From Promethearchaeota archaeon (GTDB lineage Archaea; Asgardarchaeota; Hermodarchaeia; Hermodarchaeales; Hermodarchaeaceae): DNA of 64,000 nucleotides. A program made the position numbers and the translations under genes. The notes beneath the pieces were generated by a model that did no database searches, was not told the origin of the DNA, and saw only the letters and a program-made list of their open reading frames with translations. Below, in pieces: positions 1 through 64,000 of the stretch (the first letter of the stretch is position 1; each line of letters begins with the position of its first letter). Location: positions 16,267 to 80,266 of the forward strand of contig JBHLPI010000001.1 in NCBI GenBank assembly GCA_048939595.1, in the 5' to 3' direction.

Positions 1-237
1 ACAGCGATTCAGATTAGAGGCAGCAACCTTTTCTGGGTCAACTAAGATGATTTTTCCAACTCCCAGTAGTCCAAGATTCTTACACACTTCATTGCCTACA
101 GCCCCAGCTCCAATTATAAGGACTTTTGATTGTTGGATTGTGTCCAAGTTAGTTTTGCCTAACCATCGGCGAGTGCGGTCATGTTGATCTTTTTCAAAGA
201 ATTGGAGACTAACAGGAGTTGGTTTCTTCGTTGTCAT
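1..237 (-). CDS. Ubiquitin-activating E1-like / ThiF-MoeB family protein, 5' part only (runs off the window start). Translation MTTKKPTPVSLQFFEKDQHDRTRRWLGKTNLDTIQQSKVLIIGAGAVGNEVCKNLGLLGVGKIILVDPEKVAASNLNRC.
   Basis: Manual reverse-strand translation gives the classic E1/ThiF Rossmann nucleotide-binding N-terminus (VLIIGAGAVGNEV...ILVDPEKV..SNLNR). The ATG at 237..235 gives the shortest overlap with the upstream JAB gene. This gene was not in the supplied ORF track. Confidence 0.75.
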   Translation of the reverse strand, partial: MTTKKPTPVSLQFFEKDQHDRTRRWLGKTNLDTIQQSKVLIIGAGAVGNEVCKNLGLLGVGKIILVDPEKVAASNLNRC

Positions 238-841
238 GAACTGGTTCCTCCTCATTGGCAGAATCGGCTTCGCTGGAGTGATTGGATTCATCAAGGGGAA
301 CTGAGGGGCGATAGGTACACCACTCAACTTGATCTAGTTGAAGCCCAGGTTCATCGGGGCGTTGGCGAAGCATATACACCTTGAAGACTCGACTAATTGG
401 ATCAATTAGAAAGAAGATGTTTCCTTCTGCACAGAATGGAGTATTAAAGAATGTGTGGAGGTCTGTTGACGAAAAGTGGGGATCTCCTCCAAAGGGGTGA
501 GAATGCCACAACCCAACGACTCGAGGAGAATGAGGATTATTTCCATAACGATCATATAAGGCCAATCGATATTCGAGGATTCCCTCAGGTGTAAACCTTG
601 CATGAGCGATGCTCGCTTCAACTCGCCCTGTCGCCCAATCGGTTACGCGGATATACTTTTGTCCGTTCCATATTCGTCGAAATCCAAGAATGACACCTAA
701 GGCCTCACGTCGTGAGTCTCCAGTCGCTTCCCTAAGGCAGTGATTGAAGATATCTCTGCAAACCCTTTCGAAAATATACACAGAGTACACATGTGGCGAT
801 GAAGGTATTATGTTCGAACCATCATTTTTGGGAGCGGCCAT
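209..841 (-). CDS. JAB/MPN (JAMM) metalloprotease domain protein, deubiquitinase-like
   Basis: The JAMM motif H-x-H-x7-S-x2-D is present as WHSHPFGGDPHFSSTD, with an upstream conserved Glu (IFERVC). It sits immediately upstream of, and overlapping, the E1-like gene on the same strand. Confidence 0.75.
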   Translation of the reverse strand: MAAPKNDGSNIIPSSPHVYSVYIFERVCRDIFNHCLREATGDSRREALGVILGFRRIWNGQKYIRVTDWATGRVEASIAHARFTPEGILEYRLALYDRYGNNPHSPRVVGLWHSHPFGGDPHFSSTDLHTFFNTPFCAEGNIFFLIDPISRVFKVYMLRQRPDEPGLQLDQVEWCTYRPSVPLDESNHSSEADSANEEEPVHDNEETNSC

Positions 842-935
842 TCTTACTTCACACTTTGAAACAATATCTCACACTGTTAAATCCTTGTAATACAAAGCAT
901 CAATCCGTAATTTTTCATATTATAGACTATATGCT

Positions 936-1634
936 TTGAACGAGGGAATATCTCTAAATTCAAGCATAGAAGTCGGGCAATGTCTGGGAGAGAACGAAAC
1001 TTGGCGACTTTTGTATATTCTATCAACTATTTTTGTGCTTTTTTGCTTCATTATCTCAATCGTAATACTTCTTCTCATTAACAATTATATCATTGGTATA
1101 TGGAATTTTATTTCTGTTCGACCCCCTCTAATTGGTCAAAGTATTAGTCAGTTATTAAATGCAACATTCTTTGTCTTTATAATTGGTTCAATTTTCTTTG
1201 GCATCTGGATTAGTCTTATACTAATCAGCGGCGTTTCTCACCCATTTGTAGTACCTAGACCATATCGATGGCTAGGATTAGTAGTAATAGGGATTTGGTT
1301 ATTGATTGGTTTCTGGCTTCGATTGGTCGTATTTTTCCCATTTATGAAGCCCTTTCTTTATTTTACCAGTGAATATTTTCGGTTCACTTGCGATGTCGAT
1401 CCTTATTGTTGTTATCAGCGCATTTACCTGGTATCGATATCTGAAATCCGTTTCGTAAGTAATTTCCATGTTGAGCAAAATTATTTCATAATTCCGTTAA
1501 TAGTTCCGAGCTTCGTTGACCATGGATACCGCTCCATAATATTGTCGAGGAGACGTCTGATTTTTGTAACTTCGGAGGTATCAGAATATACAAGGAAAAC
1601 CACTTGGCCACCGCGACTTCGTTTCATTTTCTGA
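936..1634 (+). CDS. Hypothetical polytopic membrane protein. The 3' boundary is uncertain because the ORF overlaps the convergent helicase gene by about 150 nt.
   Basis: Several hydrophobic helices (FVLFCFIISIVILLLINNYIIGIW, LGLVVIGIWLLIGFWLRLVVFF). No recognisable family. Confidence 0.35.
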   Translation: MNEGISLNSSIEVGQCLGENETWRLLYILSTIFVLFCFIISIVILLLINNYIIGIWNFISVRPPLIGQSISQLLNATFFVFIIGSIFFGIWISLILISGVSHPFVVPRPYRWLGLVVIGIWLLIGFWLRLVVFFPFMKPFLYFTSEYFRFTCDVDPYCCYQRIYLVSISEIRFVSNFHVEQNYFIIPLIVPSFVDHGYRSIILSRRRLIFVTSEVSEYTRKTTWPPRLRFIF

Positions 1635-2959
1635 TAAATTGTTTTAGTCGTATTGACCGTGTCGCAAATGATAAGTAAGTCAGCTTCAGGCAAATCGAGG
1701 TCCCGTTCTCCGACTGGGGAGAGAATAATCGCTGCAGGTGAAGAAGCCTGCTTGAATTCTGCAAGGACCTCCTGTTTGTCATGAGTACGGCCAGTGAGTT
1801 GGAAGGTTCGAATTCCTTTCATTTTAAGAAGCTCATCGATTTCACTGACCACGTTCAAGTAAGAGGAAAGGATGACCGTTTTATTTGCATTTGTGGCTAA
1901 CTCTTGAGCTTTGATAGATTTGGGAGTGATTTTCGGCCAATCTTTCATCATTCGGTCTACGTCAATCTGGGGTTTCAGGGTTGGATGATGCAAATATCGA
2001 CGGAAGCTCTTAGATGCCATTCCATAGAGATATTTGCGAGTCATTAGAAGTCCGCTGTATTGGCGGGCGAGCTCTTCGGGAATGGGGAGTTCATGGAGAA
2101 TTAGATGCAGTGTCCGAGTGGAGTCAGGGAGCTCGCCCAGGGCCCTACCTGATTCCTCTCGAACGATTTGGTAGATTTCTTCTCGTGTTGATTGGATAAG
2201 ATCATCAAGTATGAGAGCCATGGCTCGAATGACTGCATCCTGTACGGGAGCGACATCTAGAATGGTGGGCTGGATATATTGGTCTATATCGGTACCTACC
2301 AATTCGTTCATGCTGATGAGTTCTACATTGGGGAGAAACTCAGCAAGCGTTTGTAGTTCATCCCGAATGTGGAGTTGGGCTTGATCGAAGACCACATGGT
2401 CGTCACGGAGAGTTCCGCTGAGACCCAGAATCCAGTTCTCTTTGAAGAAGTCCAAAAGATATCCCCAGGGTTGGATGAGAATACGGTTGTGTCCCATACG
2501 CCGCAGGATTGTATCGACTTCATTGATTAAGAGTCCTTCAAAATCAGTTGGTTGCAGATTGCCTTTTTTGAGGATATTGGCGAGGACCCGTGGGGTGCAT
2601 AATACGACGCGGGATTCACGGAGCAGTTGTTCACGCCGAGGACCCTGAACACTAGGAGAAACCACACCTAATCCTTCAACACCGCCATATTCTTCTTTGA
2701 GGTATTGCGCAGTTTCTTGGAGAGAAGAAGACGAATTCACCGTTATGATAAATCGAGTGTCAGGAAATTGTTCTGTTATCAGTTTATAAGTTAGAACTCG
2801 TTTTCCCAGTCCACAGTCTAATTCGACCAGTATGTTTTGGCCATGATGTTCCCTAATGCGTCGAAGGATATGTTCTTGGTACTGTCGTGTATCAAAGCGG
2901 GGAGCATCTGAATTGCAATCCGATGCACTGGAAGAGCGCTGTTTTCGTGTCATATTCAT
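1481..2959 (-). CDS. Superfamily 2 DEAD/DEAH-box-like helicase
   Basis: Walker A-like LDCGLGKRVLTY, DExD-like LINEVDTIL, and a C-terminal helicase domain (AAIILSPVGERDLDLPEADLLIICD). Length about 490 aa. Confidence 0.6.
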   Translation of the reverse strand: MNMTRKQRSSSASDCNSDAPRFDTRQYQEHILRRIREHHGQNILVELDCGLGKRVLTYKLITEQFPDTRFIITVNSSSSLQETAQYLKEEYGGVEGLGVVSPSVQGPRREQLLRESRVVLCTPRVLANILKKGNLQPTDFEGLLINEVDTILRRMGHNRILIQPWGYLLDFFKENWILGLSGTLRDDHVVFDQAQLHIRDELQTLAEFLPNVELISMNELVGTDIDQYIQPTILDVAPVQDAVIRAMALILDDLIQSTREEIYQIVREESGRALGELPDSTRTLHLILHELPIPEELARQYSGLLMTRKYLYGMASKSFRRYLHHPTLKPQIDVDRMMKDWPKITPKSIKAQELATNANKTVILSSYLNVVSEIDELLKMKGIRTFQLTGRTHDKQEVLAEFKQASSPAAIILSPVGERDLDLPEADLLIICDTVNTTKTIYQKMKRSRGGQVVFLVYSDTSEVTKIRRLLDNIMERYPWSTKLGTINGIMK

Positions 2960-2977
2960 TTACCATATAACAGCAGA

Positions 2978-3661
2978 CTAGATAAGTTGCACAATTTCTG
3001 CAAATGAGTTGAGAACATGGTTAGCGAAGGGGGCTAAATCGTCAGGTGTTCCGAATCCTGTCAGAACTCCGATTGTTACACACCCTAGACCCTTTGCGGC
3101 TTCTAATTCACTCGCGGAGTCACCGACAACCCAGACCTCCCCTTCTGCTTTCACATCCTGCAATGCTAATTGAATGAGGGCACGTCGTTGCGGTAGATAG
3201 GGAAAAAGTGGGACTCGCTCTTTTCCTTGAGCCTGAGCAAGATCTCCGCGAGTGTAAATTGCTTCGAACCATTTGTAAAGACCGTGTAGTCTCATTTCTT
3301 GTTGGGTTAGCTGAATATCATGGCGCGATGTGACTACTCGCATGTGGTTTGTTCGGGATTGAAGTTGGGTGAGGACCTCAAGTGTGCCTGGAATGACGTA
3401 TGAGAGCTCGGGATGTGAAAAGAAATGTCCTCGGAAATTTGTAAGGTATTGGATGAAGTCTGAATCGGAAAGATGGACATTCAACCTATTGAGGAAATCG
3501 CGGGAATCAAAGGCATATCTGTACAGGTTTCGAATTTGATCTGGAGTTACTGAATACCCAAGGGGGCGAAGAGCTTGAGCATGAGCTTGGATCGCTCGTT
3601 CACGAGTATCAATTAGAGTGCCATCAAGGTCTGAGAGGAAGGCTTTCAACTTCATTATCAT
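2978..3661 (-). CDS. HAD-superfamily hydrolase (paralog 1)
   Basis: HAD motif I DxDGTL (LSDLDGTLID) and a C-terminal VWVVGDS motif. Start placed at ATG 3661 (MIMKLKAF), because the longer ORF overlaps the upstream paralog. Confidence 0.7.
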   Translation of the reverse strand: MIMKLKAFLSDLDGTLIDTRERAIQAHAQALRPLGYSVTPDQIRNLYRYAFDSRDFLNRLNVHLSDSDFIQYLTNFRGHFFSHPELSYVIPGTLEVLTQLQSRTNHMRVVTSRHDIQLTQQEMRLHGLYKWFEAIYTRGDLAQAQGKERVPLFPYLPQRRALIQLALQDVKAEGEVWVVGDSASELEAAKGLGCVTIGVLTGFGTPDDLAPFANHVLNSFAEIVQLI

Positions 3662-3717
3662 TGAAGAGAAGGAGATTGGTGCTATTATAAGCTTGACTGT
3701 CTTTCGGTAACTACAAA

Positions 3718-4407
3718 CTAAAGCAACGACCCTATCTCCGCCACTGAATCGATTATATGAGTACAATAGGGATAAAGGGCCTCAGGATTGATGAAGCCTG
3801 TTAAGACCCCAACTGTCGTGAAGCCAAGACTTTGTGCTACTTGCATTTCATTGGGAAAATCACCAATGACCCACACATCGTCTTTAGCCGTTAAATCAGC
3901 AATTGCTAATTGGATTAATCGTTGCCGATGATCAGCATAGGGATAAAATGGAACTTCGTCAATCCCCTCTTGACGGGCTAGGTCGCCACGGGTAAAGACA
4001 GGACGATCGAAGACCTGATCAAGTCCGAAATGTTGGACTTCGGTTCGGGTTTCCTCAACCCAAGCTCGTGAGGTAATGAGGCGGAGAGCATCGACCTGTG
4101 GACGGATAGATTTCAGGGCTTCAATAACGCCGGGAAACACGTAAGAATGTTGCCACCCTTTGTAAAATTCCTGTTCAATACTGAGGAGGTACTGGATGTA
4201 GTCTTTTTGAGAAAGGCTGACATCTAACTCGTCTAGAAATCGTTCATAATTCATTACGATCTCTATGAATGGTTCGACCTGTTCGAAGCTTATTGTGTAC
4301 CCAAAATTGGCCAGCGCGTTGATTTGTGAATAGAGGAATCGGTCGCGTATATCGATAAGTGTTCCATCTAAATCAGAGACAAGAATTGGCATGCGTTGTA
4401 CTCCCAA
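3718..4407 (-). CDS. HAD-superfamily hydrolase (paralog 2). An alternative start at 4392 gives MPILVSDLDGTL.
   Basis: VSDLDGTLIDIRD motif I and a VWVIGD motif. Same architecture as its downstream neighbour, so this is a tandem duplication. Confidence 0.7.
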   Translation of the reverse strand: MGVQRMPILVSDLDGTLIDIRDRFLYSQINALANFGYTISFEQVEPFIEIVMNYERFLDELDVSLSQKDYIQYLLSIEQEFYKGWQHSYVFPGVIEALKSIRPQVDALRLITSRAWVEETRTEVQHFGLDQVFDRPVFTRGDLARQEGIDEVPFYPYADHRQRLIQLAIADLTAKDDVWVIGDFPNEMQVAQSLGFTTVGVLTGFINPEALYPYCTHIIDSVAEIGSLL

Positions 4408-4488
4408 GTATTTTCAAACCGATTTTTGTGTTTGTTAGAGGTGAATCCTTCTACAAGGTAGTTTTTCTAATATAAACGCACGCCATGA

Positions 4489-5850
4489 TTAGATGGGTGC
4501 TTTGGGGATGAATCCGTTATCCATCAGGGATTGGGTGACATCAATAGAGCGTTTAATGATTTTGGTTGCATGAGCAAGGAGTTCTTGCTCTTCCCATTCT
4601 TTTCGAGCAACCTTCTGTTCAATCGCTTTCATCCCTACAGCAACAGCTTCCGCTGGATAAAGTTCCCACTCATCCATGCTTGGAATTACATAATCCTCAC
4701 GTAAACCTCGTTCTTCTGCGAGGTCAGCAAGCCGTGTGGCCGCCGCAATACACATTTCATCGGTAATTTCCATCGCTCGGACATCAAGGGCTCCACGGAA
4801 AATCGCTGGAAATCCAAGACTATTATTGATCTGGTTATCAAAGTCAGATCGCCCAGTTCCTACTACTTTCGCACCAGCTTCTTTAGCCTCCCAAGGCCAG
4901 ATTTCAGGAAGTGGATTAGCACAAGCAAAGACAATAGCATCCTTTGCCATCTTCTCGACCCATTCTTTCTTAATTAGACCAGGAATGGGGGCAGAAGCAC
5001 TGATACACACATCAGCACCTCGAAGTGCTTCACCAAAGTCCCCAGAGCGTTGTTCTTCGTTGGTGAGGATAGCCAAGTCATACTTCTCATGCTCATCATC
5101 TTTCATTGCTTTCAAATCTTCACGACCTTTGTAAAGAAGTCCATCACGGTCACAGAGGATAAGATTACTCGCCGGCACCCCTGCTTCGATGAGTAACTCA
5201 GCAGTACAAGTGTTCGCGGCTCCAACGCCAAGCATCGCGATCTGTACTTGATCCAAGGATTTCCCAACAAATCGTAGTGCACCCATTAAACCTGCAAGGA
5301 TAATTGTTGCAGTACCCTGCTGATCATCATGAAATACAGGAATTTTCATGTCCGTTTTCAGTCGATGCAAAATGTTGAAACATTTGGGCTTTGAAATATC
5401 TTCAAGGTTAATACCACCAAAGGCGGGTTCAAGGAGCTTGGTTGCCCGAATGAAGTTCTCAGGATCCTGAGTGTTAAGAGCAATGGGTACAGCATCAACC
5501 CCCCCAAGATACTTGAAAATCAAAGACTTCCCTTCCATCACTGGAAGCGACGCTTCGGGACCGATGTTTCCGAGTCCGAGAACGCGGCTGCCATCAGTGA
5601 CTACAGCGATCATGTTAGCTTTGTTGGTGTGGTCCCAGACTTTTTCGGGATTGGCTTCAATGTCACGGCAGGGAGCTGCAACGCCGGGAGTATACCAGAT
5701 GGCGAAATCGTCAAATCCCCGGATGGTGCATTTGGGGATGGTTTGGATTTTTCCTCTATAATAGGGGTGGAGTTGCATGGCTTCTTTAGCCGGTTGTTTG
5801 GCTTTTTCGAGGAGTTCTTCTTTGGTGGGTGGTCGTCCAGCTTGGGTCAT
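4489..5850 (-). CDS. NAD(P)-dependent malic enzyme (malate dehydrogenase, decarboxylating)
   Basis: Full-length match to the malic enzyme fold: AIWYTPGVAAPC, VVTDGSRVLGLGNIGP, and a Rossmann GVGAANTCTAELL segment. Confidence 0.9.
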   Translation of the reverse strand: MTQAGRPPTKEELLEKAKQPAKEAMQLHPYYRGKIQTIPKCTIRGFDDFAIWYTPGVAAPCRDIEANPEKVWDHTNKANMIAVVTDGSRVLGLGNIGPEASLPVMEGKSLIFKYLGGVDAVPIALNTQDPENFIRATKLLEPAFGGINLEDISKPKCFNILHRLKTDMKIPVFHDDQQGTATIILAGLMGALRFVGKSLDQVQIAMLGVGAANTCTAELLIEAGVPASNLILCDRDGLLYKGREDLKAMKDDEHEKYDLAILTNEEQRSGDFGEALRGADVCISASAPIPGLIKKEWVEKMAKDAIVFACANPLPEIWPWEAKEAGAKVVGTGRSDFDNQINNSLGFPAIFRGALDVRAMEITDEMCIAAATRLADLAEERGLREDYVIPSMDEWELYPAEAVAVGMKAIEQKVARKEWEEQELLAHATKIIKRSIDVTQSLMDNGFIPKAPI

Positions 5851-5998
5851 ATATGTGCATCTCGATGAAGTAATTCCCCTCCAGTTGGGGCTTGAACGGT
5901 TCGATGAGTCAGTTAAGTGTATTTCTCTTCTTCGAGATTATTGAATGCCTAAAATTAAGAAGTTTGACTTACGACTAATTTTTATGGATTTGGTGATA

Positions 5999-6586
5999 TC
6001 AGATCGCTTGGGAAATAGGCGATTCAGGTCTTGCAGTCGTAATCCGTAACCACATGAGATTCGCTATATTTTCAAAGACTTCAGAGACATTGAGACCTAT
6101 CTTAGAACTTGTTTCAAGATACCCGACGAGATTATTGAGTTTCGCATAGTCGTGAGCCATGTCACTGTTATTGTTTCCAACATCCCGTTTGGTGCCAACT
6201 AAGAGAATGGGTATATCATCTGTGTTGTTGCGAACCAGGTTGAGCCACTCATCAAGATGATAGAATGTTGGGGGACGAGCTAAGTCAAAGGCTAGGATAC
6301 AACCTAATGCACCTCGACAATAGCTGGGTAAGAGAAAACGGAAGCGCTCCTCACCCGCGAAATCCCATATGGTCAGAGTGACAAGGACACCTTCCATTTC
6401 AATATCTCGTGTCGCGAATCCGGAACCAACAGTCATTCGTTGATCCAGATAATTCCCTGTAAGGTAGCGGTGAATTAACGTGGTTTTTCCGACGCCCCCA
6501 TCCCCAACGACAATCATTTTCAAAACTGCTTTTCGGGGTAGGCTAGCGTCACCGGTTGATATCCATCCGACCGGACTTGGTTGCAC
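5999..6586 (-). CDS. Ras-superfamily small GTPase (Rab/Ras-like; Asgard-type eukaryotic signature protein)
   Basis: G1 GDGGVGKTTL, G3 WDFAGEE and G4 TKRD, all in canonical spacing. There is a roughly 25-aa N-terminal leader before G1 and no C-terminal prenylation cysteine. Confidence 0.85.
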   Translation of the reverse strand: MQPSPVGWISTGDASLPRKAVLKMIVVGDGGVGKTTLIHRYLTGNYLDQRMTVGSGFATRDIEMEGVLVTLTIWDFAGEERFRFLLPSYCRGALGCILAFDLARPPTFYHLDEWLNLVRNNTDDIPILLVGTKRDVGNNNSDMAHDYAKLNNLVGYLETSSKIGLNVSEVFENIANLMWLRITTARPESPISQAI

Positions 6587-6782
6587 ATCTTCTACCCCGC
6601 TAATATTCTTTGGAAGACTGTAGTGCCTTATCCTGCTGGTTCATGTCCCCATCGTTCCTCAAAGATGAGGGGGACCACTTACACAAGTACAGATAAATGC
6701 CGGATTGGTCCTTCTTAAAGCCTGTTTCATTGGAGAGCGGCGTGGAACTTTTTTTGCGATTTTCTGTATCTTCCACATAGTG

Positions 6783-7574
6783 TTACTCTTGTGCAATCCG
6801 ATTAGCAATCAGAGCAGCAATCGCCCCTGCTCCAACTCCATTATCAATGTTCACGACCGCTAACCCAAGCGAACAAGATTGCAGCATAGAAATCAGAGCG
6901 CCAAGCCCTTCTCCACCTAACCCATAACCTGTTGAGATAGGAAGCCCAATGACAGGGATATCAACCAGCCCCGTTACTAAAGAGGGTAAAGCGCCTTCCA
7001 TTCCAGCTGCAATAACAAGGACATCAATGCCTTGTTCAACCATCTCTTCAAGTTCTGGGAAAAGCCGATGAACCCCCGCGACCCCGACATCATATGTTGT
7101 AGAAACTTGACATCCCATTTGTTCAGCCATTACACGTGCAGCCTCTGCAACCCGCCGATCAGAGGTTCCAGCTGCAATGATACCAACCTTACCGCCTGTT
7201 TGCTGAGGTTGATAATCTTGTGTGTGGATGAGCGCTATCTCTCCTTCACCAAAGACCTCAAAAACCAAATCAGAGCCATAAGTTTCCTTTATCGCTCGCT
7301 GCTGCTCTTGGTTTATTTTACTTAAAATTATCACAGGCTTGGCCCCAATCCCAGCCGTGATAATTTTCGTAAGTTCGGTTATTGATTTGTTCTTAGCAAA
7401 AATTACTTCAGGTATTCCTTTTCGAACTTCCCGGTGAACATCTAGCTTTGCTAGTTTGGCGACCTCCACAATGTTGAAAATGCGGAGTTTTGTTTCTGCT
7501 TCTTCGATAGTACACTCGCCTTGTGCGACTTTTTTAAGGAGATCACGAAGCTCGCTCATTGCGGCTATCACCAA
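6783..7574 (-). CDS. larB: LarB, pyridinium-3,5-biscarboxylic acid mononucleotide synthase (PurE-like NPN cofactor biosynthesis)
   Basis: C-terminal PurE/NCAIR-mutase-like domain (GIIAAGTSDRRVAEAARV...VLVIAAGMEGALPSLVTGLVDIPVIGLPIS) plus a LarB-type N-terminal domain. It is clustered with larC and larE. Confidence 0.8.
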   Translation of the reverse strand: MVIAAMSELRDLLKKVAQGECTIEEAETKLRIFNIVEVAKLAKLDVHREVRKGIPEVIFAKNKSITELTKIITAGIGAKPVIILSKINQEQQRAIKETYGSDLVFEVFGEGEIALIHTQDYQPQQTGGKVGIIAAGTSDRRVAEAARVMAEQMGCQVSTTYDVGVAGVHRLFPELEEMVEQGIDVLVIAAGMEGALPSLVTGLVDIPVIGLPISTGYGLGGEGLGALISMLQSCSLGLAVVNIDNGVGAGAIAALIANRIAQE

Positions 7575-7637
7575 TTTCTCATAGACAGACCGAGCATATT
7601 AAAGCTTGAAGAATTGACAACTTAGTGGGAAATATAC

Positions 7638-8444
7638 GTGCTTGATTCTCAGATTCTAGTCATCGACCCCCAACTTGCCGGGATTGCAGGCGATATGTTT
7701 GTTGCGGCGCTACTGGATTTAGGAGCCAATGCAGAGGCGGTAATCAAGGCCATGGAAGCAGCCGTGGACTACGTTCCAAATTGTCGAAAGGTATCTGTAA
7801 CACCACAGCCAATCACACGCAGTCATATTGGCGGACTGTTCCTCGATATTCAAATAGATGAATCATATTCAACTCGCCCAGGTAAAATCCTCCTAAAAGC
7901 CGTTACATCGCTGACAAAGGATCTGAAACTTTCTCAACCCGCAAAAGCGTATGCGATTCGAGCGATTTACACCCTTATTGGAGCTGAAGCAAGTGTGCAC
8001 CAGCACACAGTAGAAGAAGTTCATCTTCACGCCGCAGGCTCTGTCGATACAGTTCTTGACATCATTGGAGCCGCTGTAGCACTAGAGAGTCTCGGAATAG
8101 TGAGTTCTAAAACTACGAAATATTTCACACTACCAATCGCTGTAGGCGGTGGAACCTTTCCCAGTGGGCATGGACGCTTAGCAGCACCAGGTCCAGCAGT
8201 AATGAACATTCTAACTGAAAATAATCTTGCCTTCAAAGGAGGACCACATCTCTGTGAAATGGCTACACCCACCGGAGTCTCCTTACTCGCTGCACTAAAG
8301 CCAATATCAACCCAGGTATATCCTGAACTCTACCCCCAAGCGGTAGGATATGGCGCTGGGACAGGAGAGATACCTGGGACTCCGAACCTACTTCGACTTG
8401 TGTTAGGAAAACCCAAAAAACCAACCAACAACGAGGAGGTCTAG
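7638..8444 (+). CDS. larC: LarC-family (DUF111) nickel-insertion protein, short N-terminal-domain-only form (268 aa)
   Basis: N-terminal DUF111 signature LVIDPQLAGIAGDMFVAALLDLGA. At 268 aa it is about 130 aa shorter than full-length LarC, so the CTP-binding C-terminal domain is absent. Confidence 0.7.
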   Translation: MLDSQILVIDPQLAGIAGDMFVAALLDLGANAEAVIKAMEAAVDYVPNCRKVSVTPQPITRSHIGGLFLDIQIDESYSTRPGKILLKAVTSLTKDLKLSQPAKAYAIRAIYTLIGAEASVHQHTVEEVHLHAAGSVDTVLDIIGAAVALESLGIVSSKTTKYFTLPIAVGGGTFPSGHGRLAAPGPAVMNILTENNLAFKGGPHLCEMATPTGVSLLAALKPISTQVYPELYPQAVGYGAGTGEIPGTPNLLRLVLGKPKKPTNNEEV

Positions 8445-8491
8445 CCACTATTCCAGCCAGTAAAAAGTCTCTACAACAAAAACGCAGCCAA

Positions 8492-9271
8492 GTGATTGAA
8501 CACCTTAAGGAATTAAGGAGTGTATTAGTGGCTTTGTCAGGTGGCGTAGATAGTGCAGTTATGGCAGCACTTGCCTATGAAGCATTGCAAGATAAAGCAG
8601 TTGCAGCGACTTTCGATTCACCCTTGATGATACCCGAAGAAGTTGAAGATGCACGACAAGTGGCGAAAACCATTGGAATTCGCCATCATGTGCAAACCTT
8701 GAATGAATTGGAAAAGGCGTCCATTGTTCCAAATCCCGTTGATCGCTGTTACCATTGCAAACTCCTTCGATTCCGTGAAGCTCAGGTCCTAGCAGTCAAA
8801 CTAGGATTAAATGTGGTCGTTGATGGTACCACGGCAAGTGATCTCGGTGAACACCGACCGGGACTGAAAGCAATACGTGAATTGGGAATCATTAGCCCCC
8901 TACTTGATGCAGGCATTACTAAAACGGAATCCCGACAGCTTGCAAGGGAGTTAGCACTCCTTGTAGCTAATAAGCCATCGAATAGTTGTCTAGCTACACG
9001 AATACCGTATGGTGAAACCCTCACAGAGGAACGACTTGCACGGATTGCAGCAGCTGAAAAAGCGATTCGGGAAATAGCAGATGTGGGTTTCATTCGAGTC
9101 CGTGATCATGGGCATTTAGCCCGGATTGAGGTTCCATCCGATAAAATCCAGATACTTCTTCGAAAACCAATATCAGACCAGATTATCAAGCAATTAAAAG
9201 CCTTTGGTTACGAGTTCGTTACGATCGATTTGAAAGGTTACCGTTTCGGGAGTTTTGACGAACCATCATAA
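8492..9271 (+). CDS. larE: LarE-type ATP-dependent sulfur transferase (PP-loop ATP pyrophosphatase)
   Basis: PP-loop SGGVDSAV and a conserved Cys in SNSCLATRIPYGE, where LarE carries its sacrificial cysteine. Confidence 0.8.
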   Translation: MIEHLKELRSVLVALSGGVDSAVMAALAYEALQDKAVAATFDSPLMIPEEVEDARQVAKTIGIRHHVQTLNELEKASIVPNPVDRCYHCKLLRFREAQVLAVKLGLNVVVDGTTASDLGEHRPGLKAIRELGIISPLLDAGITKTESRQLARELALLVANKPSNSCLATRIPYGETLTEERLARIAAAEKAIREIADVGFIRVRDHGHLARIEVPSDKIQILLRKPISDQIIKQLKAFGYEFVTIDLKGYRFGSFDEPS

Positions 9272-9837
9272 AGAATAAGCAAAAAAAATCGCTACTAGAT
9301 AATTGGTTACGAAGCGATGAACGTTTTTCCTTTCCTTTGTGCCTTCAAAATACGGTTCTACCTTTTTCAGAATCGTCTACTATTTCCAAGGCAATACATT
9401 GGTTAAGTTCTAAAAATGAAAAGATAGGAAAGAATTCGTCATTTTCCGTCAAATACATGTTAAGCCTATGAAGAATCAACCCAAAACACAAAAGGCGATT
9501 TTTCTGTGTAAGTTTTCAAGTCGAAAAAATGTCAGCGAGCCAAAATAAACAATTCTCTCGTTTTCCTCTGCTTTTTTTATTGGTTTGACCGGATTCTGCC
9601 CTAAGCTTTCGGTGACAAACGAGAAGACAAAACTCAATCAGGAGATTCATGAATGGGATACACAAGAAGCAGCAGAATTCTATGCCAACTCGTTTGCAAT
9701 GCAATTTATGAAGAATCGGTCAGTTCCTGGCTCCACTTCATATGAAATCCTTCCACAGTAAACCCAAGAACGAATGAAAGGCTTTTATCACAACGGGTCC
9801 ACGAGTAGCATACACTCAATATATCCGAGGGAAGTAT

Positions 9838-11166
9838 ATGCAAAAGCCCAAGGTTGGACTTATCACACTCTCACTTGCCCGGGAACGAATAGACATTGCT
9901 GAACAAGCCCATAAAGAACTGAAAGCCGCGTTGAAAAAACAGCCCCTTGAAATAATTCCTTATGATGAACTGGTCTTAACGATGGAAGATTCAGTCCGGA
10001 TCTCCGAAGACATGGTGCATGACCATATTCAGTGTATCATCTATAATATCGGCTCCTGGGTGTACGCGCCCATGGTTGTTTCTGCTGTTCAAGCTACAGG
10101 ATTACCAAGCATCGTGTATGGATATCGGAGCCCTGTAGCATTCAGTCTCGTTGGTGCGGCGATTACACATGGCAGTCTTGATGAATTGGATCTTCTGCAT
10201 CGGTTTGTCTATGGAGAACCCGATTCGCCAGATGTGTTGGATGCAATTACCAGTTATTGCCGAGCCGCGATGACCTTTGATAATCTCAGTCGTAGCAAAG
10301 CCGTTGTCATTGGTGGAAAAACCATGGGAATGGTGACCTCTGCAGTAGACTTTAGCCAGGTGAAAGATATCTTCGGTACAGAGATTGAACATGTTGATAT
10401 GCTGCGATTATATCTGGATGCCCAGAAAATACCTGAGAAGCAAGTAAAAGAGAAAATGGCCTGGGCAAAGAAGACTTACGGGTCAATCAATGTCTCTGAC
10501 GAGATTCTTGAGAAAAGTGTTCGTTTGTATTTCGCTATGAAAGAGATGATGCAGACAGAGGGGTATGCTTTTGGTGGTTTCAAATGTCAGCCTGAATTCA
10601 TTGACAATTATGTCAGTGGTTGTATGCCTATCTCCTGGCTAATTAATGAAGGCATCATGATGTCTTGCGAAGCCGATATGAACGCAGCATTCACAATGCG
10701 AATTCTCCATTTATTAAGTGGACAGCCAGTGCTCTTCGCTGATGTCAATGATTTGGATATGAATACAGGCACACTACGGTTAGTTAATTGTGGGACAATC
10801 GCGACGGATATGGCTATTTCGCCCAAAGATGTTGATTGGAATCCACAGTACGAATATATGGGCAAAGCCAGCGGAGCCTGTCCAACCTTTAGTTGCAAAG
10901 AAGGATACGTCACCTTAGCAAGACTGGCGCGAGTAGGTGGTGAGTATGTGATGCAAATCGCAAACGGTGAAGCTGTTGTTCAAGACAAAGAAACCTTTAA
11001 GGAAGCACGCGATCGCTGGCCACATGCCTTTATTCACCTAGAAGGTGATCCTGACCTCTTCGTCCAGCATTTGCGATCAAATCATTTACACATGGTGTAT
11101 GGCGATGTGGTAAATGAGCTATATGATCTATGCGAGATTTTAGGAATTGAACCAATTTACACTTAG
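9838..11166 (+). CDS. L-arabinose/L-fucose isomerase-family-like sugar isomerase (putative)
   Basis: Architecture and local motifs resemble AraA/FucI: N-terminal KVGLITLS, central MSCEADMNAAFTMRIL, and a C-terminal His-rich HAFIHLEG...NHLHMVYGD. Judged by eye only. Confidence 0.45.
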   Translation: MQKPKVGLITLSLARERIDIAEQAHKELKAALKKQPLEIIPYDELVLTMEDSVRISEDMVHDHIQCIIYNIGSWVYAPMVVSAVQATGLPSIVYGYRSPVAFSLVGAAITHGSLDELDLLHRFVYGEPDSPDVLDAITSYCRAAMTFDNLSRSKAVVIGGKTMGMVTSAVDFSQVKDIFGTEIEHVDMLRLYLDAQKIPEKQVKEKMAWAKKTYGSINVSDEILEKSVRLYFAMKEMMQTEGYAFGGFKCQPEFIDNYVSGCMPISWLINEGIMMSCEADMNAAFTMRILHLLSGQPVLFADVNDLDMNTGTLRLVNCGTIATDMAISPKDVDWNPQYEYMGKASGACPTFSCKEGYVTLARLARVGGEYVMQIANGEAVVQDKETFKEARDRWPHAFIHLEGDPDLFVQHLRSNHLHMVYGDVVNELYDLCEILGIEPIYT

Positions 11167-12224
11167 CTTGCTAGCATCTTGATTTGGGCCTGTTTATGAA
11201 GGCGACGAGAAAACAGACTTGTAAAAAGAAAGCTGATAACTCCAGTAATTAAAGCAGTTAGTAGAATTATCTGGGGTGAGAGAATTGAGCTTAGACCCAG
11301 ATAGAGGTATGCGAGCGATAGCGTGATACCTGTTAGAAGATGATTGAGGATTGTTGATACATTAGCAGGTATCATTGCTAGAGGTTGGTCAAAGAATCTA
11401 AGAGTGTAAAGCCCGCCAATGAAGCTCAGAGGAATGGTTGACAAGACGAGGAATGAATACCAGGATGTAATATTGAAAAGAACAGCAAAGACAACAACAA
11501 GGTAAATCAACAGCAAAAGGGCAACATAAAGAATGGCGGCATGATGTCGGCCCAAGCGAACAACAAGGGTATATTTTCCAGAGTCTCGATCAGCTTTGAA
11601 ATCAGCGAATTCGTTGATATAGAGGATCGCTGATACAAGGAAAGCGACAGGCAGTGCCATAATTACCGGTTCCCAAGAAAAAAGTTGGGTTTGAGTATAA
11701 AAGGCTCCTAGTGTGAGGAAGATTCCAAAGCAAATACCAATGACTATCTCACCTATTCCACGGCTAACGAATTTAATAGGCGGGGCCGTGTAGAAAAACC
11801 CAAAAAACACACCGAGAATACCTAATATCAACACAAGAAGACCACGTGTGATGGTTAGGTAGAGACCAATCACAGCGCCACTGCTAAACAACATAATTGA
11901 TCCAGCAAGGACTGCTCGAGGAGAAAGGAGAGTTTTTTGAATCATTCGGCTTCCACCAGTGAATGGCCTGATATATTCGACATTGATATTATCAGATCCT
12001 TGTCGAAAATCCCAGTAATCGTTAGCTACATTTGCCCCCAGATGTATGAATACACCACCAATGAGGGTGAGTAGGAACACGTCCCAAAGGAAGATGCCTG
12101 TGGTTCCCCAAGCAATCGCGGTTCCAAGAAGTATTGGGACGATCGAGGCTGTCACGAATGGGAGACGAAGTTCTTCTAGCCATATTTTGGCTTTACTCGG
12201 ATTTTCCTTTAGATCTTCAGACAT
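11163..12224 (-). CDS. UbiA-family prenyltransferase, probably digeranylgeranylglyceryl phosphate synthase
   Basis: Asp-rich motifs NDYWDFRQGSD and FADFKADRDSG in a polytopic membrane protein. It lies in an operon with GGPP synthase and geranylgeranyl reductase. Confidence 0.7.
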   Translation of the reverse strand: MSEDLKENPSKAKIWLEELRLPFVTASIVPILLGTAIAWGTTGIFLWDVFLLTLIGGVFIHLGANVANDYWDFRQGSDNINVEYIRPFTGGSRMIQKTLLSPRAVLAGSIMLFSSGAVIGLYLTITRGLLVLILGILGVFFGFFYTAPPIKFVSRGIGEIVIGICFGIFLTLGAFYTQTQLFSWEPVIMALPVAFLVSAILYINEFADFKADRDSGKYTLVVRLGRHHAAILYVALLLLIYLVVVFAVLFNITSWYSFLVLSTIPLSFIGGLYTLRFFDQPLAMIPANVSTILNHLLTGITLSLAYLYLGLSSILSPQIILLTALITGVISFLFTSLFSRRLHKQAQIKMLAS

Positions 12225-12255
12225 ATTTTATGCCCCTAATTGTGATTGTTAAGAA

Positions 12256-13314
12256 TTAAAAATCGCGTTGAATAGTAAAATCAGCAAGTTGTTCGAGAAC
12301 CGTCTGGTTGAGGAATTTGTGTTCTTTAAGGCATCCTTTAGCACATTCTACATAGCTTTGTGCTAGCTGCATAGTATATGAATAAGCATTGTTTTGATCA
12401 ATCAATGCGAGAACTGTATCCCATTGATGCTTTTCAAGTGCTTGAAGACAAATATTTCGATTATTTGCTGAACAGTTTTCGAGTGTATAAAGAAGTGGAT
12501 AGTTTCCACGTTTCATTCGAAAATCAGAGAACACAGATTTGTTCAGTTCATTCTGTGGAGCTTGAATATCGAGTACATCATCTCTGAGTTGAAACGAGAA
12601 TCCAATATAGGAACCAAATTGAGCTAAAGCCTCACGCTCCTCTTGAGTGGCTTGACCAACGATAGCCCCAGTGCGTGCAGCTTCCTCAAGAAACACAGCA
12701 GTTTTTCGCTCAATCATTTTTAGATATTCTTTTGTTGTGAAAACGGCTTCTTGCTCAGGGGTGATGAAAAGATCAAGAACTTCGCCCTCACACATACGAA
12801 CACCGCCAGCGCCAATATTTGCCATGAGTTCTGGAGAACCATGCGTACCAATAATTCTTAAAGCCTGGGCAATAAGGAAGTCTCCCGCCAGAAGTGCAAC
12901 GTCATGACCATATTTCTTATGGACCGTTGGAACGCCTCTACGCATATCATCTTTATCGATGATATCATCATGGATAAGACTCGCAGTTTGGAGAAGCTCA
13001 GCAGCAACAGTAATTGGAAGGACTTTTTCAATTGATCCACCAACAGCCTCACATGCAAGGAGGGTCACTAGAGACCTAAGCCGTTTGCCTCCTGCAACAA
13101 TGAGATGATGCGCAGCATTATACAGAACTGGTGGTTCTCCTTTTTGCTGTTGAAGATAATCTAATACAGCTGAATTGATGAGCACAATTCGTGTTCTGAT
13201 ATGTTCACTTTCTAGGTATGATGCAGGCTTACTTTTTGCTGAACTCATATTTGAAGCTGAAATAGGAGACATTGGTTGATGGTTATCAGCTGGTATTGAA
13301 TCACGATTAGGCAT
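12256..13314 (-). CDS. idsA: Polyprenyl (geranylgeranyl) diphosphate synthase
   Basis: First Asp-rich motif LIHDDIIDKDD and second Asp-rich motif FQLRDDVLD. The N-terminal 30-40 aa may be over-called. Confidence 0.85.
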   Translation of the reverse strand: MPNRDSIPADNHQPMSPISASNMSSAKSKPASYLESEHIRTRIVLINSAVLDYLQQQKGEPPVLYNAAHHLIVAGGKRLRSLVTLLACEAVGGSIEKVLPITVAAELLQTASLIHDDIIDKDDMRRGVPTVHKKYGHDVALLAGDFLIAQALRIIGTHGSPELMANIGAGGVRMCEGEVLDLFITPEQEAVFTTKEYLKMIERKTAVFLEEAARTGAIVGQATQEEREALAQFGSYIGFSFQLRDDVLDIQAPQNELNKSVFSDFRMKRGNYPLLYTLENCSANNRNICLQALEKHQWDTVLALIDQNNAYSYTMQLAQSYVECAKGCLKEHKFLNQTVLEQLADFTIQRDF

Positions 13315-13463
13315 TCACTGAAAACTCCTTTGTAATCGATTCCTATTATCGATTGGTGTTATTTGAAAGTACGTTTTAGATATTGAATGTAAACAATACA
13401 TACTAAAGAAGATATGGAACAACTTATGATGAGGTTTGGCAAATCTAGTTTTGCAGACAATCA

Positions 13464-14663
13464 TTACGATATCAACGCCAATATCTTCACAAGTGTTCGT
13501 GAGGCTAGCTTGACTGGGAAAGGAAGCCGACAACGAATTAGGTGCCGTAAGTATCGGGGACCAGCTAGCCGCATGCAACGATTCATTAAGGTATCTGAAG
13601 TCATTATAAGATCTGAAATCCGCAGAATTTCCAAAGCGGATTTTAGCTCCTGTCCGAATTCCTTTTTCCAAGCTTCCTCGTACCAGCTTAAAGGCTGGTT
13701 TTCCTGAAGATGTTGAGCAGCTGCAATCCCGGCCAGTTCTCCTCCACCCAGGGCAGTAGGAATTCCCCCTCCATTTGAAGCCATAACATGTCCAGCAGCA
13801 TCACCAACCAAGAGAACTGAATTTGAAAAAGTTCGAGATACAGGTCCACCAACGGGTACAATTGCACCAGTTCTTCGAATGATTTTCCCATTTTTCATTC
13901 GATCGGCGTTAGTTGGATGTGAAGTAATGAAACGACGAAGATAGGAAAGAGCTGTCTGAGAATTTGTTTTGAATGATTGTCGGAAGCCGAGCCCAATATT
14001 TGCTGTTGATTCATCTTTAGGGATGACCCAAGCATAACCACCAGGAGCAATTTGATTGCCAAAATACATCTCAGTTGTATTTGAATCACATTCAATATCC
14101 GATAGAACAAATTGAATTGTGGGAGACAAATCGCGAATCCTATTTGAATAGTGTACACCAATTGATCGTGCTATACGTGAATGTGTGCCATCAGCTCCGA
14201 TGACAATTTTTGCTTTAATCATTTGACGACCCATTTTATTTTTCACAAGTAGTTGATTTGCACTTGTTCGTTTTAGGACCGTTGTCTGTAATCGTATCTG
14301 GGCACCTGCAGCAATGGCTTGATTTGCGAGGTATTGATCAAACTTTGCGCGATCAATAATGTTGGATACTAGCCGGAATTCAAAAGTACGATTATTTGGT
14401 GAGGCAAGTAAAAGTCGCGAGCTTCGATTGGTAATTACCTCTGAGGGAGCATCTACGAGACGAGCAATACGAGGAGAATCTGGGAGAAGATTTTGCATTT
14501 CCTCAGGCACAGGAAGATATTCTCCACACTGCACAGGGACTCCTACACGTTTACGACTGTCAAATACAATGGTCTTTAGTCCAAGTTTAGCTGTAGTTTT
14601 TGCAGCTGTACAACCGGCAGGTCCTGCCCCCACTATCGCAACATCAAATGCGGATGCCGACAT
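13464..14663 (-). CDS. Geranylgeranyl reductase (FAD-dependent digeranylgeranylglycerophospholipid reductase)
   Basis: N-terminal FAD fold VAIVGAGPAGCTAAKTTAKLGLKTIVFD and a GGR-family layout of about 400 aa. Confidence 0.8.
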   Translation of the reverse strand: MSASAFDVAIVGAGPAGCTAAKTTAKLGLKTIVFDSRKRVGVPVQCGEYLPVPEEMQNLLPDSPRIARLVDAPSEVITNRSSRLLLASPNNRTFEFRLVSNIIDRAKFDQYLANQAIAAGAQIRLQTTVLKRTSANQLLVKNKMGRQMIKAKIVIGADGTHSRIARSIGVHYSNRIRDLSPTIQFVLSDIECDSNTTEMYFGNQIAPGGYAWVIPKDESTANIGLGFRQSFKTNSQTALSYLRRFITSHPTNADRMKNGKIIRRTGAIVPVGGPVSRTFSNSVLLVGDAAGHVMASNGGGIPTALGGGELAGIAAAQHLQENQPLSWYEEAWKKEFGQELKSALEILRISDLIMTSDTLMNRCMRLAGPRYLRHLIRCRLPFPVKLASRTLVKILALIS

Positions 14664-14771
14664 ATAGTTCAGTCCATATTACCTCTTATGGGAAAGAAGA
14701 ATACGCATATTTTCTACTTTAGGCTAGCGATATAATAGTTCATCAATTGAACGCGTTTTAGAGGATGACTA

Positions 14772-15989
14772 TTAGGTGGTTTCGATTGGTTCTTCATGGA
14801 AACAATCACGGGCATCTTCACCGAAGAACATGTCCATGAGCCATTCCATTGATCCTTTTACGGTACGCCAATACATCATCCCAAAGCCCTTCTTCATCAT
14901 CATATTGAAGCGTGAGGGTTGGACATCTTTTGCATTTCGACCATAGGCTGTGATTACGAAAAGGCCTTTCCCATATCCAACATCCATCGGGCAATGGGTG
15001 CGCCCTGTAAAGTGACAGAGTTCACCAGTCTTTTTGACATCAGCGATGATATTCTTCGCTACCACAACAGCTTCAAGGTGTGCAGTAACTCCTGATTTCG
15101 AGGTGGGTAAGTCTGCGACATCCCCTAAAGCGTAGACGCCTTGTTGATCTTTGACTAGCATGGTGTGTTTATCCACTGGAATCCAGCCTTCTTCATCGCC
15201 AATATTGGAATCAATGATTGCTTGTGGAGCCTTGTGCGGAGGAACAACAAACATCGCTTCAAAGTCTAGTTCTCCACCCTCCATTGAATAGAGGATCTTT
15301 TTCTTTGGATCAACTCGATCAATGTTGAAGAAAGGGTGAATTGTGATTCCTCGTTCTTTGAAGCGCTTCTCAACAGTCTTACTGATAGTTGCATCAGGAT
15401 AAGGGCGTGGCAGTGGTGTTACGAAATGAACTTCCACCTTATCTTTGAGTTTCTTCTTTTTCAAAAACTGCTCAACGAGAAATGCAGCCTCTACAGGCGA
15501 AGGAGGGCATTTGTGTGGGAGTGTACTTATTCCTACAACAATCTTTCCGCTCTTGATTCCATTGATACGCTCCCAGATTGCCCACGCATTTTCTTGAGTT
15601 GAATGGAAATCAAGATTCGCTTCATCAAACCCAGGAATTTCACCTCGGGCGATAGCGGCACCGGATGCAATAACTAGATCGTCATATTGGTAGATGTTGT
15701 TATTCGTTGTAGTGACCGTCTTCTTTTTGAAATCGATTATTGCAGCAGGATCAACATGAAAGTTGATACGCTTATGGAGTAGGTTATTTTCTTTACGTTC
15801 GAGCTTCTTTGGGCTCATGCCCTTGAAAGCAATATACAGAAAGTTCGGTTGGAAAAGATGCTTCCCATCTGCGTCTAAGAGTGTGATTTCAACCTCGCCT
15901 TTTTTAATTTCCTTTCCGAGCTCACGAGCCATCAGGTTAGCTGCAAGGGTACCTGCAGTACCACCACCAAGAACGAGAATTCGTCTCAT
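14772..15989 (-). CDS. FAD-dependent pyridine nucleotide-disulfide oxidoreductase, sulfide:quinone oxidoreductase (SQR)-like / NDH-2-like
   Basis: ILVLGGGTAGTLAAN FAD-binding N-terminus, a conserved Cys in PHKCPPSPVEAAF, and a second Cys-containing segment CHFTGRTHCP. Confidence 0.6.
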   Translation of the reverse strand: MRRILVLGGGTAGTLAANLMARELGKEIKKGEVEITLLDADGKHLFQPNFLYIAFKGMSPKKLERKENNLLHKRINFHVDPAAIIDFKKKTVTTTNNNIYQYDDLVIASGAAIARGEIPGFDEANLDFHSTQENAWAIWERINGIKSGKIVVGISTLPHKCPPSPVEAAFLVEQFLKKKKLKDKVEVHFVTPLPRPYPDATISKTVEKRFKERGITIHPFFNIDRVDPKKKILYSMEGGELDFEAMFVVPPHKAPQAIIDSNIGDEEGWIPVDKHTMLVKDQQGVYALGDVADLPTSKSGVTAHLEAVVVAKNIIADVKKTGELCHFTGRTHCPMDVGYGKGLFVITAYGRNAKDVQPSRFNMMMKKGFGMMYWRTVKGSMEWLMDMFFGEDARDCFHEEPIETT

Positions 15990-16002
15990 TATTCTATCCC
16001 AA

Positions 16003-16245
16003 CTAATGTTTTGCCGTGATTTTCACCAGTGCGCGGATGACACCATCGTTTTCCTCAACACTGATGAGTTCGTTGTTGGTTGCAGAAATCCAGCCTTTGA
16101 TATCCGGAGTAAAGCCAGGATCTGTTGCTAAAATTTCGAGAACGTCTCCATTCTGAGCTTTACGATAAGCCCGTGCCACTTCGGTAATTGGACCGGGGCA
16201 CGCCATACCGCGGCAGTCCACAATTGTTTTTGGTGTTTCAGCCAT
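16003..16245 (-). CDS. tusA: TusA-like sulfurtransferase (SirA/YedF/YeeD family)
   Basis: An 80-aa protein with the CPxP motif (CRGMACPGPI). Confidence 0.85.
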   Translation of the reverse strand: MAETPKTIVDCRGMACPGPITEVARAYRKAQNGDVLEILATDPGFTPDIKGWISATNNELISVEENDGVIRALVKITAKH

Positions 16246-16320
16246 GCTAACATCTCCGATTTTCAGTATTCATTATTCCTTGAGCATTTATTCCAGTATT
16301 CTTTGTTCTTTTGACAGTGA

Positions 16321-16749
16321 CTAAATGAATAGGGTGATATCTGCATCCTTTGCGAAGTTGAGGAATGCAGCAGCCCCAAGAACATCGTCGACTTCATCAA
16401 TCAAGTCTTCACGCTTAATGTTCATGACATCCATTGTCATCTGGCAAGCGTAAAGCTTAGCCCCTAGGTCTTTGGCATCACGAATCATTTCAGGAAGTGC
16501 TTTTGCTCCAGCCTTTTTCATTCGTCCCTTCATCATGCCAGTTCCTATTCGCATCAACCCACCTAGTTTGACGCTATCGGCTCCTCCCTTCTTTTTAAGA
16601 AGGTTCAGACCCGAGAAGGTGAAAAAGACGCTAACGTCCATATCCATGGAAGCGCCAGTCACACCAAGAATAAAGGGTGGGTAGGCCATGTCCATGGTGC
16701 TCTTTGAGACAATTATTGCCATACGTTTCTTACCATTTCTTTCAGTCAT
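16321..16749 (-). CDS. DsrE/DsrF-like family protein (sulfur relay / DsrE2-like)
   Basis: A DsrE-like roughly 140-aa core (RMAIIVSKST...KLYACQMTMDVM). Start placed at ATG 16749 (MTERNGKK), since the longer ORF runs into the promoter region. Confidence 0.55.
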   Translation of the reverse strand: MTERNGKKRMAIIVSKSTMDMAYPPFILGVTGASMDMDVSVFFTFSGLNLLKKKGGADSVKLGGLMRIGTGMMKGRMKKAGAKALPEMIRDAKDLGAKLYACQMTMDVMNIKREDLIDEVDDVLGAAAFLNFAKDADITLFI

Positions 16750-17021
16750 TTGATGCAACTCCGTGTTTCCATTAGTTGCGTATGTTAGAACATTCGACAA
16801 TTTGAATATGTTATACATAAAAGGTTTTCCTTTTTTACATACTCTAGATAAACACCTATGAAGAGTTGAAGAAATTGATTGAAAAGGCTTCTTTCTCAAA
16901 CAACCTAAAAGCCGATAGGTGTCCCATTCATCCGGTTTCCAAAAGCTTTTTGTATTAGAATATTTGAATACGTGCGAATAACAGATAGCACACCCTAAGC
17001 TATCTTGAGGACGGTTAGACA

Positions 17022-17387
17022 ATGCAACTGCTTGAATTTGGCCTTATCCTCATTTTCACAACTTTAATCTTTGCTTCATTTCTTGCATCCATTATCCTTT
17101 CAAAGCTTGTTAGCCCAAGAAACCCGTCAAAAGAGAAAACCAAAAGTTTTGAGTGTGGTGAGGAACCCAGCGGTGCAGGTCGTGGACAATTCGCATTTCG
17201 ATATTATCCGTATTTGTTGATGTTTTTAGTATTTGATGTTGCTGCGATGTTCCTTTTTGCTTGGGCAGGTGCATTCTCTTCATTAGGACTCGAGCTCCAT
17301 ATCACTGTTTTAGCATTTCTTTTGGTTGTACTACCTCCTGTTGCATATGCAGTAAATGCAGCAGGAAATGCGGAAAGGTGGAAATAG
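17022..17387 (+). CDS. nuoA: Complex I subunit A (NuoA/ND3-like)
   Basis: FECGEEPSG motif and three transmembrane helices. Confidence 0.85.
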
Positions 17388-17389
17388 CA

Positions 17390-17905
17390 ATGACGGGAAT
17401 GGGATCCGCGTTTGTTGGTTCACTTCGTAACGTTTTAAATCGCGTGGTCAACGTTAAGCCAATTCGATATTTTGTGAATTGGTCACGATTATATTCCTTA
17501 TGGCCCGTCCATTTAACCACAGCATGTTGTAGCGTAGAATTTGGAGCAACAATGGGTTCAGGATTTGATGCTGAACGACTCGGTCTTCTCCCCCTTGGTT
17601 CCTTACGGCAATGTGATCTTTTAATCATCGAGGGGACTGTGACAAAGAAAATGGCTGAGCGAGTCGTTCGCATTTACAACCAGATGGCTTCACCACGTTA
17701 CGTGATTGCAATGGGAGCGTGTGCAATTTCAGGTGGAGTCTTTCGCGATTCTTATAGCATAGTTCCTGGCGTTGACAAAATTCTTCCCGTGGATGTGTAT
17801 GTCCCCGGATGCCCTCCACGACCGGAGATGCTAATCGATGCCATTTTGGAACTTCAACAAAAAATCAGGGAATCGAAGGTGGCTTTAGTTGATGGTACAA
17901 AATGA
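17390..17905 (+). CDS. nuoB: Complex I subunit B (NuoB/PSST-like, with N2-type [4Fe-4S] ligands)
   Basis: [19 protein letters not shown] and [11 protein letters not shown], so all four Cys ligands are present. Start reassigned to ATG 17390. Confidence 0.85.
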
Positions 17906-18203
17906 TGTATTTGAATTACAGGCCGAGATCTGCAAAGTATTGGCAAACCCCAAACGAATTCGAATTATCCATGTACTGAAAGACGGAGATAAGTCCGTTA
18001 CGGAAATTTCCAAAGCACTTGGGATTAGCCAATCGAACACCTCTCAACATCTTAGATTAATGAAATCCAAAGGTGTGCTCAAGTCAAGGCGGGATGGCCG
18101 AGAAATTTTTTACAGTATTGCTGTGCCGGAGCTCTCTCTTGCTTGTGAATTCGTTGGGCGTGCTTTAGAAAAAATCGTTGGTATTCCGCGAGCAACAAAA
18201 TAG
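17889..18203 (+). CDS. ArsR/SmtB-family winged-helix transcriptional regulator, embedded between nuoB and nuoC
   Basis: HTH segment [29 protein letters not shown]. It overlaps the nuoB 3' end on the same strand. Confidence 0.75.
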
Positions 18204-18216
18204 CAGGTGAACGAAT

Positions 18217-18684
18217 TTGTCCAAGTATCTTAAAGACTTGAAATCAGCCTTTCACGAAACAGACCTGGAAATCATCGAGAGACATTCTAAACAGCCAGTT
18301 CTTCGGGTTCCCAGTGATCAATTAGTTCCAATCGCTCAATATCTGAAGGAGAATACGGGGTTTGATCATGCTGTATCAGTTTCTGTGATTGATGATTTGG
18401 CGAATAACCAGTTTCTCATCGCCTATCACCTCGCCTCTGTTAAAAAACCAGAGTTGCATGGCGTCGTCTTCACATTGGAAGTTGTGAGTCCTCGAGGAAC
18501 TCCCTCCACCCCCTCACTTACAGCAATCTGGCCAAGCGTTGAATTTCATGAACGGGAGGGTTGGGAGATGTTTGGAATTAAGTTTGAGGGGCATCCGAAA
18601 CTGGAACGCCTCCTTCTACCAGAAAGTTGGGAGGGAGGTTATCCACTTCGTAAGGATTTCAAGCAAAAGGAGGAGGCAAAATGA
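18217..18684 (+). CDS. nuoC: Complex I subunit C (NuoC, 30 kDa)
   Basis: EREGWEMFGIKFEGHPKLERLLL signature. Confidence 0.85.
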   Translation: MSKYLKDLKSAFHETDLEIIERHSKQPVLRVPSDQLVPIAQYLKENTGFDHAVSVSVIDDLANNQFLIAYHLASVKKPELHGVVFTLEVVSPRGTPSTPSLTAIWPSVEFHEREGWEMFGIKFEGHPKLERLLLPESWEGGYPLRKDFKQKEEAK

Positions 18685-19760
18685 CAGAAATAGAGTATAG
18701 CATGGGCCCTCAGCATGCTGGCACAGGTCATATGCGAATGAAAGTTCGCTTATCTGGAGACCGGGTTATTCAAGCATTACCTGATCCGGGTTACGTGCAT
18801 CGCGGTGCTGAAAAACTCTGCGAGTTAAAAGAATTCTTTTGGAATATTCCACTTCTTGAACGTGTTTGTCTTCCGGATACAACTCCAGCTGCTTGGGGAT
18901 ATGTTCTCGCTGTAGAACGGCTTATGGGACTAGTACCTACAGAACCAGCCCGCTATATCCGAGCCCTGTTTGCAGAAATGAATCGCATTGTGAGCCACCT
19001 ATATTGGCTAGCAATTTTTGGAATCTTTCTGGGTCACTCAACGATGTTCATGTGGCCCTTTGCTGAACGTGAACCCTTCATTGAACTTGCTGAAGCAATA
19101 TCGGGTTCAAGGCTTACTCATAGCGACATCTATCCGACCGGGGTTCGACAAGCCCTTCCAGACAACTTTGCCCCAAGGATGAAAAAAGTAATTAAGCATT
19201 TCCAAAAGCGCCTTGTCGATTATGAACGAATTTTTTTCACTACAGCCATTTTCAAACAGCGAACAAAAGAAATTGGTATCCTCACGAAGGAAGATGCCAT
19301 CCGACTAGGTACAACCGGACCAGTTCTACGTGGTTCTGGGGTGAATTACGATATACGGAAGATCGATCCCTATGGACCATATCCCAAATTAGATTTCGAG
19401 CCTGTTGTTAGGGATGAAGGCGATAGTTATTCCCGGGCAATGGTCCGATTAGAGGAAATGCGAGTAAGTGCAGCCTTAATTGAACAAATCTTAGATCAGA
19501 TTCCTCCGGGGGAAGTCCGTCTAAAAACCCCGAAAAAGGTTCCCGCGGGGGTAGCTTATACCCGGGTTGAATCCGCACGTGGAGAGTTAGGATATCTGGT
19601 TGTAAGCCATGGTGAGAAACAGCCTAGCCGAGTGAAAGTAAGTACACCATGCTTCCGACATCTTCCAGCTCTTGAGTTCCTCCTCAAGAATATTGACCTC
19701 GCAGACATTCCGAGTATCTATTGGAGTCTCGATTATTGGCCACCAAATGCGGACAGGTAG
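18681..19760 (+). CDS. nuoD: Complex I subunit D (NuoD, 49 kDa-like); not a [NiFe] hydrogenase large subunit
   Basis: MGPQHAGTGHMRM N-terminus. The N- and C-terminal CxxC NiFe-binding motifs are absent. ATGA overlap with nuoC. Confidence 0.8.
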   Translation: MTEIEYSMGPQHAGTGHMRMKVRLSGDRVIQALPDPGYVHRGAEKLCELKEFFWNIPLLERVCLPDTTPAAWGYVLAVERLMGLVPTEPARYIRALFAEMNRIVSHLYWLAIFGIFLGHSTMFMWPFAEREPFIELAEAISGSRLTHSDIYPTGVRQALPDNFAPRMKKVIKHFQKRLVDYERIFFTTAIFKQRTKEIGILTKEDAIRLGTTGPVLRGSGVNYDIRKIDPYGPYPKLDFEPVVRDEGDSYSRAMVRLEEMRVSAALIEQILDQIPPGEVRLKTPKKVPAGVAYTRVESARGELGYLVVSHGEKQPSRVKVSTPCFRHLPALEFLLKNIDLADIPSIYWSLDYWPPNADR

Positions 19761-19766
19761 TGATGA

Positions 19767-20816
19767 ATGTTGCAGATTCTCGAAACGATTAACATCTTAA
19801 TTCAGCAAATGATTACCTTTGTTTTAACAAACTTAACGACAATATTCCTCCTCACTGTGTTTCCTGGATTTCTCACCATCGTCCTTGCAGCTGCAGCAAT
19901 TATTTGGTTTGAACGAAAATTCCTTGCGAAAATGCAGTTACGTGTTGGTCCCCAATACGCAGGGCGTATCGGAGGAATCTTACAACCCGTCGCGGATTTC
20001 TTGAAGCTTATCTTCAAAGAAGGAATTGTCCCTAAACGTGCGGATAGTTTCTTTTATCAATTAGCACCAATTCTTATTGTCACCCTAGCAGCAGTCACCG
20101 CCACTGTAATTCCCGTCGGACCCACTGCCGTCATCGCCAATCTTGAATATGGATTATTATTCATTTTTGCTGCTGGTGCACTTTTTCCCGTTCTTGCTTT
20201 CTTAACTGCATGGGCGAGTAACAGTGCTTATCCGTTTCTGGGTGGTCTTCGTGCGCTTCTTCAGATGATGGCATATGAAGTACCTTTATGGCTGTCAGCG
20301 GTGGGTGTTGTTATTCTGGCTGGATCATTCAATCTCACAGCTATCGTATTGGCCCAAAATTGGCTTTGGTTTGCAATCCTCATGCCTTTAGGAGCGGTAG
20401 TCTTTTTCACCGCAATGCTTGTTGAGCTTGAACGCATTCCCTTCGATTTACCAGAAGCAGAACCAGAAATTGTGACAGGATACATGAGCGAATACTCGGG
20501 TATGAACTTTGGCTTAATGATGATGTCACAGTATCTGAAACTCTACCTTGGAGCCCTACTTTTCACTACCCTTTTCTTAGGTGGGTGGCTAATGCCACCA
20601 TTCATCACTACGATACTTCCCTTTATTCCGCCCTTCATATGGACCCTTCTCAAAACTGCTTTTGTGATTGTCCTCTTTCTACTCCCACGAGGAATCTATC
20701 CCCGTGTTAAAATCTCGAAACTCCTTAAACTGGGTTGGAACCGCCTCTTCTTCATTGCTGTTGTAAACCTGGTCTTGGTAGTTGGAATTATGTTTGTTCT
20801 TGGAGGTGTTCCCTAG
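19767..20816 (+). CDS. nuoH: Complex I subunit H (NuoH/ND1)
   Basis: FERKFLAKMQLRVGPQYAG...GILQPVADFLKLIFKE signature. Confidence 0.85.
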   Translation: MLQILETINILIQQMITFVLTNLTTIFLLTVFPGFLTIVLAAAAIIWFERKFLAKMQLRVGPQYAGRIGGILQPVADFLKLIFKEGIVPKRADSFFYQLAPILIVTLAAVTATVIPVGPTAVIANLEYGLLFIFAAGALFPVLAFLTAWASNSAYPFLGGLRALLQMMAYEVPLWLSAVGVVILAGSFNLTAIVLAQNWLWFAILMPLGAVVFFTAMLVELERIPFDLPEAEPEIVTGYMSEYSGMNFGLMMMSQYLKLYLGALLFTTLFLGGWLMPPFITTILPFIPPFIWTLLKTAFVIVLFLLPRGIYPRVKISKLLKLGWNRLFFIAVVNLVLVVGIMFVLGGVP

Positions 20817-21244
20817 TGCCGATCAAAGCGTCCTGGGCTGGACTAAAACAGATATTCAAACGTCGAGTCACCATTAAATACCCAAGTCAAGAATTAGAAC
20901 TGACAAAACGTGAACGTGGTCGCCACGTCTTTTACTTCGACCGATGTATTAGTTGTTCCTTATGCGCTCGGAGCTGCCCAACCTATGCGATTACTATGAT
21001 TGATTACCCAGGGAAAGAGAAGCCGAAGAGACACCCACAAATAGATTATGGTTTATGTATTTTCTGTGGGTATTGTGTCGATGCCTGTCCAAAGGATGCA
21101 CTAGTGCATTCTCGCTATTTTCATTTAGCAAACCGAGAAACTGCTCCGCTGGTTTTCAGTCCTGATCAGTTAGCAGAGATTCCCGAAGGAGAAGACCATC
21201 TTCTCCCATCTAATGAAGAATCTGAAAAGGAGGAAGACCAATGA
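20816..21244 (+). CDS. nuoI: Complex I subunit I (NuoI, 2x[4Fe-4S] ferredoxin-type)
   Basis: CISCSLCARSCP and CIFCGYCVDACP motifs. The GTG start overlaps the nuoH stop (TAGTG). Confidence 0.8.
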   Translation: MPIKASWAGLKQIFKRRVTIKYPSQELELTKRERGRHVFYFDRCISCSLCARSCPTYAITMIDYPGKEKPKRHPQIDYGLCIFCGYCVDACPKDALVHSRYFHLANRETAPLVFSPDQLAEIPEGEDHLLPSNEESEKEEDQ

Positions 21245-21759
21245 TTGATCCATTCTTCTTGCCAGATCTAGCGCTAATCGTAATTGGAGTTCTAACCATC
21301 GCGGCTGCTATAGCAGCCCTTGAGTCAAGAGAGATTGTTTACGGGGCAATTTCATTGGCTGGGATGTTCTTGGGTATTGCAGGGCTGTTCATCTTATTGG
21401 ACGCTTCATATGCAGCGATGTTTCAAATATCTGTGTATATTGGCGCTGTGGTCGTTCTGATCTTCTTTACCATTATGGTCGTTCCCTACGAACATTGGCG
21501 ATATCGGCTCAAACGACCGCGACGGGAATGGATTATTCCCCTGGTTATCAACGCACTCCTATTCAGTGTACTTCTCTACATCTTCTATTCACCCGCAATT
21601 GTTGAAGCCTTGCCAGACCCGGCATTTGGTTGGAACATAACAGATCTTGCCTTAGCTCTTCTGGAGGATTATGGTGTGGCACTATTGATTCTCGGGATCG
21701 TTCTTGCTTCAGCGCTCATAGGAGCCCTAACTTTGATAAAAAAGGAGGATGAAACCTAA
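21241..21759 (+). CDS. nuoJ: Complex I subunit J (NuoJ/ND6)
   Basis: Hydrophobic protein in the syntenic position, with a Gly-rich TM1. Confidence 0.7.
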   Translation: MIDPFFLPDLALIVIGVLTIAAAIAALESREIVYGAISLAGMFLGIAGLFILLDASYAAMFQISVYIGAVVVLIFFTIMVVPYEHWRYRLKRPRREWIIPLVINALLFSVLLYIFYSPAIVEALPDPAFGWNITDLALALLEDYGVALLILGIVLASALIGALTLIKKEDET

Positions 21760-22079
21760 TGGCGACGTTGGTCGTGTATCTGGTAATTGTAGGCTTCCTT
21801 GCGGCGATTGGGCTCTATGGATTGACTAGTAAGCGGAATGTCATGCGATTATTCTTTAGTATTGAAATCCTCATGAATGCAGCGAATTTGAGTTTCGTCG
21901 CTTTTGCCCGGTATGTACTATGGGGAGTTGCTGCGCTGGCTGTCATGGGCCATGCCATTGTGCTATTTGCTATAGCCCTTGAAGCCGCGGAGGCTGCCAT
22001 TGCGCTGGCAATTATTCTCCTCGTCTCACGAGTGCGAGGTTCAGTTGACATTCGTGAGCTTCGTGATCTGGAGGGTTAA
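21759..22079 (+). CDS. nuoK: Complex I subunit K (NuoK/ND4L)
   Basis: FFSIEILMNAANLSFVAF signature in a roughly 100-aa protein. Confidence 0.85.
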   Translation: MATLVVYLVIVGFLAAIGLYGLTSKRNVMRLFFSIEILMNAANLSFVAFARYVLWGVAALAVMGHAIVLFAIALEAAEAAIALAIILLVSRVRGSVDIRELRDLEG

Positions 22080-22084
22080 CCACT

Positions 22085-23617
22085 TTGCAGACGGTCATCG
22101 ATACTATCATAATCTTCCTGCTAACTCATCCGCTAACTTTGGGCATGTTCCTTCCACTCCTCTTTGCAGGCGCAATCTATCTCTTTGCACGACACCGGGA
22201 ACGTACAGCACAATGGGTAAGTATAATTGCAATAGTTCTCTCTATGGGTCTGGTATTGTTACGTGGATTAGAGCTATTCCCCTTTTCGACGTCTTCACCG
22301 CCCTATGTCTTAGAAACGTTTCTCTGGATTCCAACCCTTAATATTACCCTGAGCTTCATGCTCGATGGGCTTAATTTCCCTATAATAATTATCACAGCAA
22401 TTATTACTGCCCTAATAATTTCCTTTAGTCGCTATTACTTTGAAAATGTGAAAAATAATGGTACTTACTTTGCGACGATTCTCCTGATGTATGTTGGAAT
22501 GCTTGGCGTGTTTGTCGCGGCAGATCTTTTCTTATTCTATTTGTTCTGGGAAATCACAATCATACCAGCATATGTTTTTGTCATCTATTGGCGAGAAACA
22601 GGAGTTTCCAAAGTAGAGGCCCAAAAGACTGGTATGAAATTCTTCCTTTGGACACATGTAGGTTCCCTTGTTATGCTAATGGGTCTGATCCTTGTCTTCA
22701 CGTTAACGGGAACCACTAGAATGGTTGACATTCCAGCCGCATTGGCAACGGTGCCAATCGAATTTATGCATATTTTGCAATTTGCTGCGGCTGCAATGAT
22801 ATTCGGATTCATCGTCAAACTTGGCATTTTTCCTTTCCATAGTTGGCTCCCAGATACTTATGTTCAGGCTTCATCACCTGTCACTGCTCTAATTGGGGGA
22901 CTTCTTGCCAATATCGGAGCCTACGGATTGATACGGATTACAGCAAGTTGGTTTCCATCGATTATTGTCGCATGGTCAGTTCCACTGGGTCTACTCGCTA
23001 TATCCTCTATAATCTATGGTGGATATCTTGCCATTGGTCAGAGTGAATTCAAGCGGCGATGGGCCTATTCAAGCGTGAGTCAAGGTGGATACATCCTTCT
23101 TGGCGTTGCATCAGTTTCGGTCCTTGGACTTGCAGGCGCAGCCTTCCATATTATCAATTCGGCGATTATCAAATCCGCCTTATTTCTTACTGCTGGAGCT
23201 TATCTCATGATTGTTCGAACAACGAATATTGATTCCCTTCGTGGTATAGGCACTAAGATGCCGATAACTGGTATTTCCTTCTTACTAGCAGCTTTTGCTA
23301 TGGCCGGAATACCTCCATTAAGCGGGTTTATCAGTGAAATCCTCATCTTCCTGGGAATCTTCACGGTTTCGAATGCATTGATTGTGGCATTAATAGGAGC
23401 CGGTGCAATTTTGGTCACTTTCACTTACGTGCTTGGGCCTATTTACAAGCTCTTTGTGTCACCACCTGAATCAAAACTTACCAACAAGAAGGATCCATCT
23501 CACTGGCAATCAATTCCATTCATCCTCATGACACTCCTTGTAGTTGTCATAGGAATTTGGCCTGACCTAGTTCTAACGCCAATTGGACACTGGGTACTCA
23601 ATCTAGGAGGACTCTAA
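22085..23617 (+). CDS. Additional NuoM/ND4-like (Mrp antiporter-like) membrane subunit, copy 1
   Basis: FYLFWEITIIPAYVFVIYWRETG and HSWLPD motifs of the NuoL/M/N-MrpA/D family. It lies between nuoK and nuoL. Confidence 0.75.
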   Translation: MQTVIDTIIIFLLTHPLTLGMFLPLLFAGAIYLFARHRERTAQWVSIIAIVLSMGLVLLRGLELFPFSTSSPPYVLETFLWIPTLNITLSFMLDGLNFPIIIITAIITALIISFSRYYFENVKNNGTYFATILLMYVGMLGVFVAADLFLFYLFWEITIIPAYVFVIYWRETGVSKVEAQKTGMKFFLWTHVGSLVMLMGLILVFTLTGTTRMVDIPAALATVPIEFMHILQFAAAAMIFGFIVKLGIFPFHSWLPDTYVQASSPVTALIGGLLANIGAYGLIRITASWFPSIIVAWSVPLGLLAISSIIYGGYLAIGQSEFKRRWAYSSVSQGGYILLGVASVSVLGLAGAAFHIINSAIIKSALFLTAGAYLMIVRTTNIDSLRGIGTKMPITGISFLLAAFAMAGIPPLSGFISEILIFLGIFTVSNALIVALIGAGAILVTFTYVLGPIYKLFVSPPESKLTNKKDPSHWQSIPFILMTLLVVVIGIWPDLVLTPIGHWVLNLGGL

Positions 23618-23619
23618 AA

Positions 23620-25245
23620 ATGCTACCAGGAATTCCTCTGCCATATCCATTCTTGCTCCTTTCTCTTCTAATTCCTGTCATCGCTGCAATACTAATCCTT
23701 TTAACAATCCTCGTTGGGAAGCCCTTAGGCCGAAAGGGTGCTGGGCTAATTGCATCGATTGCCATGGCGAGCTCCTTCATCATATTACTCTACGTTCTCA
23801 GTATTGTCTTAGCCGTTGGGCAACCCGTCTATGAAGAATACTATTGGTTTTCAATTGGCCCGGTAATTGTTGAATTCTCCCTCCTTGCTGACTCCCTTAG
23901 CCTCCCGCTTTCATTGGCCATCATTGGTTTGTGTACTGCATCAGCAATCTACAGTATCGAATACATCAAAGACAAGCACGATTTTGCCATGTATTATGTT
24001 CTCCTCCTCTTCTTTGCTCTTGGTATGCTCGGAGTAACCATGGCAACCAACCTCATTGTCTTCTTCATCTTCTTCGAAGGAATGAACATTCCAGCCTACT
24101 TCCTCGTCTCCAACTGGGGAACAAAGAAAGCCAAAATCATCGGCATAAAATACATACTTTATATCTTCATCGGCGCTATCTGTATCCTCACGGCTATTTT
24201 TTGGGTATTTGGAATAACAAGTACCTTGGGAACACCCACACTGAATATCTACGAGCTCCCTGCAATACTCAATCCCCTAGCATCAACAAGTCTACTAATC
24301 ATGCAAAGCCTTGCCCTCCTATTCTCTATAGGATTCTTCGTAAAAATGGCAATCTTCCCTCTCCACTCATGGCTGCCAGACTTTCATGGCGAAGCTCCAG
24401 TACCAATTCACGCTTTACTTAGCGCCGTCATGATCAAAACAGGAGCCTATGGGTTTATTCGAATTACATTCTTTTTCTTCCCATCTGTGGTTCTTCACGC
24501 CTCACTGCTCCTTGCGGTCCTAGCCATCATTACAATGATTTGGGGAGCAGGTATGGCATTAGTTCAAACGGATTACAAACGTGTTCTAGCTTATAGTTCT
24601 GTAAACCAGATTGGTTACATCCTTCTTGGTCTTAGTACCATGAACATCTTTGGAATCACTGGTGCTCTCTTTCATATTCTAACCCATGGTCTTTCCAAAG
24701 GAGTTCTACTTTACACTGCAGGTTCACTGGTGCACTCCGCAGGAACAAAACTCATCAGTAAAATGGGAGGGCTAGCCTCTAAAATGCCATTAACCTCATC
24801 CCTGAGTACAATTGGAGCACTAGCCATTGCGGGAACACCGCCTCTTGCCACATTCGTCAGTGAAGTCTTAATCTTCATGGGCGTTTTCACTGTTGGCTTC
24901 ACCTATCCGATCTTTACAGTCATAGGAATTATCGGAGTTATTTCCACTGCACTCACTGCTGCCTATTATTTGTGGACAGTTCGAAGAATATTCTTCGGTC
25001 CACCATCTAGAAAAATGGACAAAATGTATGAGGACTATCTTGCTGGCGAGTACACCCCTCCAGAAGGAATTCCACGGCGTTTCAAAGATGTCCATGAATC
25101 ACCGCCCCTGATGACTATTCCAATGCTTATTGTTGCATTCCTTATTGTTAGCTTTGGAGTCTTCGCGGGCTTCATTCTCCCAATCCTCTATCCCGCTGCT
25201 GAAGCCATCGTAACAATGCTTACAGCGACCATAGGAGGACTCTAA
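23620..25245 (+). CDS. Additional NuoM/ND4-like (Mrp antiporter-like) membrane subunit, copy 2
   Basis: FFIFFEGMNIPAYFLVSNWG and HSWLPDFHGEAP motifs. Confidence 0.75.
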   Translation: MLPGIPLPYPFLLLSLLIPVIAAILILLTILVGKPLGRKGAGLIASIAMASSFIILLYVLSIVLAVGQPVYEEYYWFSIGPVIVEFSLLADSLSLPLSLAIIGLCTASAIYSIEYIKDKHDFAMYYVLLLFFALGMLGVTMATNLIVFFIFFEGMNIPAYFLVSNWGTKKAKIIGIKYILYIFIGAICILTAIFWVFGITSTLGTPTLNIYELPAILNPLASTSLLIMQSLALLFSIGFFVKMAIFPLHSWLPDFHGEAPVPIHALLSAVMIKTGAYGFIRITFFFFPSVVLHASLLLAVLAIITMIWGAGMALVQTDYKRVLAYSSVNQIGYILLGLSTMNIFGITGALFHILTHGLSKGVLLYTAGSLVHSAGTKLISKMGGLASKMPLTSSLSTIGALAIAGTPPLATFVSEVLIFMGVFTVGFTYPIFTVIGIIGVISTALTAAYYLWTVRRIFFGPPSRKMDKMYEDYLAGEYTPPEGIPRRFKDVHESPPLMTIPMLIVAFLIVSFGVFAGFILPILYPAAEAIVTMLTATIGGL

Positions 25246-25246
25246 T

Positions 25247-27280
25247 ATGCTTCTGTACGCACAATGGCTCGCATGGATCATTCCCGTCCTCGGTGCGATT
25301 CTTATCGCTACAGTTGGATGGTTCGATAAGCGGCTTCCCAAATACATTGCTGTTGTTGTTGGGGCTATTGCCGCTATATTCGCTGTTTCCATGATTCAAG
25401 ATATACTTGCCTTACCATCCTTAGGAGTAGCTTACCTTGAATTCAATTATCCATGGGTAGTGCTACCTGGAATCACAATCTATGTTGGAGTTCTCCTCGA
25501 TCCATTAAGTGTCTTCATGAGCAACATTGCCATCCTCATCGGCTTCCTGATCATCGTCTATTCCATGAGCTATATGGGTGAAGATAAAAGCCAAACCCGC
25601 TACTATGCGATGATTCTTCTCTTCATCGGTGCTATGACAGGCCTCGTACTTTCTAACAACTTTCTCCAATTATTCATCTTCTGGGAAATTGTGGGAATCT
25701 GCTCATACGCACTAATCGGATTCTGGTATGAAAAACCGGAGGCGGCGCGGGCTGGAATGAAAGCCTTTGTCGTGACTCGTGTGGGCGACGTGCTCCTTCT
25801 GATCGGTATCGTATTCCTTTTCACGCAGGTAGGATCTTTTAACTACATTATCATTCAAAACGCCGTACAACTTGGTATGGTTAGCCTTTTTGCACTCACC
25901 ATGGTTTCGCTCTTCACCTTTGGTGGTGCCATGGGTAAATCTGCGCAAGTTCCATTTCAAGTCTGGCTTCCAGATGCTATGCAGGGTCCAACACCCGTTA
26001 GCGCTCTGATCCACGCAGCGACAATGGTCAAAGCGGGCATCTATCTTGTGGGTCGAACCTTCTTTCTTTTTGGTTCTGTCACACTTTGGCTTAATACAGT
26101 CATCATTATCGGTTCAATCACTTCAATACTTGCAGCAACAATAGCTTTAGCTTCCACTGATCTCAAAGGTGTTCTCGCCTATTCAACGATAAGCCAACTT
26201 GGTCTTATCATGGCTGCACTCGGAGTCGGAACGGCAGTAGGATGGTTTGCAGGTCAAGCGCACGTGATGAGCCATGCCATCTTTAAAGCCTTACTCTTCC
26301 TTTGCGCAGGTTCAGTCCTTCATGCTGTCATGACTAATGATATCAACCAGATGGGAGGGCTCCGCCATAAAATGCCAATAACATTTGCAGCAAGCGTGAT
26401 TGGTGTTTTAGCGTTAGGCGGTATATTTCCCTTTAATGGATTCTGGAGTAAAGATCTCATATTTGCAGCTACCTTGAACTCTGGTGCACTCATACCCCTA
26501 GTTCTGCTTTGGGCGGCGTCTGTGTTTACTGTGGCGTATAGTTTCCGGTGGATAATTTTGATTTTCTTAGGTGAACCACGAAATGAGGAAGTCGTTTTGC
26601 ATGCCCATGAAAGTCCCAAGTTAATAACCATCCCACTAACCATCTTAGCCACGGCCGTTATCATTTCAGCAGTTCTCATTCCCACAGGATTACTGGCAAC
26701 CTATTTTGATGTTCATATCCATTTTGAAATCGAACTGATCCCACTCTTGCTTTCGCTCTCTACCCTTGCAATCGGAGGGATTCCAGCGATTTTAGTCTAC
26801 AAATATCGAAAGCCAGGACCAGAAACATTTGGGCGAAACCGCATAAGCGGTGTGATACAAAAGGTGTTAAGCAATGGATATTACTTTGACAAAGTCTATG
26901 ACTGGGTTTTTGTACGTGGTACACTTCGAATTTTTAATTTCATCCTATCACGAATTGAACTTGGCACCATTGACCGATTCCACTATGTTTTGGCACCCAA
27001 AGTAGAAGCTGGAAGCCTCAAGTTAGAACAGGTAGTCGAGCATCGAGGATTTGATAGTGCTAATAGCAAATTTTCGCAATTCATAGTCAAAACATCGAAT
27101 GCCAGCAACTATGTAGATGTGAATATAGTTGATGGAGTAGTCAACAGAATCGCCACTGCAGGAGAGAGAGCCTCCAAAGGTCTACGGCGAGTACAAACAG
27201 GTGTCACAATGAACTATATCCTCGCCTTTGTAATTGGGATAGTTCTACTGATTCTATTTCTGGTAATATTGGGTTGGTGA
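25247..27280 (+). CDS. nuoL: Complex I subunit L (NuoL/ND5) with the long C-terminal extension
   Basis: 677 aa, with the NuoL signature FIFWEIVGICSYALIGFWYEKPEAARAGMKAFVVTRVGDV. Confidence 0.85.
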   Translation: MLLYAQWLAWIIPVLGAILIATVGWFDKRLPKYIAVVVGAIAAIFAVSMIQDILALPSLGVAYLEFNYPWVVLPGITIYVGVLLDPLSVFMSNIAILIGFLIIVYSMSYMGEDKSQTRYYAMILLFIGAMTGLVLSNNFLQLFIFWEIVGICSYALIGFWYEKPEAARAGMKAFVVTRVGDVLLLIGIVFLFTQVGSFNYIIIQNAVQLGMVSLFALTMVSLFTFGGAMGKSAQVPFQVWLPDAMQGPTPVSALIHAATMVKAGIYLVGRTFFLFGSVTLWLNTVIIIGSITSILAATIALASTDLKGVLAYSTISQLGLIMAALGVGTAVGWFAGQAHVMSHAIFKALLFLCAGSVLHAVMTNDINQMGGLRHKMPITFAASVIGVLALGGIFPFNGFWSKDLIFAATLNSGALIPLVLLWAASVFTVAYSFRWIILIFLGEPRNEEVVLHAHESPKLITIPLTILATAVIISAVLIPTGLLATYFDVHIHFEIELIPLLLSLSTLAIGGIPAILVYKYRKPGPETFGRNRISGVIQKVLSNGYYFDKVYDWVFVRGTLRIFNFILSRIELGTIDRFHYVLAPKVEAGSLKLEQVVEHRGFDSANSKFSQFIVKTSNASNYVDVNIVDGVVNRIATAGERASKGLRRVQTGVTMNYILAFVIGIVLLILFLVILGW

Positions 27281-27286
27281 GTCATT

Positions 27287-28747
27287 ATGGTTCTTTGGGA
27301 AAATGCATTACTCATATTGATTGGCGGAGCATTACTAGGTTCAGTCATTTTGTACCTGTTGGGTCGATTTGGCGAAAGGATTGTCAAAGGCTTTGCTGTG
27401 ATCTGGACCGCCCTCTTGTTCCTTTTCACAGGACTAATATGGTTAGGATTCAACTCCAGTGCACCAGGATTTTCCTACCTCATCGAAATCCCTTGGATAC
27501 CAACCCTTGGTATTACCTTCAAACTGGGTGTTGATGGGATCAGCTTTCCATTGCTTTTAGCCACAACGCTTCTCACTTTAGCTGCAACGATTGGATCCCT
27601 TACATTAATCAAAGAACGAGTCGCTATGTACTTTGGCACACTCTTACTGCTTGAAGCTGCACTTATTGGAGTATTTGTTTCTCTGAACTTACTTGTCTTC
27701 TTCATCTTTTGGGAACTCGTTCTAATTCCCATGTTTATTCTAATCGGTATTTGGGGCTATGAAAACCGCCGATATGCGGCAATGAAATTCCTAATCTTTA
27801 CCCATGTTGGCAGCATCCTGATGCTCTTGGGATTCATCATACTCTTCCTCTTCGCTGGTACCTGGGATTTGACCTACTTCCTCACTTCACCAATTCCCTT
27901 CGCTGTTGCAGTACCAGTCATGATAATCACTTTCATTGGATTCGCCGTGAAACTACCCATTGTTCCCCTTCACACCTGGCTTCCCGATGCCCACGTTGAA
28001 GCCCCAGCCCCCATAAGCATCATCTTAGCAGGAGTCCTGTTGAAAATGGGAGGCTATGGCTTAATCCGTATTACTATTGGAGTGTTTCCTGAAGTTTCAG
28101 CGTGGCTGGCACCAATCATCATGACCCTAGGCATTATAACGATTTTTTACGGTGCACTGGTCGCATTAAATCAACGTGACATGAAACGTATGATTGCCCT
28201 AACAAGCATCAATCACATGGGACTAGTCCTCCTTGGTGCTTTTACGCTCACAACCATTGGAGTTGCAGGTGCCGTATTTATGATGTTCAATCATGCCTGT
28301 GCAATAGGTATGATGTTTCTGCTTACAGGCGTTATCCAAAAACGCACAGGAACTCGAAACATAGACGAACTATCAGGTATGGGCAAATTCATGCCTTGGA
28401 CAGCCTTTTTCTTCGTTTTAGGTTCACTTGCCTCTATGGGAATACCATTCTTTGCACCCTTCGTCAGCGAATTCATGATCTTTACTGGCGCTCTTTCAAT
28501 TCTACCGCTTCTGGTGTTTATTATTCTCGCACCAGGAATTGTCGCGGCCTATTTTCTATGGACAATTGATCGCATTGTAATTACTGACCCACGCCCAGGA
28601 ACCCGTATGCGACGTGCTCGTAATACAGAACTTATCGCGCTTACGTTGTTACTGATTCCAGTTATTCTCCTTGGACTCCTTCCTGCGATGATGGTTGACC
28701 GGATTATTCCAGCTGTACAAGTCTTACTAAGCTTTGGAGGTTCGTAG
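27287..28747 (+). CDS. nuoM: Complex I subunit M (NuoM/ND4)
   Basis: FKLGVDGISFPLLL and FFIFWELVLIPMF signatures. Confidence 0.85.
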   Translation: MVLWENALLILIGGALLGSVILYLLGRFGERIVKGFAVIWTALLFLFTGLIWLGFNSSAPGFSYLIEIPWIPTLGITFKLGVDGISFPLLLATTLLTLAATIGSLTLIKERVAMYFGTLLLLEAALIGVFVSLNLLVFFIFWELVLIPMFILIGIWGYENRRYAAMKFLIFTHVGSILMLLGFIILFLFAGTWDLTYFLTSPIPFAVAVPVMIITFIGFAVKLPIVPLHTWLPDAHVEAPAPISIILAGVLLKMGGYGLIRITIGVFPEVSAWLAPIIMTLGIITIFYGALVALNQRDMKRMIALTSINHMGLVLLGAFTLTTIGVAGAVFMMFNHACAIGMMFLLTGVIQKRTGTRNIDELSGMGKFMPWTAFFFVLGSLASMGIPFFAPFVSEFMIFTGALSILPLLVFIILAPGIVAAYFLWTIDRIVITDPRPGTRMRRARNTELIALTLLLIPVILLGLLPAMMVDRIIPAVQVLLSFGGS

Positions 28748-30217
28748 ATGCAATTTACTGAAATGATCATATGGTTCTTCAGCCTTGTTGCTAGCCCTTT
28801 CTTCCCCTTCATCATATTTGCGATTCTAGCGTTGCTTACACCTGTTATCGATCGAGTCTTTCGAGGGAAAGTCGCCCCTTTTTGGGCACTCCTCAATCTT
28901 GCTATATTCGCAATATTAGTGCTGCCTCAATGGACGACCATTATTACTTCACCATCCGTCTCCACAACCCTCCTCCTAGATGGCATTAGCCTATTTTTCG
29001 TGACTCTTTTCATCGTCGTTGGTGTTGCCGTCATCATTGCATCAATTAACTACTTCGAGGAAAATCCCAACAAAGAGATCTACTACACATTACTGCAACT
29101 AGCCCTTCTAGGAATGATGTTGTTATCCATGGCAGTTGATTTAATTGTCATGTTCGCCGGATGGATACTCGTTGCTGTTAGCAGCTACACACTTGTGGTA
29201 ATTCGTAAAGACAATGCACAAGGTGTTGAGGCTGGCGTAAAGTACCTCATCATGAGCGCTGCATCCTCAGCAGTAATGTTACTTGGCATCTCAGTAATCT
29301 TTGGACTCACAGGAAGTACTCGATTAGTAGAGATTTCTTCGGCATGGACTACCCTTGATCCAAACCTTGTTCCTATCGCCCTACTAGGCGTAATGTTGAT
29401 TCTAGTTGGATTTGGGTTCAAAATGGGCATCATCCCATTCCATATGTGGCTGCCTGACACGTATGAAGGCGCCCCACAGCCAGTTTCCGCCTTTCTAGGC
29501 GGAGGCTCAAATAAAGCCGCTTTTGCTGTGGCTATCCGTGTCTTCATTTTAGGATTCCTGATCTTCCGCTTCCAATGGACTGCTGCATTTGCTTTTCTCG
29601 CACTAATAACTATGACGTGGGGAAACATTGCAGCTCTCTCACAAAAAACTCTTCCAAGGTTGCTCGCATATTCAGCTATTGCACAAGCGGGGTACACAAT
29701 AATCGGTCTTGCCGTACCAACGGTCTTAGGATTATCAGGCTTAATGTTTCATGCCTTGAATGATGGATTAGCCAAAACAGGAGCATTCATTGCAGCAGCA
29801 GCTGTCGCTTTTACGCTTACGAAAACCAAACTTTCTGGATACAATGGCTTAAGCAAACGAATGCCAATCACTGCTCTTAGCTTAACAATTCTACTTTTAG
29901 CACTTGCAGGTGTCCCTCCTTTGAGTGGATTTTTCAGTAAACTGATTTTGTTTACAGCAGCAGTCGAAGTAGGATTACTCTGGTTAGCACTCGCAGGTGT
30001 CCTTAATAGCGCGTTTTCACTTGCTTATTACGGATGGATAATCAAACGAATGTTTATGGACGAGCCTGACGAGGCGGTCACAGATCAGCCCGTCAGAGAA
30101 TCACGTAAATTCCAGTTTGTGCTCATCACACTAGCAGTAGCCACAATTCTCATTGGAATTTTTAGTGGTATAATTCTCGGATACATCGAAGCCATAGTGA
30201 TTGGGTTCTTACCTTAA
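28748..30217 (+). CDS. nuoN: Complex I subunit N (NuoN/ND2)
   Basis: GVEAGVKYLIMSAASSAVMLLGISVIFGLTG signature. Confidence 0.8.
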   Translation: MQFTEMIIWFFSLVASPFFPFIIFAILALLTPVIDRVFRGKVAPFWALLNLAIFAILVLPQWTTIITSPSVSTTLLLDGISLFFVTLFIVVGVAVIIASINYFEENPNKEIYYTLLQLALLGMMLLSMAVDLIVMFAGWILVAVSSYTLVVIRKDNAQGVEAGVKYLIMSAASSAVMLLGISVIFGLTGSTRLVEISSAWTTLDPNLVPIALLGVMLILVGFGFKMGIIPFHMWLPDTYEGAPQPVSAFLGGGSNKAAFAVAIRVFILGFLIFRFQWTAAFAFLALITMTWGNIAALSQKTLPRLLAYSAIAQAGYTIIGLAVPTVLGLSGLMFHALNDGLAKTGAFIAAAAVAFTLTKTKLSGYNGLSKRMPITALSLTILLLALAGVPPLSGFFSKLILFTAAVEVGLLWLALAGVLNSAFSLAYYGWIIKRMFMDEPDEAVTDQPVRESRKFQFVLITLAVATILIGIFSGIILGYIEAIVIGFLP

Positions 30218-30235
30218 TAAGATGAAATGAAGTGG

Positions 30236-31591
30236 TCATTCATTGGGTGGAGTTATTCGTAAGAATTGTCCAACAAGTGTAACGATGTCAACCACCGGTA
30301 TGTCCAAGCCAAGCCGTTGCATCCCATGAGTAAGATTAAGAACACAGAAAGGACAGGCAGAGACAACCATGGTCGCCCCTGTTTCCATAATTTCACCAAC
30401 ACGTTCCCAGGCCATGCGCTCTTCTAAAGGCATTACCGCCTTTTCTTCTTCGGAAAGTTCATGATACTCTCTTGTTAGGTTTTTTGCCGCCTCCTTAACT
30501 TGAGCTGGGGAACTGGTAGGTTTGGCATCATGGATTCGTTTTGCGGCGATCTCTAAGGCAAGCTCTGGTATTCCAGCTTTTACTCCACCCCCAGCGCCAC
30601 AACACCGTGAGTATTCTCGGGTGCGCTTCATCTCGACAAGTGTTATGCCAGGCAAAAGCTCAAGGATTCGTCGAGGCTCATCATAGACGCCTACATGGCG
30701 ACCAAGATGACAGGGGTCGTGATATGCTACACGTTCCTCAACACCCGGGAGGGGGTCAATCTTAACGGTTTCTAATTTCTTAGCAAGCAATTGTGTAATA
30801 TGTTGAACTTTGAAAGGTAACTTCCCGTAGTATCTTGGCCAATCGAAGACAGAGGTTCGAAAACAACCAGAGCATGAATACACAACGAGGTTCACACCTT
30901 TTTCTCTGATAGTGTTTACATTGTGTTGAACGAGGTCTTTGACGACTTCAATCTGTCCAGTTCGAATAAGTGGAGAACCACAGCACCGTTCATCATTTCC
31001 GGGTAATACAAAATCGATATTTAGCTTGTTTAGAATCCGAGCTGTGGTAATGGCGAGGTGTTGCATCTTATAAGAAGATGTACATCCCACAAAATATGCT
31101 ATATCTGCGGTCTCAGCTACTTTGACATCAGAAGGCAACCAATTTGATCGTGCAAGATGATCTTCTCCATACGGGTTATACTTGGTTTTAACATTAGTTG
31201 GCCATTGGCGCTGTCGTTCGAGTGGTCCAAAACCTTGCTTCACCATATCAGCGCGAATTGTTTCCCATAGACTACAACTTTTAATTCGTGATTCACACAC
31301 CGTTTGACACTGTCCACAGACTGTGCAAAGGTAAAGATCTTCCACAAACTTGTCGATCTTATTCTTATCAATAAGACTTCCACCTCTAGCCCGTCCCATA
31401 ATTCCGTAGACGTGTTTGACCATTTCTCGCAGATTTCGAATCTTTCCACGAGCTGTTACACCTTCGCGCTGTAACTGGTCAAAGACTGGACAGAACTTAA
31501 CACATTCCCCACAATCGACACAAGCATCGAGTTCCATCGTTTGTTTTCGAGTTAATTGTGGGAAACTCATTTTTTCTTTATTAGTTGTCAT
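30236..31591 (-). CDS. HdrD-like / GlcF-like iron-sulfur oxidoreductase with two CCG domains. Start uncertain: 31651, 31591 or 31570.
   Basis: Two ferredoxin-like 4Fe-4S motifs (CVDCGECVKFCP, CTVCGQCQTVCES) and two CCG cysteine clusters (FVGCTSS, RCCGSPL, HDPCHLGRH, CCGAGGG, CPFC). Confidence 0.75.
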   Translation of the reverse strand: MTTNKEKMSFPQLTRKQTMELDACVDCGECVKFCPVFDQLQREGVTARGKIRNLREMVKHVYGIMGRARGGSLIDKNKIDKFVEDLYLCTVCGQCQTVCESRIKSCSLWETIRADMVKQGFGPLERQRQWPTNVKTKYNPYGEDHLARSNWLPSDVKVAETADIAYFVGCTSSYKMQHLAITTARILNKLNIDFVLPGNDERCCGSPLIRTGQIEVVKDLVQHNVNTIREKGVNLVVYSCSGCFRTSVFDWPRYYGKLPFKVQHITQLLAKKLETVKIDPLPGVEERVAYHDPCHLGRHVGVYDEPRRILELLPGITLVEMKRTREYSRCCGAGGGVKAGIPELALEIAAKRIHDAKPTSSPAQVKEAAKNLTREYHELSEEEKAVMPLEERMAWERVGEIMETGATMVVSACPFCVLNLTHGMQRLGLDIPVVDIVTLVGQFLRITPPNE

Positions 31592-32306
31592 TCTCATCAA
31601 CACCCGTGACTTCGCGAATATATTCCTCCTCCCACTTTTCTTCAATCGCACTACGAACCATGATTATTGGCGCCGCAATGATATGCTGAAATTTTGAATA
31701 AAATAAAACGGCAATCATCGTCCATATAATGAATCCGTGAATGATTCCATACCACCCGCGAATACCGATAACATATTCATAGGAAAACGCTAAATGCCCT
31801 GATACTGCAATAGACAGCAGTAGAATCAACGGTAAGTAGTTATGAAAGTTTGTTACCGCTCGCCCCTCTTTCGAACCAATGCGGCTCCCAAAAGCCAGTA
31901 TTACACCAATTACTAGCATTATAGTCAATACATCATGAGCAATGATTCGCATTTCCAGAGTAGCCCAAGGAAAGAGAATGGCTTCATTAAGTAAAATGAG
32001 CCGAGGGATCCCATGGAAGAAAAGGAGACCTGCAAATCCCACCAAAATAAATCCGTGTTTCACCCATCTAAACATGGACTGACGTCTTATCGTTCCACCA
32101 AAAGTCCAATCAGAGATTACCGTCTTAATAAAAGCCACAAATTTTGTTCGAAAAGGCACATCAATGAGCCAACCAGCTGTATGCTCAGCAGGTTCTTCGT
32201 GTGGTTTCGTCCAACGGACGAGAATCCGAATGAAACCGATCGTAAACAGGGCTAACGCGATCCAACGATAGAAAAACAAAATTTGATACGCTAGCTCTTG
32301 TTCCAT
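31581..32306 (-). CDS. Putative membrane cytochrome b-type subunit (HdrE/DsrM/NarI-like), partner of the HdrD-like protein
   Basis: About 5 transmembrane helices with several conserved-looking His residues. It is immediately upstream of, and overlapping, the HdrD-like gene. Family assignment rests on context and topology. Confidence 0.45.
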   Translation of the reverse strand: MEQELAYQILFFYRWIALALFTIGFIRILVRWTKPHEEPAEHTAGWLIDVPFRTKFVAFIKTVISDWTFGGTIRRQSMFRWVKHGFILVGFAGLLFFHGIPRLILLNEAILFPWATLEMRIIAHDVLTIMLVIGVILAFGSRIGSKEGRAVTNFHNYLPLILLLSIAVSGHLAFSYEYVIGIRGWYGIIHGFIIWTMIAVLFYSKFQHIIAAPIIMVRSAIEEKWEEEYIREVTGVDENDN

Positions 32307-32480
32307 AAAATCGCACCTTTAACCTCTATTCAAACGCCCCAGATTTTCATCATAAGGCTTCCCAATTTACTATTCGTACCTCTTTTCAGACAGAACAGAC
32401 CGTGAAAAAAGAAAAGGGGAAAATTGGAGGGCGTGACAACAAGGTCAATAGCCCTCCAATTTCGTTTTCGTCATGTAAAT

Positions 32481-33179
32481 CTATGTCCATAATCCTAAAA
32501 ATCGTAGGAATGCGGTCTTAGATTCCTCGAGCTTAGGACCGAGCCACTGGTCCACACCAAGGTATCGACCGGCTTGATACATTCCTGCGACGAAGAATGC
32601 AACTGAGCCAAGGAAGTTGACACCAAATGTGGAGACACTCAGCCACCCGAGCAAGAAGAGGAATGTCCATTGCATGAGTACACCACCGAATGAACCTAAT
32701 CGAGTAAAGAACCCGAAGGTTAAGGAAAGCCCGACCAGAAGTTCACCTGCAGCAATTAATATCAAAAAGAACGTTGGATTCAATAGAATTACTATATTGA
32801 AAAACCCTTGAATATATGGGCTGGGAGCTGAAGATGCAGCAAGCATCAGAAGCCCATAGTTTGTTGAATACGCAGGATTGAGAAGCTTTTCTAAACCGCC
32901 ATGAAGAAATTCATAGCCTAAGGCTAATCGCAATGGGAGTAAGATTGCTAGAATTGGAAATTTTTCAGGCCAAATCCATCGCAAGAAGAATATAGTTGGC
33001 ACTAGAATAATCGCTAGTATAATGAGAGGTGACAAGGCTAAGCTGAGCCAAGGAAAGAGAATTGCTGGATCTGGAACCATCCACTGTGGTCCTAAACTAA
33101 GTAGGATAATGGCTAGAAGAATCGCATCTACGATCACTAGAAAGATAAGACCGATCCACTGATTTCGATTTAATTCCAT
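32481..33179 (-). CDS. DoxX-family membrane protein (DoxD-like), with extra N-terminal helices
   Basis: The C-terminal roughly 140 aa carry the DoxX-like motif LRLALGYEFLHGGLEKL and 4 transmembrane helices. Confidence 0.45.
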   Translation of the reverse strand: MELNRNQWIGLIFLVIVDAILLAIILLSLGPQWMVPDPAILFPWLSLALSPLIILAIILVPTIFFLRWIWPEKFPILAILLPLRLALGYEFLHGGLEKLLNPAYSTNYGLLMLAASSAPSPYIQGFFNIVILLNPTFFLILIAAGELLVGLSLTFGFFTRLGSFGGVLMQWTFLFLLGWLSVSTFGVNFLGSVAFFVAGMYQAGRYLGVDQWLGPKLEESKTAFLRFLGLWT

Positions 33180-33329
33180 GGTTATCTCTCCTAATGAGAT
33201 GTTAGAAACGAGAATTCGGGATTCCTTTTTATATATTATACTATTGTATTTGTGTTAAATTGAATAAATAGATAATTTGCCATGCTCTACCATATTCTAG
33301 TTTTTATCGTCTTTTCCCGCTTATCTAGG

Positions 33330-34046
33330 TTAGAGTCGAATTTCGAGTTGACACCCTTCATCTCCATGCGATCTACAGCTCACGCGTTCGACACTTCGAA
33401 TTGGTTGTCCGCACATTATTGTAAAAAGTGTCGGGTAGTAGCTATTGTGAAAGTGGCACATTAACCCTTCATATTTGAAACTAACTTCTTGGAATAAGCA
33501 ATTATAGGTACGGATTACAAGTGTCTTATCCTGAAGATGAACACTAGCATTGTAGCCAAGCTGATTTAGGGATTCGCCAAGTTTTTTTCGAAAGGTAGCA
33601 GTGCTCATGGGAACTCGGTGACTTTGACGCCATACTTGTGCAGTATCTTTCGCCGCTTGTTTTCCCATGTCTTGGAATAGCTCAATTGTGGCTTCCCTTC
33701 CCAATTTTCTTAAAAAAGTAGAAATCAGCATATCCGCAAGTTGCCAATATCGACGGGGAGGTGTTGTGATGATTAACGCTTTTTGGAGACAGTATCGTTG
33801 GGCTGGTCTTCCTCGGGAACGGGGCGCATCTATGTCGATTTGGCTTTCAGCAATAACTTTCAAGGCGAGAAGATCAACGAGAGTGTATCGGATAGCTGAT
33901 TCACTGAGATTTGTTCCCTTGGCAATATCGCTAATTGTAGAATTTGGATGAGTGGAGATGAATTCGATAATCCGAGTAGCCGCTCGCTGACTATGTATAG
34001 GAATTCGTGAGAGTGTTTCATTATCTATAATTAATTGGTTTGTCAT
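33330..34046 (-). CDS. Winged-helix transcriptional regulator with a C-terminal Cys/His-rich, putatively metal- or ligand-binding domain
   Basis: N-terminal wHTH (ISDIAKGTNLSESAIRYTLVDLLALKVI) and a C-terminal CHFHNSYYPTLFTIMCGQPIRSVERVSCRSHGDEGC. Start placed at ATG 34046. Confidence 0.5.
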   Translation of the reverse strand: MTNQLIIDNETLSRIPIHSQRAATRIIEFISTHPNSTISDIAKGTNLSESAIRYTLVDLLALKVIAESQIDIDAPRSRGRPAQRYCLQKALIITTPPRRYWQLADMLISTFLRKLGREATIELFQDMGKQAAKDTAQVWRQSHRVPMSTATFRKKLGESLNQLGYNASVHLQDKTLVIRTYNCLFQEVSFKYEGLMCHFHNSYYPTLFTIMCGQPIRSVERVSCRSHGDEGCQLEIRL

Positions 34047-34106
34047 TATTGATTCCCTCTGTGCTTCTTTAGAAGGTTGCACCCAGTGAAGTTAGCATTC
34101 TCGAAT

Positions 34107-34376
34107 CTAGCCATATTGAAATGCGGCTCCGAAGGTTCCTCGTGGGTAATTCCATTCGATAACACGTTTAGGGCAGAGAATTTTGCAGGTTCCACATTCA
34201 ATACAGTCTTCGTATTGGAATTGGAATTTGCCTCCTTCGATTTCAAAACACCCTGCGGGGCAACCAGCGATGCAAGGTTTATTTTTACAACCTTCGCATT
34301 CTTCAGTTTGCACAATGATATGTGGTTCTTTGTCGATGTTATAGCGAATAAGCCCAAGTTTTTCTGCGAGTTTCAT
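34107..34376 (-). CDS. fixX: FixX-like ferredoxin
   Basis: An 89-aa protein with Cys arrangement CEGC...CIAGCPAGC...CIECGTCKILCP and a C-terminal W.YPRG typical of FixX. Confidence 0.75.
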   Translation of the reverse strand: MKLAEKLGLIRYNIDKEPHIIVQTEECEGCKNKPCIAGCPAGCFEIEGGKFQFQYEDCIECGTCKILCPKRVIEWNYPRGTFGAAFQYG

Positions 34377-35656
34377 AATCCTCTCACCACTTGTAGTCCA
34401 TCCCGAATAAGTGATGGAATTGTTACGTTTCCTAGAACATGCCGAATTAGGTGCTGAACGAGTTTCTGTCGAGGCACACCACGTGAAGTAAATAGTTCGC
34501 GTGCGAACGCATTTACTAGATTAGGATACGTTGTGTGCACACGTGGATTGTTGAACAGGTATCGGGCCCGTTTGAAGGTTTTCATGTCTTTAAGAACAAA
34601 GCTGTCTTGGAGTGATTTTTCGTAGTACTTTAAGCTTCGCTTAGTGAAGTCGCCCGATTTAGACGCAGCTATTACTGTTTCAGCAGCAGCTATGCCAGAT
34701 GCAATAGCGAAGTTCATTCCTTCAAGAGCATAACCAATATTAAAGGCAAGACCTGCTGCGTCGCCTATGACTAAAAGACCATCCGTGTAGAGCTTTGTGA
34801 TGCCTGAAAAGCCTCCTTCGGGGACTAGATGAGCGGAATACTCTTTGAGGTCTCCGTTGCGAATTAAACGTTGGATGAACGGATAGGATTTGTAGTGCTC
34901 TATAAGGTCAGGTGCTGTTTCGCTGGTTACTTCGAATGCGGGAAGGAAGATAACAAGACCTAATGAAAGGGTGTCATGGTTTGTATAAAGAAAACCACCA
35001 CCCGGATAGCCTTTGGTACACCCGATGAAATGGTATGCTGCGCCCTCATTGCCGATAAGATTGAACCGTTCTTCAATGACATCCCGTGGAAGCGCATAGA
35101 CTTCTTTGATACCCAGCCCCATTTGTTCGGGTGTGTGGTCTTTTCGAAGGTTGGCTTTCTTCGCTAATTGCGAGTTGACTCCGTCTGCTGCAATCACCAC
35201 ATTCGCAAAGACTTCATCTGTCCCTGCTTTTACTCCGATAATTTGATTATTTTCCCAAAGTAAATCGTCTACTCGAATGCCGGGGGCAAGGAGAGCTCCT
35301 GCTTTTTCGGCTTCCTTGGCAAACCATTGATCGAACTTATAGCGGTTCACCGAATAACCATCATTTGGAAAGGGGGTACGTTTTCCTGATGAGAAGTCTA
35401 AGGTGAACGCAGAACCATTGGAGAGTAACGAAAGTCTGTGAGTTGTTATTCGTCGTTCAACAGGAGCTTGTTCCCAGTATTTCGGAATCAAGTTATGGAG
35501 CACTTGCCCATATAGAACCCCGCCTGAAACATTCTTTTCACCGGGAGTTTTTGCTCGTTCAACTAGCATAACCTGTAATCCGGCTTTTGCTAGTGTATAG
35601 GCTGCGGCATTTCCAGCAGGACCAGCACCAACAACAATTGCACTAAGTGAGTCCAT
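34373..35656 (-). CDS. fixC: FixC-like FAD-dependent oxidoreductase (ETF:quinone oxidoreductase family)
   Basis: AIVVGAGPAGNAAAYTLAKAGLQVMLVER FAD fold. It is followed immediately by fixX. Start placed at ATG 35656. Confidence 0.7.
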   Translation of the reverse strand: MDSLSAIVVGAGPAGNAAAYTLAKAGLQVMLVERAKTPGEKNVSGGVLYGQVLHNLIPKYWEQAPVERRITTHRLSLLSNGSAFTLDFSSGKRTPFPNDGYSVNRYKFDQWFAKEAEKAGALLAPGIRVDDLLWENNQIIGVKAGTDEVFANVVIAADGVNSQLAKKANLRKDHTPEQMGLGIKEVYALPRDVIEERFNLIGNEGAAYHFIGCTKGYPGGGFLYTNHDTLSLGLVIFLPAFEVTSETAPDLIEHYKSYPFIQRLIRNGDLKEYSAHLVPEGGFSGITKLYTDGLLVIGDAAGLAFNIGYALEGMNFAIASGIAAAETVIAASKSGDFTKRSLKYYEKSLQDSFVLKDMKTFKRARYLFNNPRVHTTYPNLVNAFARELFTSRGVPRQKLVQHLIRHVLGNVTIPSLIRDGLQVVRGL

Positions 35657-35836
35657 ATTCTTCGCCTTTAATTTTTTTGACTTCTTTACAAATAAGTGCA
35701 TAAAAAATGACTATATTATAACAATTATCAACTTCTTTACTGAGATTTCATAAAAATGTTAATAGACAAGTACGAGAGAACATAGGCGTTTCTACAGCTA
35801 TTTATGCGCTGAACGGAGAATTGTAAATGTGATTAG

Positions 35837-36211
35837 ATGACCGTTGAACAATTCGATTCTAATTACAGGGATGAAGCTGCAAAAATGCGAACGTTACTAG
35901 CAGCTCTTCGAACACTTGAAGCTATTCGAAGAAGCAAGCTAGCCGTGCTACGAACCGGCATTAGTGTATTGGCGATTTCCCTAACGATTATAACTGTTCT
36001 TATATCCACCTCTTCATTTTGGGATCCTGCAACAGTACTTGTCTTATTATGGTTCGTCGCAATCCTCCTTACAACCCTCTTGATTATTGGAACTTTTCTA
36101 TTTTGGCGCGGATTACGAGGAATGCGTGAAATTGACCGAAAACGATACAAGCTAGCCTTGGAAGTTGAAACTCTAGATCACACCTATAAAGGAATCTTTC
36201 AAGAGCACTAG
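35837..36211 (+). CDS. Small membrane protein (2 TM), hypothetical
   Basis: Two hydrophobic helices and a charged C-terminus. Confidence 0.35.
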   Translation: MTVEQFDSNYRDEAAKMRTLLAALRTLEAIRRSKLAVLRTGISVLAISLTIITVLISTSSFWDPATVLVLLWFVAILLTTLLIIGTFLFWRGLRGMREIDRKRYKLALEVETLDHTYKGIFQEH

Positions 36212-36231
36212 GCACGAATCAATAAAGTGAA

Positions 36232-37518
36232 TTATATTGAATTGGCCCTGAAGGCAAGAAATGGAGTCAATAGTTCATCTTTTGTTATTGAGCCATGACT
36301 GCTAAACAGCCCTGGCCAAGGAAGAAGCCCCACAGATTCCGTGGTAAAGTCTTCTCGTTCCACGCGAAGACTCACCCCGTTCCGTCCAATAAGGAGAAGG
36401 TCACCAAGTCTTTGAATAACCTTTCGGGTTACAGGTTTTGGAAGTAATTTACTTTGATCGAGTTCCTTAGGATTAAGTAGAATGCCCTTATCTTGAATTC
36501 GCTCTTGAAGCCACTTAGCTAGTTGACGACGTTTAGACGCAGAACGACAGTAAAAATGAGTGACTCGACCAGAATGGCCAGGCGGAATCTTGATTGTTCC
36601 TCGAATATCATCAAGTTCTTCGTAGGATATGGTGATCGAGCGTCCTTCTTGAAGAGGGTTTTGTCCGTGGTCACTACAAAGAATAATCGTCGTTGTCTTT
36701 GCTACAGAGCTTGGAAGTTGTTCAGTGAAGGCACGAAGTTGTTGATAGAAAGCATTACACCCCGTTTTATACTCAGTTGAGTAAGCTCCATATTTGTGAG
36801 CAAGTGTATCGATGAGTGGGAAGTATAGAGTTGTAAAAAGAGGGGAGGAGGGGTATTCATTAAGGACACGGTTTACCATTCCAAAGGCATCAATGAACCC
36901 ATTATAGGTGAAGATATTCTCTTTAAGGATATAGAACCGCCCGAGACCCGTACCCGGTATTTCCCGAGGAAGGCCTTCAGCTTGCATAAGTTCAGGATGG
37001 ATTCTCGTTAACAGGTCTGGGATGCCTGGAGCCCAAAGTAAGGTCTTTACGTCAATTCCAGCGGCAGCAATAGCATCGCGCCAGCGTGTTTTGTCACCCG
37101 ACATCTTCAGGGTATCAATGAGGGTGTTATATTCTCTAAAATAGATAACGTGCCCAAGAATGCCATGTTCACTTGGAGGGAGCCCGAAGTTAATACTGGT
37201 GATTGCCGAAGAAGTAATTGAAGGAAAGGTACTGCTAAGTGTTATACCATCCAAGTCTTCGAAGAAGCCTGAAAGCTTGGTTCCTTGGAAGTTTTGTAGT
37301 CCTAGACTGTCGACTATGCAGATTATGACGCGATCAGCATTTAATGCATTATTGGATTTAAGATGTTTTGCAACACTGGGAACACCAAAGAGGTCATCAC
37401 GCGGAATTGGTGCTTTGATACAGCGGAGCGCAGTGGGTAACACCCTGTAAATGTTTTGCGTGTAATCGGGGACAAATAGGTCATCTGTATTGGTTAAATG
37501 CGCTAGATTTAGAGACAA
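36232..37518 (-). CDS. Alkaline-phosphatase-superfamily enzyme (type I phosphodiesterase / nucleotide pyrophosphatase-like)
   Basis: N-terminal metal-site segment RVIICIVDSLG and C-terminal IILCSDHGQNP, both typical of PF01663-like members. Confidence 0.55.
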   Translation of the reverse strand: MSLNLAHLTNTDDLFVPDYTQNIYRVLPTALRCIKAPIPRDDLFGVPSVAKHLKSNNALNADRVIICIVDSLGLQNFQGTKLSGFFEDLDGITLSSTFPSITSSAITSINFGLPPSEHGILGHVIYFREYNTLIDTLKMSGDKTRWRDAIAAAGIDVKTLLWAPGIPDLLTRIHPELMQAEGLPREIPGTGLGRFYILKENIFTYNGFIDAFGMVNRVLNEYPSSPLFTTLYFPLIDTLAHKYGAYSTEYKTGCNAFYQQLRAFTEQLPSSVAKTTTIILCSDHGQNPLQEGRSITISYEELDDIRGTIKIPPGHSGRVTHFYCRSASKRRQLAKWLQERIQDKGILLNPKELDQSKLLPKPVTRKVIQRLGDLLLIGRNGVSLRVEREDFTTESVGLLPWPGLFSSHGSITKDELLTPFLAFRANSI

Positions 37519-37716
37519 TGTAAATCCTCATCGAAAATGTGTAATGTTGTGAAGCAACAGTCTTGTGTGATTTAAATCTGTACTAAAACGCGAAATCTTA
37601 GAGATTAGCGGAAAAATGGGTATCAGCGCTTTTCGGGAGCAGGGGACGAAAGACTCTTTATTAGTTTGAGTATAAGTGTTTAGAATAGGAGTAAACGGCA
37701 CAGGGGACTACTAATC

Positions 37717-38616
37717 GTGATAAAAGGATTCGCAGTCTTTCGCATGGACCCTAAAATTGGACCCCAATACATGTATCAGAGTGATACAATCGAGACTATT
37801 TCACACCAAGAGGTCCTAGCGATTTTTGCGACACACAATTTATTCCGCGAAGGCTTTCGAGGTGTTCATGTCAGCAATCGAACCTGGGCAACCTATGTCT
37901 TCCCTCCGTGGATTATTGCTCTACTTTTAGGACCTGATGAACCTATCGGACCCCTTCGAGAACCCATGAAGAAAATCATGGGAACCAACAAATTAGATGA
38001 GGAGCCAAAACCGGAGGATTGGAAGAATTTGTACCATGAGCTGCTGGTTGAGATTCAAAGCTCACCGGTTGCGGACTTTCTCACCTCAAAGAAGACCACG
38101 AATTTTCTTAAGGAACTGATTGAACTCGATATTCAGTATTTTGATCCACACTTCAACTTTGAGATTGGTGCAACTTATCCCGCGGCTGACCATCTCACAG
38201 GACTCCATAGTTATGATACACGATTATTCTTGGAGAAACTTACCTTGGCAGGAATCTTTACCAGTGAACCCGTGATAGGCGTTACACATTGTCCCATCTG
38301 TCTGGGATTCAAAGTAGTGAGTCGGTTAGCCTGCCCCAAATGTAGTGTGACGGCATTAGATGTGGTTCGGTTTCCCGCTTCAAAGGATTCCGACACAAAA
38401 TCGTCAGGCGCCTCAGGCAAACCTATGGAACTTTTCTATTCATGCCTTACCTGCCAACACACTACCAGCGAACCAGTTGTCACTCTGTTATGCACTGAAT
38501 GCGGATCACAATTTCAACCCGATGAAGCAGCATACCGGAATATGGATCGCCTCGTTCTGAATCGACCTATTGCCGAGTCACTAATCAAGAAGGTTGAAGA
38601 GTCGGACTCAGAATAG
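37717..38616 (+). CDS. Hypothetical protein with an N-terminal alpha/beta domain (possibly longin/roadblock-like) and two C-terminal zinc ribbons
   Basis: CPICLGF...CPKC and CLTCQH...CTECG Cys4 pairs. N-terminal MIKGFAVFRMDPKIGPQYMYQ. Convergent with a Rab-like GTPase gene. Confidence 0.4.
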   Translation: MIKGFAVFRMDPKIGPQYMYQSDTIETISHQEVLAIFATHNLFREGFRGVHVSNRTWATYVFPPWIIALLLGPDEPIGPLREPMKKIMGTNKLDEEPKPEDWKNLYHELLVEIQSSPVADFLTSKKTTNFLKELIELDIQYFDPHFNFEIGATYPAADHLTGLHSYDTRLFLEKLTLAGIFTSEPVIGVTHCPICLGFKVVSRLACPKCSVTALDVVRFPASKDSDTKSSGASGKPMELFYSCLTCQHTTSEPVVTLLCTECGSQFQPDEAAYRNMDRLVLNRPIAESLIKKVEESDSE

Positions 38617-38630
38617 GACAAAACAAAGAA

Positions 38631-39182
38631 CTATATCTTATCCCAAGGTTTTCCAGATTTTTCATACGAGGAGTAGATTTTCTTGGCAAGTGATTCAAAA
38701 ACATCACTTACATGAAAATCGTCTTTCGCACTGCTTTCAATAAATTCCATTTTCAACTGCTTCGCAGTACTTATGCCATCCTCTTCTGAAATTGCGCGTT
38801 GATCTTTCAAATCAGCTTTACAACCTACGAGCACTAACGGGATTCCTTCACACCGTTGATAGACTTGCTGGATCCAATGGTCAACTCGGTCAAAGGACTG
38901 TTGATCTGTAACATCGTAGGCAACAATTGCGCCAGCAGCACCTTCGAAGTATAAGCCCCGGATGAAATCAAAGCGTTCTTGTCCTCCTGTGTCGTAGATA
39001 ACTAATTTGATGTTTGTGTCATCCCTCAATTTGATTTGCTTGGTAAAGAAGTCGACACCTAAGGTGAAGAGGTAACTTTCATCAAATTGACCCGTTGTGT
39101 AACGGCGTGCAAGGGAGGTTTTACCGACCCCGGCATCGCCAACAACTATGACTTTGTAGACAACTTCGGCGAGTTCTTCCAT
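38631..39182 (-). CDS. Rab-family-like small GTPase (Asgard-type eukaryotic signature protein)
   Basis: G1 GDAGVGKTSL, switch I TLGVDF, G3 YDTGGQERF, G4 GCKADL and G5 SSAKD. No C-terminal Cys prenylation motif. Confidence 0.9.
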   Translation of the reverse strand: MEELAEVVYKVIVVGDAGVGKTSLARRYTTGQFDESYLFTLGVDFFTKQIKLRDDTNIKLVIYDTGGQERFDFIRGLYFEGAAGAIVAYDVTDQQSFDRVDHWIQQVYQRCEGIPLVLVGCKADLKDQRAISEEDGISTAKQLKMEFIESSAKDDFHVSDVFESLAKKIYSSYEKSGKPWDKI

Positions 39183-39402
39183 TCAATGTTCACCCGCGGG
39201 ATTCCTATTTTACCACTTTACCGACGTGCCTTTAAGTGCTTTGTGTTAAAAACTGAGTGTAGGTTGAAGTTTAGGGTATCTACAACAATCTGAGCTTATC
39301 TTCGAGGTCAGAGTGTGTTTTCTTATTGGAAGCGAAAGCCATTTTGGGTGAAAGAATGAAGTAAGGGCGTCTACAACTGACTAGTTTGCGTAGGCGTTTA
39401 TT

Positions 39403-40713
39403 ATGCCCGAAAAGAATAACCAATTCAATTTACCAGTTGACCAATTACCCCGCCAATGGTATAATCTAGCCGCGGATTTACCTGAGCCATTGCCTCCGCC
39501 AAAGGACCCAGAGGAAGGCCAATCACGTTTAGAGATGCTCCCAAAATTCTTACTCAAATCAGTCTTGGAACAAGAAAATGCCACTGAACGATGGATTGAC
39601 ATTCCTGGAGGAATTCGAGAACTCTTTATTCAAGCTGGTCGTCCACGCCCCTTAATGCGTGCCTTGCGATTAGAAAAGGCTCTGAAATTACCAGACTCCA
39701 TTCGCCTTTATTACAAGCGTGAAGACCTTTCACCAACAGGATCGCATAAGGTGAATACAGCTTTAGCCCAAACCTATTATGCAGCAAAGGAAGGATTTGA
39801 AGAAGTCACCACTGAGACGGGAGCGGGGCAATGGGGTTCGGCGCTCTCTTATGCGGCGTCACTTAACGGCCTTAACTGCCGAGTCTTTTGGGTACGGGCT
39901 GCATATCGCTGGAAACCAGGACGACGAACCCTCATGAACCTCTTTGGGGCAGACGTCTTCGCCTCACCGAGCAAAGAGACGGAGTTTGGTCAAAAACTCC
40001 TCAGAGACAACCCTCAACATGTTGGGAGTCTTGGAATAGCAATTAGCGAAGGAATTGAAGACGCTCTCAATCGTGATGGCAGCATCTATTGCCTGGGCAG
40101 TGTGCTTAGCCACGTTTTACTGCACCAGACTGTGATTGGTCTTGAAACCATTGAGCAGTTTAAAATTGCTGAAGATAATCCAACCCTCCTCGTGGGGTGT
40201 TTCGGAGGCGGGAGTAACTTTGGTGGTTTTAGCTTACCTTTTATTGGTGAAGTCTTACAGGGTAAACGCGAATGTGGCTTCTTAGCCGCACAAAGTGAAG
40301 CTGCTCCGAACCTCGTGAAGGGTGAATATATCTATGATCATGGAGATCACGCTGGACTTACTCCGTTGCTGAAAATGTATTCGCTTGGTCATGATGTTGA
40401 ATTGCCACAAATTTGGGCGGAAGGGATTCGCTATTCCGCCGCAGCACCAATCATGAGTGCAGTACGAAAACTTGGTTTACTTGATGCAGTAGCATACCCG
40501 GTTGATGAAGTTCATGTCTATTCCCAAGCTCGCCGGTTCATACAAACGGAAGGGTTCATACCAGCACCAGAATCTTCCTATGGCGTCTGTGCTGCAATCG
40601 ATAAAGCTCTTGAATACAAGGAGAAGAAAAAAGATGCTGTGATAGCGTTTAACGTATCAGGACATGGCTTCTTAGATATGCAGGCATTCGCAAAACCACT
40701 TAAACTCGAATGA
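39403..40713 (+). CDS. trpB2: TrpB2-type tryptophan synthase beta-like PLP enzyme
   Basis: PLP-lysine motif TGSHKVNTAL, a TrpB2-type N-terminal extension, and a 436-aa length. Confidence 0.8.
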   Translation: MPEKNNQFNLPVDQLPRQWYNLAADLPEPLPPPKDPEEGQSRLEMLPKFLLKSVLEQENATERWIDIPGGIRELFIQAGRPRPLMRALRLEKALKLPDSIRLYYKREDLSPTGSHKVNTALAQTYYAAKEGFEEVTTETGAGQWGSALSYAASLNGLNCRVFWVRAAYRWKPGRRTLMNLFGADVFASPSKETEFGQKLLRDNPQHVGSLGIAISEGIEDALNRDGSIYCLGSVLSHVLLHQTVIGLETIEQFKIAEDNPTLLVGCFGGGSNFGGFSLPFIGEVLQGKRECGFLAAQSEAAPNLVKGEYIYDHGDHAGLTPLLKMYSLGHDVELPQIWAEGIRYSAAAPIMSAVRKLGLLDAVAYPVDEVHVYSQARRFIQTEGFIPAPESSYGVCAAIDKALEYKEKKKDAVIAFNVSGHGFLDMQAFAKPLKLE

Positions 40714-40746
40714 ATCAAAAGGTAACTATCGCATTCAAAATTCAGT

Positions 40747-41154
40747 TCAGGAACTGGATTCGGTCTTTTCCAGTTCTTGGATGAATTCTTTAATGCTAAT
40801 CCCATACTGTTCAATTTGTTCGCCCATATATCGTGCACGTTGAGGAAGATCGATGAGTTGTTCACCCATTTCCCTTAAATCAAGCGAATTCAACATGTTA
40901 ATACGATCAAATAGCGGATGGCTTCGCTTGCGTAGTGTTTGCACCATATCATCCATCCGCGCCTGGACATCTAGCATGATTGCCGAAGCTTCTTTAGCTG
41001 ATGTCTTTTGACCCTGAAACTCACCATAAGGAAATAGGAGCCGCCATGCTACATTTCGGCTTTTTGGTCGCGTGATTTCATCTAATTTCTCAAGTGTCTT
41101 ATTTAGTAGATTTATGATGTGGCGTAGTTGCTTCAGGATTAACTCATAGCCCAA
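40747..41154 (-). CDS. Hypothetical alpha-helical protein
   Basis: ORF only; no recognisable family. Confidence 0.3.
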   Translation of the reverse strand: MGYELILKQLRHIINLLNKTLEKLDEITRPKSRNVAWRLLFPYGEFQGQKTSAKEASAIMLDVQARMDDMVQTLRKRSHPLFDRINMLNSLDLREMGEQLIDLPQRARYMGEQIEQYGISIKEFIQELEKTESSS

Positions 41155-41188
41155 TGTTGATACACAACCAATGCTACGTTGTCAGTGG

Positions 41189-42241
41189 TTAGGATTTAGC
41201 CTTTTCCTTTAATTTAGAGGCAGGATCAAAGTCTAAGTGAAGTGGAGGTCGCGGGAACCAACATGCCACCCAGTGACCTGGTTCAAGTTCTTCTAGAAGG
41301 GGTTCATCTTGGCGACATTTCTTTTGGGCAAATTCACATCGTGGCGCAAACAAGCACCCAGGAGGAGTATTAATCGGACTTCCAGGTTCTCCAGGGAGCA
41401 CTTTTCGTTTTCGCTGACTGGTGGGGTCAGGGGAAGGCACCGCGGAAATGAGTGCTTGGCTATAAGGGTGAACTGACCCGCGAATGACTTGATCAATGCT
41501 TCCCTTTTCCATGATTTTACCTAGATACATGATTGCGATCTTATCTCCGATATAACTGGCGACGGAGAGGTCATGGGTAACATAGATATACGCGATATGG
41601 AATTCGCGTCGGATTTTTTCAAGTAGATTTAGAATTTCAGACCGAATAGAAACATCGAGCATGGAGACTGGTTCGTCAGCAACAATGAATTCGGGGTTCA
41701 CAACGATTGCGCGTGCAATGGCGACTCGTTGACGTTGTCCGCCACTGAGTTCGTGAGGATAACGGAAGGTGAACTCCTCGGCGGGAACAAGTTGAACAGC
41801 TTCAAGTGCTCGCACTACCCGTTGTTCTTCGTCTGCACCGTCTTCTGCTATTTTGTTCAACCGAAGTGGTTCTGCAATAGTATCATAAAGACTCAGCCTA
41901 GGATTCAGCGAGGAATAGGGATCCTGGAAAATCGTTTGCATCTTCGCTCTGAGTTTTCGAAGACGACGTCGACTGATTTTATTGAGGTCCTCTCCTTCAA
42001 AAATAACTGTACCATCAGTGGGTTCAATTAATCCGACCAGTAATTTCCCGGTAGTTGTTTTCCCACATCCGGATTCGCCTGCAAGGCAGTAGAGTTCCTC
42101 GGGAAAAACATCTAAATCAACTCCGTCAACAGCCTTAAGATATGTTTCTCCACCAATGAGTTGAGAGAAGAAGCCTGAACTGACTTGGAACCATTTTCGA
42201 AGTCCACGGCAAGAGATAACGGGTTCTTGTGCTTTAGCCAT
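41189..42241 (-). CDS. oppF: Oligopeptide/dipeptide ABC transporter ATP-binding protein (OppF/DppF-type)
   Basis: Walker A GESGCGKTT, signature LSGGQRQRVAIARA, Walker B IVADEP, and a C-terminal oligopeptide-transporter domain. Confidence 0.9.
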   Translation of the reverse strand: MAKAQEPVISCRGLRKWFQVSSGFFSQLIGGETYLKAVDGVDLDVFPEELYCLAGESGCGKTTTGKLLVGLIEPTDGTVIFEGEDLNKISRRRLRKLRAKMQTIFQDPYSSLNPRLSLYDTIAEPLRLNKIAEDGADEEQRVVRALEAVQLVPAEEFTFRYPHELSGGQRQRVAIARAIVVNPEFIVADEPVSMLDVSIRSEILNLLEKIRREFHIAYIYVTHDLSVASYIGDKIAIMYLGKIMEKGSIDQVIRGSVHPYSQALISAVPSPDPTSQRKRKVLPGEPGSPINTPPGCLFAPRCEFAQKKCRQDEPLLEELEPGHWVACWFPRPPLHLDFDPASKLKEKAKS

Positions 42242-43245
42242 TATTTGACCTCCTGTTTACCTGGGGACCATTTGTCATCTTTGATTTTTCCGCTCGCGAG
42301 GTGACACGCGGCTTTGTGTCCCGGACTTACCTGTTGTAATAGGGGATCCTCTATTTTGCACAGGTCCTGGGCATACATACATCGAGGATGGAAGCGACAC
42401 CCGGGAGGAGGGTCTAAGAGATTCGGAGGGGACCCAGGAATTGATGCGAGGGTTTGGTCACTGGATTTTTCGATTGAGGGAATAGAAGCAATTAATCCCT
42501 GAGCGTAGGGATGCCAAGGCTTTTGGAAGATTTCTAAAACTGAACCTGTTTCGACAATTTTACCTGCATACATGATAATGACATTATTGCAGGTTTCTGC
42601 AACTACAGAAAGGTCATGTGTAATCAGCATAAGAGTGATGCCTAATTCTTTGACCAGTTTCTTGAGTAATTGCATAATTTGTGCTTGAACAGTAACATCG
42701 AGGGCTGTTGTAGGTTCATCGGCTATGAGAAACTTTGGATCACAAGCTAAAGCCATGACAATCATCGCACGTTGTTTCATTCCGCCACTAAATTCAAAGG
42801 GATAATGGTCAACTCGGTCAGGATCCATACCCACTAGTCTGAAGAGGTCTTTGGTTTTTTCATGAGCAGCCTCTTTTCCGAGTTCTGGATCATGCTTCAG
42901 CATAGCTTCGGTTACTTGGTCGCTAACGCGGAGAATAGGATTGAGCGCATTCATTGCACCTTGGAAGACCATAGCGATTTGGGTCCAGCGAAAGTTCCGC
43001 ATCTCCTCAGCATCTAAAGTAGCAATATCTACATCATTAAAATAGATGTGTCCACCAATGATCTCTCCTGGATCAGGTAACATGCGAAGAATGGCAAAAG
43101 CGACAGTACTTTTCCCACAGCCGGACTCGCCTACAAGCCCAACGGAATCACCTGCTTCAATTTTAAATGTGACATCTTCGACTGCTTTACAGTCTCCACG
43201 TTGCATACAATAGTATACTACAAGATTTTCTACGCGCAATGACAT
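42241..43245 (-). CDS. oppD: Oligopeptide/dipeptide ABC transporter ATP-binding protein (OppD/DppD-type)
   Basis: GESGCGKST, FSGGMKQRAMIVMAL and LIADEPTTALD motifs. Confidence 0.9.
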   Translation of the reverse strand: MSLRVENLVVYYCMQRGDCKAVEDVTFKIEAGDSVGLVGESGCGKSTVAFAILRMLPDPGEIIGGHIYFNDVDIATLDAEEMRNFRWTQIAMVFQGAMNALNPILRVSDQVTEAMLKHDPELGKEAAHEKTKDLFRLVGMDPDRVDHYPFEFSGGMKQRAMIVMALACDPKFLIADEPTTALDVTVQAQIMQLLKKLVKELGITLMLITHDLSVVAETCNNVIIMYAGKIVETGSVLEIFQKPWHPYAQGLIASIPSIEKSSDQTLASIPGSPPNLLDPPPGCRFHPRCMYAQDLCKIEDPLLQQVSPGHKAACHLASGKIKDDKWSPGKQEVK

Positions 43246-43256
43246 CGTGTTCTCAC

Positions 43257-44768
43257 CTATAATTTCCTGAGTCGTGGATTGAGCGCTTTATCTACGGCAT
43301 ACCCTATAAAGATGAACCCCATAGAGAGCAGTGCAATACAAAGTCCAGGAGGCATGAAGAACCACCAAGCAGGTGGAATCTGTGTCAAGGCAGCTTGATT
43401 ATAGGCAGCCTGTAACATTCGACCCCAAGATACAAGATTTTGGGGTGTCAATCCGAGAAAGCTTAGTCCAGCTTCGGAAAGTATCGCTCCAGAAACACCT
43501 GTAGCCAATTGAACGAAGACAATTGTCAACACATTCGGGAATACATGGCGAAAGACTAAGTAGACATCACCTGCACCGGCAGCTTTAGCTGCTTCTACAT
43601 AGGCTTTTTCTTTTTCAACAAGTACTTGCGAACGAATTACTCGGGCAGGTCCAGGCCACGCGAATAAAGCAATTACAAAAACTGTGATTGGTAGACTTGG
43701 CCTCAGAATGGCAGATAAGATCATCATGACTGGTAATGTTGGCATGATGATAAAGAAATCCGTTACTCGCATTGCAGCCTCATCGACAGAGCCTCCAAAG
43801 TATCCAGCTGCGAGACCAAGGATTAGCCCAACTGCTACGCCAATAAATGTAGCGACAATGCCTATAAAGAGTGAAACTTGGGCCCCCCAGAATAGTTGTG
43901 CCATGACATCCTGCCCTCGATCAGTTGTGCCTAATGGCCCCCAAAAATCGCTATAACCCCAGAGCTGTATATCATCAGACCATAGATTCACTGTCCCAAC
44001 CTGGTCTTTATTGACTTCACTCTGCTGGAATTCCATAAAAACACGAATGGTAATTTCCTGATTTGGTTGTAATGCCCTAGTCATTACTTGACTAGTGAGA
44101 ATGTTTGTAAATGTCTGCCAGTTTCGAGGATAGGCTGGTTGAAGCCGAAAGGTGTATTGGCCCGGCGTAATGATAGGATCATCAAGGTTTTCATTTCTAA
44201 TTTGATAATAAATCAATACTGCATTATCTGTCAGATTCCCAGATATTTCGGCTTTGGATGTAAAATAAAGATAGGCCAATGCCGGAGGTATATGTTCCCA
44301 AGAAAAAGTAATGTCAGCATATATGCGTTGTCCGTTATATGTTTCATTATTTGAAGCATCTGTAAGCTGCAGAACTAATGATCGATTTGTACCTGATATG
44401 CTGCCAGTAAAATCGGTAGTATCGTAATACCAAGAAGCTTGCGGAGATGAGGCATTCACTGTCCAAGATGTATCAAAATCGAAGAATGGATCGGGAACAA
44501 AGTTTTGGCCAGGAGGATAATCGACCCGGTTTCCTAAATCACCTGGAGAGGTCCATGACATCCACTGGGGAGCAGCATAGTCTGGCCCCACCCGAACTAA
44601 CACTCCTGGATATAATGGAAATAAGGTGGGGGCAAGTAAAGCCATGAAAAAAAACAAGATTACAACAAGAAGCCCAAAAAGACCTTGTTTCACTTCCCGA
44701 TACCGCTTCCAAACACCTTGTGCACGTTCAAGCATTGAAAGCCGATGTTTGAGTTGTGTTCCACTCAT
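43257..44768 (-). CDS. oppC: Opp/Dpp ABC transporter permease (OppC-type) with a roughly 270-aa N-terminal extracytoplasmic Asn/Ser/Thr-rich domain
   Basis: C-terminal BPD-transporter core (IMPTLPVMMILSAILRPSLP...PGPARVIRSQVL). The N-terminal insert carries several N-x-S/T sequons. Confidence 0.8.
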   Translation of the reverse strand: MSGTQLKHRLSMLERAQGVWKRYREVKQGLFGLLVVILFFFMALLAPTLFPLYPGVLVRVGPDYAAPQWMSWTSPGDLGNRVDYPPGQNFVPDPFFDFDTSWTVNASSPQASWYYDTTDFTGSISGTNRSLVLQLTDASNNETYNGQRIYADITFSWEHIPPALAYLYFTSKAEISGNLTDNAVLIYYQIRNENLDDPIITPGQYTFRLQPAYPRNWQTFTNILTSQVMTRALQPNQEITIRVFMEFQQSEVNKDQVGTVNLWSDDIQLWGYSDFWGPLGTTDRGQDVMAQLFWGAQVSLFIGIVATFIGVAVGLILGLAAGYFGGSVDEAAMRVTDFFIIMPTLPVMMILSAILRPSLPITVFVIALFAWPGPARVIRSQVLVEKEKAYVEAAKAAGAGDVYLVFRHVFPNVLTIVFVQLATGVSGAILSEAGLSFLGLTPQNLVSWGRMLQAAYNQAALTQIPPAWWFFMPPGLCIALLSMGFIFIGYAVDKALNPRLRKL

Positions 44769-44989
44769 ACAGTGATCACCTAAAGGGATATCTTTTGCTT
44801 ATGCTTTTTTCAGTATAGACAGTCCGAACCTGTTTAAAAGTTATATTAAGTTGACGGTAAGTGCACCAAATATATAGCTCCCATAACGACGAATGGAAAA
44901 CACTATCAGCCCAGGCTACTGAAACTTAATCCAATTGAAATATTTTATATGAACACCATATTTTCAAAAATTACGAGATATTCTCCGGT

Positions 44990-45247
44990 TTAAGAAGAAA
45001 CAGGGTCCATACGTGGTTGGAGAAGATATCTTTCGGTCAACCAGAGATATAGTAGGCTAATCAATGAAAAAGCAATAAGAATGAGACCAATCCAAATAAC
45101 CACAATTCCACCGAAGCTTATGAAAGACAATAGTATTCCGGCAATAATTATGATAATGCCAATTACAATAAACCATTTCAATGTCGGTTTTGTTTCCATC
45201 AGTGAACGAAAACTCAATTGTTCAGGCATTATCTTTTTGCCCCACAT
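44990..45247 (-). CDS. Small hydrophobic membrane protein, hypothetical
   Basis: Two transmembrane helices; ORF only. Confidence 0.3.
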   Translation of the reverse strand: MWGKKIMPEQLSFRSLMETKPTLKWFIVIGIIIIIAGILLSFISFGGIVVIWIGLILIAFSLISLLYLWLTERYLLQPRMDPVSS

Positions 45248-45352
45248 TTTTTCTTATTGAATGTTCTAATCTATAGAACAGCGTAGCTATAATACCTCTT
45301 CAGTTAATTTTATTAGTATTAGCATTTCAGGTCTTTCTCAATCAGAAGTGAA

Positions 45353-46384
45353 GTGAGAATTATGGGACTACGTAGCTATCTAATCAAGCGTATCATTATT
45401 GCCATAGTCCTTTTTATTGCGGTCATCATATTCAACTTCTTTCTTTTCCGATTGCCTGTTTTTATCTTCGGAATTGATCCCGCATACCTCTATATTACTC
45501 CGGGTATGGACCCAAGAGCCATTGAAGGGATTCGTCGATTATACCAACTTCCGCCAGCTAATGCGACTTGGTATGATTGGTTTCTCCATTTCGTGTCATA
45601 TATGCGAAATATGTTTACTCTTCAGTTTGGTATTAGTTTCAGCTCCGGAAGACCTGTTGCCGCTGACATAATGGAACGCCTTCCTAACACACTACTTCTA
45701 ATGGGTACTTCCACACTCTTTGCTGTAATACTAGGTGTAGTAATAGGGATTATTGCAGCAAGTCGGCATGGTGGAGCTTTAGACACAGGACTAATTACAT
45801 TTAGTTTGACCATGTATAGCCTACCCGTATTTTGGTTAGGCATGTCTTTTCTACTAGCCTTCTCTGTTCTTCCACAAATTTATCTTGGATTCCCCTTATT
45901 CCCACTTGGACATACAACAAGTCCCCCTGGCTCAATTCCCAATGACCCGATATCCTATTCTCTTGACGTGGCGTGGCATCTAGTACTACCTGCATTGACC
46001 TTGACATTAGCATTTTTTGGAGGATACATGCTGCTTATGCGCAATACATTAGTTGACGTATTGACAGAAGACTATATTCTAACAGCTCGTGCAAAAGGTC
46101 TAGAAGAACGCACCGTTCTATACAAGCACGGAGTACGTAACGCGTTTCTACCCCTAATCTCTCTAATCGCGATTAACTTCGCATTTATCATAAGTGGAGC
46201 AATTCTCACTGAAACCGTGTTCATATGGCTGGGGATGGGCCGTCTACTATATGCGTCATTAACCGCAAATGATTGGCCAGTGGCACAAGGCATATTCTTC
46301 ATGATAGCAGCTACAGTCATTATCGCTAATATCATCGCTGATATCCTTTACGGGGTTCTTGATCCACGAATAAAATATGGATGA
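45353..46384 (+). CDS. oppB: Opp/Dpp ABC transporter permease (OppB-type)
   Basis: ARAKGLEERTVLYKHGVRNAFLPLIS permease signature and a C-terminal YGVLDPRI. Confidence 0.85.
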   Translation: MRIMGLRSYLIKRIIIAIVLFIAVIIFNFFLFRLPVFIFGIDPAYLYITPGMDPRAIEGIRRLYQLPPANATWYDWFLHFVSYMRNMFTLQFGISFSSGRPVAADIMERLPNTLLLMGTSTLFAVILGVVIGIIAASRHGGALDTGLITFSLTMYSLPVFWLGMSFLLAFSVLPQIYLGFPLFPLGHTTSPPGSIPNDPISYSLDVAWHLVLPALTLTLAFFGGYMLLMRNTLVDVLTEDYILTARAKGLEERTVLYKHGVRNAFLPLISLIAINFAFIISGAILTETVFIWLGMGRLLYASLTANDWPVAQGIFFMIAATVIIANIIADILYGVLDPRIKYG

Positions 46385-46415
46385 TCTAGCGTCAATAATT
46401 AATTGAGGACAAACA

Positions 46416-46835
46416 ATGTCGTATTTAAAAAGACGCATTGTTTTTACCGGATATGCGATAGTCGGAGCTGTAGTTATAACTACTTCAATTCTTCACGCTT
46501 CCTATACAAACATCATCCCAGGTTTAAATCAACTTGCATTTATTTTACTCTTCATTCCATCGCTCTTCCTTGGAATTATATGCATTGAATTCAAGGACAC
46601 AATGATTGCTATGCTAGCTACAATTATTATTTCCGTTTTTCTTATAGCTCTCGCACGATCAGCTCCAGTGTTTTTTGGGATTATTACTGAAACCGCCCCA
46701 TTTTTCATAATCTCTCAATTTGCATTAACCCTTCCCCTATTCTTCCCTCTTGTGCTCATCTTTACCTTAGGCACTGTGGCAGGCTTACTCTTCAATGAAT
46801 TTATAATAGAGCCACGAACTGAGGATTTGATATAA
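46416..46835 (+). CDS. Small membrane protein, hypothetical
   Basis: Four hydrophobic helices; ORF only. Confidence 0.3.
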   Translation: MSYLKRRIVFTGYAIVGAVVITTSILHASYTNIIPGLNQLAFILLFIPSLFLGIICIEFKDTMIAMLATIIISVFLIALARSAPVFFGIITETAPFFIISQFALTLPLFFPLVLIFTLGTVAGLLFNEFIIEPRTEDLI

Positions 46836-46878
46836 CAAAGATGAAGAATTCCATGAAATACATGAATGTGATAAAGCA

Positions 46879-47181
46879 ATGTCGAAAAAGCGCGAAGTAA
46901 AAGTTGTTTACCGTCGGTGGACCTTAATAATTCCAGTTCTCTTATTGATACTTGGAAGCATCCTGATGTTTGTTTTCTGGTCGATTAACACAATAATTTC
47001 ACTCTTTGGAGGTATGTTAATCCTAATCGGACTACTTTCGTTTGGTCTTCTATTGGTCATGGTTATATCCCTTGAACTCAGCACGCGCAGCCTGCAACAT
47101 AAAAGACCAATACCTCCGCCTCTAAGTGAGGACTTTAAAAAAGCAGAACGCGAAAAGGATGCTCACAAGCAAAAAGAATAA
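46879..47181 (+). CDS. Small membrane protein, hypothetical
   Basis: Two transmembrane helices and a charged C-terminal tail. Confidence 0.3.
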   Translation: MSKKREVKVVYRRWTLIIPVLLLILGSILMFVFWSINTIISLFGGMLILIGLLSFGLLLVMVISLELSTRSLQHKRPIPPPLSEDFKKAEREKDAHKQKE

Positions 47182-47357
47182 TTCAACTTGACACCCTGCA
47201 ATAATGGCGTATCAGAGCGTCTCTTGCCATTAGAAAAAAGGAAATTCATGGTGTACTCGCCTATACCATAGCGTATATATATCTCTTAATAGGATGAAAA
47301 CTGACCTTTAGCGGCAGTGCTAAATCTGCATGGCCGCAAGGGCAATTAACGGAAGGA

Positions 47358-49280
47358 ATGAATTCCGAATTGACAAATTTTAAAAAAATCTCTTTAGTGA
47401 CTGCTATTGCACTAGTGGGCCTCTTCCTATCTCTTGCGTACCTTACTCCACAGAGTGCCTCTGTTAGCGCTTCGTGGACATATCCAAGTGGATACGATCC
47501 TCACGGTGGTTACGTTGATCGAATTACCTTCGTCGTGTATCCATCTGAGGATATAGCTCAAGCACTGCTTGCTCTTCAGGCTGGTACTGTTTATTCATAC
47601 GATGAACGGATCCCGCACCAATCAGTGGAGGAGCTTGAGGCGAACCCAGCAATCGAAGTTACCTCCATTGAAGGAGCTATCTATCGACAATTTACTTTGC
47701 AATGCCAACGATTCCCCACCAATATCACCGGGTATCGGTATGCATTGAACCAAGCACTCGACAAAGCAGCAGTAGTTGCCAACGCCCGTGGTGGATATGC
47801 TACTCCCATGGACAGCGCTATTCCGCTACCCTATGAATATTGGGAATATGAATCCCAAATGGCATCACACTTCTACACAGAAGACATTGCTGCAGCTAAT
47901 GCCACATTGGATGCGGCACAGATCATCGACACTTCTGACTCACCTCACCCTGGTTATCGGTACTACGACGCTGATGACAGCGGAACCTGGACTGCAGGCG
48001 ATAAACGTGGTGATGTGTGGGCTCCGGATGGGCTTAAAATTGAATTATGGGCGTCAACAGGCTATGACCCCGCTATCCAAGCTGTTACCGTCATGGTTGA
48101 TAGCATGGCGAAATGCGGTCTCCTTGGAGAAGTCGTAGAAGTTGACTTTAACGCCTTAATTGCTGGTCTTATCACTGGTGAATTTAGTCTTGGCTGTTTC
48201 AGCTGGAACATCAATCCACCGGGTGAGCCGTTCCTACTCTACGACTTCTTCCACACCCAAGGCAGCTCCAACGGTCTCTTCTACCGATTCAACAACACGG
48301 AATACGACTACAACGCAACTCATTTCGTTGAAGCTCCGACTCGATTAGAGGCAAGAAACTGGGCATGGAATTGTACTGCGATTCTCATAAAAGAGATGCC
48401 AATGATTGTCTGTTATAACGACGAATACACCCATGCTTACCGAACTGACATCTGGGAAGGCTATGTGCCCCAAGTCGCCATTAACCGTATGGGTGGAAAC
48501 CCATATACCTACATTCAAATGCGCCTGAAAGAGGATGCTGGTGGTCCCTTCGGTTGTATCCCAACGGATTACGTCACTGTACTCTCTGAGGGTATGGACT
48601 ACACCAACTACATCCAAAGCGATTCGGGTTACACATTAACCGTCCTCGGACTCATCTACGAAACCCTTTGGAATGTTGATCCTCTCGATCCAGACCAAGG
48701 TATAGGACCTGGACTCGCATATAATTGGACCATTGAAGACACAGTCGCGTCAGGCGATATTGAAGATGGAAAGAAATTCACCTTCTATCTGTATGACAAT
48801 GTTACCTGGCACGATGGACAACCCTTCACCTCAGAAGATGTTCAATACAGCTTCATGAATATCCATCCATGGTCTCCCCCACGATCTGTCAACCTGCTAG
48901 AGATTTACCGAGTTGATACACCAAACGATACAACTGTTGAAGTATATTCAAACAGTAGTGGCTACGTAGAATTTACCCGAGCAACAAGCTTGCCAATTCT
49001 TCCCAAACACATCTGGCAACCATACGAATCTGGCAACTTCACCTGGAGCCCTGAAACTCCGACCGAAATGTCGGGAACAGGTCCCTACAAGTGGGTGACT
49101 CGGGTTACCGGACAATACATTATCTTAGAACGCAATGAGGACTGGCACTTCGGTATTGAACACCCAGATCGACCTCCGTGTCCACCTCCATTCAATCCTC
49201 TGATTTATGTAGGCATTGCTGTTGTGGTGATAGTCATTATCATCATCGCTGGTGTCTACTTCTTCAGAATTCGAAAGTAG
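47358..49280 (+). CDS. oppA: ABC transporter substrate-binding protein, family 5 (OppA-like), with a C-terminal transmembrane anchor
   Basis: N-terminal signal/TM segment, an SBP_bac_5-like core (GGYVDRITFVVYPSEDIAQALLALQAGTVY), and a C-terminal hydrophobic anchor followed by basic residues (IAVVVIVIIIIAGVYFFRIRK). Confidence 0.65.
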   Translation: MNSELTNFKKISLVTAIALVGLFLSLAYLTPQSASVSASWTYPSGYDPHGGYVDRITFVVYPSEDIAQALLALQAGTVYSYDERIPHQSVEELEANPAIEVTSIEGAIYRQFTLQCQRFPTNITGYRYALNQALDKAAVVANARGGYATPMDSAIPLPYEYWEYESQMASHFYTEDIAAANATLDAAQIIDTSDSPHPGYRYYDADDSGTWTAGDKRGDVWAPDGLKIELWASTGYDPAIQAVTVMVDSMAKCGLLGEVVEVDFNALIAGLITGEFSLGCFSWNINPPGEPFLLYDFFHTQGSSNGLFYRFNNTEYDYNATHFVEAPTRLEARNWAWNCTAILIKEMPMIVCYNDEYTHAYRTDIWEGYVPQVAINRMGGNPYTYIQMRLKEDAGGPFGCIPTDYVTVLSEGMDYTNYIQSDSGYTLTVLGLIYETLWNVDPLDPDQGIGPGLAYNWTIEDTVASGDIEDGKKFTFYLYDNVTWHDGQPFTSEDVQYSFMNIHPWSPPRSVNLLEIYRVDTPNDTTVEVYSNSSGYVEFTRATSLPILPKHIWQPYESGNFTWSPETPTEMSGTGPYKWVTRVTGQYIILERNEDWHFGIEHPDRPPCPPPFNPLIYVGIAVVVIVIIIIAGVYFFRIRK

Positions 49281-49325
49281 TCTAGATCAAAGTAGGGCTT
49301 CGGCCCTACAACCCTCTTTTTTTGG

Positions 49326-50195
49326 GTGAAAATATTGAACAGTGAATTTGATAAAAGGCGATTTGGAACCATTGCGGCACAAGTAGTGATTGCCGCAGTT
49401 TACGGCGGTATTTTAGCGTATATTTTACTAACAACAACTGATCTCACATATATTTCACTGGGAACCGCCTATCCTTTTCCACTTAATATTTACATGGTCT
49501 TAATCTACGCAGGAATTGGGCTTGGCATCGTCTTCATCCTCAACCTTTTTTTTCGGTTCTCCAATCTCCGTCCAGATCGACTATTCGTTTCGGTTCTTCT
49601 TTCCCCACTACTTTTTCTAGCAACTTTACTTGTGGGCCATATTATCCTTCTGTTCTTTCTTCAGGGAGTCGAGAATCTTTTTCTCTATACAATTGTCGCT
49701 TTCGCTTCGATATACTTCTCTATGTTTGCCATCCTCTTTATCATACTTGATATGCTTCCTACCTGGGGAAAACAAGTGATGGTTATTTGGTATGGAGGAA
49801 GTATCGGTGCTTTTCTTGGCGTGGCGATTCCCACACTGCCACTCTTTGTTTTATTCATCGCTTTAGCTGCTCTTGATATCTTCACCGCCCAGGCTGTTCA
49901 ACCTGATTGGCATAAGCGTGTTGACGGCATGGATTTCTTAGGTACGATGCTTGGTGGCACTTTTATGGGCGTTGGCGATATTGTCTCCTATTCTGCCATC
50001 GTGGCTCATACCCTTGTCTACTTTGGAATCTGGTTTGCCCTCGCCTCCGCTTTAATGCTCCTTCTTGGAGTTGCCGTGTTGGTTGCCGTATTTCAACGAC
50101 GAATTGATAAACCAATACCCGGACTGATTGTTGTTATATTCGGAGTCCTTCCATGGATTCCAGCAATAATACTCGAAATTTTAACTAGCATTTGA
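49326..50195 (+). CDS. Polytopic membrane protein, putative GxGD-type intramembrane aspartyl protease (presenilin/SPP- or prepilin-peptidase-like)
   Basis: About 9 transmembrane helices. A candidate first Asp in LAALDIFT, a GxGD motif in FMGVGDIVSY, and a PAL-like LPWIPAI near the C-terminus. Confidence 0.35.
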   Translation: MKILNSEFDKRRFGTIAAQVVIAAVYGGILAYILLTTTDLTYISLGTAYPFPLNIYMVLIYAGIGLGIVFILNLFFRFSNLRPDRLFVSVLLSPLLFLATLLVGHIILLFFLQGVENLFLYTIVAFASIYFSMFAILFIILDMLPTWGKQVMVIWYGGSIGAFLGVAIPTLPLFVLFIALAALDIFTAQAVQPDWHKRVDGMDFLGTMLGGTFMGVGDIVSYSAIVAHTLVYFGIWFALASALMLLLGVAVLVAVFQRRIDKPIPGLIVVIFGVLPWIPAIILEILTSI

Positions 50196-50382
50196 TCGAT
50201 ATACCCAATAATGGGTGTAATCAACGTACCCAAACCTCCACTTATGCCAAGAGCCAATGATGGTACACGCAGAGTTATGGTAAAGACTTGCAACTTCAGA
50301 CTGTTTTAGCACAAATTAATCAAGGATCATACCGATTCTTGATGTTGTTAAGACGAAGGAATCTTTGCTGGAAAGTGAAAGG

Positions 50383-51615
50383 CTAGGTAGTCGACCAATG
50401 TTTCAAGGCTTCAGCTAATTCTGGGTGTGATGCCGCGAATTCTTCAAGAGAAAACCCAGCTATGGTCGCATCCACCGCTTGCCGCATTGCAGTTGCACCC
50501 ACCCGAGTTCCCTTAGGGTGCCCATGAATTCCGCCACCCGCCTGGATAACCAAGTCTGTTCCAAAAATGTCAATGAGACTGGGGACATGCCTTGGGTGCA
50601 ACCCCCCAGATGCCACGGGTAAAGTGGGTTTCAAATCTGCAAGCGGTTCTTTGCATTTACGAATGTTGGTTTCAACTTCTTCTCGGTCTTCAGACATTTT
50701 CCCGACGGCTGTGCCAACATGTAATTGGTCTATTCCAAGCAACCGTGAAGCTGTGGCAATGACTGGCATGGCAATCCCATGTTCGTGAAGTTTGGTGAAA
50801 GCTGCATGCATAGCTCGATGTCCATGTAGAATCAGCTTGAACCCCTGATTTCGTAGAGTGGATACGGCCGAGTAACCACAGGTGAGGATATCAATCATTG
50901 CTACTCGTCCACCATGATCTTCGATAAATTGAGCGCGCCGGAGCATTTCTTGAGTCTCGGCGGTGACATTGATTAAGTAAACTTTCTCTTCTCCCGTTTC
51001 TTCTTCAGCGCGATCGCGTTGATCCAATGTGGCGATGACGCGATCTTCAAAAGGATTAAACGCTTGGCTCGAAAGATTTTCATCATCTTTCACCACGTCA
51101 CAACCTCCTGCCCAAGCTTCATAAGCAACAGCCGCATGATCTTTAGTACGGAGCCCAAGTTTAGGTTTCACAATGGTTCCAACCAGAGGACGTTCTGGCA
51201 CTTTGATGGTGGCTCGGATTCCGGGAATGCCAAACGCAGGTCCAGGGAAACTTTTCACTAGCTTTTTGGGAAATTCAATATCGAGTAATCGAAGGTATTT
51301 GAGATCACCCAATCCAAACACATTCCCCGCCACAGAACTCATGATGTTTGGCAAGTTTCCGGGTTCAAAGAGCTCAATAGGATAAGCGATACGAGCAACA
51401 TTTCCGACTAATTCGAAGACAGTTGCAGCAAGCTTTTTCATATAAGGTTTCTCGGTCGTTAATTCAGTCCACGTCCCAATCGAACTTTCCGCTGCGACAC
51501 CACCTGCCGCCCACTCTATGCTTCGTTTTGGATTCCTTGTTTCAATCCGAAAAGTACAGATGGTATCTGTGGGAGCTGGTTTGTATTTGGGATTGTAAAA
51601 GTCCTGATATTTCAT
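50383..51615 (-). CDS. rbcL: Ribulose-1,5-bisphosphate carboxylase/oxygenase large subunit, form III-like
   Basis: GGCDVVKDDENL (carbamylated-Lys motif), VKPKLGL, LHGHRAMHAAF and GGGIHGHP motifs. Confidence 0.9.
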   Translation of the reverse strand: MKYQDFYNPKYKPAPTDTICTFRIETRNPKRSIEWAAGGVAAESSIGTWTELTTEKPYMKKLAATVFELVGNVARIAYPIELFEPGNLPNIMSSVAGNVFGLGDLKYLRLLDIEFPKKLVKSFPGPAFGIPGIRATIKVPERPLVGTIVKPKLGLRTKDHAAVAYEAWAGGCDVVKDDENLSSQAFNPFEDRVIATLDQRDRAEEETGEEKVYLINVTAETQEMLRRAQFIEDHGGRVAMIDILTCGYSAVSTLRNQGFKLILHGHRAMHAAFTKLHEHGIAMPVIATASRLLGIDQLHVGTAVGKMSEDREEVETNIRKCKEPLADLKPTLPVASGGLHPRHVPSLIDIFGTDLVIQAGGGIHGHPKGTRVGATAMRQAVDATIAGFSLEEFAASHPELAEALKHWSTT

Positions 51616-51858
51616 TAAGTGCCACCTAGGAGAACTGAGTATGATATCGATGAATTACTAGAAGTTGACCTAAAATTATTCGCTTTAATAGGTTTTGAGG
51701 TTACACAAGGCTGGAAAAAGCCGCGATTAATGCGGCAGCAACTCCAATAATCAGCATACAAGATCGGCTTCTCTCTCGTTTTCTTCCCTTTTATCTTTCC
51801 GTTGCAACACACAGCGTTTTTATCAAGGCACTGTTTCAACTGAGTCAGAAGTGGTATT

Positions 51859-52281
51859 ATGACAATCTATACCGGTGAAGTGAAAGTCAAAACCAACGGT
51901 GAACCCGACATCATCGATGTCACAGAGCAGGTCACCTTGCATCTTAAAAAAAGCAGTATCCAATCGGGACTTGTGACGGTCTTCTGTACCGGGTCCACTG
52001 CGGCAGTAACAACCATTGAATACGAGCCCGGACTGCTCAAAGACCTTCCCGTAGCAATGGAGCGCTTTGCCCCGCGTGATGCCCTGTATGAACACCAGCT
52101 CCGTTGGCAGGATGGAAATGGTCACAGCCACGTCAGGGCCGCCATAATTGGTCCCAGTATTACAATCCCAATAATCGAAGGAAAAATGCCATTAGGGACC
52201 TGGCAACAAATCGTTCTACTCGAATTAGATGTCAAACCTCGAACCCGTCAACTTGTAATACAAGTCATTGGGGACCAGTAG
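51859..52281 (+). CDS. yjbQ: YjbQ/UPF0047-family protein (secondary thiamine-phosphate synthase-like)
   Basis: A 140-aa protein with family-typical VTVFCTGSTAAVTTIEYEPGL...NGHSHVRAA. Confidence 0.8.
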   Translation: MTIYTGEVKVKTNGEPDIIDVTEQVTLHLKKSSIQSGLVTVFCTGSTAAVTTIEYEPGLLKDLPVAMERFAPRDALYEHQLRWQDGNGHSHVRAAIIGPSITIPIIEGKMPLGTWQQIVLLELDVKPRTRQLVIQVIGDQ

Positions 52282-52288
52282 AGAAGTA

Positions 52289-53071
52289 CTACCTCTGACC
52301 CTTTCCAAGATAGATACCATGCGGATCAAGTCCACGAAGTTGTTTTAATTCATATTCAGTTGGTTCAGCCGTTGTAGGGACCGATTTCGGAACAATTAGA
52401 TCGAACATCACATTTTTCTTCACCCAGTCAACGGTTATGTCCGGATGAACCGATTTTAGCCGAATCCGCTTGGTTTGGGGATCAAAATCCATCTGACACT
52501 TATCTGTGACAACAAGTGCGGGTCCTCCTCCAATTAATCCCATTTTCTCACGGCTTCCAGGGCCGGAAAGGTGACCAGGGCTAGTCAGGTAATCAAGTTT
52601 CTTAACGAATTTTCGGGAATCGTGTGTAAACATAAGGATTATTCGACCAGCTGAACTGGCAATATCATTACCTCCGCCACTTCCTGGTAGTCGGACTTTA
52701 GGTGCATCAAAGTCACCAATATAGGATGTGTTGATGTTTCCGTATTCATCGATCTGAGCAGCACCCAAGAAGCCAACATCGACCCGGCCGCGCATCATCA
52801 AGAACCCCAGGGTTTCAATAAGTCCAATTGATGCTGCAGCCCGGTAACCTAAACGGGAATCTGCAACGGAAAGAGCCAAGTCTTTGTTTTGAGTGTCAAC
52901 ATTTCCTCCTTCATAGATGATGATTGCATTCGGAGCGTGGGTCACTTTCGCAAGCATGGCACCAAGTACGGGTAGCCCTGTTCCTGCAAAGACGCGTTCA
53001 CCATCTTGTACTGCATGAGCTCCACAAACAGCCATCATTTCCGTTGATGTATAATCAGCCACATTCATCAC
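52289..53071 (-). CDS. CoA-transferase subunit B (glutaconate/3-oxoacid CoA-transferase family)
   Basis: The subunit-B core, including ADSRLGYRAAASIGLIETLGFLMMRG, in its family-typical arrangement. Confidence 0.75.
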   Translation of the reverse strand: MMNVADYTSTEMMAVCGAHAVQDGERVFAGTGLPVLGAMLAKVTHAPNAIIIYEGGNVDTQNKDLALSVADSRLGYRAAASIGLIETLGFLMMRGRVDVGFLGAAQIDEYGNINTSYIGDFDAPKVRLPGSGGGNDIASSAGRIILMFTHDSRKFVKKLDYLTSPGHLSGPGSREKMGLIGGGPALVVTDKCQMDFDPQTKRIRLKSVHPDITVDWVKKNVMFDLIVPKSVPTTAEPTEYELKQLRGLDPHGIYLGKGQR

Positions 53072-53077
53072 TTCCTC

Positions 53078-53794
53078 CTAGTATCCATATCGTGGATCTG
53101 CGCGCAACTCCTTCAATCGCTTCTCGCCAATCTTCTTTAGGAGTCCATCATGACTCCTTACGCCAAGAATCCAATCCTCCAAATACTCCTCCCAGCCCTC
53201 TTCGGTCTTACATTGCTGGACATAATACTGCAAGTGGGGAAGGTCATAGTCGTACATACCGAATACTTGCATCGGCCAGCTTCCGAAAGGAAGTTCAACA
53301 ACATAATCAACGTAGAGACTGGGAATCATCGTCTTATCCGGGTTCTGACGAATTTCCTCATTGGTAATAATTTTCTCAACGAACACAATTGACTTCTTTG
53401 CGCAACGAGTAATCTCGTTATCTTCCCCTTTGATACCAAAGATTTGCACATTGCCAGCCTGATCCGCTTTCTGAGCACAAATAACGCCAAAGTCGGCCTG
53501 AATTGAGGGAAGCAGAGCGACTGGCGTTCCAGTGAATGGACACTCCATCATCTTAGCCTTGTTTTTCCGCAGCTTCGTCTTTTCCATCATATCAGAACCA
53601 ATCATATGCCGAATGGGCATAAATGGTACATTCAAAGCCCCACCCAAAAACCGGAGTGCCATAGCTAGATTCGAATAGTCTTCGAATTTCACTTTCCCTT
53701 CTTTCGACCGGCGACGAAGATTAGGAGCCAGCCCCAAGGCCTCTATGGCAAAGAATGCTACCTCAAATTCCAAACACACCTCAGCCCCGACCAA
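53078..53794 (-). CDS. CoA-transferase subunit A, C-terminal about 240 aa. It has no in-frame ATG, and the ORF track's M at 53794 is a TTG codon; this fragment is probably continuous with the 53820..54023 fragment.
   Basis: Family-I CoA-transferase A-subunit body. Upstream in frame there is a TGA, and stops occur in all three frames in the roughly 15 nt that separate it from the N-terminal fragment. Confidence 0.55.
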   Translation of the reverse strand: MVGAEVCLEFEVAFFAIEALGLAPNLRRRSKEGKVKFEDYSNLAMALRFLGGALNVPFMPIRHMIGSDMMEKTKLRKNKAKMMECPFTGTPVALLPSIQADFGVICAQKADQAGNVQIFGIKGEDNEITRCAKKSIVFVEKIITNEEIRQNPDKTMIPSLYVDYVVELPFGSWPMQVFGMYDYDLPHLQYYVQQCKTEEGWEEYLEDWILGVRSHDGLLKKIGEKRLKELRADPRYGY

Positions 53795-53819
53795 GATTTC
53801 TAGTTGGGTTAGAATTCAT

Positions 53820-54023
53820 CTAGCGCCCAAAATCCAGATCGTGTTCGGAGCCACACGTATATATACGTAAATGGCGCTTTTTTTGGCGGATGAGTTCCAT
53901 GGCGAAGGCTTCGGGTGGTCGTTGGTAGCCAAATCCGCCCCAAGCAATGTGTGCACCATCTTGGACTTTTTTAGTAACTTCTTCAAGAGTGATTCTTTTG
54001 TCTTCGATTGCTGCTTCTGTCAA
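53820..54023 (-). CDS. CoA-transferase subunit A, N-terminal 67-aa fragment
   Basis: KRITLEEVTKKVQDGAHIAWGGFG is the canonical subunit-A N-terminus. It ends in TAG just before the next fragment. Confidence 0.55.
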   Translation of the reverse strand: MTEAAIEDKRITLEEVTKKVQDGAHIAWGGFGYQRPPEAFAMELIRQKKRHLRIYTCGSEHDLDFGR

Positions 54024-54181
54024 TGGTGTTCACCAGTAATTAGTTTCATACTCAAAGATTACTAGATGTGATAAAAGGCTTACCGCCGTTTGGGCAAATG
54101 AGATGGAACCGACTTAAAATGTCATAGGAAATAAAGCTGAACCATACCAGTAAGAGATGATTACCCAGCGGAGTTAACATT

Positions 54182-54460
54182 TTGGAGCAAAACGAAAAGC
54201 CCCCAGGTCCGTTGATGCCACGAGACACCAAGCCCCCACCACCACGATCTGGACGAGTGGAACGGCATCTCAAAGCACTCCGAAGTCAAATCACAGGTAA
54301 GGGTCGGCAAGCTGCACTAACCTTGGGTAAATTAGATGATGCACGAGCTGTTGAACCGCTCATAAAGGCATTACAGGATTCTTATCCAAAGTCCCGTAAT
54401 CGAATCATTCTAGCACTCCAAATGCTTGGAAAATACAAAGATACGCTAACTCATTCTTAA
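54182..54460 (+). CDS. Small HEAT/PBS-lyase-like repeat protein
   Basis: AALTLGKLDDARAVEPLIKALQDS...RIILALQMLG matches the HEAT_PBS repeat pattern. Confidence 0.5.
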   Translation: MEQNEKPPGPLMPRDTKPPPPRSGRVERHLKALRSQITGKGRQAALTLGKLDDARAVEPLIKALQDSYPKSRNRIILALQMLGKYKDTLTHS

Positions 54461-54517
54461 GAAGAAGTTGTATCCAAAGAAGCAGATTTGGCACTTACCA
54501 TTCCATGTTTACATTAG

Positions 54518-55951
54518 CTAGACTATTTGGGCTTTGAGCACATCTTTAGCTGTAAACACTTCAAGTACATTAGTGCGCCCAGGTACTAAGGCAGAGGCAC
54601 GAACTACAACCACTCTTTCTTCGGGTTTGATAATACCATCATTGTGAAGTTTCTTGAAAGCTAGTTGGAGAAGTTCGTCCATGTTGTTGCAATGCTTTAT
54701 CAGCAGACTTTCTGTGCCCCAGAGTAATTTCATCTGCCGTTGCACTCGGATATGCGGCGTACTGGCAATAATCCGAACGAAAGGTCGATATTTTGAAACC
54801 ATGCGAGCCGAATAGCCAGCCATGGTAAAAACGAGCACGGTTTGGACATCGAGATTCTTTGCCATGGTGACGACCGATCGACCAAGTTCTTCGGCAATAA
54901 GATGTTGACCTGAATCGTAGTAGGTTAGATTGCGTTGGGGGAATGAAGGTATCACTTGTCGCCCAATCGTTTCCATGACTTGAACTGCAGCAACCGGATG
55001 CCGCCCAACGGCTGTCTCCGCTGAAAGCATCACTGCATCAGAACCATCGAGTATGGCATTTGCTACATCGCTAGTTTCAGCCCGAGTAGGACGAGAGTTT
55101 CGGACCATGGATTCAAGCATCTGCGTTGCTACTATGACTGGTTTGCCAACCTGGTTGCATTTGTGAACAATTTCTTTTTGGAGGAGGGGTACTTGCTCAG
55201 GGGGGATCTCGACACCAAGATCACCTCGCGCGACCATGATGCCATAACTCGCATCTAAGATATCATCGAAATTTTTGATAGCAAAGATATGCTCGATTTT
55301 TGAGATGATGGGAATATCTGTACCTTCGTTGCGCAAAAAACTTTGAACTTTTTCAATTTCACTCCGTCGTTTCACTGCAGAAATCGCCACAAATTCGGGA
55401 CCGAGTTCAATGATAAACTTGAGATGTTCAATATCTTGGGGTGTGGGAACAGTCATTCCTAAATCAACACCGGGGACATTCACACCCTTATTTGTGCTAA
55501 TTTCTCCACCAGTTACCACAGAACAGTGGATTTCCGATCCTTGAATCTTATCGACCCGAAGTTCAACTATCCCATCATTAACAAATATGCTTTGGCGAGC
55601 TTTGATTAATTTGGGGAGTGTCTTTAATGAGACACTAATCCGGGTAGCATCTCCTTCGATATCGTCCGTAGTTAGAGTAATGTGGTCTCCTTCATTTAAT
55701 TCAAAAGCGGATTTAACGACACCAATTCGCACCCGAGGTCCTTCAAGATCCATGAGAATAGGATGATTGGGAAGGTGTTGACGAATCCGATTAAAGCGGA
55801 TTCGATGTTCTTCCAACGTCCCATGTGAGAGGTTGAGTCTTAACACATCCATACCAGCTTTTGCCATTGCCAATAACTTCTCTTTGTTTTGACATGCCGG
55901 ACCGATTGTGCAGACGATTTTTGAACGTGTGGGAATCTTTCGTTGTGTCAC
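54518..55951 (-). CDS. pyk: Pyruvate kinase
   Basis: KIVCTIGPA, MDVLRLNLSHG, MVARGDLGVEIP and VIVATQMLESM motifs. Confidence 0.9.
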   Translation of the reverse strand: MTQRKIPTRSKIVCTIGPACQNKEKLLAMAKAGMDVLRLNLSHGTLEEHRIRFNRIRQHLPNHPILMDLEGPRVRIGVVKSAFELNEGDHITLTTDDIEGDATRISVSLKTLPKLIKARQSIFVNDGIVELRVDKIQGSEIHCSVVTGGEISTNKGVNVPGVDLGMTVPTPQDIEHLKFIIELGPEFVAISAVKRRSEIEKVQSFLRNEGTDIPIISKIEHIFAIKNFDDILDASYGIMVARGDLGVEIPPEQVPLLQKEIVHKCNQVGKPVIVATQMLESMVRNSRPTRAETSDVANAILDGSDAVMLSAETAVGRHPVAAVQVMETIGRQVIPSFPQRNLTYYDSGQHLIAEELGRSVVTMAKNLDVQTVLVFTMAGYSARMVSKYRPFVRIIASTPHIRVQRQMKLLWGTESLLIKHCNNMDELLQLAFKKLHNDGIIKPEERVVVVRASALVPGRTNVLEVFTAKDVLKAQIV

Positions 55952-56108
55952 CTTTCCACCACACCTCTGGGTATAGAAAAAACCATTTCAGCGAGCCTAA
56001 TTAGTGTTACTACCCGACCTGTTGTCAACGATATTGGATTAGAAATAAACCCTAGAATCATCGTGACTTTTATAACGCGGATAACCACACAGAGACAGCT
56101 GAGCCACT

Positions 56109-56393
56109 ATGTACGTGACTGTTCGGTACTTGAGTGTTATTCGAGAGATCACCGGCACCCGAGAAGAGGTGATAGAGGTTGATAATGGTTCGACAGTTGA
56201 AGACCTTTTGAGAATCCTTTCGAAGAAATATGGGAAAGCGTTTGATCGGATGATTCGTTCTGGGCGGGATATTCGAGGATTACAAATCATCTATTTTATT
56301 AACGGAAAAAATATCGCGAACCTCAAAGGATTCAAAACTGCAGTTCAACACCAAAGTGAACTTGTAATTATTCCACCTGTCGCTGGTGGATGA
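56109..56393 (+). CDS. MoaD/ThiS/SAMP-like ubiquitin-fold protein with a C-terminal diglycine
   Basis: A 94-aa protein with beta-grasp MoaD-like layout that ends ...ELVIIPPVAGG followed by the stop codon. Confidence 0.8.
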   Translation: MYVTVRYLSVIREITGTREEVIEVDNGSTVEDLLRILSKKYGKAFDRMIRSGRDIRGLQIIYFINGKNIANLKGFKTAVQHQSELVIIPPVAGG

Positions 56394-56399
56394 TGCCCA

Positions 56400-57344
56400 T
56401 TATACTAGATACCCAGGATCATTGTAATGATGTGGATCAGGATGCACCTTTTCAATGATGCTGGGTTCAAACACATCAGCAGCAGTGAGCCTTTGCTGAA
56501 TATAGCCCATTTCTTGCAATACTGGGATGAAAGCCAAAGTGGATTCAATGTATTCGGGTGGAAGGCTTGCACAATATTTGGGTGAGACCCGAAACACTTG
56601 CTTGAGAAATGCCTCATCAACAATTCCGATTTCTTTTACTGCTAGAGAAGCCGCTTTGTCTGGGTTTTCTCGCATGAGGTTACAGGCGGCTTCATGAATT
56701 TCCAAGAACCCTTGGATGTCATTAGGTTGTTCGAATATCATAGAGGAGGTAGCTACAATTCCATAACTAGGATTGTAAGGCCAAATAGCACTTGGAGGAA
56801 GCACTAAAGGGGCATCCAAATATCTTGTTGCTAAAACAGCTAACGGAGGGGTTCCACAGCCACCAGCAACTTTCTTATCTTCCATCGCCTCCAATATGAA
56901 ATCGGCCCAGGCAAAATTCTCAATCATAATGGTCTCAGCTAGCCCAGCATCAGCAACAAGTTTGCGAATAATGACGTCATGAATTGAGCCTTTTGAAGGA
57001 GTACCTAGTTTCTTACCTTTGAATTGCTGTAAAACGGCTTCAACAGAACCAGTTTCTTGGAATGTTTTGTATCCTGTAAGGCCAGTAACCACGGTTCCCT
57101 CAACATGTCCACCGCCCACACAGTGGATATCCAATCCTTGTTCCATGCCAATCATTGCAGGGGGAAGCCCGATATAGCCAAGATCTAAGTCTCCTTTCTT
57201 GAAAGCTTGGACCATAGCAGGTCCAGTGGGAAATAGCGTCCATTCAGCTTTCTTTTTCATTTTCTCTTCAACCCACCCAGCTCCCATCAGAATGAAAGCG
57301 GTATGGTAGGCTGTTGAGAGATGACCAATCCGCAGTCGTGTCAT
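56400..57344 (-). CDS. NMT1/THI5-like (SsuA/TauA-type substrate-binding fold) protein without an obvious signal peptide
   Basis: RIGHLSTAYHTAFILMGAGW opening and a periplasmic-binding-protein type II layout. Confidence 0.45.
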   Translation of the reverse strand: MTRLRIGHLSTAYHTAFILMGAGWVEEKMKKKAEWTLFPTGPAMVQAFKKGDLDLGYIGLPPAMIGMEQGLDIHCVGGGHVEGTVVTGLTGYKTFQETGSVEAVLQQFKGKKLGTPSKGSIHDVIIRKLVADAGLAETIMIENFAWADFILEAMEDKKVAGGCGTPPLAVLATRYLDAPLVLPPSAIWPYNPSYGIVATSSMIFEQPNDIQGFLEIHEAACNLMRENPDKAASLAVKEIGIVDEAFLKQVFRVSPKYCASLPPEYIESTLAFIPVLQEMGYIQQRLTAADVFEPSIIEKVHPDPHHYNDPGYLV

Positions 57345-57415
57345 AGCAGTGAGTCCTCTTATGCTTGCACCACTTAATTATTATCCACGAATGATTATCC
57401 CTGATGGTATCGGTT

Positions 57416-58585
57416 TTAAAATGCCCAGAAGCCATTAAGTGCCAGAATCCAGCGCATACCTAATGCAATCATAAGGATGAGATAGGTGGCAGCGATATCC
57501 CAATAGACGGATCGCTTCGAGCGGAATGGTAGCCAGAAATTGGCGGAGGGTAGCGAGAGTCCGAAGTAGCTTACGGTAATCAAAATCCAGCCTAGCACTC
57601 CAATGGTTCTATAGAACCCAAGAATCACTCCAAAGAGGATGATACCATAAAGGTGGTGGGTAATATAGGATATTAAAGCTACCCGACCATTCATTTCAAA
57701 AAACAGACTAACAGGGTTCCACCATTTCCAAACATCCACTGTCAATAAGACACTCGCAACAGCCAGAAGTGCCATGCCAGATGAGAGCAGAAAGAAGCCA
57801 TTCGTAAGGGGATATTGGGTCAGAGGATCACCAAGAAGAAAGAAAGGCACAACCATAAGGCAGAAGAGGCCACCAATGACAAGGATATCGTGTACAATTC
57901 GTCTGGGATTTGAGGGAGTTTCGAGAATTGCTTCCCCGATGAATGTGCCGATGATTGGACACGCCAGCCAAGGAAAGAGAGGAGCTTTTCCAGTTGCAAT
58001 GATTGCAGAGAGATGGTCGAACCAAGTTTGGGGAGGCACATATTGAATATTGCCAACTGTTCCAACGATTGCATCATAGTTCAGCCATACCCGAAAGATG
58101 GGGGCAAGGACGATTATCAGGACTGGGAGAAATATTCGATAACGCTTGGGAAGATAGAGGGTAAGTTGAGCGATAATAAGAGAGAACCCGATGAGTTGGA
58201 GAATACTCCAATCCAGAATCCATACAGTGCCAAACATCACAACGGAAAACAAATACCCTAATCCCACAATGAGAAGCCCTCGAGATAGCACCCATTTCAA
58301 TATGGTTTTTCCTGAGTCTCCTCTTTGTTGGAAGCGTGAGTTGGCTAGGACAACGCCTATCCCTGCAACGACGTAAAAAAGGGGTGCGGGGATTATTCCA
58401 AAGAAGAGAATCGACATCGCAATAGGCGAATGGTATCCACCACCAACGAAGGTTTGTCCAAAATGGTTGATAATCATAAAAACCAATGCAACGCCACGGA
58501 GCACATCAACAGAGGCAATCCGACCATTATGCTCTACAAGGGCCTGGGATTCTACCATGATTACCGAACCACATCTACAGTTCAT
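57416..58585 (-). CDS. Polytopic membrane protein, acyltransferase-3 / DUF1624 (HGSNAT-like) family candidate
   Basis: N-terminal R-x-x-S-V-D-x-L-R-G-x-A-x-x-x-M-x-x-x-H motif (RIASVDVLRGVALVFMIINH) and 10 or more transmembrane helices. Confidence 0.45.
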   Translation of the reverse strand: MNCRCGSVIMVESQALVEHNGRIASVDVLRGVALVFMIINHFGQTFVGGGYHSPIAMSILFFGIIPAPLFYVVAGIGVVLANSRFQQRGDSGKTILKWVLSRGLLIVGLGYLFSVVMFGTVWILDWSILQLIGFSLIIAQLTLYLPKRYRIFLPVLIIVLAPIFRVWLNYDAIVGTVGNIQYVPPQTWFDHLSAIIATGKAPLFPWLACPIIGTFIGEAILETPSNPRRIVHDILVIGGLFCLMVVPFFLLGDPLTQYPLTNGFFLLSSGMALLAVASVLLTVDVWKWWNPVSLFFEMNGRVALISYITHHLYGIILFGVILGFYRTIGVLGWILITVSYFGLSLPSANFWLPFRSKRSVYWDIAATYLILMIALGMRWILALNGFWAF

Positions 58586-59195
58586 CTAATGATAGAAAGG
58601 TAGCGTCGGTTAACTCCTATAAGAGATAGTCGGTGAAACTCAAGAATTCCGATTTAACATCAATGTCCCTGACAATCGCCCAAAGCCATATAACTGGACA
58701 ACTTAAGAGTGATTTACCAGTGTGGAAGACACCCGATTCCGAACGACACCCTAGCTCTCCCTGAGGGGATCCATTCTTGTCCGTACCACCCGCTATATGT
58801 ACTTACGTATATCGTCTTGAAAGCCCCTGCCATAAACGGGTGAACGCTGTACCCACCCAGTTGTACCAGGCAGCCCATACTGTCGATGGCACCAAGTTCT
58901 CCCAGACAAGGATTTACGTGGTGTTGATTTCAGCAACGTAGAAGAAGAGCCCAAACACCTCTGTGAAGCACATCTGGTCGATGCACGCGTAGATGAGGCA
59001 ATCCTGCTTGATGTACTCTTACTCGATGCCAATCTTCATGGCGCTTCGTTAACAAAAGCAAACTTACAAGGAGCGAATCTATCCCAAGCAAACTTATTTG
59101 AGGTAGATCTTTGGGGAGCCAACCTTCAGGGAGCTCAACTAATTCTCACCCAATTAAAATTCTCAGATTTTGTCCGAGCTAACCTGGAAAACGCC

Positions 59196-59975
59196 ATGTT
59201 TGATGGTGCCACACTGGAATTCACTGATCTTCGTGGTGCGGATTTACAACTCGCTCATTTCGAAGGAGCCCATATTAAGAGCTGTTATTTTGCCAGTGAA
59301 TTCGGTTCAGCACGGTTAATGTTATGTACCTTGAAAAACGCATCATCGATTGATGATCTTGTAGCTAAAAAGGCTCGAATCAGCCTAAACTCTGAGCTGA
59401 GTGCAGGAGATAAACTCCGAGTGTATACCATCGAGGATTATAGCGTCCAACCTAGGGATCATCGAGATATTGTGCGAGACCACCGGGTCCTAAAAATCTA
59501 TTGCAAACAAGAAGGGCGATTAGACCGGAGTAGCAAACACTACTTGAGTGAAATGCGGTCGATGCGGAAAAATTACTGGAAGCAGGCGTCTGTCGAAAAC
59601 AATGAGAAACCGGACGAAGAAAAACCATCGACTTCGAAACGGTTTCAGTTTGCTATTCGAGGTTTTAATAATAAATTGCTGGATACCCTTTTTGGTTATG
59701 GCAAGGAATCCGGAAAACTTATCGCGTGGACTTTTTTCACTGTTTTTCTGACTGCAATTGCTCTGTTCCTAATGAGTCTTCCAGCTCTTCCCCTTGAAAG
59801 TCTATTTACTGCGTTTATTACGAGCCTAGCAACAGCACTTGTTTCCTTTGCTGTTGCCCCACCCATCCCGGTTGGACAAATTCCTCAATTCTGGTTGGCG
59901 AATGTAACTGCATTTGTAGGCAAATTCTTCCTTGTGCTGTTTGTGTTTATTTTTGGTCGAAAGGTCGAACGCTAA
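59196..59975 (+). CDS. Pentapeptide-repeat protein with a C-terminal 3-TM membrane anchor. In-frame repeat-coding sequence extends upstream to about 58836 without a canonical start codon.
   Basis: FDGATLEFTDLRGADLQLAHFEGAHI repeats. The upstream in-frame translation is also repeat-like (LHGASLTKANLQGANLSQANLFEVDLWGANLQGAQL). The C-terminal hydrophobic segments run LIAWTFFTVFLTAIALFLM onward. Confidence 0.6.
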   Translation: MFDGATLEFTDLRGADLQLAHFEGAHIKSCYFASEFGSARLMLCTLKNASSIDDLVAKKARISLNSELSAGDKLRVYTIEDYSVQPRDHRDIVRDHRVLKIYCKQEGRLDRSSKHYLSEMRSMRKNYWKQASVENNEKPDEEKPSTSKRFQFAIRGFNNKLLDTLFGYGKESGKLIAWTFFTVFLTAIALFLMSLPALPLESLFTAFITSLATALVSFAVAPPIPVGQIPQFWLANVTAFVGKFFLVLFVFIFGRKVER

Positions 59976-61099
59976 GGATTCAGTTCAGGATAGATTTCCT
60001 CTGCTAGAATTCGGGAAACATCAAAATACGTGTAAGGAGCGTTCCGCTTGCTTACACCATTAATGATTTCGAAACAGAATTTCCTCGCACCAACATCTAC
60101 AAAAGCCTGAATTTTCTTTCGAACTTCTTCTGGTGACCCTGCTAGGGTTATTGATTTGATTGCTTCCTCAGGAATATCAGTGACAATTGGGAGCATTTTA
60201 CTCATATCCAGTTTGGCAACATCGTCGGCGTCATATGTTAGCAAGCTGATATTGCTCGGACGAAGACCCTGCTCCTGATAAATTGCCGAATAGTCTTCAT
60301 TCCAAAATCCCAAAGCATCTAATACATGGGGTTGTAACACAAGCTGTCCACGGAGACCACCAAGATACTGGGAAACTGCCCCAGGATCATCATGCATGAA
60401 CACTCGCCCCCAAAACCCAGCTGCTAAACCGGATGGATCCCGACCTAATTTTTTCATTTGCCGATGAATATCTTTCAATCCTTCCCTATACAACGCTGGT
60501 AAAGCAGGAAAGGGAAACCAGCCATCGGCGAGTTCAGCAGTTAATTTCCGGGTCCGCGGACCATTTCCTGCAATCCAAACTGGTGGATGAGGTTGTGAAA
60601 GCGGTTTAGGCTCTAAAACAGCACGGTCCAGCTTGAAGAATCGTCCTTGATGAGTAACTGGTCCCAATTGGGTCCACAACAGCTTCATCACTTCAATGCA
60701 CTCTTTCAATCGACTTACAGCATTTTTCGAGTCAAATCCGTAGACCGCTAGATTCATTTTTTCACCCGCACCTATTCCCAAAATAAAGCGCCCACCAGAT
60801 TGATGATCTAGGGAAACAGCGTTTTGAGCCAAAATAGCTGGATGAAGACGAATAGCATCGGTAACAGCAACGCCCAATGACATTCTAGGTGCAAGCTCGG
60901 CAAAAGCAGCTAGCATCGTCCAAGGAGACAAAAAAGCATCAATGGCGAAAGGGGGTAATCCTCGAAGATGATCGGGGACCCAGCAGGTAGTCCAATTTTT
61001 CTGTTCAATCATTTTAGTAACTTTGGTTTTGACCAAATCCCAAGACCGAGAATAGAACAGTTGCTGTCCAAATTCAATCATTGCTATCACAGAACTCAA
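59972..61099 (-). CDS. Luciferase-like monooxygenase (LLM) family, F420/flavin-dependent oxidoreductase
   Basis: LLM TIM-barrel signature GVAVTDAIRLHPAILAQNAVSLDHQSGGRFILGIGAGE. Confidence 0.7.
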   Translation of the reverse strand: MSSVIAMIEFGQQLFYSRSWDLVKTKVTKMIEQKNWTTCWVPDHLRGLPPFAIDAFLSPWTMLAAFAELAPRMSLGVAVTDAIRLHPAILAQNAVSLDHQSGGRFILGIGAGEKMNLAVYGFDSKNAVSRLKECIEVMKLLWTQLGPVTHQGRFFKLDRAVLEPKPLSQPHPPVWIAGNGPRTRKLTAELADGWFPFPALPALYREGLKDIHRQMKKLGRDPSGLAAGFWGRVFMHDDPGAVSQYLGGLRGQLVLQPHVLDALGFWNEDYSAIYQEQGLRPSNISLLTYDADDVAKLDMSKMLPIVTDIPEEAIKSITLAGSPEEVRKKIQAFVDVGARKFCFEIINGVSKRNAPYTYFDVSRILAEEIYPELNP

Positions 61100-61118
61100 G
61101 AGTGTATTGGTCTATCTT

Positions 61119-61361
61119 TCACTCCTGGGGATTCTTATATGTACTTTCAGATTCGTCGATGTTGCGTCTAGACGTCATGATAATGATGAGTAATGAAGCA
61201 ATAACAACTGCAAAGATGACCCACCACACCCAACCCATCCAAATCAGCATCCCATCAACGAGTGCCCACCCTCCGAATAGGGCCAAATATCCAGAAATTG
61301 TCAACACAATTACGGTCATGAAACCTAAACAAACAACATCAAGTTTCCCGAGTTCTGTCAT
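61119..61361 (-). CDS. Small 2-TM membrane protein, hypothetical
   Basis: Hydrophobic helices and a charged tail. Preferred over the overlapping plus-strand ORF 61081..61455, which has no features. Confidence 0.35.
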   Translation of the reverse strand: MTELGKLDVVCLGFMTVIVLTISGYLALFGGWALVDGMLIWMGWVWWVIFAVVIASLLIIIMTSRRNIDESESTYKNPQE

Positions 61362-61573
61362 AAGGTCTTTCTCCTTACTTCATCTCAGTTGTATAATTTT
61401 GGTTGTAGCCACTTCCTCGATCAGATTAGGCCAATTTGCCCAGATTATTCTTTGAATACAGTACTATAAGGTTGACGATTTCAGTGGATTGGGTAACAAC
61501 ACGCAAATTTAAAGTACCCCAGCTGCCAATGAAAACAAAAAATCCTATCCGCAATTCGACTCCTCCGCGTTAG

Positions 61574-62641
61574 GTGAAACCTATGATTAAAACGAAATTC
61601 ACCGAAATGGTCGGCTGCAAACACCCCATTATCCAAGCGGCAATGGGTCCTTTCTATACAACCAAACTATGTGCAGCTGTCAGCAACGCCGGTGCCTTCG
61701 GTATTGTTTCTCACACGAATCTACGTAATATTGATCCCATCAAGGAAATGGAGAAAAACATCCTCGATGTGGTCGAAAATACTGATGGTCCTTTCGGCGT
61801 CAACATTCGAACAGCTAGACTCCAAATCGACTACCCAGAACTCATCAAACTGATTCCCCGGATTCGCAAAGAAAACAAAAAAGTCAGGGAGCAACTTCGA
61901 GTTGTCATCACCTCAGCTGGTGACCCTCGCCCAGGAGCACATCACTTCAAGGATGTAGACCCCGAGTTGAAAGTCTTTCACGTCATTCCTGCGAAATGGC
62001 TTGCGGTCAAAGCTCTGAATCCCGACTGGTTCCAAAAGAAGTTTCCAGGCACCAAAGGTGTACTCGACGGAATCGTCGCAACTGGTTACGAAGGCGGTGG
62101 GCATAACTCATATGAAAAAGTCGCCACTACAGTGCTAACCGCCGAAATGGTGGAAATGGCAGGTGACATCCCTGTAATTTCCTGTGGTGGATGGTTCGAT
62201 GGTAAAGGACTTGCGGGTGCCCTCGCCATGGGCGCTTCAGGCATCCAAATGGGAACCCGATTCATCGCCACAAAGGAAAGCGAATTCCACGACGATTACA
62301 AGGCCCTTATATTACCTGCAACCGACGAAGACACTGTTGTCACCACTGGAGCCTTCGGACCCATCCGGTTACTCAAAAACGAATACTCTAAGACTCATGG
62401 TTCACCCGTTCCCGACCGTGAAGCCCGAATGGCTGAAGAATCGTCCATGACAGCCGATGACCTTCTCGACGAAATGGAACGCTACGAACTCGTCTACAAG
62501 GGTAACGTCCAGAAAGGTCCCATCCTCGTCGGTCAAACCATCGGTGGCATTGACAGCATTCCGACGGTTAAAGAAGTCGTTGACAGCATTATCAAAGAAG
62601 CTGAGATGCGTCTAAAAGCGGTATCGAAACTAGTCAGTTAG
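61574..62641 (+). CDS. Nitronate monooxygenase / FabK-like FMN-dependent TIM-barrel oxidoreductase
   Basis: HPIIQAAMGPFYT, a Gly-rich FMN-phosphate loop SCGGWFDGKG, and GASGIQMGTRF. Confidence 0.7.
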   Translation: MKPMIKTKFTEMVGCKHPIIQAAMGPFYTTKLCAAVSNAGAFGIVSHTNLRNIDPIKEMEKNILDVVENTDGPFGVNIRTARLQIDYPELIKLIPRIRKENKKVREQLRVVITSAGDPRPGAHHFKDVDPELKVFHVIPAKWLAVKALNPDWFQKKFPGTKGVLDGIVATGYEGGGHNSYEKVATTVLTAEMVEMAGDIPVISCGGWFDGKGLAGALAMGASGIQMGTRFIATKESEFHDDYKALILPATDEDTVVTTGAFGPIRLLKNEYSKTHGSPVPDREARMAEESSMTADDLLDEMERYELVYKGNVQKGPILVGQTIGGIDSIPTVKEVVDSIIKEAEMRLKAVSKLVS

Positions 62642-62659
62642 TATATCTGTGTGCACCTA

Positions 62660-62682
62660 GAGGAGCAAAGCAGTTGCTCCTC
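62660..62682. terminator. Perfect 9-bp stem / 5-nt loop hairpin (GAGGAGCAA-AGCAG-TTGCTCCTC) followed by a T-rich tract, lying between convergent genes
   Basis: The inverted repeat is read directly from the sequence. The downstream ACATTTACTTTTTAAATTT is T-rich on the plus strand. Confidence 0.45.
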
Positions 62683-62740
62683 ACATTTACTTTTTAAATT
62701 TCTAACATTCAGATCTGAATTGAGAATGGCTTCGAATGAC

Positions 62741-63211
62741 TTAAGGCTCGAAGAGTTCAAAGGCTCGTCGTTCTTCTAATGAACTACTTGTCCACAGAAT
62801 GTCGCGATCTGAGGAATATATGGCGATTGGAGAGTGAAGATTGTGCCAGAGTTGGATATTCTCGCGTTCCTGTAATAAAGAGCTGATGTATGATGTGACG
62901 TAGATTAGTTCTGTGCCAATTTTCAGGAAAAAGTTTGAAAATCCAGGAGAATGATAATATGAGGATTGCCAATAGATTTCTCTACCTGAATAAGATGAAG
63001 TATAGATGAAGGGATATTTGACTTGTCCTACATAGCTTGTTACTTGAATTCGATTAACGGTCTCAGTCCATCCAGGAATTTGATTTACAGTTAGAGGAAG
63101 GACCCATTGATTCTTCTTTCCTTTCTGAATATGCTTACGGGAGGTAATGATGAGTTTCCGAGAGAATTCTTGTATTGGTACCTTTTTTCGTTCAACAACT
63201 AGAAGCGACAT
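62741..63211 (-). CDS. Hypothetical protein. The reading frame continues upstream to ATG 63493 through a single in-frame TGA at 63407..63409.
   Basis: ORF in the supplied track. My manual upstream translation gives MARFEALVGCPVLDKGGKPFGFVDPNTP-TGA-KSLETEAGLAAEIFIHVDPKSTQPLYELTALEDVIYKHYKTEKRILAKASDYFGEGDLSLRPEIF-MSLLVV.... Confidence 0.4.
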   Translation of the reverse strand: MSLLVVERKKVPIQEFSRKLIITSRKHIQKGKKNQWVLPLTVNQIPGWTETVNRIQVTSYVGQVKYPFIYTSSYSGREIYWQSSYYHSPGFSNFFLKIGTELIYVTSYISSLLQERENIQLWHNLHSPIAIYSSDRDILWTSSSLEERRAFELFEP

Positions 63212-63610
63212 GAAGATTTCAGGGCGAAGACTAAGATCCCCTTCACCAAAATAGTCTGAAGCTTTGGCTAAGATCCGCTTTTCTGTTTTGTAGTGTTTGT
63301 AGATAACGTCTTCAAGCGCAGTAAGCTCGTAGAGAGGTTGTGTTGATTTTGGATCAACATGGATGAATATCTCAGCGGCGAGTCCAGCTTCAGTTTCAAG
63401 CGATTTTCACGGGGTATTAGGATCAACGAAACCAAATGGTTTTCCTCCCTTATCTAGGACAGGACAACCAACTAGAGCTTCGAATCTCGCCATAGTAACC
63501 AATCCTTCTGAGAGATTATATGAAGAATCTGAATATATGTTTTTACAGAATGACAGGGGATATCAGAAGGATTAAGTGTCTTAGCGAATAGGAAATCAGG
63601 GGTAATTCGA

Positions 63611-64000
63611 ATGGCGTCTGATACAATGGTCGTGACCGACGCTATTGTGGAAGAGGTACTTGGGGTTACAATTACCACCGTAGTTGACAATCAGTCTGCC
63701 CAACCCGGATTGAACCATGTCTGGGGATTATCCTTACATGTGAATATTCAGTTTCCAGGCCGGACTGAGGCACTTCTCATGGATACCAGTGGTAGTGCCC
63801 AAGTCTTTCGACATAATACACAGGCATTGAATCTGGATTTTACCAATCTTCGGGCACTAGTTATTACTCATTTTCATCATGATCATTTTGGGGCTATTCA
63901 GCCAGCTTTGGAGTTGATTCATCATACGGATCTAGTTGCCTATCTTCCTGCCAGTCATGATGCGTTGGAGCTCACGTTGAGTCAAAGTAATATTCGCTGC
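63611..64000 (+). CDS. MBL-fold metallo-hydrolase, 5' part only (runs off the window end)
   Basis: My manual translation is MASDTMVVTDAIVEEVLGVTITTVVDNQS...LVITHFHHDHFGA, which contains the HxHxDH zinc motif. Confidence 0.6.
   Translation, partial: MASDTMVVTDAIVEEVLGVTITTVVDNQSAQPGLNHVWGLSLHVNIQFPGRTEALLMDTSGSAQVFRHNTQALNLDFTNLRALVITHFHHDHFGAIQPALELIHHTDLVAYLPASHDALELTLSQSNIRC

Follow-up and report, generated by a model that had tools for sequence, protein, structure and literature searches.

Genomic context of the hdrED locus

The window, i.e., the whole 64,000-nucleotide stretch of DNA that was analysed, carries a complex-I-like nuo operon and, on the opposite strand, genes for an HdrD-like Fe-S protein, an HdrE-like membrane protein, a DoxX-family protein, and a winged-helix regulator (Table 1). 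The first three of these ORFs are present on the minus strand at the coordinates given in the original prediction, which had correctly described the Fe-S gene as convergent with nuoN, the stops lying at 30236 and 30217 with 18 bp between them. It had also called the genes downstream of the respiratory operon; they do adjoin nuo, but they are convergent with the operon and are no member of it. The doxX gene adjoins the pair as claimed, although it lies upstream (5') of hdrED rather than after it, with a spacer of 174 bp that contains a conserved hairpin and T-run.

Table 1. Features in and around the hdrED cassette (coordinates are positions in the window).
Feature	Coordinates	Strand	Remarks
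complex-I-like nuo operon	17022..30217	+	nuoABCDHIJK and five antiporter-like subunits, without nuoEFG
hdrD-like gene (P0014, 451 aa)	30236..31591	-	cytoplasmic Fe-S subunit
hdrE-like gene (P0002, 241 aa)	31581..32306	-	five-helix NarI-fold membrane protein
hairpin, 12-bp arms and T-rich run	32405..32462	-	terminator-like, directly 3' of the doxX stop
doxX/doxD-family membrane gene (P0003, 232 aa)	32481..33179	-	Pfam DoxD and DoxX
winged-helix regulator	33330..34046	-	Cys/His-rich, V4R-like C-terminal domain
fixX	34107..34376	-	FixX E 1e-19; flanking context, outside the cassette
fixC	34373..35701	-	FixC E 1e-119; flanking context, outside the cassette

The Fe-S and membrane genes overlap as predicted, but by 11 nt (ATGACAACTAA) and not by 71 nt. 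A 471-aa ORF (P0001) starting at GTG 31651, which would produce the 71-nt overlap, was rejected as too long compared with the database orthologues; since these are 451 aa long and start at ATG 31591, this codon was taken as the start of hdrD. The gene order is hdrE followed by hdrD, which is also the order in methanogens. The regulator, doxX, hdrE, and hdrD form a discrete cassette.

The HdrD-like Fe-S subunit

Judging from its motifs and its position in the tree, the Fe-S protein is a true HdrD relative that belongs to the HdrE-associated clade. Pfam searches with the P0001 translation returned CCG (129 bits) plus Fer4 families, and the two CCG domains originally described are complete. Each of these non-cubane cluster motifs has five cysteines (C170/203/204/240/243 and C294/330/331/413/416), and there are also two ferredoxin-type CX2CX2CX3C [4Fe-4S] motifs (C24/27/30/34 and C89/92/95/99). 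All 18 cluster cysteines (8 + 10) are invariant in a 22-sequence alignment, and the second CCG domain contains an insert of ~46 aa seen only in the Asgard clade. The protein is 41–47% identical to Methanosarcina HdrD across 95% of its length (>400 bits), and its best solved-structure match is EtfD (E 2e-33, 119 bits). In the alignment to EtfD (PDB 9OJN), the HdrD-like protein has CC where EtfD has CT.

The tree, which was built by a quick method with SH-aLRT support and without bootstrap, and which left out verified EMO sequences, places the protein inside a clade (99% SH-aLRT) to which all HdrDs with a neighbouring HdrE belong. The soluble HdrD-like proteins, among them three paralogues from the same genome, fall outside this clade. 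The protein groups with archaeal HdrDE, apart from a bacterial and partly fused subclade.

The HdrE-like membrane subunit

Five hydrophobic helices are present in the membrane protein (P0002), which contains nine His, six of them invariant among orthologues; this agrees with the 5-TM His-rich protein of the original prediction. A Pfam search with P0002 gave no match, including to the NarI family (PF02665), and its sequence profile found nothing among PDB chains, even at E 10. More distant relatives, such as P0140, do match PF02665. Whereas a word-based search returned 9 near-identical homologues, exhaustive HMMER searching returned 46 at E ≤ 0.001. Alignment by hhalign with M. thermophila HdrE has a probability of 95.4% (E 1.7e-8), and an alignment containing genuine HdrE shows no variation at R80, W81, H84, G134, G170, H190, and H208.

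An AF2 model based on only 10 close sequences was unusable (pLDDT 51) and was replaced by one based on a 30-row alignment (pLDDT 85.6). Fold comparison of this model (VIA-align) gave NarI (Z 14.8 over 184 residues) and EtfD (Z 14.3 over 227 residues), the next match having Z 8.3. A Foldseek search against PDB gave no match at E ≤ 0.001, with NarI at the top (E 0.014). As judged from the profile alignment and the model, the membrane protein is not a member of an unrelated family but a divergent relative of HdrE and NarI, remote but real.

The bis-His pattern on which the original prediction depended is present on helices 2 and 5, where H84, H98, H190, and H208 are conserved and invariant over 10 species; H84, H190, and H208 are common to the HdrE-like protein and Methanosarcina HdrE. 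At position 98, the Asgard clade and its near relatives carry His and the Methanosarcina-type proteins (P0152, P0155, P0175, P0177, and P0179) carry Ser; with this His, the distal heme site looks like the bis-His site of NarI. Two further residues stand out, namely His124, which is additionally conserved, and His171, which is confined to the Asgard clade. The loop charges fit the positive-inside rule with the N-terminus out and the C-terminus in. The HdrE-like protein is a putative di-heme cytochrome b, for which H84/H208 are proposed to ligate the proximal heme on the cytoplasmic side and H98/H190 the heme on the outer side.

Predicted complex of the two subunits

The HdrD-like and HdrE-like proteins are predicted to bind each other. 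The modelled complex has an ipSAE of 0.82, compared with 0.00 for the best of 3 controls, at least 84% of the contacts are common between runs, and the pLDDT of the partners is at least 72. Of 80 solved complexes 58 attained this mark, as did 2 of 110 mismatched pairs, counts that apply only approximately here because the alignments were our own. The ferredoxin domain of HdrD is predicted to contact HdrE at its cytoplasmic loops and C-terminal helix, a surface that takes in the H208 region. The solved homologue EtfD (9OJN) is a fused protein, which a complex prediction of this kind may echo.

DoxX, the regulator, and fixCX

P0003 exceeds the cut-offs of both DoxD (PF04173, 47.8 bits, cut-off 22.7) and DoxX (PF07681, 44.9 bits, cut-off 23.6) and has two extra N-terminal helices. 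Its assignment as a subunit of thiosulfate:quinone oxidoreductase (TQO, DoxDA) was rejected because the TQO DoxD model NF041179 reached 35.6 bits against a cut-off of 300. The suggested link between DoxX and the HdrDE-like pair is borne out in that doxX occurs in the same 10 genomes at the same position, but it does not extend to the TQO model or, probably, to a common transcript. In four genomes both arms of the hairpin between them are preserved, L005 showing one compensatory change, and the hairpin folds with -25.4 kcal/mol (z -5.98), which 0 of 200 shuffles equalled. The position of this terminator-like, conserved hairpin suggests that doxX is probably transcribed separately from hdrED. 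DoxX itself is probably an accessory quinone-interacting membrane protein.

The regulator has a weak likeness to SufR and MsvR, and its start is likely M13 of the ORF. L006 has a 240-aa orthologue, and the syntenic region of G106 lacks the regulator along with doxX-hdrED; the regulator is in the same insertion/deletion block as these genes. The fixCX genes, an ETF:quinone-oxidoreductase-type pair, flank the cassette here, and in an unrelated metagenome lineage (L004) they lie directly 3' of hdrED.

Distribution and selection

The cassette was found in 10 of 15 species of one genus, and these are precisely the species with the quinone-type nuo operon. Among the 19 family genomes, hdrE, hdrD, and the orthologues of doxX and NuoD (≥50% identity) share one set of 10, and a profile search (E ≤ 1e-5) found the hdrE-like gene neither in the 385 Asgard genomes outside the genus nor, counted beyond the family, in any of 381. 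G106 lacks the block, as a clean gap in a region that is syntenic apart from this, and in L006 the block is remote from nuo and SQR genes. In a metagenome lineage of no close relation, hdrED immediately precedes nuo genes that run in the same direction. A scan with a ‘mid-clade’ HdrD alignment returned no close genome for two metagenome clades. As the genomes are closely related, their shared gene content may stem from one gain or loss.

Based on 11 orthologous loci, hdrE, hdrD, and doxX are under purifying selection (median dN/dS 0.05–0.11, with 0.05–0.07 for hdrED). The frames are intact in 9 of the 10 genomes, and the hdrD of G099 has an in-frame TAG. An HdrDE-type enzyme and its DoxX partner appear to be inherited together with a complex-I-like enzyme in one non-methanogenic Asgard genus.

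Respiratory context and cofactor supply

NuoD lacks the NiFe cysteine motifs, and its sequence marks it as a quinone-type rather than a hydrogenase-type subunit. The complex-I-like enzyme is a probable partner of the cassette through the carrier pool. Searches of the genome for COX1, cytochrome bd, Succ_DH_flav_C, NrfD, and cytochrome b (bc1) gave no match, although at 84% completeness a terminal reductase could have been missed. Within this 84%-complete genome, the HdrDE-like enzyme is the only visible outlet for the nuo respiratory chain. McrA (MCR_alpha) and ComA likewise had no match there. Genes for ETF alpha and beta are present on C10.

A search for quinone biosynthesis genes, proposed with the original prediction, was successful in part. 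MenA scored above its cut-off and is adjoined by a polyprenyl synthase and a geranylgeranyl reductase, but the naphthoquinone head-group pathway was not found. MqnA/D and a true MenD are absent from all 19 family genomes, leaving the head group unaccounted for. Moreover, ALAD is absent from the same 19 genomes, which suggests that heme cannot be made in the cell. A homologue of a HemN-like methyltransferase that adjoins hdrED in L002 was sought since it could point to methylmenaquinone, and the only match in the genome, at 26% identity, was uninformative.

A candidate quinone-linked thiol/disulfide oxidoreductase

It is reasonably likely that hdrED encodes a membrane-bound HdrDE-type enzyme with a putative quinone-linked thiol/disulfide oxidoreductase activity. 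The placement in the HdrE-associated clade, the predicted complex, and the co-occurrence with nuo support the original idea of a membrane enzyme that exchanges electrons with the carrier pool. Of the HdrDE/DsrMK-like arrangement then proposed, the HdrDE-like half holds and the DsrMK-like half does not, as the DsrK and DsrM models fall far below their cut-offs.

In the proposed mechanism, the HdrE-like subunit would cross the membrane five times, with its N-terminus outside and C-terminus inside, and would bind two hemes b, one close to the outer face (H98/H190) and the other close to the cytoplasmic face (H84/H208), while the HdrD-like subunit would dock via its ferredoxin domain on the cytoplasmic loops. 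Electrons may pass between a prenylated, menaquinone-like carrier, the two hemes, the two cubane clusters, and the pair of non-cubane clusters, where a disulfide would be cleaved or two thiols joined. The enzyme is most likely the quinol-oxidising end of a short chain, given that the searches for a terminal oxidase, a fumarate reductase, an NrfD-type reductase, and a bc1-type cytochrome all came up empty; such a chain would run from ferredoxin through the five-pump complex I and the carrier to HdrDE and a disulfide. The substrate may be a low-molecular-weight or protein-bound disulfide or persulfide. Judging by the genome, from which McrA and ComA are missing, CoM-S-S-CoB is not the substrate. 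The mobile block that contains hdrED also includes DoxX and the redox-type regulator.

Plain menaquinone has a potential of about -74 mV, at which the reduction of ordinary disulfides would be uphill; the enzyme would then require either a carrier of low potential or energy from the proton gradient. This speaks against the preferred explanation, as do the lack of a visible substrate-generating pathway (neither McrA nor ComA) and the absence of heme and naphthoquinone head-group synthesis from all 19 family genomes. The incomplete genome, the possible single gain or loss event, and the possible echo of EtfD in the predicted complex also count against it.

The main rival is a role as an EMO/EtfD-like entry point without thiol chemistry, in which reduced ETF (or FixCX) would pass electrons through the non-cubane clusters and the hemes to the quinone pool. 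Syntrophus EMO and mycobacterial EtfD move electrons from reduced ETF into the quinone pool, and EMOs are HdrDE-like and widespread (bioRxiv 10.64898/2026.08.18.745454; PMC13083937). The membrane model matches EtfD nearly as well as NarI, EtfD is the best solved-structure match of the Fe-S subunit, fixCX is a neighbor of the cassette in two lineages, the genome has both ETF genes, and no source of a heterodisulfide was found, all of which would fit such a role. We nevertheless consider it unlikely. The similarity to HdrD far exceeds that to EtfD, the genes are split (241 + 451 aa) and not fused, and the ten CCG cysteines are kept, whereas both characterised EMOs have a degenerate distal cluster site (PMC13083937). 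The grouping with archaeal HdrDE also argues against it, in a tree that lacks verified EMO sequences. In addition, FixCX already provides an ETF-to-quinone link, fixC occurs in more genomes than hdrED, and the chain would keep no quinol-oxidising enzyme at all.

A DsrMK-like sulfur relay, acting on a protein-bound persulfide or trisulfide on a TusA, DsrE2, or DsrC-like carrier, is distinctly improbable. The carrier would come from the SQR-TusA-DsrE2 cassette beyond the nuo operon, and DoxX would provide the link to thiosulfate/sulfur chemistry. The same island does contain a type III SQR (E 1e-87) and a DsrE2-like carrier, DoxD is the family of the quinone-binding subunit of TQO, and the membrane subunit weakly matches DsrM, HmcE, and TmcC. 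DsrMK membership was nevertheless rejected on the model scores (DsrK 50.4 bits against a cut-off of 400; DsrM 14.7 bits against 300, E 0.013), and P0003 also fails the TQO DoxD model. SQR is found in only 5 of the 10 hdrED-bearing genomes and in 2 without hdrED, on which basis an obligatory link between the two cassettes was rejected, and the L006 cassette stands apart from SQR and nuo alike. There is hardly any likelihood that the cassette is a heme-free or decaying remnant with another role or none, a reading in which the membrane subunit may no longer be a cytochrome because the lineage cannot make heme. The absence of ALAD throughout the family and the in-frame TAG in G099 would be expected of a remnant, but the strong purifying selection on hdrED, the invariance of the four candidate heme ligands and all cluster cysteines over 10 species, and the intact frames elsewhere would not. 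Moreover, it is well known that some heme auxotrophs, e.g., lactococci and group B streptococci, equip their respiratory cytochromes with scavenged heme.

Implications for anaerobic Asgard respiration

Reconstructions of anaerobic Asgard archaea include a complex I without the NADH module and a menaquinone pool, with no enzyme for re-oxidising quinol (PMC9723677). As an HdrDE-type enzyme, the cassette is a concrete and testable candidate for this missing step in one genus. More tentatively, and with considerable doubt, this genus might run a minimal anaerobic respiratory chain independent of methanogenesis, in which ferredoxin, a five-pump complex I, and a prenylated carrier would feed an HdrDE-type enzyme respiring a disulfide, with scavenged heme and quinone head group, and which would be gained or lost as gene blocks. 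If true, such a chain would supply the ‘unidentified terminal electron acceptor’ of earlier Asgard reconstructions (PMC9723677). The absence of the cofactor pathways from the 19 family genomes, if real, would make the respiratory chain dependent on cofactors from other organisms, which would matter for the discussion of syntrophy among relatives of the eukaryotic ancestor. The cassette is also pertinent to the evolutionary connection that was recently proposed for heterodisulfide reductases and ETF:menaquinone oxidoreductases, and it would widen the HdrDE family to a non-methanogen host, a NarI-like distal heme site with four His ligands, and a DoxX partner.

Comparison with known systems

The HdrE-like protein resembles NarI, the gamma subunit of nitrate reductase (PDB 1Q16), in its five-helix bundle with two His each on helices 2 and 5, in its fold, and in its predicted topology. 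However, it has no significant PF02665 match, and its partner is of the HdrD type rather than NarGH. The spacing of the helix-2 His is 14 residues, compared with 10 in NarI. The DsrMK, HmeCD, TmcBC, and HmcEF complexes of sulfate reducers likewise combine a NarI-superfamily cytochrome b with a cytoplasmic CCG protein and act on a sulfur-sulfur bond with menaquinol. Their specific NCBIfam models all score far below the cut-offs here, and the catalytic subunit is much nearer to HdrD.

With EMO/EtfD (PDB 9OJN; Syntrophus EMO), the Asgard enzyme shares a NarI-like membrane domain, two cubane clusters, a non-cubane cluster domain, and a putative menaquinone-pool link, and EtfD is the best structural and solved-sequence match after NarI. 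On the other hand, EMO/EtfD is a single fused polypeptide of much lower sequence similarity than HdrD. EtfD has also lost one cluster cysteine (CT), where the Asgard protein keeps the full HdrB/HdrD-type set; in EtfD the clusters are shielded and His583 is present (PMC13083937). HdrDE has been reported in Hermodarchaeota (PMC8163825), also an HdrDE-type annotation in an Asgard lineage without Mcr. The present enzyme may differ from it, as the HdrE-like profile has no match (E ≤ 1e-5) in 385 Asgard genomes beyond the genus.

The dihydromethanophenazine:CoB-CoM HdrDE of Methanosarcinales shares the hdrE-hdrD gene order, every Fe-S ligand of HdrD, a five-helix HdrE with R80, W81, H84, H190, and H208, an HdrD predicted on the cytoplasmic face, and the pairing with a complex-I-like enzyme without the NADH module (cf. 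Fpo). The Asgard host differs in having neither Mcr nor ComA, and its HdrE is very divergent (~23–25% identity). The Ser of Methanosarcina-type HdrE has been modelled as a ligand of a stacked twin heme (bioRxiv 10.64898/2026.08.18.745454), whereas the Asgard protein has His98 at this position and does not show the distal His + Ser site. Further differences are His124 and His171 in the Asgard HdrE, the insert in the second CCG domain of its HdrD, and a carrier that is probably the product of a MenA-type prenyltransferase. Unlike the enzyme of Methanosarcinales, the Asgard enzyme travels with a DoxX partner and a redox-type regulator.

Gene Organization of the Locus

The window comes from an Asgard archaeon whose genome assembly spans 2.34 Mb on 167 contigs (84.5% complete, 4.9% contaminated). 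Asgard origin is indicated by a Ras-family GTPase and a TackOD1 protein encoded in the window, and by closest homologues from Promethearchaeota MAGs. Six genes, from fixC to the two-CCG Fe-S gene, lie on the minus strand at 30236-35701, and 18 bp separate the stop of the Fe-S gene from that of the convergent nuoN. Orthologues of hdrD in databases are 451 aa long with an ATG start corresponding to 31591, and the overlap of hdrE and hdrD is therefore 11 nt (ATGACAACTAA), which is by sequence that of a typical coupled pair; the 71-nt overlap of the longest ORF was dropped on the same grounds.

Coordinates of the features discussed in the window
Feature	Positions	Strand	Remarks
fixC	34373-35701	-	
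fixX	34107-34376	-	
Winged-helix regulator	33330-34046	-	Cys/His-rich V4R-like C-terminal domain; weak SufR and MsvR likeness
doxX	32481-33179	-	P0003
hdrE-like membrane gene	31581-32306	-	P0002, 241 aa
hdrD-like two-CCG Fe-S gene	30236-31591	-	
MenA, polyprenyl diphosphate synthase and geranylgeranyl reductase cluster	11163-14663	-	MenA above the TIGR00751 cut-off

The same island encodes a complex-I-like operon of 13 genes without nuoEFG, whose NuoD lacks the hydrogenase cysteines, as well as a type III SQR and a DsrE2-like carrier. As judged from homology, the MenA cluster supplies the enzymes for a membrane carrier that is prenylated and partly saturated. The methanophenazine side chain is made with the same kinds of enzyme.

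Identity of the HdrD and HdrE Subunits

The sequence of the Fe-S subunit identifies it as HdrD. Its best matches outside its own clade are genuine Methanosarcina HdrDs (41-47% identity over ~95% of the length, E around 1e-115), and two CX2CX2CX3C motifs, two complete CCG motifs, and the YHDPCHLGRH and RCCGAGGGVKAG blocks are invariant across a 22-sequence alignment. In the Asgard clade, the second CCG domain carries an insert of ~46 residues. A tree of 51 rows places the window HdrD in a clade with 99% support that holds every HdrD with a neighbouring HdrE. Within it, the HdrDs of methanogens and methanotrophs have the Asgard clade together with two metagenome clades as their sister group, and a bacterial subclade, partly fused, is separate. 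Outside this 99% clade fall the soluble HdrD-like proteins, among them those of other Asgard lineages and the paralogues encoded by the source genome itself. The three paralogues in the source genome (C119:31538-32755, C147:3523-4794, and C90:38981-40201) each adjoin a soluble protein of ~490-520 aa, perhaps of the GlcD/Dld type, rather than an HdrE-like cytochrome b. Two HdrB-like genes are also present (C85:41522-42481 and C90:14044-14931), and with several soluble CCG enzymes in the genome, these and the membrane HdrDE may draw on a common thiol/disulfide carrier.

P0002, the membrane subunit, is a divergent HdrE. It matched no Pfam family, as is also the case for genuine Methanosarcina HdrE, and its matches to QmoC, TmcC, HmcE, and DsrM are weak. 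Searched exhaustively with HMMER, 1.84 billion representatives yielded only 46 relatives (E ≤ 0.001), the closest of which sit directly upstream of the closest HdrD-like relatives in the order hdrE-hdrD. When a profile of the Asgard proteins was aligned with genuine Methanosarcina HdrE, the match covered 206 columns at 95.4% probability, and R80, W81, H84, G134, G170, H190, and H208 are invariant in the alignment including the real HdrE. The AlphaFold model from a 30-row alignment is confident (pLDDT 85.6) with five helices, and in fold it comes closest to NarI (Z 14.8), then to mycobacterial EtfD (Z 14.3), the next structure reaching 8.3. Loop charges are consistent with an N-out, C-in topology.

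Lack of a conserved bis-His pattern in the membrane protein would have counted against the original prediction of an HdrDE/DsrMK-like pair. Such a pattern is present, as candidate heme ligands H84 and H98 on helix 2 and H190 and H208 on helix 5, and the prediction is not refuted; the resemblance proved closer to HdrE and NarI, with DsrM a weak match. The position of the predicted HdrD interface places H84/H208 at the cytoplasmic end and H98/H190 at the outer end, which in the model is the same arrangement as in NarI. Methanosarcina-type HdrE, in contrast, has Ser at the position of H98, and in a recent HdrE/EMO model this Ser is a ligand of a stacked twin heme (2026 preprint, 10.64898/2026.08.18.745454). 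Given this difference, the Asgard HdrE and its near relatives look, from sequence, like the classical four-His putative heme type. Four HdrE-like relatives (P0135, P0136, P0138, and P0139) have a zinc-ribbon-like C-terminal tail with two CxxC pairs, which is not found in the Asgard or Methanosarcina forms.

The HdrD-HdrE complex was predicted with an ipSAE of 0.82 in three runs, with at least 84% of contacts common to the runs and a partner pLDDT of at least 72, whereas controls gave 0.00 in 3/3. The HdrE residues in the predicted interface are 26-47, 66-76, 155-156, and 205-236. Of 80 solved complexes, 58 attained this ipSAE mark, against 2 of 110 mismatched pairs; both counts are rough, as the analyst's own alignments were used. 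As the fused homologue EtfD has already been solved, the score may stem from resemblance to that structure and would then not be independent evidence.

In the main alternative function, hdrED would resemble EMO/EtfD and pass electrons from ETF to menaquinone. EMO/EtfD is itself HdrDE-like and carries out this transfer without thiol chemistry (PMC13083937; 10.64898/2026.08.18.745454). We consider such a role unlikely for the window pair, as its Fe-S protein is much closer to HdrD than to EtfD and still has the CC pair missing from EtfD, its genes are split whereas EMO/EtfD is fused, and in the tree its HdrD lies apart from the bacterial fused subclade. Moreover, FixCX already supplies a link from ETF to quinone.

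DoxX, Spacer Hairpin and Regulator

P0003 scored above the cut-off for the DoxD and DoxX models. It did not pass the TQO equivalog model. The doxX gene lies ~170-200 bp upstream of hdrE, in the same position in three related contigs, and the spacer contains a conserved hairpin at 32405-32462 with 12-bp arms, followed by a T-run (-25.4 kcal/mol, z -5.98), with one compensatory change in the related locus L005. A conserved motif and GGTG precede the hdrE start. From these sequence features, doxX is read as a separate transcript, yet inherited with hdrED. The winged-helix regulator is gained and lost along with doxX-hdrED, and its location differs in L005 and L007, another related locus.

Distribution and Evolution of the Cassette

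The HdrE profile matched 10 of 15 species of one genus and none of the 4 sister-genus or 381 other Asgard genomes. Orthologues of doxX and hdrD, and of NuoD at ≥ 50% identity, occur in exactly these 10 genomes, and MenA in mostly the same ones, whereas fixC is spread wider and SQR is found in 5 of the 10. As the hdrED genomes are close kin, this co-occurrence may rest on very few events. Purifying selection acts on doxX, hdrE, and hdrD. One hdrD orthologue has an in-frame TAG (G099:C267:671-2020), and two SQR orthologues have in-frame stops (G106:C64:5513-6721, TAA; G108:C100:12075-13277, TAG), which may be sequencing errors, decay, or recoding.

Between the family genome G106 and locus L006, synteny extends from fixC-fixX as far as the genes for rhodopsin and photolyase, and the block regulator-doxX-hdrE-hdrD-NmrA is cleanly missing from G106. 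The last gene of this block encodes a 491-aa protein with an NmrA/NAD-binding domain 3' of hdrD (L006:12194-13669 and L007:12192-13664); in the window, nuoN abuts hdrD at that position.

The associations recur in another HdrD clade on two independent metagenome contigs. In one (L004:5234-9155), fixC (47% identical) and fixX come immediately after hdrED in an apparent operon, and in the other (L018:1-8826), hdrED immediately precedes nuoJKCDHI... on the same strand.

Potential Physiological Role

McrA, ComA, heme-copper oxidase, cytochrome bd, the fumarate reductase/succinate dehydrogenase flavoprotein C-domain, NrfD, and bc1-type cytochrome b were not found in the genome (84.5% complete), and molybdopterin matches are weak only. 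Nuo, SQR, and FixCX with ETF are modules that, by homology, could reduce a membrane carrier. No visible module other than HdrDE could oxidise this carrier, which favours a quinol:disulfide reductase; we infer that electrons would flow from quinol to some disulfide, in a redox loop as in Methanosarcina. With plain menaquinone as the donor, the reduction of common disulfides is uphill.

For the quinone or methanophenazine-like pool that HdrDE was proposed to serve, the MenA cluster is present, but for head-group synthesis, MqnA/D and MenD above cut-off were found in 0/19 family genomes. ALAD/HemB was likewise found in 0/19, and yet a cytochrome-b-type HdrE is encoded in 10 of the 19, the majority of which also have MenA. 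The lack of these enzymes suggests that the family is auxotrophic for heme and the naphthoquinone head group and would scavenge both, or that the cofactor or carrier is other than homology implies.

Comparison With Known Systems

HdrDE has been annotated earlier in Hermodarchaeota (PMC8163825), and an archaeal survey of NarI-type cytochrome complexes exists (PMC9478090). We found no description in the literature of the genus-restricted cassette, the four-His HdrE, the DoxX partner, or the tie to a five-pump complex I. In another MAG (GCA_024256295.1, L019:6176-12865), a NarI-family hdrE and hdrD lie beside mcrBDGA, a layout that agrees with the published Methylarchaeales arrangement (PMC9478090) and gives a positive example of an HdrDE-bearing methanogen that is not a member of Methanosarcinales.
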